In this document: in pieces, positions 1-64,000 of the stretch
Numbering within the stretch: the stretch's first letter is position 1
Layout: the number at the start of each line of letters is the position of its first letter
Assembly: GCA_003344405.1 (NCBI GenBank)
Contig: NOWV01000173.1
Span: forward strand, 62,001 to 126,000
Origin: Trichoplax sp. H2
Lineage: Eukaryota
DNA length: 64,000 nt
Direction of reading: 5' to 3'
Program-made: the position numbers and the translations under genes
The notes under the pieces: model-generated
The model's input: the letters and a program-made list of their open reading frames with translations, nothing else
Databases searched by the model: none
What the model was told of the DNA's origin: nothing

Positions 1-1224
1 TGCCCTCATTTCTTATAATGGGTTGCTATGTTAAGGCGAGCTCTTTGCCATGGCCTTATACTTAAAGCTAAGCTAGGTGATTAGGGCTATTAATAATTAT
101 TGTTTCAAGAAGATTTATGACAATCATTCACGTGAGTTTAACTACATTGCGGTGCTTTTATTAGAATGGTTAAAATTTCGCTTACTAGAGATATATCAAG
201 AAAATCTATAACCTATTAAGGTGATCATACCCGATTTTGCTGTTTAGTTTGTTCTCAACAGTTTGCTTTACTAAATCCTGACTATAATTGCAAACTATAT
301 GTATAAATCCATCCATAATTTCTTTCAACTGATTCATTCTAAATCATGCTAAATGAAATTGATTAATTGATCTCATACAGCTTCTATCAGTTTCATTCTC
401 TAATCGAATCGAAAATGGAAAATTAAAGATATAACCGAAAATATTTCTCAGTTACTGTTTATAATAACAACAATTGACTGCTGGCAGAGTAGAAAATGTA
501 GCATTCAACATGTTTTGATAAATTTAGATACATAATAATGGGATAATTATTGTCATAAATTTTATTAAAAATATACCGTTAAAACCCCTGCCGGTAAGTG
601 ATACTGTAATATGCAACGCCGAGTAATATATTAATTTTTATAAATTATTCTGTTATGTATTGAAATATTCACATAATAAACTTTTCCATTTATATCCTTT
701 TTCTCGACGGCTCCAGTATCTCGGTTCCCTCTGTGTTAGTCAATACTAAATACTATAAGGCCATCAGCTTAGGCGGTTGCGGGTTTAATAAATTAATTTA
801 GCCATTATTCATATACTATAGAATATCGTAACTCTATTAATTCCGTTATTATCTTCTGGCCAATAAGAGCGCTGTAATGGCTTAAAGTTACGCCCATTCC
901 TTAAGCGATTACTATTTCTGTATTTATAATGATATGAGCCTTCTTCCGTTAATATTTTAGTGTGACAATCATCTGACCTGACTACATTGTAGCTAAAGTA
1001 CTTCTCTACTTAGTATACTAAAGTCTAGAAATTATGAACAAAATTGTCCCAGTTGGTGCTAGAAGTATTAAAGTACAGTCATTTAAAAGCATTTTCTAAT
1101 CGATTGGTAATGATATCAACAGATGTAAAACATACCTTAATCTTTTGCTTGATTTCCTTATAAGATCGTTGCAAATTTTGAGACGGATCTATTGTAGTAA
1201 AATGTCATTCAAGATATTTGAGTC

Positions 1225-4200
1225 ATGATTTTCTACTGCAAAATTAACGTACTTGTGCTGGTAAGTTATTCAAATAAGTACTACCAATCTTTTACTCTTA
1301 ATATATAAATTAGATTTTTAATGACTAGTATTGAATGATGTTTATGCTATCATCCAAAATAGAATATTAACATTCAAGATTGAGTATTTCAGTTTTACGT
1401 TATAATAAGTTTGATCTAAAGTTTCATCAGTTAGTACTAAATATAAGCCCTTCACTAGATTATAAGAGTCATAACACGATAGTATGGAGTAAAGGATTGA
1501 TATTACATGCTTTAAGTAACTAACTGCAGTTTATACAGCCGTAATTAGAACTTAAACGATTTTACTATTTGCCAGTAGATGAAACTTTACGATAGTTGTT
1601 CCGGTGTATAAATATGAGTAGTTACAGCAGTTTTCTTAGCCACCGTTAGTGCAGCTATTGAACAGACTATGTCGTAGGAAACGATCATAAGTCTATTTAT
1701 GTTCTGTCTATTTGATTAATCGATGATTGCTAGTATACAGACAATATCAGTTATATAACGTAAAATACTTATGATCAAAAATACTTTAATATAATCTACT
1801 CTATGCACCATGAAGGTAGTTTTTCTCTAGTCTTGATCCTTCTATCATTAAATAGCTATTAACAATTTACTCTATTGAAGGCATAAAACGTGTAATGTGA
1901 TTAACGCTACTCAAATTTTTTTATTACAGCCTTGGATTTAATGATGCCATAGCTTTAATAAATTTCTAAATCAAATCTTCCTTGCAGGTCTCGGTTCTAT
2001 GCTTTATCCATTTAACAAGCAATACTAATATAGCCTTGAGTAAGTGCAACTTCAATCAAATACTTTAATTTTGTCATTATTTTAAACCTTACCTACGTCA
2101 GATCATGATTGCAGTATTATGGCTTTAAAGCTCTTTATTCTTAATGTAATAATATAGCTACAAATTAGAAATCATTACATAAAACTGCATCTTTAGCTAG
2201 TATCTTTATATTACGCACACACAATTGGTAAAGGTTACAAATAGAAAGATCTCAGCAGGACCCGAAACCAATTATTATATCAGATTTTATTCACTAAATA
2301 AGCTAGTTTCTAGTAGCTAATTGAAAACAATATTTATTACATATAGAAAGCATTACGAAAGTGTTATGGGTTAAATTACTTTAGTAAAAGAACTATGGGA
2401 TTGCACAAACTTGTCAAGCTATGAATTTCGCCTGTAATTTGTGTAACGTTCTTAGCCCATAACTTTATATTTGATCGCAGCATTGCCCATTCTAAAAACG
2501 ATGTCTCTCCTTGATATTACATCCTTTAGCTAATTCGCAATCGTGCAATGGTAATCCTTGCATGCAAGGTGTCTGTTATAATATTCAAGGCGCTGTAAAA
2601 TGTTTGTGCTATTATGGATTTACGGGACAATCATGCCAAACAGGTAAGTGGCATTGTGCAACTGAAATAGGGTATTTCGCATTCATTAGATCTGAGCAAA
2701 ATCTCCTTCTTGATAGGATAGCTTATATTCTACACGTGTACTAACTAGTAAAGATTTCCTTTAGTGTCTTTAATTTAGTTGAGACAATTGAATTTAAATG
2801 AGAAATATTTTGAAAGCCTGACTTAATTACAGCATAATTACAACATAAAGAAATAGTCGTTGACGTCTACGAGAAGTTTAATTAAACCGAGAAAACAACT
2901 TACGCAGTTTTGGGTTTACTTATGTTGTTATGGAATCTAAATGCAACAATTTAGCAATATTTTCTAGAAAATTTTAGCTAATCTCAGCGTTACAGTCGTC
3001 GTATATCCCAATACTTTCTATTATCCAACCATTACTTTAATGGGATGTGATGAATTACATTGATCATTTAAGAGCACATAAACTGAGATGGCTTATCATA
3101 TCTACAGCTTTAGACGGATCAAGTTACCCCTGTAGCAGCAACCCCTGTCATATTGGTAAATGTGTAACTGTTTACCAAACTTCTACCGGACTATCTTATA
3201 TCTGCATGTGTCCAAACACCACTATAAATCAAGAATGTTATAATACAGCAGCAAACAGACCAAGTAAGAAGCAGTTTGTTGTACAATCTACATGTCGAAT
3301 CTACTATAAGCATTCTTTAATTTTCTATGCAGGTCTTTCAAGACCTTCCTATATCTAGTCATATTTTTTACTATCATAGATTTAATATTAATTGATGTAA
3401 CATATTTTTAGCTCAAAGTTGTTCAGGAGGTTGTTTTAATAACCGATGTAAGAATAATGCTATCTGCTATGGCTATTATGCGTATAATGCTTATTACTGT
3501 AAATGTCCGTACGGAACAACTGGAAAGAACTGTGAACAAACTTGTAAGTTGATACAAGAATTCTTTTATAGCAAAGAAAGCTGCAATTAAAATTTTCATT
3601 CCAGTAATTGCTAACACTAATAATAAGAGAAAGAATTTGCAATATAAAACAAAACTTTTATCAAAATTAGTTACCAAAAAAAATCAAAGAAATTTAAAAG
3701 AAATAGTAGTAAATTGAACGATACTGATTGCCAAATTCTCCTTCAGATATTCCTCCATGTTCGACCGTAAACTATTGTCAAAATAACGGAAATTGCACCA
3801 CTAACTTCAATGGTCAAGAATATAAATGTTTATGTCAATACCCTTTCACTGGCAGAAGATGTGAAATCGGTAAGATTGAATTTTAAATAATATCAAGAAA
3901 TTTACGCTGAAATTATGTGAATCGTAAGGACAAAATGAACTGAATTTTATTCTTCTATTAGAATTAGCATGTGCTTCTTCACCATGCCAAAATAATAATT
4001 CATGTACAAACATAAACGATGGCCAGTCTTACCAATGTCACTGCAGCAACAAATTTACTGGAAAAAATTGTCAAATACGTAAGTAGTTATACAATGATAA
4101 AGTACGCCAGTGAACACTATAAACCTCTGATATCATTGATATTATCATTCGGCAAATCCTGATTCGCTATTGTAAAAAATCAAATTTTACAATGTTAGAG

Positions 4201-7200
4201 CCATATATTACAGTAATTAAACATTTCTTCATACCATAAATGAAAGATTTGTAAGAATACAACAATTCCTTATTCAGTTACGTGTGTTATATTGATAGTA
4301 TCTATTTTATGAATACTGTCGCTATAAAGCTGCTCTAGAAGAGTTCAAAATATTTCCTTGCAGTTTTGTAAATATTTCAGTATGTTCAATCATAATGTTT
4401 GTATATTTTATTTCTCAAAAATGACATGATTGATTTATAGGTGACTATTGCAATTCCAATCCATGCCAAAATAAAGGAATATGTTCTAATTCTCCCAATA
4501 ACTATACTTGTCAGTGTGTATACCCTTTCGGAGGTTCCAGCTGTCAAATTCGTAAGTTTCCATTACATAAGGGTCTTCTAATATCTAAGTAAAAGTGCTT
4601 CTGACGTTATCCTGATTTTTACCAGTTTTAATGACGGTCAAACTGATAGCTATCAATTTGATCATAATTATCTCTAATGAAACTATTAGATTTCTTACAT
4701 TTTCTTCATAACCATAAACTGCTTTATTTGCTCCATCGATGAAAGTCAAATGTTCTTAGTTTATAATAGCAGCCATTGTAACATATTCTCGACTGGTAGC
4801 ATAAACATAAATTATAATATTATGACCATACAGGCAATCCACAAGTAGGAGATGTTCGCCTATTAACCGAAAATGAAACGAATGCTGGTGAGCTGCAAGT
4901 ATACATTAACAAAGATTGGGGATATGTTTGCTTTAATGATGTCTTGGCAGGAAATCTAGCTGATGTTGTTTGTCACCAGTTGGGTTATAACAGAGCAGAA
5001 TACTTTACTGAAGTACAAAATCCAGGCCCATACTTACTTCCGTCTTTACAATGTAATACTACATTATCTACCTTGTTTGAGTGTAATGGAAATATTGATT
5101 TTGGAACAAATTTTAACTGTTCTACATCCGCTAGATACTTTATAAGATGTGAAGGTAAGAATTTTCTTTCCGTAATGATAGCACGTTCATTTTTTTAAAT
5201 TCATTAACTATAACCAGGCTCATCCTACAATGATGGCATTTATTTATAAATATTCGAACTTATTGCTCACATCGAAGTATTTGCGCTATTATTTTAACCT
5301 TACGACACCTTTACTTTCTTGCCATAGCTGCATCAAATCACTGTGTCCCAAGTGGAAATAATATTTGTACACAGCAAAATAAAATTTGCAAGGCCTTAAA
5401 CTCTGGCTTCGTATGCACGTGTCGGGAAGGTTATACTGGTGTGAATTGTAAAACTCCAATCAGTACGTTAAATACTCATAGCAATATGATGTAGCTTGTA
5501 TGAATCTTCATTTCATATAATTCATTTGTAAAGAAACTGTAATTATATATTACGCAAATATTTCAGGTTCTATTAGACACATTATCGAATTAGTATTGTC
5601 ACATTAATTTTTTATAGCTGCTAATGATTACGATTGTAAACTCCTTAGAAAGAGACTCTGGTATACCTTGCACTATGCTCAAAATTTGCTTCATAAAATT
5701 GAGCTAATAATATTCTATGTGAGCTTTGAATTAGATATAAAATTAAGTCATGCAATATCATTTTTATTACAGTATCACCATGGAAAGATGGAACAATTCG
5801 CATATACGACTATGAGCATGAAATTAAATCTACAGAATTAAGTTATCGAGCTGTTGGAGCCTTAGAGATTTTTCACTTAGGTGTTTGGGGTAGCATAAGC
5901 GCTAATAATCCATCGGTTGTTGCTGACATTGCATGTCGTCAATTAGGATATACTGTTGGCTATCAGCGACATCATATAGAGAATTCTAGTCCATCCCCGT
6001 TCATAAAGTATTGGATCAATAATATTTATTGTAAAGGAGCAGAAACTACCATTCGACAATGCTTTTTTCAATTCGGAACAAATACGACGATGCCTAAGGC
6101 CCGTTACGACGTAAAATGTTTTAGTAAGTTATGGACGCACACAAATTGAAATGATATTCGTCAATTATTTCGACTATAAGCAAGCTGTATTTTAAATTTC
6201 CTTTGGCCTATAATTCTGTATGTAGATGTAACCTGTAATCCAAATACTTGCCAAAATAATGCTACATGTACTAGTACAAAGCTGGTAGTAAATGGTTTAG
6301 TTTCTGAAAAAGATGAATGTAAATGTACTTTTGGATACTATGGTGATGTTTGCCAACATATTGATTTTTGTGCGACGCTGAAACCATGTCAAAATCAAGG
6401 TCAATGCGCTCTAGTAGCCTTCACATCTTACGATTGTCGATGTCCAAATTACTTTTTCGGAAGGCATTGCCAAATTGGTAATTAGCTTTTAACTATTTAT
6501 TGGAATGTCAATAAGATCATTATTTACAGATTTTCGCTACAATGAAGTTAATTTTATGCTAAGACTATTTATAACATTAACAGGAAAATTGTCCAATGGA
6601 TCTTCACTTATCATCAACGGTAGTATTAATAGCAATGCAATCAATTTCGGACGAATCGATGTAGTTATTGGAAGGAGCGAAATAGTACCATTATGTAGCA
6701 ATAAATTTACTATAAACGATGCTCATGTAATTTGCCAACATGCTGGATATGCAGGAGCTGTTAGCAAAATTGATGGTAGTATTTTTGGAAAAGATAAAGT
6801 TAAATACGGTTTGGCTAATATGAAATGTACTGGCTTTGAAAAATCTCTTTCCCAATGTTCGGGATACAATTCCTATGTTACGAACTGTAATAACAGCTAT
6901 GCAGGAGTAATTTGCTCAAGTAAGCAACATTCTATATCTTTTACGGAATATTTTAATGACGGTAGATCATGTTATAAGAAGTTAAAAACGCCATAGTTTT
7001 TAATCATATATCATCTATGTCCATTAGTGTATATCATACCGAAACGCAAAAGATACCGTTTATTGTAAAAGTGTCTATGTTACTAATAATTGCCATCCGA
7101 ATTAAATGGTATCTTACAATTTAATTTTATCATTTTATAAACAGCTAATAAGCCTTGCACATCAAATCCTTGCCAAAATGGTGGTACCTGTATAAATATG

Positions 7201-10200
7201 TTTTTTGGATTTCAATGCAAATGCGGTATTAATTACTTTGGAAGAACATGTGTTAGTGGTAAGTTAATTTCATTTGTATAAGCTACCATTCGACACGATG
7301 GCAACACTATATTATTTCTTTTATTAATTAATTAATTTTATGCGATCTATATGTTTTGCATCATCGTTTATGTTGATACTGCCGAAAATTCGCTAAAACT
7401 TTATAGCGAAACTACTTCTTGAAAAGAAGAGATAATCCTCAGTATCATACTCAATTTCGAATTATATTGCTATTGCAGTTTCAGAAGCTTCTGGGTCAAT
7501 AAGACTTGTCGGACAGTCAGAAAATAGTATGCAAGGACGACCTCAAATATTTATCAATAACTTATGGATCAATATTTGTACGCCAATCAATGCTTATCAT
7601 AATATGCGTGCTATCTGTTCGAAAATGGGCTACATCTTTGCTACAGCTAGTAAAGCGGACACACAAAATTATCGAGGTTCTGCATCCTACAAATTGCAAT
7701 GCAACGGAAAGGAGGCAGATATTAAAGAATGCAAGTATACTTTGGTTAAAAATTCTACGCATACCTATTGCAAACAAGACATCTTAATTACATGCACTGG
7801 TAAGCCTATGTTAAAGAAAGACATGAAATCTGCCACCTACAAAAATAGGAAGATACAAATAATCAATCTTTAATTCAAACTTTCATACAATAATCTACCA
7901 TATATTTTTACTTTCTGTCTATAAATGAATGTTGCTTGATATTGGAATACCATTGAATGCCAATTTTTTCATTTGTTACCTTAGGATATTCTAGAGATGG
8001 CGTAATAAGATTTATGGGAAATCCTGGCTTAGGCAGCTATTTCCAAATTTATTGCAACGGAATGTGGGGAAGATACTGCGGTGAAGGCAAAGAAATAGAA
8101 TCAGTGCTACGAATGGCATGCGGAGTTGCGGGATATGAAACTTTTGAAAAGTATGATTTGGATTCTATTGATCCTAAAGAACACAATTATGGCCCCATGC
8201 TTCTATGGAATGCCTTCTGTAGTACTAATGCTACCGATTTGAACCAGTGCAATAGTCTAGGATGGTACAATATTCCAGATTCTTGCAAAGCTAGCAATAA
8301 AACAGTCTACTTGACATGCAAAAGTAAGTCTATTAAATAAATTTCATCAGATGTCTCGCTTAATGCGAGTAAAGATCTGACGAGGCTCATTAAATGCCTC
8401 TTTTGGCGTTAGAAAGATCCAACTATGCTGATAAATTCACATTTTGTAGATTATAGCATTACAAGATTAGCTTCCATATGTAAATCTACTATACGTGCAT
8501 ATAGTCTATGGAGGTTTCTTAATCAATAGCTTGAAAAATTGTCAATTTTAATTCCATCATTTAATGAAGATAAACAAGAATGCTCCTTCCTACATCAACA
8601 AAACTGCTTCTATCAAAATAAACATTGTGTAGCTATGAACAGGCGTAGATTTTGTGTGTGCTCGCCAGGCTACACGGGCGAAAATTGCGAAACACTCTAC
8701 AGTAAGAATCTATAGCTATTCCTTAAAATTAATTCTAAACATAGATGAAAATAAGCCAACTTTTAAATACATTTAATAGTGAAATACTAAAATCAGTTAG
8801 ACTTAATGATATATGATTCCATTTCTAGTTCAACCCGTCAGTGGCACTATCAAATTTGATGTTACACAGATTTCCTTTATAACTGATTATAAAGGAGAAA
8901 TTTTAATCTTTCATAACGGTGTTTGGGGTGGATTTTGTTATGATAATTTCACGAAGCAAGTAGGGGAAGTTATATGCCGACAACTCGGTTTCCATCGCTA
9001 TGTTTGGCATACTTGCTGCTTCGGAGGAAGAGAGAGCTTTGCTAAAGTCTGGATAACTGGTATGCGCTGTTCTGGTCAAGAAAGTAATATTACACAATGT
9101 GATATTTCCTATGGTCCAGATACTTCCAAATGTCGTGGTGCAACAATTTTAACATGCGAAAGTATGTTCATAAGAAATATTTTTATATTATATCCAATTT
9201 GTTAGTATAGAGTAACATTTAATATATTAAGCCATGCAGTGGCATCTTAGCAACTTGAATCTATACACAATTTTAGACCTATACAAATTACAGTGCTCAT
9301 AACTAAGAAGTATTACAATTTTGAGACAAAATATCATATACATTTTACTAGTATAGAGTTGCAGATATTATATTTAGTAAAGTAAATGGCATCTTATGAA
9401 TCTGCCATCGGTCACTAATTATACATGAGCGACTTATAGTGCTCATAACTAAGATTAATTTCAATTTTTAAGAAAAAAATCCGAAGGATTTTAGCTGTAT
9501 TCATGGAGAGGTTGTCCATAGTGATCAAGGACGACGCTGTGATTGCGATCCTGGATACTTTGGCAAACATTGCGAGTATATGGCTTTGTGTCATTGGAAG
9601 CCATGTAAGAATAGTGGCACATGCATCGATAAGTTTAGAAATGTTTCCGATATATACAAAGCAACCTACTATGAGTGCCACTGCAGCAATCCATATTATG
9701 GAAAGCAATGTCATCTAGGTACTGCAACTGTAAATAATGCAACTAGAGGATAAATAAGATTTATTGCTATCACTTTTTCGCGATATATTACGTTTACCAC
9801 CCTATACGAAGTTGTAGAGTTATCTCTAACACTAAATTCTCGACAACGTTGGGTTTCAATGCAGTGTTAGTAATGCTAGTAGGATATTGTAAACACCTGA
9901 AGAAGTAGATCATCAATTTAAATTCTATTTGGCCATTTTCAATTAAGGTCCTGCAAAAGATGGCTCTATCAACACTGTAATACCCTATTTTCAACCCGAA
10001 CAGTATTATGCGGGGCGAATTAAAATTTACTTACAAGGTATATGGTACAGCTTTTGCAGGCAGCATTTTTCACTCAATGCAGCCAATGTGATTTGCCAGC
10101 AGCAAGGCTACGGTAAGGCAATCTCATTCTCGACTAATTATCCAATTGGCCAACCTGACGCCTTGATGACGAATCTGCGTTGTACTGGCTACGAAAGTAG

Positions 10201-13200
10201 CATATTGGAATGTTTATATAAATTAAATCCGATCAGCCAAAACGCTGCTTGCTTACCTAAAGATTATGTTGGAATTAACTGTTCCACAAGTATGTGGCAT
10301 TAGCTTAATCTTTGTTTCTTTTACAAATTTTTCGTTATAATAGCTTGTCAATTTATATAGATATATAGCAACAGCTCTATGCACTGTATATTCCGTCGAC
10401 GATCATGCCTGATTTATAAAACATATACATACTTCAACTGAAATATCTTTAATTTCATGTATTGCGATACTTTACGTATTTCTTTGATTCCACGATTGTG
10501 TAATAATTGGGCCTTCCGTTTTTATATGATATTATCAGCCTATGATAAATGTCGTGGAATACCTTGCCAAAATGGAGCTACCTGCCGAACATTCTGGTTT
10601 GGTTTTAAGTGCCAATGCCCACAGTATTACACCGGACTCTTATGCGAAACCTATATAGGTAGACCTCTGCTCTATTTATATATTACGAAAATATTTCTCA
10701 ATATTATAGCAGAGCTACCATAGTCATGTATAGTTTAGTAATTAACAGCGAGTGAAATTCTAGATGCTCTGTCATTCTAAACTTGCCTAATTAAGTGTTA
10801 ATAATAAATACTCAATGTAGGACCTGCTTTGGAGGGAGATTTGAGACTAATAAACGGAGCTACATTAAACGAAGGAAGGGTCGAAATCTTTCACAATATG
10901 AAATGGAGTACTGTATGTGGTAATACGATTACTAAACAAGAAGGCAAAGCTTTGTGTCATCAGCTAAACTTAATTTTCGAAGGATTTACTTATCATGCCG
11001 TATTTGGTAAAGGGCATGCCAGTGTTCCAATATTATCTTTAAATTGTAGCAACGATAAAACGAAAATTAAAAATTGTAATTTAAGCCCCATATCCTCTGC
11101 TGCTAGATGCAATCATAACGATGACGTTGGTATTATCTGTATAAGTAAGTCCTTGAGCTACTTAATATCTTTTTACAGCAAATTATAACAGTCGAAATTC
11201 AAATTGGATGTGGGTCGCTAGTATTTGTTTGGTAGATTAAATTTCATTGAGATTTGTGCATCATTGTAAATAGGACATAAAGAGCTTATATTTACTTTCT
11301 AATTAATCTATAAGCAAAGGCCTGTGTTCCAAATCCTTGCAGAAATGGAGCCGTTTGCTATCCTAACATATTAGATTATTACTGTCACTGTGTCAATGGT
11401 TATTCAGGAAAAAATTGCTCTGAAGGTAGTTCGGCTCTACATTAGCAACCATGAAGTTATTACAAAATTAAACTAGAAAATTCATAATATATTACTTACC
11501 AATTTAAACAATTATTAGCTGCTGAAGGAACGCTACGCTTAGTAAATGGCACAGGCTTTAACAGTGGCAACTTGGAAATATACCACGATAATGTATGGGG
11601 TGCTATTTGCAGTCGAGATTTTGCCGATGCTAGTGGCCTATCGGTCTGCCAAGAACTAGGGTTCATTAACGAGGAAAATTTCTATTGCTGTTCAGAATTT
11701 GGCCAACATAACGGTACATTTTGGTTACATAACATCAGATGTAATGATGAGGATAAGAAATTGATAGATTGCAAGTTTGATTCGTATAATACAATGTGCA
11801 GTCCTAGTCAAGTTGTGGGGCTTCGCTGTCGATGTAAGTTACTGTGTCTAGCAACTACGTATTTTGCCATCCATATCTATTGACCATGATAACTAATTAA
11901 GAAACCTATCGGAATAACGCTTGATAATTGGACTCTCTTACCTTGCTAGATGGATTTTGTGATAGTTTCCCTTGTCAAAATGGAGGACACTGTGAGTACA
12001 TTTATCATTTGGGCATACGTAAAGGAACATGCGACTGTCGTAGGGGATTTACGGGCAAATTATGTGAAAAAAGTAAGTTCTATCAATTTTTAGGACATTA
12101 GTGATCGTGATAGTAATTAAAACAGGGTACCTGGATGTACCTGGAATATAAGGTGGCTACCAGCTAATTTTTAGAACAAGATCATTTAAATTCAGCTTCA
12201 AATTATTTCAATAGCATTATAATTGAGTTTACTTGAGATTTTAAGGTCAAATGGATTATCGGTGTATTTCTTTTCTAGTTGATCATCCAAAACAAATAAC
12301 GTGTGCCGACAATCCCTGTGGACCTGGATCGACATGTTTAGATTTAGCGCTGGGTTATAAGTGCTACTGCTCGGATAGATACTACGGAAAGAATTGCAAA
12401 AAAGGTTAGCAATGTCCATAGCCTTAAATCAATGTAGCAGAATAACTGGAATTGAATTCTAACTCCTTTTGCATTCACTTAAAATTTTTACTTTGAGTAC
12501 AGTTAATTAATATCTGTAGCTATCGTAGCAAAATACGTAACGGGAATAATCCATTGCATAGCTATCTAAATGTATGACAGTATTTTGATAGAGAAGTTAA
12601 CGCTGCTAATTGCCTGGTATGGGCAATAAATTTATCATCTTCATGTAGAAATTATCAACGGTATCGTCCGGTTTTATTCGCCATATGGTGTGGATAACAT
12701 CAGATCAGGAACGGTGCAGATTTATTTCAACGGAACATGGGGCACAATATGCAGTAAATCAATTTTCAGCAGGACATCTGCTCGAGTTATATGCAAAATG
12801 TTAAATTATGAAGTGGTCCAAGATGTCAAAACGAATTCGTTCTTCGGTTCAGCACCGGGTAGAATATTATTCTGTAAGCATTAATTTTATCTCTGTTATT
12901 TGGAAATACGACTACTTTTAACAAACATTCTTTAATCTAAACTGCAGCTATCGTAAACGATAGGGTTAAAAGATATTAATAGTTAATCAATCTTATCACT
13001 TTGGCTTTCTATGCTAACGATTTTACTTTTGGGATAAAGCTAATGTTCAATGTACTGGCAATGAAACTTCCATTTTGGACTGTCAGTTAGCCTCAATTAT
13101 TCCTAAAGACTGTAATTCCAACACGCTGGTTGGAGTTACGTGCCAAAGTATACCAACCCTTTCGCTTACTTTGAATTAACACAAACTATATAACTATTTG

Positions 13201-16200
13201 AGCTTATTCTTCTTGACATCATTTAGAGAATCCTTGTTCTACATCACCAACGCCTTGTGGACTCAATGGCTTCTGCCGAATGATAGCAACTAAACCATTT
13301 TATAAGTGTCGCTGTAATTCAGGACAAGCAGGCTACAACTGCGATCGAGGTAGATCTAGATTTCAGCAATCTTTAACTAATCATTTTTAGGTCTAGCTAG
13401 CTGCTTCCAGACCTGTTAAATTAAACCTTCAATATTAGGGAATAGAACAGCTACCAAGTCAATTTTTTCTTGTCGATTTAGAATTCAATGCTTGCGATAG
13501 ACATCCATGTGCAACACAAGCTGGAGGTCGAGCAGTCTGTAAATTTGTTAATGGATTTGCTACCTGTCAATGTCCTGAAGATTATAGCGGATACAACTGT
13601 TTATTTTGTAAGTTTGCATCTTCAATTCTTCAATATTAAGGAATTTCATCTGATGCCGTCAAAAAATTCATTTAACAACCTATTGCTTTTAAAAGAAAAT
13701 ATTTAATTTGCGTTCTTTTCTCTTTATTCTAATGAAAGTAAAATGATTTCGTTATATTTCAGATTCAAGACTGATAGGGATTCGTCTGGTAGCTGGTAAT
13801 AAATATAATATAGGAACCGTAGAAATTTACAAGGGCAATAAATGGAGTAGAATTTGCTCGCAAAATTGGCAGTTCAGCCATGCACGTGTGGCATGCCGTC
13901 AGCTTGGATTTATGGATGCACAACTTCGAACCCAATGCTGCAGTAATCTGGAAGATCCATTAATATCCAAAGTCATGAGCGGGATTAACTGCACAGGGAA
14001 TGAGCCTAATCTCAATGATTGTAGCCAAAACCACGTAGAAAGTAACATTTCATCCTGCTCTAAAAGTGCAGCAATATATTGCATAGGTACACCCTTTACA
14101 TTGTAAGTTTAAAAAAGAATCCTATCAATAAAATAGTAATATTAATACTTTTTTAATAACGAACAGATAGTCCACTGGATTCCAATTTGAGCAACTTAAC
14201 TTCACTATCAGCTAGGTAAGAGCTTGGTAGAATCATTTGTTGAGTATGAAAAATTTAAATTTGCTATAGTATGGTACTCTAATACGTTTAAGAATTAATT
14301 GAACAATTTCGTGAGATTGTAAGTTAGATCATTAGCACTGATCATCATTTATGCGCCCTTCTAGCTTTCTAATACTCTTGTAATACTTTACCAAATTGCT
14401 ATAAACTTAACTTTTGTTAACTATTATGTTGGTCTCCAAATCCACGAATTTGAAATTTAGCTACAAGTGCGAATCCGGTAAGATTATACTTTCACCTACG
14501 TAGTGATAGTGTTTACTTATGATACAGCTTCATAATACTTTTTCTGTATAATATATAACAGAATAAGGGCTACTTATTTGAAAATCATTTACTAGCAAGA
14601 AGTAATTAATATCAACTGATTTGCATTTTTAGATATAAATCCTTGCTTAAGTTCACCATGCGGGCGAGTTAGTGCAACTTGTGTCAACGTACTGAAACCC
14701 TTCAGAGGATATGCCTGTCTATGCGAGAACGGATATTGGAATGGATATCAATGTGTTAACGGTAGTGTAAATTCTTCATAAACTACGTCTTTTAATTTTC
14801 AATTTGCCGTGGCTAAATGTTCTGCTCAATCATTAACCATCCACGAAGGAAGTATCCATATGATCTCTGCAACACACGTTTGATACACTTATTCACCTTT
14901 TTCATTTCAACAGATGTAGTTTTAACTACTGTTACCCTGAAAGCAAGTACAAATACAGTAGCAATTGGTCAAAGGTTATTATTAGAATGTGTTGCATACG
15001 CTATTCCATTGCCAAAAATATCATGGCTCAAAGATGGCCAAATAATAATCAATTCCTGGATTAAAGTCATAAAAAATGATACAGTATCGGTTAAAAATGG
15101 CTCCAGGTCAACCTTAGAAATTAAATCTATAACGCTCGGCGATAACGGCAATTATTCTTGCATTGCCAAAGATGAAGTCTTTGATAGGATCGTTCAGAGC
15201 AACCAAGAAGCGATAGGTCATTCTATTTTAAAATATTACAAACTTGTTGTAATTTCTATTAAATGAAAGGAAATTTTGCTTTTCCAAATGGTACCGCTAT
15301 AGTCAGTGACTATTAAACAGGTTTTCTTCAATTTCGAAATTTAGGCTTTACTTGTTCTCCCGCATACTGTTCTAATAGAGGAAATTGCACGATTACTGGT
15401 GGAAAATTTGTTTGCAGGTATACATTAATTAAACAATCCGATAGCAAAAGAGGCCTATCAATCAGATACCGTAGATTAAACAGAGTTTACAAGAAAAAAA
15501 TGTGCAATATAATCAATTTAATCGTATCTATTTTACATTCCGTTCTTTTACAGTAATTGCACCTTCGGCTATGGAGGATCCTATTGTAATACATTGCTAC
15601 CTTGTAAGTAGTGAAATAGAAGTAAAGATATTACTGCATTTCTAGTGCATGAAAGATGCCTATATCCTCGATGTGTCTATAAGCCTAACCTACTATTCTT
15701 ATTTAATATCAAAGCGCAAGTTTTATTAAAGATGAAACTTTATAATTTAGTAAAAATTTAAAATTGTAAATATATTTATTGCAGTTAATTTGTTATTTTA
15801 AAAGCATCGATATAGGCTTATATGTTTGAGGGTAGTTCTTGCTTGAATTAATAAAGTTAGCCATAGTTATTCTAGACATTAAATTTATTCATTATTTATT
15901 TTAACACATTATGCAGATGTGCCTTTAAGAAGTGCTCAACTTCAAACTAATGCAATATTGTATCGCCAATATGAATCTATCATCATACAATGCTCCATTA
16001 TTGCTTATCCCGTGCCGATTGTGCTTTGGATGAAAAATAATTCTGTGATTCGACAGGAAAATAACGTATCAATGTCTAAAATGACCAATGACAATAATTA
16101 CTACGAGTTAAAATCAACATTAATCATTCGTAGCGCTTCTATTTTGGATGCTGGTAGTTATGCATGTCATGTAAAAGATACTCATTTTAATAAAACTATA

Positions 16201-19075
16201 AAAAGCGACAGCATTAATATCGGTAAGAATGCTTTCACTTATTTTAATATTAAAATACAATATATAGAAATTATCGTAATAATCGCAGTTTAAATGAATT
16301 TCTATCATTATGGTAATAGCAGGACTGTAAATAGTATTTGCATTTACTCTCCGTAGATGTTGGCATAACCCTTGAATCCGTTCAAATTCAAGCCAATACT
16401 TCCAATTATTTCTTTGGTTTGCCACTTAGCATTGAGTGCAAAGCCAGGTCATATCCGCCATCCAACGTGACGTGGATCAAAAATAATCTTCCAGTAAAAC
16501 CGAGAAATAATTCCTATATCATCATCGCGAATGATCCTGCTAAATATTTGGCTACATCAATCCTATTAATAAATCAACTATCTACGGAAGATAATGGAAA
16601 ATACCAGTGTATTGCCAACGATACCTTTAATCATAATCTGCTGGAGACTACACCATGGATTATAAGTACTTATTTGTACAGATAAATTGATAGTCATGTT
16701 TGTTGCACAATCGATATTGTATAATTAAAATTTCAAACATCTGGTAGTGCTAACTCAAAAATTAATTGCCTTCACCTAATTAGAAGTAACATGTCCACCA
16801 AATTTCTGTCGGCATGGAGGACATTGTTCTATTAGCGGCAGTAGCCTAATATGCAGGTATTCAAATCAAGATACAATATTCTTGGAGATTATTAAAATAT
16901 TTCAAATAATTTATGGTTACAGCAATTGACACTGCAATTTAATTGATATACAGTTTACGATATGAAGAATTCATTTGCGATCGTAATCAGTCCAATCCTT
17001 TAGCTTCGATAATGATCACTATTAGACAGTGAAAATAATTTCATATTACAAATTGTCTAATATTACCCTATAAAAATAAGTAAATGTAGAAAATTCTTAA
17101 TTTAAGCTTCACATAAAAGGAATTCGTTGCAAAGAGACAACTATGTATAATAATCGCAGAAAAACAAAATTCTTTTACGTGCGAATTATTCATTATTTTA
17201 TAAACGGATTTCTGATCAGATGCTTTACTTCTATATTAAAATGCAATGAAATGATAAAATGAATTCTTAAATTTCGTATTAGCTTGCGATTAGATCATAA
17301 CGGTTAAAGTATTGTAAATTACATTATATTATCCCACGTAGCGTCACAGCATTTTTTTATCTTCAGTCAACTTTTTTATTCTATAATATATTTATATATA
17401 TAGCTGCAGCGCCGATTATACCGGAAGTTTCTGTGAAACTATTATACCAAGTAAATTTAGATTTACGAAATGGAATTATTTAAATTTGAAGACCGTTCTT
17501 TAGTATTCTGATAACAGGATTTTGAAAAGTATTTTAGTGTAGTAACTTTGTCCATTTTCATCTTTACTAAGTAATCTTAAAGCCTTTTCAGTATTTCAAG
17601 TATCCAATCTAACATCATTTTAAAATATATTGGTTTCTCTATCTCAGATATTCCTGCCAATAATGTCCGGCTTATTTCAAATTCGACCTTATTTAAAGTT
17701 GACTCTTACGTTAGTCTAAGCTGTCAAGTAATCGCCCGACCAAGACCAATATTTACCTGGATCAAAGATAATATTCCAATACGTCTAAAGAATCATACTG
17801 AAATTGATACTAAAGATTCCTCGTCGAAAAATACTTACATTTCAATACTATATTTTAATCCGCTAATGCTGGGCGATAATGGAATTTATCAATGCCTTGT
17901 TAATGATACCGTCAATAATAAGTTTATACAGAGTGCTACTATGAATATCAGTAAGATTTTATCGACTATAATGCAATATTTTATTAGCTACCAGAATTAC
18001 GTAAATATTTCAATATAATAGAACTATTAAGGATGATACTATAGTATCAAATACGAAACATTTATATCTATAGTTGAATAAATGGCAGGTTATGATAAAT
18101 TATAGCAGTTTGTAACGAATTCGATTATATTATTATTTTAGGTTTTACCTGCTCAGCTGGATATTGTAGTTATGCAGGCAAATGCAAGATATTATCATAT
18201 AATAGGCCAAGCTGCAGGTGAATTTATATATTCTTTGTCTTACGGTATTTCAGACTAACGTAAATATTTTAATCAATTTTACCAATCACAGCATTCTAGT
18301 ATTAATTAACGTCAGGATTTCTGGCTGATATTGTTTATTTTACTTCAATACTTAGTTGTAATAACGGATATGAAGGAAATCATTGTCAAAAAATATTTTC
18401 CGGACTAAGTAGTAAGCATTTACATGACATAAGTAACTTAATCATTCAATATTATAGTGCAATGCTGTGATCGACTGTCATAGTCAGATATTAACGAATT
18501 TATGTCTGAATTAACTATTGCAACATATTTTGCAACCAGCGGGAAGTTATATCGGAATAGCTACTGGCGTTATTGCAGCCTGTCTTTTAGTAGGAGTTAT
18601 CATAATTTACTTCAATAAATATCGAAAGTAAGTATAATATTAATCTGAATGGCTTACTTTTAGCTGGTGATATGCTTATCCTATCAAGTATAAGCCACTT
18701 ACAGATACAATAATTTTCCAAAAAGTAATATAAACCTTGATAATTAAGGTCATTAATGACATTATCTCCACATCTTTTAGAGGCCAAAAATTTGGATGTA
18801 CCTGGAGTTTTAGATCGCAGAACACCAGCTCAGGTAATTTAGTGAGATAGCGGCTGAACAAATTGTTACGTTTTTCAGTATAGCATTATATTGCAACTGC
18901 TTAGACTATACCTTTGATATACGAGCAGTTAGTAATTTTGTCAAAATTTCAACTTTATTCCAAATATTCGAAATTTCTCAATAGATTTTTGCATTGTTTT
19001 TTGGGTATAGGTGGATTGACTCAACTAGACCTGAAAGTATTAGTAGATAATGATCACGCTACTCTGGACGAATAA
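1225..19075 (+). CDS. Multi-exon type-I transmembrane scavenger-receptor-like protein: signal peptide, ~23 EGF, 11 SRCR, 4 Ig-like domains, TM helix and short cytoplasmic tail (~2,600-2,700 aa estimated)
   Basis: Exons assembled by hand with GT-AG sites. 1225-1260 plus 1988-2039 give [29 protein letters not shown] (signal-like). EGF exons include 2530-2643 ([23 protein letters not shown]), 3748, 3962 and 4441. SRCR exons start at ~4834, 5773, 6584, 7479, 7985, 8829, 9949, 10821 ([26 protein letters not shown]), 11519, 12650+13040 and 13763. Ig exons start at ~14914, 15917, 16357 and 17649 (LEC..P.P.ISW.K...D.G.Y.C). TM exon 18539-18627 reads [29 protein letters not shown]. Tail exons at 18781 and 19011-19075 end DNDHATLDE*. 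The start exon is less certain. Confidence 0.88.
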
Positions 19076-20731
19076 ATTGTCAATAGAAACACTTTTTTGA
19101 ACAGAGCAATATCTAAATATCTGTTGGCAAATTATTAAGCGATACTGTACTGTAGATTCAAAATTTTTATACTAGATAATCTATTTCTTATCAAATCGGA
19201 AGATACGTCCCTGAAAATGTCTAAAATTTAGTCTAAGGCCTGGCAATAAGACAATATATTTTCGCAAAATGCGCTCGTCACAATTGCTTAAAGTTAGCTT
19301 GACAATTCTAGTTATGCATAGTCCTACCTTTTAGACTACAATAAAGCAGTATATGAATCAACTGGACTATATTTAAGCTTAAAACAACTTATTCGAACTC
19401 GATTTTATGTAAACTAATGAGATTAGAATTAAGTATTTGAAAAGTTTATTGGTCTATCTCTCTCATATGTTTTAATAACCTGTTGTTCGATTGTTTCTCT
19501 TATTTTATTTGATGTTAAAGTTTCGCTAAGTTGACTAGAGTGCAACGAAAGATGAATTAAAATTATTAAAATTTAGTAGCTTGATCCCTACATTTCACAT
19601 TTCGTTACATTATTATTAAGTAGATAGTTTATTCCTCTTCTTTTTCAATTATTTGGAATTTTGTACGCTAACAGCTTCAAGTCAATAGGAAAAATGATCC
19701 TTATAAATTAGCATTTCAATGCATAGCATATATCAAGTGAAGATGTAAGATTTGATAAGTACGGTCGATATCATGCATACAAAAGTCTGACTAGTTTAAA
19801 TACGCTAATAACTTTTTTTATCTATCTCTTAATTTTTCAATGATAAGCAAGTTGACTCAATATGTTGAAATACAATATTCTTATTTCGATTTCATAGCTA
19901 AATCTCAGTTTCACAATTCGTATGAACTTTTCTATTAGGTAATAAGGTTGAAGCATTTCATGGAGGGTTAAAAATTTAGAATAAACTGAGTACAATAATA
20001 ACTATATAAGCGAAATTTTTGGAAAAAAACTAACAACAACGCAAGCAATATGAGCGGAGATTTAGAATAAATTAAGCACAATAAAGATTAATTACCCTAC
20101 TGATCACATGTATAATGGGAACTAATTAGAACTATTAACCAATTAGGCCTCTAGTAAATCAAAGGGTATCCATGATCTTCAGATTAAGTTATTGCACTAT
20201 TTGTAAGGCCAGGAAAATAATTAGGATTATAAATGATTCGTGACAAGATTACACAATACGTTTATTTACATTATTGCCAGTGCCAGATGAAAATATTTAC
20301 AGTAGATTGGATGGATTCTAAATTTTGCACCCACAGTCTTATAAGAATGCTTTATCTTACAAATTGTAATTAGAACATGAGCAAACATCACTTAGTTCCT
20401 ACCCCAAGTCCATTCAAAGTTTAATTTCTGTTACACTGTATCAAACAAATCTTGTTTAATTTCATTTCTTGAATTGTTTATAGAGTGTTCAACAATCAAT
20501 GCAAAGTTCTAAAGGTTGTTGTTGCTAGTATTTTATATGCAGTTAGTTGGTTAGTTAGTTAAGGAGTTAAATGTAGTCGATAGAAATAGAATTTCTGTGT
20601 CATATTCGTTAAGGGAGTAAAGAAACAGCATAGCAAGAATATTTCTGGATAGAATTGAACAAAATTGAATTGTTTAAAGATCATAGTTCTCAACATTAAT
20701 TACACTCCTATTCGTTGTAAGCATAACCAAT

Positions 20732-21038
20732 ATGGAAGATGGTAAAGAGATTGATGAAACAGTTGAAGTTAATTATAAACGAATCTTGCATGAACTTCAA
20801 ATCGAAGAAATTATGTTTGACTAGAGAGCAAATCAAGTCTTGTCAGATTCGCAAGTCCAAAATTTGAGGAACTCAAATAAAGATAAAGAGAGAATATATG
20901 AATTTATCAGCTTCCTGAAATAGAAAAAGAAAGCGGACCTTTATAATTTTTGTCAGGCTTTAATCCCTCATGAAGAATTCTCTATAAGTGAATTGGTTGA
21001 AGACTTGAAAATTCAAGCTGATGAAGCCTTTCAAAAGG
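20732..21038 (+). pseudogene. CARD (death-fold) domain exon with two in-frame TAG stops
   Basis: MEDGKEIDETVEVNYKRILHELQIEEIMFD*RANQVLSDSQVQNLRNSNKDKERIYEFISFLK*KKKADLYNFCQALIPHEEFSISELVEDLK matches the CARD helical pattern (N...L...L.v..ild.L....vL...e...I.....r...lld.L..k....f..F..aL). Stops are at 20822 and 20921; a GT donor follows at 21039. Confidence 0.7.
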
Positions 21039-21789
21039 GTATCAATCAATTATATACAATATGTGATTAGTTGTGGAAGACTTTGCTTTTATTACGAAAG
21101 CCACATATTATAGTATTCTAAAGAGCGAATTTGCTTAAAAAATATAAGTTACTAGATAAAGTATTGATGCAGTTTTGGTTGGCAGTAATATACTGTAGAG
21201 ACTTGATACTACATCATTTATGTTTATCACAAGTATTTTGTTAGTGCATTGTGAACATTTATTTTAGTCGTGTTAAGTAGGTTATTAATGGAGACGGTAC
21301 GTGTAAATGATAAAACTAGCATATTGAGTATTATAATTATTATTGTTTCTTTCAGGTGACTACGGTTAACACATTAGCTGTAAATAAGGATTCATTAGAA
21401 TTCCTTGAATTGATTGGTTTTGTAATCTAACACTGTTAACTAACTCGTTTATCTATTTGACTTATACTAATTTCTGTTTTGAAGCCTCATAGTAAGCCTA
21501 TGAGGAAAGTAACGAATATTTGCTTTCATTAATAGTGTGCATGAAGGTTGTAGTGCCACAACTATAAAAGGACATGGCAGATTACTGCAATTTTAATCTT
21601 ATTTTGTTTAATTTCATTAATCAACAACCCTAATAAACTATAGTATTTTTTTATCCCTTCGGAGTGATCTCGCTGTGAGACCGTCAAGCACCCTGATCCC
21701 AACCAACTGACCGTTGAAGAAGGCAGTTGTTTACGGTAGAATTGGGCAAATTCTACGTATACTAAAGTTGCATTATGCTTACTTGAATA

Positions 21790-22936
21790 TACTACTTAGC
21801 TAAGTTTCCATACTTTCAAGTTACTTTATTCTAAATTTCGTAAGGGTCTAATAAAGGAAAAGCCAAATATTTTGTTTATAGCAGAAGTAAATACGGCTTC
21901 TCTAGTAGCATCCCAATATCCGAAAAGCCGGCAATCAGTAATACTTGAAAAATCGCAATATTCAGCCGCAAAAGAAACATCGTCAGGATTGACAGACAGC
22001 TGAAATTCATCCTCTTATGATGAATATTTAAGTTTTTAATTTTTAACATTTACCCGTAATATACCATGTAGATTTGAACTAAATCTCAGCTTCTGGCCAG
22101 AAGTCACAAAGATGCGATTGTTAACTTGCCTGAAGAACCTGAATTACCACCATTTGCAATGGATGAATACTGGCCCAGTCGATAGTTTCTCATAAGGATC
22201 AACAACAATATTTGCTTCTATGATCGATGCCACTTGAACATACGCAGAACATTCAAGTTTCCCGATCGTTCTTGTGGTGTACGGCATTTTAAGTTCAATG
22301 CTATCAATCATTTATTCTATGTGCAAACGATTTGAAAACGGGTCAAAATATTATTTTATTAACAGTGCACAGGGAAAGCTAATTTTGATTTTGTTTCATA
22401 CTACTTTGCAATTCTTTTTATTAGTTTTGGTTATAATGAATTTTACTGCGTACATTCTTTTATTACATAAATATTTCTATAGTTTCTTTCAGAAAAAATT
22501 CTGTTTCTTAGTGAAATATTATGATTTATCTATTTAAAACGTAAAATTTATTCCTCTTTCAAGTGAATGGATCAGTAATTTGTAGTGCCGTAGGTAATAA
22601 AAACTTGATAGAATTTCTACCAATTTTGAATATATGCTCTTTCAAATTAGATCTAGTATTTTGACATTACGAGTTTGCTTAAATATGTAAATTAAGTAAC
22701 ACTACTGCCCTTCATTTAAATGTTAATAGCATGTAGCTTGGCGTTCTTCCGAAATTAATTATCAGCAAGTTCATGAATTTTCAGAACCATCATTGGGGGT
22801 TGATTTTTAATTTTACTAGATATACTTAAAGAATATATCTGACCTTCAGTATCATGGGCTAATTTATCTTCATCAATTTTAAAGGAGTATTATTTTTCCA
22901 TCTAAAATTTCTTTTGCTGTCCTTTTCATTGTTCAT
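21790..22936 (-). pseudogene. Decayed intronless ORF, N-terminal part weakly protein-kinase-like
   Basis: Long coding-like frames broken by sparse stops and frameshifts: KIDEDKLAHDTEGQIYSL..MMVLKIH; KLVEILSSFYYLRHYKLLIHSLERGIN; MIDSIELKMPYTTRTIGKLEC...EDEFQLSVNPDDVSFAAEYCDFSSITDCRLFGYWDATREAVF. Confidence 0.3.
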
Positions 22937-22954
22937 CTCAAATAAAGTAAAGAA

Positions 22955-23175
22955 GCAATTTACCATGTAACATGGTTTAATTAATTTGCGTTTAATGTCT
23001 TAATTACGTTGCGATTTCTAATTAGGCTTTTCTATGTAAAGGTTTAATTATAAATGATATTATTGAAACAATTACCATGGAGCCTGGCTTAATTGATCTG
23101 TATTTAATACTTTAATTATGTTGCGATTTCTAGCTCGTCTTTAATATGTAAAGGTATAATTACAAATGATATTAC
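22955..23175. repeat. Diverged ~112-bp tandem duplication just upstream of the transposase
   Basis: Two copies of caatt(t)accatg...taatta(c/t)gttgcgatttcta...tatgtaaaggt(t/a)taatta(t/c)aaatgatatta. Confidence 0.8.
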
Positions 23176-23387
23176 CTTAACTAAACCAGCTTTAGACAGC
23201 CATAATACTATCCTATAATATTTACCATAATTAGCACGATAATAAATCATTAAGCGAAATATTCGTCAATGCTAGCATTTAGTCACTGAGTGCATAAGAG
23301 TAAGATTGACAGAAAATTTAGTCTACCTTTACGGCTATTAAGTGAAAGATTGGAAATCATTCAAAATCGGCGATTTGAACCAAAAAA

Positions 23388-26316
23388 ATGGAGAATTATA
23401 ACTCTAGTGGTAGTGAATTGATCGAGGAAAAGCAGGATGATCCATCCACAACCGCAGTGGATGAGTCCGCTGATGAAATGGAGATTCCACCATTAGAAGA
23501 GGTAAGCGATAACGAAAATGCTGATTTAAAAACATCGATAGACTTATCGAAACAGCCATTAGAAGATACATATCAGTGGCAGGAAAGCAAGCCAGAAAAA
23601 ACTTACACGCATCCATTCGTGGGTAAACCAGGTATCAATGTTGATACTACTAATTTTAAGCCGATCGATTACTATCAACTCTTTCTTACACCAGAATTAC
23701 TACAACATATCGTATTAGAAACTAATAGTTATGCTTCAGCATTTCTGCAAAGTAGCTCTAGCTTAGAGTGCCATCGAAAGCAATGGTCACCAACTAATGC
23801 TAGGGAAATTAAGAAATTGCTTGGAATCATTTTTCTAATGGGGTTAATTCATATGCCAAACATTGGACACTACTGGTCTACTGATTACTTGTTTAGAATG
23901 GAGATATTTCGTTCCATTATGCCTCGTGGTCGTTATATACTGTTACAGAAATTTTTCCATTTAAATAATAACGACAAGATGCCCGACGTAAAGGGTCCTA
24001 ATCGCGATGCTCTGTATAAACTTCGTCCTCTAATAGACTATTTAATGTGTCGTTTTCAACAAGTCTATACAGTAGAACAAAACGTTGCCGTTGACGAATC
24101 ACTATTACTATGGAAAGGAAAGTTACATTTTCGCCAATTTATACCCTTAAAACGCGCAAGATTTGGTATTAAAATGTTTTGCCTGTGCGAGAGCAAGACA
24201 GGATATACCTTTCGCTTTCGAGTCTACACTGGTCAAGATGATCCAACAACAGGAATGGACTTGGAGTTACCACCCGAAGTTCGTGATGCCGGTAAAGCAG
24301 AAAAAGTAGTTGTCTATTTGTCCTTACCATTACTGGATCAAGGTTATAACATCTACATGGATAATTGGTATAGTTCAGTTCCTCTCTATTCCTATCTTTA
24401 CGAACGAAGAACGAATGCTTGTGGCACAGTAAGAGCAGATAGAGTACCGGCTAGTATTCGAGAGAAAGATGTTGCCTTTGGCAAGAGTAGCACATTTTGG
24501 CTAGGGCCTTTAATGTGTGTTAAATTTAATGATCGAAGCATGGTTTATATGTTAAGCACACTGGATAATGATGGAATTACTCAAGTGACAGTGAGTGGAG
24601 GCCAAGGAGTTCGAGGAAAAGTGAACAAGGGAAAGCCTACATGTGTCGTTCACTATAATAAGTTTATGGGAGGAGTAGATTTACGAGATTCTGTAAGCCA
24701 ACTAAATTTTGTATCGAACCATTAAGCCATTAATTAAGGCACCTTTAGTCCTGTCCATTTTATATGCTATTTTTTATTAATAGAGGCTAGGCACTAAAGC
24801 ACATAGAAACAGTATACTGAATTATAAATTCTATTTATTTTTTGTAACCATTGGATAGTAAATTGAATCAGCATGAATTAGCGGTAGATTGAATAGCTTT
24901 CAATTTTACCTCCAGGTCATTAAAAACTATGCTGCTACCAGGAAAACAATAAAGTGGTATAAAAAATTAGCGATCCATCTTTTGCAGATTGCACTGCATA
25001 ATGCATTTATACTCTATCGTAAAGACCATCCTCAAAGTAAAATGGGATTTATGGGCTTTACAACGGAGGTATAGAAAGGTCATTGGATTGCTACTTATTC
25101 CTTAATGAACTATGACGCTAATTTAAATACCTTTCATCATAACTTGGATGATATTTTCCTAGGTTATATCAGAGTTATTATCTGTAGATAAAACTACAGA
25201 TGTATCCAAAAGGTTAGCAAGTGTATGTGAAGAAAGTCAAAGGTTAACAGACACTCATAATGTGGGAAACATGGAGCATGAGAGTAAGGACGAGATCACT
25301 CATACTCTCACTAATCTGGGATCTCAAGCAAGCAAAATGGTAGGTTAGCTTGATCAGCGAAAGATCGTATCTGTGCTCGTATGTCATGAATATTTTTCAC
25401 CTTCTAGTTGGATACGCCATCAGTAACAACTTTGTAGGAGTATTTTAAGTTGATCAGCGAGAAATAGTTCTTTGACACATGAGTATTTTTCGCTTTAACT
25501 TTGGATTAGATTGATCACTAGAAACTATATCGGTACTCATATGTCATGAGTACTTTTTAGCGTTGAATTTGGATGAGACTAATCAATAACAACCTATTCT
25601 GATACTGATATGTCATGAGTATTTTCCGCCATAGATTGAAATTACATCGATCAAGGAGAAACTGTGTTGTTAATAACCCGTCATGAATAGTTTCCGCCTT
25701 TGATTGCATGAAGAAAGCAGTTTTACCAAATATCATTACAGTGGCATTGTAGAAGCACTATCAGCAATGTTTAAATTTCATGACAAGATGTTGACAATAT
25801 TACTATTTCAGAATAAATAATTACAACACTGTACTGAACAACAAAGTCAAATCTTTACAGTATCTCAAGTAGATTAAATTTGTAATACCCTAATAAATCA
25901 CTGCAATTTCATAATTTTAAAAGCAACCAAAAAGGTTTACCCAGTTGCATTGGTACTCATGATTTCTACAGTCTTGTTCTTTCAAAGATTGGAATGGTTA
26001 CTCTAGAATGGTAACGCGTAGCTAACTTTAAAACACTTGTACTTGTATTAAGGCTATGAAAAATGGACAATTAGTGGATAGAATGAATGCAAAATCCAAG
26101 TTACCTACAACATGTCTTACAGAAATGCATTTTCCACAAAAGCTCAAATCGAGAGGCCATCAGAAAGATTCTAGGCTTCGCTGTAGCATGTGCTACCATA
26201 AAGGTCGAAGAAGAATGGTCACTACAACTTGCAAAACGTGTCCTAATCGACCTGGCCTTTGCATTGATCCTTGCTTCGAGGAATATCATCTTCAATTAAT
26301 GAATTGGAAACGCTAA
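23388..26316 (+). CDS. piggyBac-family (PGBD4-like) DDD transposase, 4 exons, 632 aa
   Basis: Exons 23388-24692, 24916-25068, 25163-25339 and 26053-26316, joined by phase-0 GT-AG introns with the frame intact. Catalytic motifs VAVDESLL, IYMDNWYSS and YNKFMGGVDLRD; also KRARFGIK and RKTIKWYKKL. C-terminal cysteine-rich domain RCSMC...CKTCPNRPGLCIDPCFEEYH. Acidic N-terminus. Confidence 0.92.
25350..25710. repeat. Degenerate ~65-70-bp minisatellite (about 5 copies) in transposase intron 3
   Basis: Recurring gatca...(gt)catga(g/a)tattttt-cgc-ttgga core near 25383, 25477, 25543, 25612 and 25680. Confidence 0.65.
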
Positions 26317-26984
26317 TGCATCTACTCCTTACGATATCTTCTCTTAACATGCTGGTACAGCACCAACTAATTCAATTGACGATGATTTGAACATTCTAGA
26401 CTTTACCTTTATTATCCTCTGTCACTTTACTTAAATAACAATCAAAATACGTTTAGCCATAGTATTTCTGAAATTGGACATACGGTATAACACTTTGACG
26501 GCGCATCTATACTATTAGTCTTTTCAAAACGTCTACGCCTATCAGAAGTTGCATTCATCCTTGGAGGAATTTAGACATGGTTGTATATGATATATCTTGA
26601 ATTTCCGTCAATGATTACAATTTACATGGGTGATCAATGCTTTCTACTATTAATTTAACAATCTAGTATAATAAAAACCAAGTGAAAAATTTAAAAAAGT
26701 ATTGAACTCTACTGAGTAGTATGCTTATTCAAGGCGAGTAAGTTCGTTTCAAACAATATTTACAATTTTGTTTTAGACCTTCTGTAAGTGGAGATTTTGA
26801 GAATATGATTGCTTGGGAACTGTGAAATATGGTGCAGAGTTTACAACTTCTAAATTGCCTTACCAATCTGTCTTTAAGTATGAACTATATAGTCGAATAT
26901 ACTCACAATGACTAAATTATTCGCCCATTAAAAAGTACGTGGATGCTTATTTGCGTTTATTCACCTCGTCATACTTATAATTAT

Positions 26985-29900
26985 AATCAATCAATTTATA
27001 ACTTGTAGTACTAAGTATGCGAGTAGGGGTATTTGATTAAGCAACACGCTCAATTCATAACTTGTAGAATCGAGAATACGAATAGATATAACTGATTAAG
27101 CTACTCGCTCAATTCATAACTTTTAGAATCGGGTGTACAAATATGTTTAACTGATTATACTACTCGCTCAATTCATAATTTGTGGAATCAAGTATACAAG
27201 TAAATATAACTAATTAAGTTAATCTACTTGCTCAATCCTTAACTTGTAACATCGAATAGGTATAACTGATTAAGTTAAAAGCTCAATTTATAACTTGCAG
27301 CATCGAGAATACAAGTAGATATAACTGATTAAGCTACTCGCTCAATTCATAACTTGTAGAATCGGGTGTACAAATATGTTTAACTGATTANNNNNNNNNN
27401 NNNNNNNNNNTTCTAAATTGCCTTACCAATCTGTCTTTAAGTATAAACTATATAGTCGAATATACTCACAATGACTAAATTATTCGCCCATTAAAAAGGA
27501 CGTGAATGCTTAATTGCGTTTATTCACCTCGTCATACTTATAATTATAATCAATCAATTGATAACTTGTAGTATTAAGTATGCGAGTAGGGGTATTTGAT
27601 TAAGCAACACGCTCAATTCATAACTTGTAGAATCGAGAATACGAATAGATATAACTGATTAAGCTACTCGCTCAATTCATAGCTTGTAGAATCGAGTGTA
27701 CAAGTGGGTTTAACTGATTAAGCTACTCGCTCAATTCATAACTTGTAGAATCGAGTGTACAAGTGGGTTTAACTGTTTATGCTACTCGCTCAATTCATAA
27801 TTTGTGGAATCGAGTATACGAGTAAATATATATAACTAATCAAGTTAAGCTACTGGCTCAATTCTTAACTTGTAGCATCGAATAGGTATAACTGATTAAC
27901 TTAAGCTACTGGCTCAATTCATAACTTGTATCATCGAGAATACAAGTAGATATAACTGATTAAGCTACTCGCTCAATTCATAACTTGTAGCATCGAGAAT
28001 ACTAGTAGATATAACTGATTAAGCTACTCGCTCAATTNNNNNNNNNNNNNNNNNNNNATTCATAATTTGTGGAATCGAGTATACAAGTAAAAATAACTAA
28101 TTAAGTTAATCTACTCGCTCAATTCTTAACTTGTAACATCGAATAGGTATAACTGATTAACTTAAGCTACTGGCTCAATTCATAACTTGTATCATCGAGA
28201 ATGCAAGTAGATATAACTGATTAAGCTACTCGCTCAATTCATAACTTGTAGAATCGAGTGTACAGGTGGGTTTAACTGATTATGCTACTCGCTCAATTCA
28301 TAATTTGTGGAATCGAGTGTACAAGTAGGTTTAACTGATTAAGCTACTCGCTCAATTTCGAGTGTACAAGTGGGTTTAACTGTTTATGCTACTCGCTCAA
28401 TTCATAATTTGTGGAATCGAGTATACGAGTAAATATATATAACTAATCAAGTTAAGCTACTCGCTCAATTCTTAATTTGTAGCATCGAATAGGTATAACT
28501 GATTAACTTAAGCTACTGGCTCAATCCATAACTTGTATCATCGAAAATACAAGTAGATATAACTGATTAAGCTACTCGCTCAATTCATAACTTGTAGCAT
28601 CGAGAATACAAGTAGATATAACTGATTATGCTACTCGCTCAATTCATAACTTGTAGAATCGAGTGTACAAATATGTTTAACTGATTATACTACTCGCTCA
28701 ATTCATAACTTGTGGAATCGAGTATACAAGTAAAAATAACTAATTAAGCTACTCGCTCAATTCATGACTTGTAGAATCGAGTGTACAAATATGTTTAACT
28801 GTTTAACTGATTATACTACTCGCTCAATTCATAACTTGTAGCATCGAGAATACTAGTAGATATAACTGATTAAGCTACTCGCTCAATTCATGACTTGTAG
28901 AATCGAGTGTACAAATATGTTTAACTGATTATACTACTCGCTCAATTCATAATTTGTGGAATCGAGTATACAAGTAAATATAACTAATTAAGTTAATCTA
29001 CTCGCTCAATTCTTAACTTGTAACATCGAATAGGTATAACTGATTAAGTTAAAAGCTCAATTTATAACTTGTAGCATCGAGAATACAAGTAGATATAACT
29101 GATTAAGCTACTCGCTCAATTCATAACTTGTAGAATCGGGTGTACAAATATGTTTAACTGATTATGCTACTCGCTCAATTCATAATTTGTGGAATCAAGT
29201 ATACAAGTAAATATAACTAATTAAGTTAAGCTACTCGCTCAATTCTTAACTTGTAACATCGAATAGGTATATCTGATTAAGTTAAAAGCTCAATTTATAA
29301 CTTGTAGCATCGAGAATATAAGTAGATATAACTGATTAAGCTACTCGCTCAATTCATAACTTGTAGCATCGAGAATGCAAGTAGATATAACTGATTAAGC
29401 TACTCGCTCAATTCATAACTTGTAGCATCGAGAATACAAGTAGAAATAACTGATTAAGCTACTGGCTCAATTTATAACTTGTAGCATCGAGAATACAAGT
29501 AGATATAACTGATTAAGCTACTCGCTCAATTCATAACTAGTAGAATCGAGTGTACAAATGTGTTTAACTGATTATACTACTCGCTCAATTCATAATTTGT
29601 GGAATCGAGTATACAAGTAAATATAACTAATTAAGTTAAGCTACTCGCTCAATTCTTAACTTGTAACATCGAATAGGTATATCTGATTAAGTTAAAAGCT
29701 CAATTCATAACTTGGTAGCATCGAGAATACAAGTAGGTAGAATACGTTATTACGGCTATACTATTGAAATGCAGTAAATCCTAAATAAAAGAGACTTTTA
29801 GTAAGCTAACTAGGAGGAGTATATCAAGGTCTCTCGTGCTAACATTAACGACTAAGAGTGGAAACACAAGGGATATAACTGATTAAGTTAAGTTACTCGT

Positions 29901-30010
29901 TCAATGCGTAGCATCGAGTAGGTAGAACTAATTCAGTTACTCGCTCATTGCATAACTTACCGCATCAAGTAAGTCTAACTGATTAAGCGACTTGCTCAAT
30001 TTATAACTTT
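26985..30010. repeat. ~59-bp tandem satellite (~45 monomers) with a ~4-monomer higher-order repeat; contains two N gaps
   Basis: Monomer GCTACTCGCTCAATTCATAACTTGTAGAATCGAGTGTACAAGTGGGTTTAACTGATTAA. Variants recur in fixed order. The homogeneous array ends at ~29740; degenerate copies lie at 29870-30010. Confidence 0.95.
27391..27410. other. Assembly gap (20 N); a second gap is at 28038-28057
   Basis: Runs of n in the sequence. Confidence 0.99.
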
Positions 30011-33000
30011 TATTTGTGTGTTTGCCTGACTCTAAAAGTAACAAACATGGAGTCCTGAATTGTGCTAACAGATTTAATCATCTTCCTGATATTAAAAGAC
30101 TAATAATGTTTGGAAAAGAATAATATTTAGCTTAGAAGCTCAATTACAGACAAGTAGACGAACAGCCATTTCGGTCCTGCTGTCAGTCTTGAACAACTTT
30201 ATTCAGAATTTTAGATGCCAACTTCTCCATATTTTATGTCCGTCGCGGTCAATCAGCTCTGGCATAGAGAACGTAACAGTGCTACGCTTACGTTACTAAA
30301 CTCTATTGCTAAGATACAGTAAAGTATACCGTATACAGGACACCGTGTCAAAAATAATGCACACGCTAATTCTAATTGGGCCCTATACTACTGTTCTACA
30401 CTACGCATCGAGTAGTTGACAACGCCATAGTGGAAGAAATTTCAGTCAGAAATATTAATGGAGTAGTTCATTCATTGCTTACCTTATTAAACAGTCATGT
30501 TGATTTATAACTTAGGAATAGTCAGCAGTAGTCATCATTTTTACGATACTCAGCATCAGGAAATGATAATCGTAACAGGTAAGTTCGTTTACTTTGCAAT
30601 GGCGATAGTGATATGCTGATATTCAACAGAACTTCCTTACTTAAACCCTAACCCATGGATGTTTTCATAGTAATTTACCCAGATAGTGACAGTAAATTAT
30701 GGATAATTGTTACTTGTGGGATAGATCCATTGGAAATGGAAGAAATAAGTTGGGCAGCCCCTGACTAAACGCATTGGTTTACATCTTAATTGCAGATATT
30801 GTAGCGAATGAGAATAGCAGTGGTACCAATTGATTTTATGCTTGAAAATAGACGATGTTTTAATGCTTCCAGATTTAATAGCAGACGTGCAATCAGTTTT
30901 TCTTTAGTAAAATGGATGCTATATCTGGAGTTGTTAATAGCTACAGTCGATCCATCACATACAGTAGGCCAATAAATCATAGTAGATGACTTACCTTTAC
31001 CATTAGGATAATAGATCCTCAAAGCTGTGGCCATGTACAGCGGGCAACAATATCGATACTATTAACTGATTTTGTACTTGACGATGAACAAAGTTGTTGA
31101 TGTGCTAGTACTGTGGACAAGTTGTCCAATCGATATTTCTTAAGAAAGATCGATTGCTCTATCTCCCGTTGTTAAAAGTAACAAACTGCGTTTAGTGAAC
31201 CGATTAAAGAAGTTGTTTATTCATCGATTCCCTTTAACAAATAGTATTCTAGATATTCGACACTGTTGTCATTTCTACCATAGTAACATCAGCAAATGTA
31301 AATCATATTGTTTCGAATGGGTATAGTCCTATGCAATCATTGGATTCCCAACCAACAACATTAGATTGACGGTATCACAACTGCTCAATAACGCAATTAT
31401 TTTTATTGATAATGAATTACTTAGGCAACGTCTGCCCTAGCTTGTCTGCGATTGGATTGCAAATACTACAGCACGTAGTCATATCAGTAGTACGAACTGA
31501 TTTTATGTCTTTTGGACGAGATAGGCTGGCTTTAATATACAGCATAACACTGTTTTTGTACTTGCTGCAATTTTATGTATTCATCTTCTTGTACGATATG
31601 AATTATGGCAGTAATGCTCAAGTCATTGAACTCTTTTTTCTTATCTGCTTTCATTTTACAGATCAAGATGGCTTAGTCAGTCTCTCTTCGGGATCTACTA
31701 TATATTTTACTCCATAAAAATAGCATGGTAACATGATTGCAGTTATTAATAGCCTCTACAGAGTATATTGTTTGTATTGAAGTTGAAATTGCCAATGTCT
31801 TAACTCCTTACTCGTTTGTTTATCTGACACTTTCAATCCTGAAAGTGGATGATACTGTCATTTAAATCATGACATTTTTGTGTCATGTAGAAACACACTC
31901 AATGCATTGCACTGTAGAAGCGAATCGATTCTGACTCTTCGAGAAACAACAATCAATGATGACTGTCTTTACTCATATGATGCTGGATAGATTAGGATAA
32001 TTAATCTTCCTATAGAAGTATCCTGATCTAAGCAAATGATTATAACATTTCTCTCATAGGCTGTCCAAGTGAGTCATTTCTCAAGAGTTCAGGATATTAG
32101 CGATAGGATATTTGCACTTGATCAAATGCAGTAGCTTTGTCTTGAAAAGGGTTGATGATGAAATAAAAGCTGAAGCCTTTAATTTTATTAGTAATCTAAT
32201 TAGATTTATGATTTTATCCATTGGATGCATTGTACGATATTGTCGAACTAATCGTTCTTCGTTATAGTACAACATAAAAGAAGTAACCAGTGGTCCTAAC
32301 AGTACTATATACTGTATAGTAGAAATTAAAAACGTGAAGTGTGATCAAACTGTGATCTACAACGCATTCGTAACTGCTGAGTTAGAAATAAGTTAATAAT
32401 TATAGTCAATCATTGCTTGCTGTTGACGGATAGATTTAGTGCTGCTGTTACCTCAAACGTAAACTCCGTTGGTGATGGTAGAAAGCACTAAAACTTATTG
32501 ATTGATATGATTTGGGCTATATTTTGCTAATATTTGCAAGGGTTAAAGCTGTAAATGGAGGTATTTCATACATGTACGATATGGCATGATTTTATGTTTA
32601 AATAACATTGATATGGCTACATTTAGATATCATAGCAAAGAAACCAAAAGTGATGAGAATTACTAATCAGCAACGATGATCGCTTTACGTTGGCTGAAAT
32701 TGGAAACGGCTACAACTAGAATTCTTTACAAAAAAGAATACGATGAGATTTACCTTTTAAAACGACCTTCAGGTTATGTTGCTACTAACTGATAATACAG
32801 TGAATAATCTCACTCAAGTATACAGTGCTTTTGTTCGTCTATCCTAAAATTCTAAAGCGAGGAAATATCAATAAAGTGTCGCTGATAGATATCCGTATGA
32901 ATCAAGCAGCTTGTACCTATTCCATAAAGCACTAAGAATAAGGTATATTTTATTTAAATGTTTACACTTTTATTAATGTCATTTATCTTTTTGAATCTGA

Positions 33001-33470
33001 ATTATACTTAGTAGCGGTATGAATGAAAATGAATTCAAAAATTACATGTACAGTATTTACGCAAGTAACAGTGACAAACATAATTTATACGTACTAAAAA
33101 CATTAATCTATCATGTACATTGATCAGAACTATATCGTAAATTAAAGTTACCATAAGAGTGAATGATATATAATTTTAGCATTACAACAGTTGTTAGGAT
33201 ATGATCCTGATGTAGTTATGAAAAGAGTTAAAACATTACTATAGCATGTTCTCATAAAGACTTTCTGCAGGGTGAAATCTGATGGAAAGACAAAAATTTT
33301 TGAAATGATTAAAGTAAAAATTGCTATCCTAAAGTACCAGTATGTGCAATCATTGAATACAGCATAGCCAGAATGGAGAACAGAGTTATGCAGCGTTTGC
33401 CAACTATTTTTTCATTATAAACTTTGAAATTAAATCTACTTGAGTGATTAAATAAAGTGTTTTAAATAAA

Positions 33471-36400
33471 TTAGTCTTCTTCTTCTTCAATCACTTCTTC
33501 ATCCACCTCTTCTCCGTCGTCTTCATCAGCGCTACCTGCGTAAACCCCAGTAGTCTTTTGTGATTGGACATTCAAGTTGCGAGGCAAAGGAATGTCTAAC
33601 GCTTTGTGAATGGATTCTATAGTTTTCATATTAACGTAGTACAGAATGTTCATAGATGGTATCTTCTTTCGTAACTCTTCTAGTGATTCATGAGCCTAAA
33701 TAGAAAATAGAAATTCAATCTATATTAGTCAACAATTCTTAAGACGTGATGATGAAAGTATAAGTTCGTGAACTAGACTACATTTTCAAACCTTGGAATA
33801 ATTTTCTTGCTGAACATAATGAGAAATTATAGTTCCATAAATGTCGCCAATGCGAACGGCAGAATCGATATCCGGTTCGTCAATAAGTGCTTGACAGGCA
33901 TTGACAGCATCATTGGGCTCATTTTCCATTTGCCTAATTATGATATAAATTAGAAAGTAAGTATAGTATCAATTGGGTGGTTATCATCGTATCATCGTAT
34001 ATATATATTTGTTATATACTGCAATAAAGATAGGTACGATTAAGAGATTGGTTTTAACGGTGTCGATATGATAATAAAAAATTACTTTTTAGCTTGTATA
34101 AATTTCTTAATTAATGTTGCACGCTGCTTTAAGGAAACCAATTTATCTTCCTGTTGCTGAGGATTTTTAACTTTTGCTTTACTGAGACATTTGTAAGCCT
34201 CAGTAAGAGCTCCAAAAGCTTTTTGATAATTTTGATATTCATCAATCTCCACCTGACAAATCAAGATCATTAGTATTTGAGAAATCATTTATACAAAAGT
34301 GAATCGTTAAAAGTTGTTAAAATACTACTTGCTAATAATACTGCATGCTATTGACAAAAATATTTTAACGACATAGACTATCAGTACATATTTCGATTAT
34401 CATAGATAGACTAACCTGAGCACAAGCTACATAAAATCCGGATAGTAAATCCAATGCTCGACCTTTTGTGTAAAAGGTTATAATATTTTTCATTACGTCC
34501 GAATCCTTTCGCCAATCCAGCGACTGCAGATAATTTGCAGCCATAATATATATTTCTCGTTGTCTGGATACGCCAGCAAAGAAAATAATTTTTTCTGTGT
34601 CTCCTGATTTAAGAAGTGATTTCATCGCCTTGATTTTATTGCTAGCTTGGGTAAACTTTTTGGTCGCAAGATGATACGACCCTTGTTGCATTGCGCATTC
34701 TGCAATTTTTTCCAATAATTGATTTCGATATTCATTATCAGCGGATTCTGTCACATATGATAGAAACATAAATGATTAAATTTTACTTAAATCCATTTAG
34801 AACTAGTGTATAAATAATGTTAACGGCCTATTAAGTACTATCTATTGCTACGTGATTCATAGTCGAATTTACTTCTTCACTACATACGAGTATAAGACAC
34901 CGATATTAATTACTAGAAATTGTTTATTTGTTTAATTCACCTTTTGAGATAGTCATTTTATCCGCTACTTCTTCGGTAATGATTATATTATGTTCCATAC
35001 ATAATTCTAGAGCCTCATAATACTATCAAAACAATGGATAAAGGATTATGGAATCTGCATTACTTCATGAAAATGTAAAGAAACGCTTCTATCATATCTG
35101 AGTAGCGTTGAATCTAGCTAGATTTTAGGAAACCGTGATAACCAACCTTTTTAGCTAAAACAAGTAAATCAATTGCTTTTTCATTTCTACCATGTTCAAT
35201 GAGATATGTTGAGCACTGATTGAGAATAGCTGGGTCAGTGTTTTCATCTAAACTTTCAGCAATTGTCTCCAAGGTGGAAAATTGCTTTGCTTGAAAGCAT
35301 AGATCCAAGGCTTTTGCAACTTCTCCTCCCTAAATATTATATTAAAGAATTGTTAAACTCACTAAAGCCCAAACCATAGCTTTCTCGTTCTTTACATTTA
35401 GTTTCCATTAATGTAGTTGACTGTTTCTATGAATTACAAGCATAAATTGCACATTTTATACTATCATTCTATCAATACCTTATAATACAACACTATAGCC
35501 TTATCTAAGGTGTCTTGCTTTGATTCGTAGAATCTGTAATAATTTAGCATATTTAACAGCAAAATTAAATTAATTTGTTATTTGAAAAAATATTAAGACT
35601 AAATGATGATATTAAGAGAAAGAAGAGATAAAATACAGCTCAGTATATCATACAAAACTAATAACCACGTAAAACATCTTCATTTAACTTACGTTGCTAC
35701 ATCTACCATGTCACGACTGGAGCTTAGTAATGCAAGATTCATTAAATCGCCTTCCATTTCATTTTCCTACGGTGATTAAAATCAAGACAAACAGGAATTG
35801 ATTTGTTTAGCTGATATTTGCATTTATATATTGGAGAATTTGTTAATTGTTGCTATAAATGGTATTGCTAAAATAATAAATATTAGCATCTTTGCCTTAG
35901 CTAAGCGAATGGCATTGCTATAGCTTTGAGCTCGGGTATAGAAATGAATAGCTTCACGTATTTTTCCCTAATTAAATAAGACATGGATGTGAAAAATAGT
36001 TATTAAGATGTAACTTTACTAGAAATTCCAGCTGCTGTAACTGTAAGTACGAATATGTCATTATAGACTAACTTCATTTTCGTGTTGTCTCGCAAGATGA
36101 TATGAGGCAGCCAAATCTCCTGTAGTATTAGCAATTTCTGCGGCCTGATTTATGTAATTCAGTATAAAAATAAGAATATTTGGAAGGGTATCATACACCA
36201 ATTGACACGTAAATCTATAGTAAGTGAAATAAATTGAACACACTTATCAATTTATACTATAAAAAGACCTTATCAATGTCGCCAGAGTAGCAATAAATGC
36301 GAACGAGGGATAAAGAATCATGAGCTGATTCATAAAATCGTATTGCCTCTTCCAATTCACCTTTTCCTTCCATGTATTGAGCCCACCATTTCTTTAGTTG

Positions 36401-39400
36401 TCTGTTTTAAATTATCAAATCATTGCTATTACTGACGATTACATTAAACATTCTCACGATATTACTATAACACGTACGGATCCTGTGATTTCAGAACATA
36501 ATTTCTTAATCTTTCTAAATCATCTAGTAATAATCTAGGTACGTCAAACAGCTGAGTCCCTGCTTTTTCATATCTAGTTTAGAAATTGTGAAAAAAACAC
36601 GTATAAAATTGGAAGACTAATTCATATTTATACAGTGTATGTCGAATATGCAAATATTCTAATATGTTGCAAGTAATACGGTCAAAAGTTAAATGGAACA
36701 CATATAACATATTCTGGACATTCACACATAACACTAACTCGCTAATAGCTGTTGATATTTGTCCCATAGCCTCCAATTGTTTAGCAAAGTTGTAATGAGT
36801 TGTTCTTAGATGGATGCGATCGAACCTTTCAGCCACATCAATTGCCTATTGACAGTGTTCATAAAAGATTAAGAATTAATTTTAATCTTAAGCCAACTGT
36901 TAACAACAAAGTTTATCGGCAGAATATCATACCTTCTTCCACTGTCCGCTAGCTTGATAGAAGTTATTAAGTAAATCAAATCTATTGCATTCTTTGTATA
37001 ACTTTTCAGCTTCATCCTATTACAAAAATATTCGCTGCTTTAGGGATATCAGCAAAATGGGGAAAATAGCGACCACGGTACTGTAAGACTATACAGATGT
37101 AAATTAGTATTTAGTATTTTGTAATTTACCAGTTGGCCTAGCTGAATTGCCAATGTAGCAAGTTGGCATTCAATTTCTGGTTCTTTTTTGGCTTCTCGTA
37201 GTGCTCGCGAACCTCTTGCATGCCCCATATTACCAAGACATACAGAAGCAACATCCAGTCGACGTGTTTTTATGCACATACGAGCTAGATTTTCCCAAAC
37301 AGTCTCGCTAAGAAATACGATTCAAATCAGGATTAAAGTGGCCCATGATTCATTGACTGTACTATGTAGAAATATAATCAGAAATAAATACCTTTTAATG
37401 GCCTTGATCGCTTTGAAAGCTTCATCCATATTTCCAGTTGTTAAGTTAAAACTAAAGTTCATCATGGCTTTCATAGTGGTTTCATCACTATCTTCAAGAC
37501 CTATGAAATCTCTCATTACTACTCTTCCGACATAGGGAAAAGTTTTTGCATTGTCTTCACTATCACTTTTTCTGGATGGGTGGACATCGTCAATTTCAGA
37601 TAGCTAGATTAGATAATGAAATCATGTAGAATTTGTAATAATAACTTAATAAAGTTGTGATGTTTAGGAAAAACTTAGCTAGTTTTGCTACCATAACTTC
37701 TGTACTTCGCAAAGTTTTACATACCTTCTTTAGAAAGAAATAAAAAGGCGACCCAATTCCCAGTAAGCCTTACACAACAAATAAATACATCAGCTAAAGT
37801 TTAACTGTTAAAGGTTATATTAAATCTGATCAGAGCCATTTTTTGTTAGTTATTCAAAAAAATAGCCTCATCGCATTTAAAAATTTCTAGATCGTGACAA
37901 TCACAAAGATATTAAATCCATCTATCGATTCTAACTTAATGCATTATAGTATAGATAGGAATTCATCAACTAATTTTAACAGCATAAGTATAGCCCAAGA
38001 ATTTGACTTTCTGTTATTATTAGAGTAAAATCATAGCATTAAAGTTTACGTATTATTTTTATTTGCCTCTAATTTAAATATCGATCTATACCATTACAGA
38101 TAGAAAATCATAATTTTAAATTTTAGTAGCAGTAATACATTTAAATCTATAATAAAGTGCAAGTTCGAAGTATTAGGGCATTAATTCTTTCAACAAGTAG
38201 AATTTTATCTGATGTCTTAAACTGTTCTCTTTAGGAGCTGTAGTTGACTGGGTTACATTATAAACTAATATAGAGCTTACTTTGAAAGCTGGTTTCCACA
38301 TTTGACGATTCTTGAAGCACAACGCCGTTCTCAGGCGTGCTAAATAAGGTGGCAATCTTAGTTGTCTAGAAATTGTAACCAATAGTAATAATTTTAGTTC
38401 AACCTGTTATTCTGAGCTAAAGCAGTAAATGCATTAAAAAGTAAGTCAAGCAGCTGATGAAATTGTACTCTAAATAAATCTTAATAATAAAATAAATGAA
38501 TGTAATGACCGACTTAAAAGTGTACCTTGTTAGAAGTCTTGTTATTATCGCTAGCTTGATCATTTTTAGACTTTCGATATAATGACGCATTATGATCATG
38601 ATTTATATAACTTGGAATTAACTCACAAGCTAATAATTTCACTTCTTTAGAATCCCAATAATGATTGACAGGTATACAGCGTTGAATCTCAGGTTCTTTA
38701 TTGGCATTATTCTTACGATTTTTACTACGATGATCAGTACTTTCCCATTTGCAAAAGTCAAAGCCCTGTATACTGTCTACTTCAGTTTCCCAAACATAAA
38801 GGACTGGCGATGGGTCTCCATTCGTCTAATAATAGACAATGATATACTTTACTTAAGATATAGAATCAGATCATAAAATCGATATTCGATAAGACATTTC
38901 GTGACACTTTATATCGTGAAATCAATGCCATAAAACCAGTAAGATTTTATGTAATTGCTCAGAAATGTCATTTATAACAGAATTACGCGAATTAATTCCA
39001 TGTATATTCATGCTACGCAAATAAGTAATTTAGACATCTATGTAGCTGCACTGTTTGCTTCTTTAATTACTGACAAGGCAAATATTGAATTTCATTTTAC
39101 ATACATTATTCATACTTATACAATTATAGAAGATCACGTATTGTAAATTTTCTTACCTGACGAGTTATAAAGCTAACTTTGCTTCCGCTGCAATTGCAAC
39201 GAATTGAGGTAATCTGACTGAACTTGGGTATAGATTCTGCGACAAATTTGGGGTTACAATGTTGCCTAGCCTCTCTATATAACATAAAATCGCATCATAA
39301 GCAGCAGCAAAACTAGTTTTACAGTAAATGAAATAAAAGTCGCTGTTTGTATATTACCTCCTTGATAAATCAAAGACTTTAATATATCCTGCACTACTTG

Positions 39401-52245: not shown

Positions 52246-53552
52246 GATCAAAGTATCCGAAGCAGCAATATAGCGAGACTGAAGCAGGAAAAAAAAAAGT
52301 ATAATCTGTTAATAACAAGACTACTCTCAAAGCAGAAGCTATTTTTTAAGCAGATGAGCATACGATGGCATTAATATACCAAGGATAAAGTTAGCAATCC
52401 GCCATTACCTGCACTACTTCCTCCAGCGGATTCCCTGACAGATCGTTTTTACGTAAAAGAACTGTTGAGGGTATGCGCACGCGCTAATATACTGCATTGC
52501 GATACCATGCTGTAGCGAACACTCGAACAGCACAGTACTGTAGACTCTTATGCACTGTACACTGTACACTGTACACTTTGTACTGTAGGACAGTTCGAAA
52601 TTGAGAAACATGTCGCCCTAACGTTCCAAACATTTCTATTCGTTATAGTCTCAGTATTAATGTACCGATTGACTAAAGTAAATGAATCCTTTTTTCTAAA
52701 TTTAAGTAATATATTGCGATCTCTATTTGACTATGTGGCAAAGTTGCTCTTGAAAGCAGTTCTACAACGGCATCAATGCCATTTTATTCAATTTAATTAT
52801 TCTATCCTACGCTATATTTGTTAAATTGGACGATGTAATACTATATACAGTACAGTGTTAGGCAGTAATAGTACAGTTACGATTGCTTTTGTTAGCACTA
52901 GCTTAGCATAGAAGTAACCTATTTTCATGAATCATTCGCGCCTATAAATAATTTCCTCCAGCTGTGCTCCTAACATTATAATAGCTATCTTCTTTCGCCT
53001 ATCTTGTTCGTTAGTTCTGGTAGTTACATGGTAAGCTTGCACGCTTTATCTATTCTATACTACTGTAGTTATTCGACTAGTCACGTCGTTACTCGCACGA
53101 TAATCTTACACGATTATTCTCTTACACTTACTTAATTCAGGTTACTCTTCCGTTAGCTATTCTATTGTACTTTATTGCGACTAATGGCGAACTCTCAATC
53201 TTCCGAAACATCACACTACCAGCTCAATTTTGTATTTTCACGTTGAGGAAAATACGATGTAAACATGAACTACTGTCATTGGAGTAGTCCCTGACGATGT
53301 ACTATAGTAATTATACCATGCATACTGTCAGGCCAATGGACTGTGTTAGTGCTCGGCCTTATGAGGTAAAGGGTTTCTGTATTCAAAAGAAGGCATCGGT
53401 AGTGCCAACTCCATATATATGGGCACTTACAGAATTTGTGACAGTAATCGGCTAGTCTAGCAACCATACTCAAAGTGAGGGGCCGACAATTTTACTGGTT
53501 ATCTCATCAGAAACCAATGTCAGAAACGATACACTATGTTGTCCATGATTGC

Positions 53553-54057
53553 TGTCCAAATGAGTTGCTAGTTGCTACTGTATTTTTGATTTATTTCGTG
53601 CAGTGTTATATACGGTTGTAGTGGTTGCGCCTTGTAGAATGACTACAAAATAATCAACTGCCAACATTATTTTGCTCTGAACGACCACTTACGTGCCTTT
53701 CCCTTGCGGAAAATAGAGCATATTCTGTACGATAGCCTACGTAGTTAGACGGTGTCACGTTGAAATTATGCACGTAGCATAAATAGGTAAATCACAAACG
53801 TTGATGTCCAAATGAGTTGCTAGTGGCTACTGTATTTTGATTTATTTCGCGCAGTGTTATATACAGTTGCAGTGGTTGCGCCTTGTAAAATGACAACGAA
53901 ATAATCATTTCCCAACATTATTTTGCACTCAACGGCCACTTACGTGCCTTTCTCTTGCGGAAAATAGAACGTATTCTGCACGCTAGCCTACGCAATAAGG
54001 CTGTGTAACGTTGAAATTATGCACGTAGTATAAATAGGTAAATCACAAACGTTGATG
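53553..54057. repeat. 252-bp direct tandem duplication (2 diverged copies); a second ~75-bp duplication lies at ~54046-54122 and ~54174-54250
   Basis: TGTCCAAATGAGTTGCTAGT...TAAATAGGTAAATCACAAACGTTGATG starts at 53553 and 53805. Confidence 0.9.
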
Positions 54058-57000
54058 AAACCTATACTACATCGTACCCGAGCGAGTATTAGAAGCAAGA
54101 GCTAATGTAAATATGGACTAAATAGGTAAATCTCAAACGTTTATACTACTGTATACTGCAAAGGTTTCCCAGACAAACGTTTCTGAAATCGATACTGTAT
54201 CGTACCCCATCGAGTATTAGAAACAAGAGCTTATATCAATCTCGACTAATAGACATTGCTACAAGTTGTTCAACGCCTATATAAACGTTTATGGGAGCTT
54301 GCATATCATTAACTGAACGTTTGCAGTAGGGTTTAGCACTTAATTAGCAGTGGTTGCCAAGCTGAACTTTCAATCAGAAGGTGTGTCCTTCCTAAGGAAC
54401 TCCATAGAAGGAAGTCACAAAGTCACGATCCTACGTCATCACTGTCCTCCACTTAACATTACTGTATATTATAGAATGCCATCATGACTCCTATACTGCG
54501 CTGTAAAGTAGAATAGCAGCGTGATCAAGAGTATCCTAGCTCTACAAAATCTAGGCATCCATTGCCTCTTCAGTTGTCGTTATTATACAGTAAAAACGTA
54601 TACGAATTTTGAGTTCTAAAGTAAAACGTTTGAATAAAAGTGCAGATCAAATCGACCGTTTATCCAAGATATACTTGTGCTGTGCCTTTCTATTGCAGTA
54701 GCACTCATTCTATACAATTGATACGTCCGTGATCGAGTATCTTAAAGAAAGTTAAACTATTGCAATTGCTTTGCCTGGATCTTCTGGTAAGAGTATAGCC
54801 ATGTAGACTATGTATTAGCTATATCAATGTTAAGATATCGGATAGTACCTGATGGCGTAAGATGACGGCCATTTCAACGACGCTGTAATCTGAGCGAAGG
54901 AATGATTCATAAGTGTATACGATAATTACCGTAATCAATTCATGATAGAACAGAAAATTTACCGCCGTACAATCATCGTCAATATAGGTTAAGCCAATTC
55001 TACTCTTGCCTTGTCTACATTAGAAAATATCGCAGTTTTGAATGCTATAACACATTTAGATTGCATTCAAAATGAAGATAGATGTAGAATGAAATTTGTA
55101 TGCACTTTTGAAATGAATCTTTCTAGCCGTACAGTGCTATTCTCTGGAGATTTACTTTTGATTCTAAACGTATAGTATCATATACGTCCTGTTGAAATCC
55201 AGTTTATTAAGCTTTTACCGTGATGATTTGGCTACTGGTAGCTAAGAGTAACAGACTTATTACACTTTCTCAGCAGCGAAAACAAGTTCAACTACGATAA
55301 GATATTGATAGTGAATGAATTCCTTGACGTCCTATAGCATGAGGAACATGACCAATTTGATCGATAGAATGCAATGCATAGTGTTTCGATCATTTTAATA
55401 TCCAATATGTCTTGATAGCAAAATAAGCTCTACTAGTGATCTTGGAATTCCCTGTTATATGTCGTTACTTGAACGTGATATCCAAATAATTCCTTTTTAA
55501 TGAGATATACTGTAAATGAAATTAGGAAAAGAAAGTTTGGTTAATCAAGTCATCATCTATCTATGGTATCATAATAGATAAGGAATCCTGTTTTCGAATA
55601 CTTTTAGCGGGTAAAAAGAGACAATGTAGTCAAGACGGAAGAAGAGAAAAATTACTCTAGCTAGAATCTACATGTTCATCATTAGCTATTGCTTTACAAC
55701 TGCGTAGCATAGAGTTGTCAATAGCGTATCGCATTAATAGCTAGGATAGTGTAGTATCATTTGCGGTTTCAAATAGTATGATATTTCTGTTATTGCTGTT
55801 ATTGAACTAAAAGTTATCTAGTGCTTAAAAAAAGTCCTTTCGCCCATACTTTATAATATAATGTAGAAGTATCAATAAACGTCAAGAAATCATTGCACGG
55901 TATTCCTTACATCATGCATAGTTACTCAGTTATTTATTAATGGTAAGCATGTCGCAGTAGCCAACAGGTGATACTGGACTGGAAAAGGAGTATGCTGCAA
56001 TAGACCCGGCTGTTGAAGTACATTAGCAAGGATAAATAAAGACCGATTAGATAAACAATATCTTGTTCCCAATGAGGACAGTTTTTAGAACTTCTGCTGT
56101 TATGTTGACGTATACCGTACCATCACGAGCTAAACTCTCTATCTCGCAAATTGTCGGCTCATTACTGTTAGCAGCAATCGAGCACTTTTACGATATTATC
56201 TTAATTAAACTTGAATTAGACGATCAAAATGGGAAGTTCCTTTTATATAGTGAGCCATCAATATTGCTAAAATCAGCTGAAATCACGTTGAAAAATGCTA
56301 CAATATATCCATTAGCAAGATATCAACGAAAAACAAAGTTGAGATTTATTACCGGTTTGTAAAAATTATATTTGACCTTCCAGTAATTTTTACCGATAGT
56401 CTGCTAACTCGGACTATTGTGGTGGATCTTGAGGTTGACTAGTGATACTTTTCATAAACTGCAGCTTTCATTTTGCTACTAGTTCATTGACTTTATTGAA
56501 GGTTATACTGTACATAAATTAGCAGAGTAACTGAATGATCGTAAGAAGTAATGCCGAAGAGGTCTTAAAACTTTCCCTTTTATAAGATTCTAGCTGTAAT
56601 AGTAATGGATCGTTTTGTAACTTAGCAGTGTCGTACTATACAGATATTGAAGTTTACTAAATTCCTAGATACGACACAGACAAGGATTTTGATAACAAAA
56701 CATGTTGATAATTTGTAATCTTTGATTATTATAACTTATAACTTAGCTACTATAATTATAATTATTTGACATGACATTACGCTGCGGTTCGGACTTAGTG
56801 TATTAGTGTAACGATACACTTGTTTTAATGATTATTCGCGACTACTATAGATAATGTTAGGTGATATTTCTCTGTAGGATGATTAGATATACATATGCTA
56901 CATAGGCACGTATATGGTTAATAAATGCATTGTACATCAATCCCACGTACGCATATTTCCATCACACGTATTTAATTACTATGCTATCCAACCTAAGAAT

Positions 57001-57842
57001 GTTGCCTCTCAAGTTAACGAAATAAACCACAAATTATTTCGCGACGTAACAGAACGGTCAAATCTAAATACATTACGTACGCAAAACAACATCGAACAAA
57101 CCAAAGATAGAAGAAAGCATAGAGTTCCTAAACATACGCACAACATTATACTTCCTATTACAACAGACGAAATGCCTATAGAATAGAGAATACTCGTATC
57201 GAGACTTGATTATAGAATATAATGTCAAATTCTAGAATCACTACCCAACAATTGTGTGGCCAAACAGAATTTGCAAACATTATTTAGCTTCATCAAATAC
57301 TAAAGTCACGGTAAAATAATCTTATACAGTTATACATCACAATTTACACTTTGTATGTCATTTTACTCTTGAGGGATTACCATCCATATACATCAAAGTT
57401 GCTGCAATGATAACTAGAACGATAAATGCTTTTAATCGTTGCACTACTAATAATGCGATCAATCATTCAAACGTAAGAAAATTGGTCTGGACTAAGGAAA
57501 TGTTTTAAGTATTAAGTACAAATACACCCATCCTCGTCCTTTGAATACCACATTTCATGGTACCATTTATATATTAAATACTTGTTATTTGTACGTAATA
57601 TTAGAAATTGCCGCATAGGACCTGTCTTATACACCTATTTAAAGCCTTAATTAATAATGAATGCAAGTTATTACGTAGCTATTCTACAGTATTTATTAAT
57701 ATTTGTCAATGGCTGTTACTGTGATTTGTAGCAAGTTTTAGCTAATCATTTTTTATTATTAATGATGGAGCTTATTAATAAATGTTCATAAATCTGATAA
57801 CTGTTAATTCTATCTTACATATAGAGTATACGGAATTTGCTG

Positions 57843-59309
57843 ATGGATGAGAATTGTCCTCATGTAGTCATTATTGGATCTGGTTTAGCTGGCTTAGCTG
57901 CCGCAGAGTTATTATCTACTTGTAAGGAGAAAGTTAGGGTAACCATTCTGGAAGCCAATAATCGAGTTGGTGGTAGAATCTTTACCAGAAGATTGCAAGA
58001 TAACAGTCCCATTGAACTAGGAGCTCAATGGTTTCATGGCAAAGTTGGTAATCCATTATATGATATTGCTGCTAAAAGCGATATTGCGACTCGAAAATCA
58101 TCATATAACGATCGCTTTTATACCGAGAACGAAACTATCGCTGAGCAATCTGTTGGTGATTCGGCAAATGATTATTTTTCATCTATATTGGAGAGGATCT
58201 ATGATCGTCAATTAGATGATGTTCCAGAACATATTCAGAATGTCGGTCAATTCTTGGATGTTGAGTTAAAAAAGTACTTGGATGATATCCAAGACAACTT
58301 TGCGAGAGCAGTCAGTGCTAAAGTATTTCGTTATCGAGATAGGGAAGAAAGTCATACATCCGGTTGCAGCACCCTTCACGATGTTCATCTTCGAGACTTT
58401 GGCGAATACCTTGAGTTGGAAGGAGGCGATCTGGCGGTGATAGGTGGGTATGACAAAGTATTGCAGACTATTATTGATCGTATTCCCAAAGAAGTAATTC
58501 GACTTAATCAAATGGTTGTAAAGATCAAGAGTAGTGATAATAATGAACTAAATGGTAACGATCATACTACGGAAGCACCTGTCGTAGTCGAATGTTCCGA
58601 CGGTAATGTATACAAGGCGGATATAGTAATTTGCACTGTATCACTTGGTATATTAAAAAATCAGGCCAAAGTTTTATTTCAACCTAACCTACCGGCTAAA
58701 AAATTAGACGTAATTGATAGGCTAGCCTTTGGTGTGGTAAATAAAGTAATTTTCTACTACGAGAAGCCGTTCTGGCCCAAAAATCAATTCCGTAGATTGG
58801 TATTTCTTTGGAATGATGAAATCGATGACAAAAATTGTGGTTGTAAGTTGCCGCTTGAAGATGATGAATTATGGCTAAAACATGTAAGTAGTGCACATAT
58901 CATATTGCCATGTCCAAATGCTTTGCTATTTTGGTTTGTTGGTGAGGACGCTATTCGTGTAGAAAAATTGAGTGAAAAGCAATTATCCAGTTACTTGACT
59001 CGCGTTCTAAAGAAATTCATAGTGGACAAAACCATTCAAGAACCTGATATCGTTATAAGAACAAAATGGCACGAAGATCCTTATGTTCGTGGTTCTTACT
59101 CCTACGTAAATACGAACGCTTGTGGGAAAGATATTGACGTGTTAGCTGAGCCTATATTAGATTATCAAGGTCGACCTTTAATATTATTTGCCGGCGAAGC
59201 AACAGATAGAAGCTATTATTCAACTGCTCATGGTGCATACCTTAGCGGCCAGAGAGAAGCAAACAGAATTTTGGATACTTTGCAATTAGAAAAGAAAATT
59301 CAATCTTAA
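57843..59309 (+). CDS. FAD-dependent polyamine/spermine oxidase family (PAOX/SMOX-like), single coding exon, 488 aa
   Basis: VVIIGSGLAGLAAA (GxGxxG), LEANNRVGGRI, ELGAQWFHG, GVVNKVIFYYEKPFW, WHEDPYVRGSYSY and LFAGEAT..YYSTAHGAYLSGQREA. The first ATG is at 57843; the ORF track starts at an upstream TTG. Confidence 0.93.
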   Translation: MDENCPHVVIIGSGLAGLAAAELLSTCKEKVRVTILEANNRVGGRIFTRRLQDNSPIELGAQWFHGKVGNPLYDIAAKSDIATRKSSYNDRFYTENETIAEQSVGDSANDYFSSILERIYDRQLDDVPEHIQNVGQFLDVELKKYLDDIQDNFARAVSAKVFRYRDREESHTSGCSTLHDVHLRDFGEYLELEGGDLAVIGGYDKVLQTIIDRIPKEVIRLNQMVVKIKSSDNNELNGNDHTTEAPVVVECSDGNVYKADIVICTVSLGILKNQAKVLFQPNLPAKKLDVIDRLAFGVVNKVIFYYEKPFWPKNQFRRLVFLWNDEIDDKNCGCKLPLEDDELWLKHVSSAHIILPCPNALLFWFVGEDAIRVEKLSEKQLSSYLTRVLKKFIVDKTIQEPDIVIRTKWHEDPYVRGSYSYVNTNACGKDIDVLAEPILDYQGRPLILFAGEATDRSYYSTAHGAYLSGQREANRILDTLQLEKKIQS

Positions 59310-60919
59310 AAGTCTTCACTTGAAATGTACCTTGTCCAATACTAACATGTTCGAAATGTTATCTGTAAATCATAAATTTATCTATAGGCTTTTTATACGA
59401 TATTACTGTAGTCTTTTATTTTTGAAATGTTTTGTCTTAAAATTATTAATCATACACAATCTCTGATCAATTACGATGCAAAATATTTTTTCATTAAGAT
59501 ATTATCAAACTAGAATATTATTACTTAAATTAAATATCATATGCAAGACTTCTATACTCGTGCATAACGCATTTCTTAAATAAATGCTGCCATTTAGTAT
59601 TTGTACCACTAGGAGAATTTTAATGGGACAATAACACATCCATGACCATGCTTACTACCGTAGTGATTTTCTGATTTGGTAAAGACTTTACATGTGGACT
59701 TTGTACAAATAATAAATCTGCATGAGTAGGATCAATTTATGGATAGTTATATGTTGAAAATATTTACCACCAGCCACGAACTCCAATGAGCAGATATCTG
59801 AGTACAGAGCTTCTTTAATCTACCTTGTGTGCAGCACATTTACAAAAATTCTGTCCTGGCATTTTAACCAATAAATTTGAACAAATTTCATTTTGCTCAT
59901 TTCTAATCATTTCATGCTACTAACTTAATGAATCATCCATTCGGTGTAAAATTATTATAGTTCAATGAAGCAGATTCTCTAAATTTTAATACTTATTACA
60001 GCCTATACCTAATTAGTGGTTTTATGTTCACGTGATGAGTACAACATTTTCATTTACTACATTCTTCCAAGGAACTACTTTGATTTTAAATTTTGGACTT
60101 GAAGCATTGGCAAACAGATACACTTATCGTTATTCATCTAGCTATTCTACAACTATTAAGTTCTAGACTAATTAACGATAATATTGGTAAAGTGTTCGCT
60201 AATACATTATCCGAACATTATTTGTTCGTCCTTACGTTAGGGAATTGAGCAGTATAAACTCTTACTCTGAAGCATGTTTCCTCCATTACATTATTTGGTG
60301 CTCTTATCTTTGCCCACAAATTGAAATCACTTAAAGTATATGAGCTAAAATATGGTCCTACGTTTCTGCTTGATTTCCATCTGTAATACAATTTGCTGTT
60401 ATTGTAAATTAAATCTAAGCTGAGAAAAGTTGAAAACTAACCTCAGTAAGAGTGTTTAATTATATAATTTGCTGTCTAAACTGCACTTACGCATCATCTA
60501 TCATATCTCATTCTCATCTTGCTACTAGACTAATAGATTATTTAAAACGTATATGAAATATCCATTCCTATGATCATCAGTAACCCATATTTCGTTTATA
60601 ACAGGTTATTTATTAAACATTTTTACAAGATCCGACTTTTTATATAGGATTAAATTAAGTTGAAATGATGATCAGCTAACTCTTATATTGAAAAATTACT
60701 TGCTCTACAAGGATAATATAAGAATTGCACATCAATAATATGATTAATGAGGATCTATGACAATTAATCCCTATAGCTGCTATTTATAAGCTATTCTACG
60801 TAAGTATAACAGTATAATAATTATAAGTTTTAATTCGTCAAAGTTACTAAACCTTAACATGGTCTACAATAGGATGCTATTTCAGTGAACTATAAATTAA
60901 ATTACAGTATCATGTAACT

Positions 60920-63900
60920 TTAACTAATGGTCTGAATTATGGAATATTGGTGATAATTTCCTTTGCAAATGAACATAGATTGTTCATCATTTCCCTTCAT
61001 AAATAAATAATCTATTTGAGCACTTTGAAGGACCTGCAGCAATCGAGACGTCATGATATCGTAAATTAATACCTGACAGCTTTTGCTATCAACGACTGTC
61101 AAATAATTCTTCGGCCAAATATAACAGCCACTTAGTAGTAGCAACTGTTGGTTATAGCCTTCTAAAGTATTCTTGAATCCACGTAGTAACAACTTCTTTC
61201 TTCTTATATCGATCATCTAGTAGAAACGTTTTTAGTAATTTAATATCGATTCGTCAAATTTAGTACAAAGTCGTAATATTTTACCCTAATATCCACTCCT
61301 TTTTCAATTACAACACACTCCTTCCATTTATCGTCGCATCCTTCCTGGAAAGTTATTAAAAATTCAAGTACTTATTGCTTTTAAGAAAAGGATACTACAA
61401 TATCATTTAAATATGACTACGTACCAACTTTTCAGCGAGCTCATCTCCGAATATCTTGATGAAGGTGCTTGCATCCCATTTGCAAAATAAAACGTGACAA
61501 TCATCACTCAATTCGTCTGTAGGTAGCACAATCTTGCATATAGATTCTTTAGTCCAGATATTGATACCGTCAGAAGATAATTTGAATAGTTTGAACTTAA
61601 TCAAATTATCTTGAATCTTATACCACTGAAATTGAAGTTTTTGACGATCAAAGAGAAAGAAATTTGTTGAATAATCAGATTGTACAACAGTATCAAGAGT
61701 TTGCTAATTTATTTATGAAGAAATTAATTTATCATTTTAAAAAGTATGCATGACAATAAATACAAAAAAATTACCTGAATTACATGCTTAAAACTACTTA
61801 TACGCTGGTACATAACTAGGTTATGAATATTACTAAATAAAATTTTCATATCTTCATAATATGTCGGTTCTTCGAAACAGTATGGCATTTCGTCTTGATC
61901 GACACATTTTAGAATGATGACGGCAAATTGATTGATGTGATCGTCTTGGTCCTTTAAAATTAAGCAAAGTTTATCTTAAATTTGATAAATATCCACGGAC
62001 GTAAATATATATACAGCACAATAGACCTCTTAAACCTTCATCAATTTATAGAAATTACACGAAATATAATTCTTCAAAAGGATTCTGTTACAATTTGGAG
62101 AGAGTAAAACTCAACATTCCATTCTATCTACTGCATCTATCAGGTTATTAATGGCATTATTACCGTGATGGTTAAAATAAATATTAACTTATGGTCAGAC
62201 TTTCGGTATCTTGCTGATTCAATTCTCGTATTAGCTGCAGTTCCTTTATGACTTAAAATTTGTTGCATTTTTCTTACTACATCTGGCATCCCTTTTAAAT
62301 GACACAACTAGTGAAAACGATTTAAGAATAGTTATAACGTGAATTATCAAATCATACTTTAATTATGAACACCTCATTATTTTGTAATGATCAGGCATAA
62401 TTTAGGGATCAGTAGCTTAAATAATCATGCTGTGTACTTACGAAGAATAATTCAAATTATTATTGCTTTGAATAAAATTTAAGCATTCGCCAACTGTTAA
62501 TATCTTATTATTAATCTGTCTTTACCAGTATATAATACATACTCATGTAAGAGTATTATTAGAAACTAGAAATAAATTTCACGTGAAGTATATTAAGTCT
62601 ATATTTTGATAATTTTAACAAATTTTAAACTGAAGATGGCACAGTCGTTAGAAGCACCAATATCTGACATAGCTTGAATACAATTTATGCTAAGCTTATT
62701 TTAGTTAACCTGAATAATTGCGAAATGATGATGTAACTCAGCCAAATTGGGCAAACAATCTAATTGATTGCATGCATGCCACTGAATGACCACGATAAGC
62801 TGCAGATCATCAAACATATAGCACTTATATGACCATTTTGCATGATATGGCTGCTCTAAGTAGCTACAAGATATGAGTTCCAAGTTTTTTCCCTGATAAA
62901 TCTATGGATAAAGAGAGCTTAGTCAAAAAAGAGAAATTTAAGCATAGAATGACAGTAGAGAATGAAATCTACAAACTACATAATTAATCATCTATCTCAT
63001 GCTCATAAAATTGCAACTGATCTAAAATTGGCTTGATGCTATACCTCTAATTTCAATTTCTTGTTCTTCTTGTCTCCATATAATTTTGTGACATGCGGAA
63101 CATCAAAAATATAGCAACAGCTAGAATCAAGTAATTCAATATTGGAACTATTTTTCATAGCCAGTCTATCGCCAACGATCACTTTGTTTTGTGGAACTAT
63201 CCAGTTCAATTTTTTGTCTAATACAGTACGATATCATACACCTTTATTCAGTTTTGAAATTCATCATAGCTTGCTCAATTAATAAAATTAAAATAAAGTA
63301 ACTTGTATGTATAATAGATTACCTTCTAAGTCATAACGAAACAGAGATTGAGTTTTAGTTTGATTAACGATAAAAAAATGATGACTTTGAGGCATAGACA
63401 TGAGATGATGCACTTCCTGTACAAAATTAATAGTTGTAAAGGAACTACAACACCTCGAAGCGATATCAAGTTTCTAACATTTGAAAAGCAAAAAAGGATC
63501 AGCACATCTGTACAACATGAAACCTACTTCACGTTCTTCCAGAAGGATTAATAAAGTAACTTCATGAAATATACTAGCAATGCTGTCAAAAGGAAGCTAT
63601 AGGCTTACTAGAATGTCGATATTATGTCCCTTATGTATAGCTAAATATTGGTAATCATCTGTTATGATCATATCATCAATTGCTTTTGCTGTACGATAAA
63701 TTGGTTGAAACACATCTTCAAATTGCTCTGTCATGTCGATGATTATAGTATCTCCGTTTTGTCCTTCGATGTCTAAAAATCCAATGACGTTGCTATAAGC
63801 CATTAATAAGACTGGAATTTCACCGTTAATATATTCCACATGATAGAGGTAAGAACTAGAATCAACATATCGAGTACATCTGTATTTGTTGTCATCGAAG

Positions 63901-64000
63901 CGTTGAATTAATGCAGGAACATCCCAAAGCCGATGGCAATGCCAGTTTTCCAGTTGCCAAACCTGTTAAGAAAATGATCATGATAATTTTTACACCCTTA
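60920..64000 (-). CDS. 3' part of a multi-exon WD40/beta-propeller-like gene that runs off the window; further exons may extend to ~59620
   Basis: Open exons with GT-AG sites: VWQLENWHCHRLWDVP...IDDMIITDDYQYLAIHKGHNIDIL (63963-63609), KLDIASRCC...LFRYDLE, DKKLNWIVP..., IKFKLFKLSSDGINIW... and ...LTVVDSKSCQVLIYDIMTSRLLQVL. Confidence 0.6.

Follow-up and report, generated by a model that had tools for sequence, protein, structure and literature searches.

Transposases of the piggyBac family have been domesticated repeatedly, in ciliates, in vertebrates and in Xenopus. In the survey by Bouallegue et al. 2017 (PMC5381638), domesticated PGBD genes are recognized by a single copy at an orthologous position across species and by Ka/Ks values showing selection, and the term PGBD-like is applied to a transposase that has no terminal inverted repeat (TIR) or one TIR and whose status is undecided. 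This study analyzed a piggyBac-type gene of Trichoplax sp. H2, which encodes a protein of 632 aa in four exons separated by three predicted introns and lies at positions 23388-26316 (+) of the window, by which we mean the whole 64-kb stretch of DNA that was analyzed.

The gene resembles the PGBD4/Uribo-like piggyBac-like elements in core identity (45-51%), domain order, DDD triad and zinc finger. It forms a cluster of one member rather than many, has no inverted ends that we could find, has three predicted introns and carries an extra linker of approximately 60-70 aa; in our tree, it falls outside the Xenopus Uribo clade. With domesticated PiggyMac/TPB2, Xenopus Kobuta and primate PGBD4, as PMC5381638 describes them, it shares the lack of ends, the DDD triad and the cysteine-rich domain, and with PGM and TPB2 also introns, which in the Trichoplax gene are predicted. 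The domesticated genes of that survey, however, show cross-species orthology, Ka/Ks of 0.12-0.43 derived from many sequences and, in some cases, a function, whereas for Trichoplax the comparison covers 6 substitutions in two or three lineages that are almost identical. On present evidence the gene fits the PGBD-like definition exactly and is a further member of this known class of piggyBac-derived genes. Many PGBD-like copies are truncated or degenerate, whereas the Trichoplax gene is whole, with 632 codons and no stop.

A full-length piggyBac architecture

The locus is already annotated in public data as a piggyBac-derived protein; P0001, listed for Trichoplax sp. H2 as "PiggyBac transposable element-derived protein 4," is the same 632-aa product. 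Alignment of P0001 to the window by tblastn yielded four blocks, each 100% identical, and a protein search likewise gave 100% identity to exon 1. The exons and predicted introns are as follows.

23388..24692, + strand: exon 1, aa 1-435 (tblastn 100% for aa 1-436); N-terminus acidic and modelled poorly, then the bulk of the transposase core; encodes D236, D325, D431 and D434
24693..24915, + strand: predicted intron 1, 223 nt, GTAAGC...CCTCCAG, phase 0, 31% GC
24916..25068, + strand: exon 2, aa 436-486 (tblastn 100%); end of the core, RKTxKWYKKL helix
25069..25162, + strand: predicted intron 2, 94 nt, GTATAG...TTTTCCTAG, phase 0
25163..25339, + strand: exon 3, aa 487-545 (tblastn 100%); relative-like start VISELL, then probably lineage-specific, low-confidence linker
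25340..26052, + strand: predicted intron 3, 713 nt, GTAGGT...GTATTAAG, phase 0
26053..26316, + strand: exon 4, aa 546-632 and TAA stop (coding to 26313; tblastn 100%); LTEMHFP motif, cysteine-rich zinc-finger domain

The joined coding sequence of 1896 nt (632 codons) contains no internal stop. Together with the tblastn exon blocks and the GT..AG ends, it upholds the 632-aa frame across three phase-0 introns that a sequence-only reading of this DNA had proposed. GC3 was 0.31-0.35 in the exons of the gene and 0.26-0.35 in host exons, and the base composition of the gene is host-like. A search of Rfam over 18-34 kb of the window returned zero matches.

The Pfam profile DDE_Tnp_1_7 (PF13843) matched exon 1 at 8.9e-77 (259 bits, cut-off 22.4; profile positions 2-319 of 349) and resumed in exon 2 at positions 317-349, where relatives matched by tblastn at 4e-12 to 8e-14. 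Residues D236, D325 and D431, and also D434, occupy columns that are invariant over 14 aligned piggyBac proteins, and the first three align with the DE, DN and GVDxxD aspartates of the solved piggyBat (9c0f) and Trichoplusia ni piggyBac (6x67) structures; in the latter protein, the catalytic aspartates are presumably D268, D346 and D447. In exon 4, zf-Tnp_2 (PF13842) matched at 2.9e-7 (31.4 bits, cut-off 24), and C589, C592, C605, C608, C615, C619 and H624 all lie in invariant columns of the 14-protein alignment. The earlier claims of an intact D-D-D triad and an intact C-terminal cysteine-rich domain were thus both confirmed. A sequence search of solved structures retrieved piggyBat 9c0f (1.2e-53) and piggyBac 6x67 (2.8e-34). 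The AF2 model had a mean pLDDT of 68.9 and a pTM of 0.67, with values mostly of 80-96 over residues 70-495 and below 50 at 507-584, and Foldseek placed it closest to 9c0f_C (2.0e-27; TM by target 0.76) and 6x67_C (3.9e-25), followed by Tn5. These results show a full-length piggyBac architecture consisting of an acidic N-terminus, an RNase-H-type DDD core and a C-terminal cysteine-rich domain.

Among the 85 columns invariant in 13 relatives, 78 are kept, and conservative changes (R>K, Y>F, F>L) account for several of the other seven. A segment at approximately aa 497-565, as read from the alignment, is missing from the 13 relatives; this disordered linker of approximately 60-70 aa upstream of the zinc finger is probably a lineage-specific addition. 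Exon 3 RLTDTH and exon 4 LTEMHFP were also compared as a possible duplicated linker motif, with one weak tblastn match (E 0.53).

When the 435-aa exon-1 product was used as a query, no near-length protein besides P0001 exceeded 51% identity among the best 120 of 245 matches, and shorter proteins (66 matches) reached local identities of at most 61% over approximately 23% of the query. No annotated orthologue from T. adhaerens or another placozoan was found among these matches in the protein database, whose placozoan coverage is uncertain. P0001 is the single member of its cluster, and clusters of relatives have, for example, 35, 39 and 46 members. In the tree, which was built without PGBD5, PGM and TPB2 sequences, the gene belongs to a nine-row clade (SH-aLRT 98) whose nearest named rows are Polypterus senegalus, Hydra vulgaris and Ptychodera flava, and its end branch is the longest of that clade (0.95 vs 0.18-0.59). 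The public name implies an orthologue of human PGBD4, an improbable relationship given that PGBD4 is confined to primates (PMC5381638).

Position, copy number and divergence in a second lineage

A second Trichoplax lineage carries the gene in the same place: in DNA run X2, which has another organism label, three contigs (2236, 1206 and 1312 nt) span the gene and extend into the same flanks on both sides. Contig depth, which does not equal copy number, was 33.4, 34.2 and 29.5 for the gene contigs, 24.4-26.5 for the flank contigs and 73-150 for a nearby repeat. No joint skipping the gene, that is, no empty site, was found in four runs, and no second copy was found within the 64-kb window; the gene appears to be single copy. 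An X2 contig touching approximately 20 nt at 22461-22481 and 25008-26, with eight other letters between, was judged a chance match and not a joint. Runs X12-X15 had shares of 0.36-0.50, for which approximately 2% divergence, low coverage or partial absence are each possible, and they were given no weight.

Between the second label and the window, the coding sequence contained six differences, of which two were non-synonymous and four synonymous, and some of these are polymorphic within a label (X2 and X18 disagree at 25330). The resulting pN/pS, from 1479.8 N and 416.2 S sites, was 0.14 (one-sided binomial P=0.024), a value that depends on six differences only. The coding sequence had no indels, compared with three in 2772 non-coding bases. 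Substitution density was 6/1899 in coding and 16/2772 in non-coding sequence and did not differ significantly (Fisher P=0.28). Two contigs each carried one extra difference outside the listed set. The gene may be under purifying selection as a host gene. The compared lineages are approximately 0.3-0.6% apart, too close for selection to be told from youth confidently.

The same data bear on a rival reading, possible and rather less than probable, in which the gene is an unselected relic: the last undecayed copy of an extinct piggyBac family, whose ends were lost recently, which has no host function and whose introns are irrelevant or unused. Consistent with a relic, an unselected ORF could last through the short divergence spanned, coding and non-coding densities do not differ significantly, no orthologue above 51% was detected among the best matches beyond fragments, spliced RNA was seen in none of four runs, and Trichoplax transposons, including 16 piggyBac pieces, are reported as inactive and mostly fragmentary (PMC2871265). 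Against it, we set the excess of synonymous over non-synonymous differences and the confinement of indels to non-coding sequence, the survival of 78 of 85 family-invariant residues even though the end branch is the longest in the clade, the wholly host-like composition, and intron ends that are splice-like well beyond GT..AG and that restore family spacing exactly.

Predicted introns and transcript evidence

All three predicted introns are bounded by GT..AG. Reading through intron 1 leads to a stop after 10 codons, and in the alignment, the D434-R444 spacing across junction 1 equals that in intronless relatives. Intron 3 contains tandem repeats of approximately 68 nt at 25478-25625 and, in run X2, a two-allele stretch at 25645-25803; a tblastn search with relatives revealed no remains of a second zinc-finger domain in this intron.

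No spliced reads or contigs were seen for the three junctions, and no joints were present in any of four runs. X19, a true RNA run, yielded one contig (24432-24647), which lies within exon 1. Four contigs from X16 and X18 are unspliced over exon-intron borders, three crossing one border and one crossing two:

24327-24766: unspliced X18 contig, running through the 5' border of intron 1
25043-25262: unspliced X16 contig, with the whole of intron 2 inside and both borders crossed
25183-25388 and 25899-26076: unspliced contigs of the X16/X18 set, X18 contigs crossing both borders of intron 3

The RNA status of X16 and X18 was guessed, and both look like DNA because intergenic pieces are covered at equal depth. 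The runs covered 17/30 (X16), 17/30 (X18) and 11/30 (X19) bins, and the uncovered parts carry no weight. The three spliceosomal introns of the sequence-only reading held in their GT..AG ends, phase and exactness, whereas splicing was observed in none of the four runs; its proposed check of RNA at the three junctions gave no junction-spanning contig and four unspliced contigs from doubtfully RNA runs.

The contigs that are colinear with the genome over intron borders also accord with an alternative that we consider improbable, namely that the gene is mis-modelled and the introns are interruptions bridged by annotation. The product would then be at most 445 aa (exon 1 and 10 codons) and would be without the core end and the zinc finger. 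PMC6057997 describes the H2 annotation as made with MAKER on mixed evidence, so the gene model need not rest on transcripts, and intron 3 combines a weak 3' site with tandem repeats. However, X16 and X18 look DNA-like; the three gaps are codon-exact; their removal restores both the continuity of the Pfam profile (2-319 continuing at 317-349) and the invariant D434-R444 spacing; GTAAGC...TTTTACCTCCAG and ...TTTTCCTAG match splice signals well; and the introns are unrepeated elsewhere in the window, with flat depth. The three introns are probably real.

Genomic surroundings, transposon ends and interpretation

The gene is flanked by two host genes.

about 3-18 kb, + strand: SRCR/EGF/Ig receptor gene, multi-exon
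about 33.8-42.6 kb, - strand: IFT140

Decayed neighbouring ORFs had been described around the gene, but the neighbours proved to be these ordinary host genes. In a Pfam search of 63 flanking ORFs of 40-74 aa, 61 had no match, two were IFT140 and none had a transposon domain.

An autonomous piggyBac-like element (PBLE) would have several genomic copies, TIRs of 12-19 bp and a flanking TTAA duplication; no such TIRs with a duplication were found here. The motif TTAACCC did not occur on the + strand of the window, where all six matches read GGGTTAA (5.1 expected by chance), and the window therefore contains no TTAA-CCC...GGG-TTAA pair. No TTAA-flanked inverted ends were found within approximately 8 kb of the gene. 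Among 13,298 TTAA-anchored pairs, the best scored 12/16, equal to the best of the non-complemented control; pairs scoring at least 10/16 numbered 131 in the reverse-complement scan compared with 46 in the control, a surplus caused by a repeated satellite arm. Comparison of 4.4 kb upstream with 7.7 kb downstream by blastn-short gave 26 matches, every E above 1. The motif count, the anchored-pair scan and the flank comparison all agree with the earlier statement that a TTAA-CCC...GGG-TTAA terminal pair is lacking.

Other candidates for ends were rejected. The AT-rich inverted pairs I7 and I10, which bracket the gene at 10-11 kb, are weak and no better than other pairs, and one arm adjoins IFT140. 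An upstream 112-nt repeat in two copies (22952-23174) and a downstream TTAA-containing 59-bp satellite, which starts approximately 650 bp downstream of the gene, were considered as former sub-terminal repeats and share no inverted or direct similarity. A repeat of approximately 567 bp at 21190-21756 has raised depth, loose ends and no second copy in the window; its borders are without TTAA or C-rich inverted ends, and it was rejected as a piggyBac-type miniature element.

A still-mobile autonomous PBLE with ends that are atypical or outside the searched region is barely credible: the DDD triad and zinc finger are intact and some PBLEs use other target sites and have variable ends (PMC5381638), but the flanks lack inverted similarity, depth is flank-like, the same flanks recur in the second lineage, no empty-site joint occurred in four runs, and Trichoplax is reported to lack active elements (PMC2871265; PMC6057997).

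We favour, at about an even chance, a stationary, single-copy piggyBac-derived Trichoplax gene of the PGBD-like kind, with the ends lost and the transposase gene whole. Under this proposal, a piggyBac-like element would have inserted between the receptor gene and IFT140 and would have lost its terminal inverted repeats and with them its self-mobility, and its transposase gene would have stayed whole. By analogy with domesticates that retain the DDD triad, the protein, if translated, could still bind and cut TTAA-flanked DNA in trans. The sequence-only reading had called the gene a candidate domesticated transposase. The missing ends, the shared flanks and the two non-synonymous versus four synonymous differences speak for that description; the closeness of the comparison, the lack of an orthologue above 51% among the best matches beyond fragments and the lack of junction RNA in four runs limit it. 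Domestication of this gene is a reasonable, unproven candidate explanation, and the transposase may have been kept by the host. A host function in DNA rearrangement, also proposed in that reading, is purely conjectural. An independent placozoan taming of a catalytically competent piggyBac, yielding a host nuclease that acts on TTAA-bearing host DNA, is very unlikely; its putative roles would include programmed rearrangement or dealing with repeat arrays, the 59-bp satellite being one example. If true, Placozoa would possess a non-bilaterian equivalent of PiggyMac or PGBD5.

In our search of the literature on piggyBac, PGBD or domesticated transposases in Trichoplax or Placozoa, no paper naming such a placozoan gene was found and only the 2010 repeat survey was relevant; the transposon-ORF supplements of PMC2871265 and PMC6057997 may include the locus. 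A maintained, catalytically intact copy in Placozoa, if true, would extend piggyBac domestication to an animal genome among the earliest-branching and the poorest in transposons and would offer a simple animal for asking how a host employs such a nuclease. As a relic, the gene would be the piggyBac copy best preserved in a genome that reportedly contains no active elements. Either way, it provides a natural, diverged piggyBac-family enzyme that is open to activity testing.

Gene model and genomic surroundings

The public protein P0001, 'PiggyBac transposable element-derived protein 4 [Trichoplax sp. H2]' (632 aa), was 100% identical to the translation of 23388-24692. When it was used as a tblastn query, four blocks at 100% identity were obtained in the window, and these blocks were read against the sequence as the following exons.

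Exons of the piggyBac gene
23388-24692, + strand, exon 1
24916-25068, + strand, exon 2
25163-25339, + strand, exon 3
26053-26316 including the stop codon, + strand, exon 4

The introns are 223, 94, and 713 nt long, all three are GT..AG and in phase 0, and the joined coding sequence comprises 632 codons with no internal stop. Because the blocks and the joined sequence agree, the four-exon model proposed by the sequence-only reading is exact; it is already part of the public annotation, in which gene models were produced by MAKER with mixed evidence (PMC6057997). The window DNA is placozoan, and the GC3 of the piggyBac exons (0.31-0.35) matches that of host exons (0.26-0.35).

The gene lies within a gap of approximately 15.7 kb between an SRCR/EGF/Ig receptor gene and IFT140.

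Other features of the window
~3000-18000, + strand, multi-exon SRCR/EGF/Ig receptor gene; alternating SRCR and EGF exons, then four Ig-domain exons
21190-21756, repeat of ~567 bp; depth 2-5 times that of the flanks in X2, a DNA run under a second organism label
22952-23174, 112-nt repeat in two copies, upstream of the piggyBac gene
26970-29990, 59-bp satellite of ~3 kb; ~46 copies, higher-order period 233 bp
33789-42547, - strand, IFT140 (intraflagellar transport); many short exons
57825-59306, + strand, flavin amine oxidase ORF of 494 aa (Pfam Amino_oxidase, 1e-70)

The product of the first gene looks like a receptor-like scavenger/adhesion protein. The satellite starts approximately 650 bp past the piggyBac stop codon, carries TTAA in most units (GATTAAGC), and is interrupted by two assembly gaps of 20 N each (27391-27410, 28038-28057); the last IFT140 exons lie approximately 3.8 kb past it. 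The 21190-21756 sequence is a dispersed repeat, because the contigs of three runs stop at both of its borders; it also occurs in the RNA run X19 (depth 10-39). Neither Pfam nor Rfam matched it, and its borders lack TTAA/C-rich ends. The amine oxidase ORF is uninterrupted and intronless, which is unusual in this window. No decayed transposon ORFs adjoin the piggyBac gene, and the earlier description of its neighbors as decayed therefore fails.

Transposase domains and the search for element ends

The Pfam domain DDE_Tnp_1_7 (349 profile positions) matched exon 1 at positions 2-319 with 8.9e-77 and continued into exon 2 (317-349), and zf-Tnp_2 matched exon 4 (2.9e-7). The nearest solved structures by sequence were two transposases, piggyBat at 1.2e-53 and T. 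ni piggyBac at 2.8e-34; their DE, DN, and GVDxxD aspartates aligned with those of AVDES, YMDNW, and GGVDLRD in P0001. When P0001 was aligned with 13 relatives, no variation was seen at D236, D325, D431, and D434 or at six cysteines and one histidine of the C-terminal domain, which bears out the intact D-D-D triad (D236, D325, D431) and cysteine-rich domain read from the sequence. Of the 85 columns that do not vary among the 13 relatives, P0001 keeps 78. The AF2 model had a mean pLDDT of 68.9, with values mostly of 80-96 in the core and below 50 at residues 1-60 and 507-584, and its structure search placed piggyBat and then piggyBac on top (2.0e-27 and 3.9e-25).

Between core and zinc finger, P0001 has a segment of approximately 60-70 aa, spanning the remainder of exon 3 and the beginning of exon 4, that was missing in all 13 relatives. 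Their linker motif before the zinc finger (RLTERHFP) apparently occurs twice in P0001, as a degenerate copy in exon 3 (RLTDTHNV, 25229-25262) and a good copy in exon 4 (LTEMHFP, 26116-26136). These two copies and one tblastn match (E 0.53) hint that the extra linker may have arisen by internal duplication.

The reported lack of TTAA-CCC...GGG-TTAA ends held. TTAACCC was absent from the + strand of the window, and when all TTAA sites up to 8 kb upstream were paired with all those up to 8 kb downstream (13,298 pairs), the best inverted pairs reached 12/16 matches, equal to the non-complemented control. Pairs with 10-11/16 matches numbered 131 versus 46 in the control, an excess that arises because a satellite arm is repeated. 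Comparing 4.4 kb upstream with 7.7 kb downstream by blastn-short yielded no match with E <1, and none of the 25 longest inverted pairs resembled element ends.

Relatives and a second lineage

Among the best 120 of 245 matches, the closest proteins were 45-51% identical to P0001; no near-length protein among them exceeded 51% over a 435-aa exon-1 query, and shorter proteins reached local identities of at most 61% over approximately 23% of P0001. Given these ceilings, the search yielded no annotated orthologue from T. adhaerens or another placozoan, in a database that may not include those proteomes. Many relatives form multi-member clusters on short contigs, like transposon copies; P0001 is a singleton. 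A rapid ML tree built from 34 of the same 120 rows grouped it with sequences from Polypterus, Hydra, and Ptychodera in a nine-row clade supported at SH-aLRT 98, where its end branch was the longest (0.95 versus 0.18-0.59).

At least part of 20500-26900 was contained in 20 of 24 listed public runs, and 11 contained half or more of the words sampled from it; these runs come from six studies and two organism labels, and four were compared in detail. X2 covered all 30 bins, and its contigs 22230-24467, 24469-25674, and 25774-26900 tile the gene and reach both flanks (depths 33.4, 34.2, and 29.5; flank contigs 24.4-26.5; nearby repeat 73-150). No joint skipping the gene was observed in the four runs. 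These results fit one copy at the same place in the second label, contig depth not being a copy number.

Six coding differences separated X2 from the window, comprising T74M, S493F, and four synonymous changes, one of the synonymous sites being polymorphic within the second label (pN/pS 0.14, one-sided binomial P 0.024 on six sites; two contigs carry one unlisted difference each). Coding indels were absent, and 2772 non-coding bases held 3 indels and 16 substitutions; coding and non-coding substitution densities did not differ significantly (P=0.28). Such a comparison is shallow, since mean dS between the two sequenced Trichoplax lineages is reported as 0.024 (Kamm et al. 2018, PMC6057997). 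At 25645-25803 in intron 3, X2 had two equal-length contigs (depths 17.7 and 21.6), one matching the window exactly and one with 7 differences in 159 nt; in this repeat-rich intron they appear to represent two alleles.

Transcription and status of the gene

Transcription and splicing are the weak point of the case for a host gene. No spliced joint was detected in the four runs. The sequence itself speaks for the proposed introns being genuine: their removal is exact to the codon and restores the D434-R444 spacing, which is invariant, along with the Pfam profile, their signals are good (GTAAGC...TTTTACCTCCAG and ...TTTTCCTAG), and they are not repeats. X19, the sole run recorded as RNA, gave one contig of 216 nt within the gene, which falls in exon 1. 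It also gave a 1267-nt intergenic contig upstream (21670-22923) at depth 15.5, aligned to the window with 25 mismatches and 8 gaps. This contig may represent either a transcript missing from the annotation or DNA carry-over from a lineage approximately 2% diverged. Contigs of X16 and X18, two runs guessed to be RNA, continue from exon 1 into intron 1, from exon 3 into intron 3, and from intron 3 into exon 4, and another includes the entire intron 2; both runs probably carry genomic DNA, because intergenic DNA was covered at equal depth.

We give roughly even chances to a host-maintained, immobile transposase gene. A relic that has not yet decayed is the less probable alternative, with the missing joints and shallow divergence in its favor and the retained invariant residues and low pN/pS against it. 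A mis-modelled gene or truncated product, which overlaps the relic reading, appears rather unlikely; the unspliced contigs speak for it and the codon-exact introns against it. A still-mobile element, for which the intact domains speak, is highly improbable given the flank-like depth at the same place in X2 and no recognizable ends.

Wang et al. (2010, PMC2871265) counted 16 piggyBac pieces in T. adhaerens and detected no active element there; their whole-ORF search would have missed an intron-split gene. Our literature search found no paper naming a placozoan piggyBac domestication. For host maintenance to become 'domesticated' status, Bouallegue et al. (2017, PMC5381638) call for cross-species orthology and Ka/Ks over many substitutions. 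Under the definitions stated there, a transposase with no TIR or one TIR and undecided status is 'PGBD-like', and the Trichoplax gene, a whole transposase without ends, belongs to this class.
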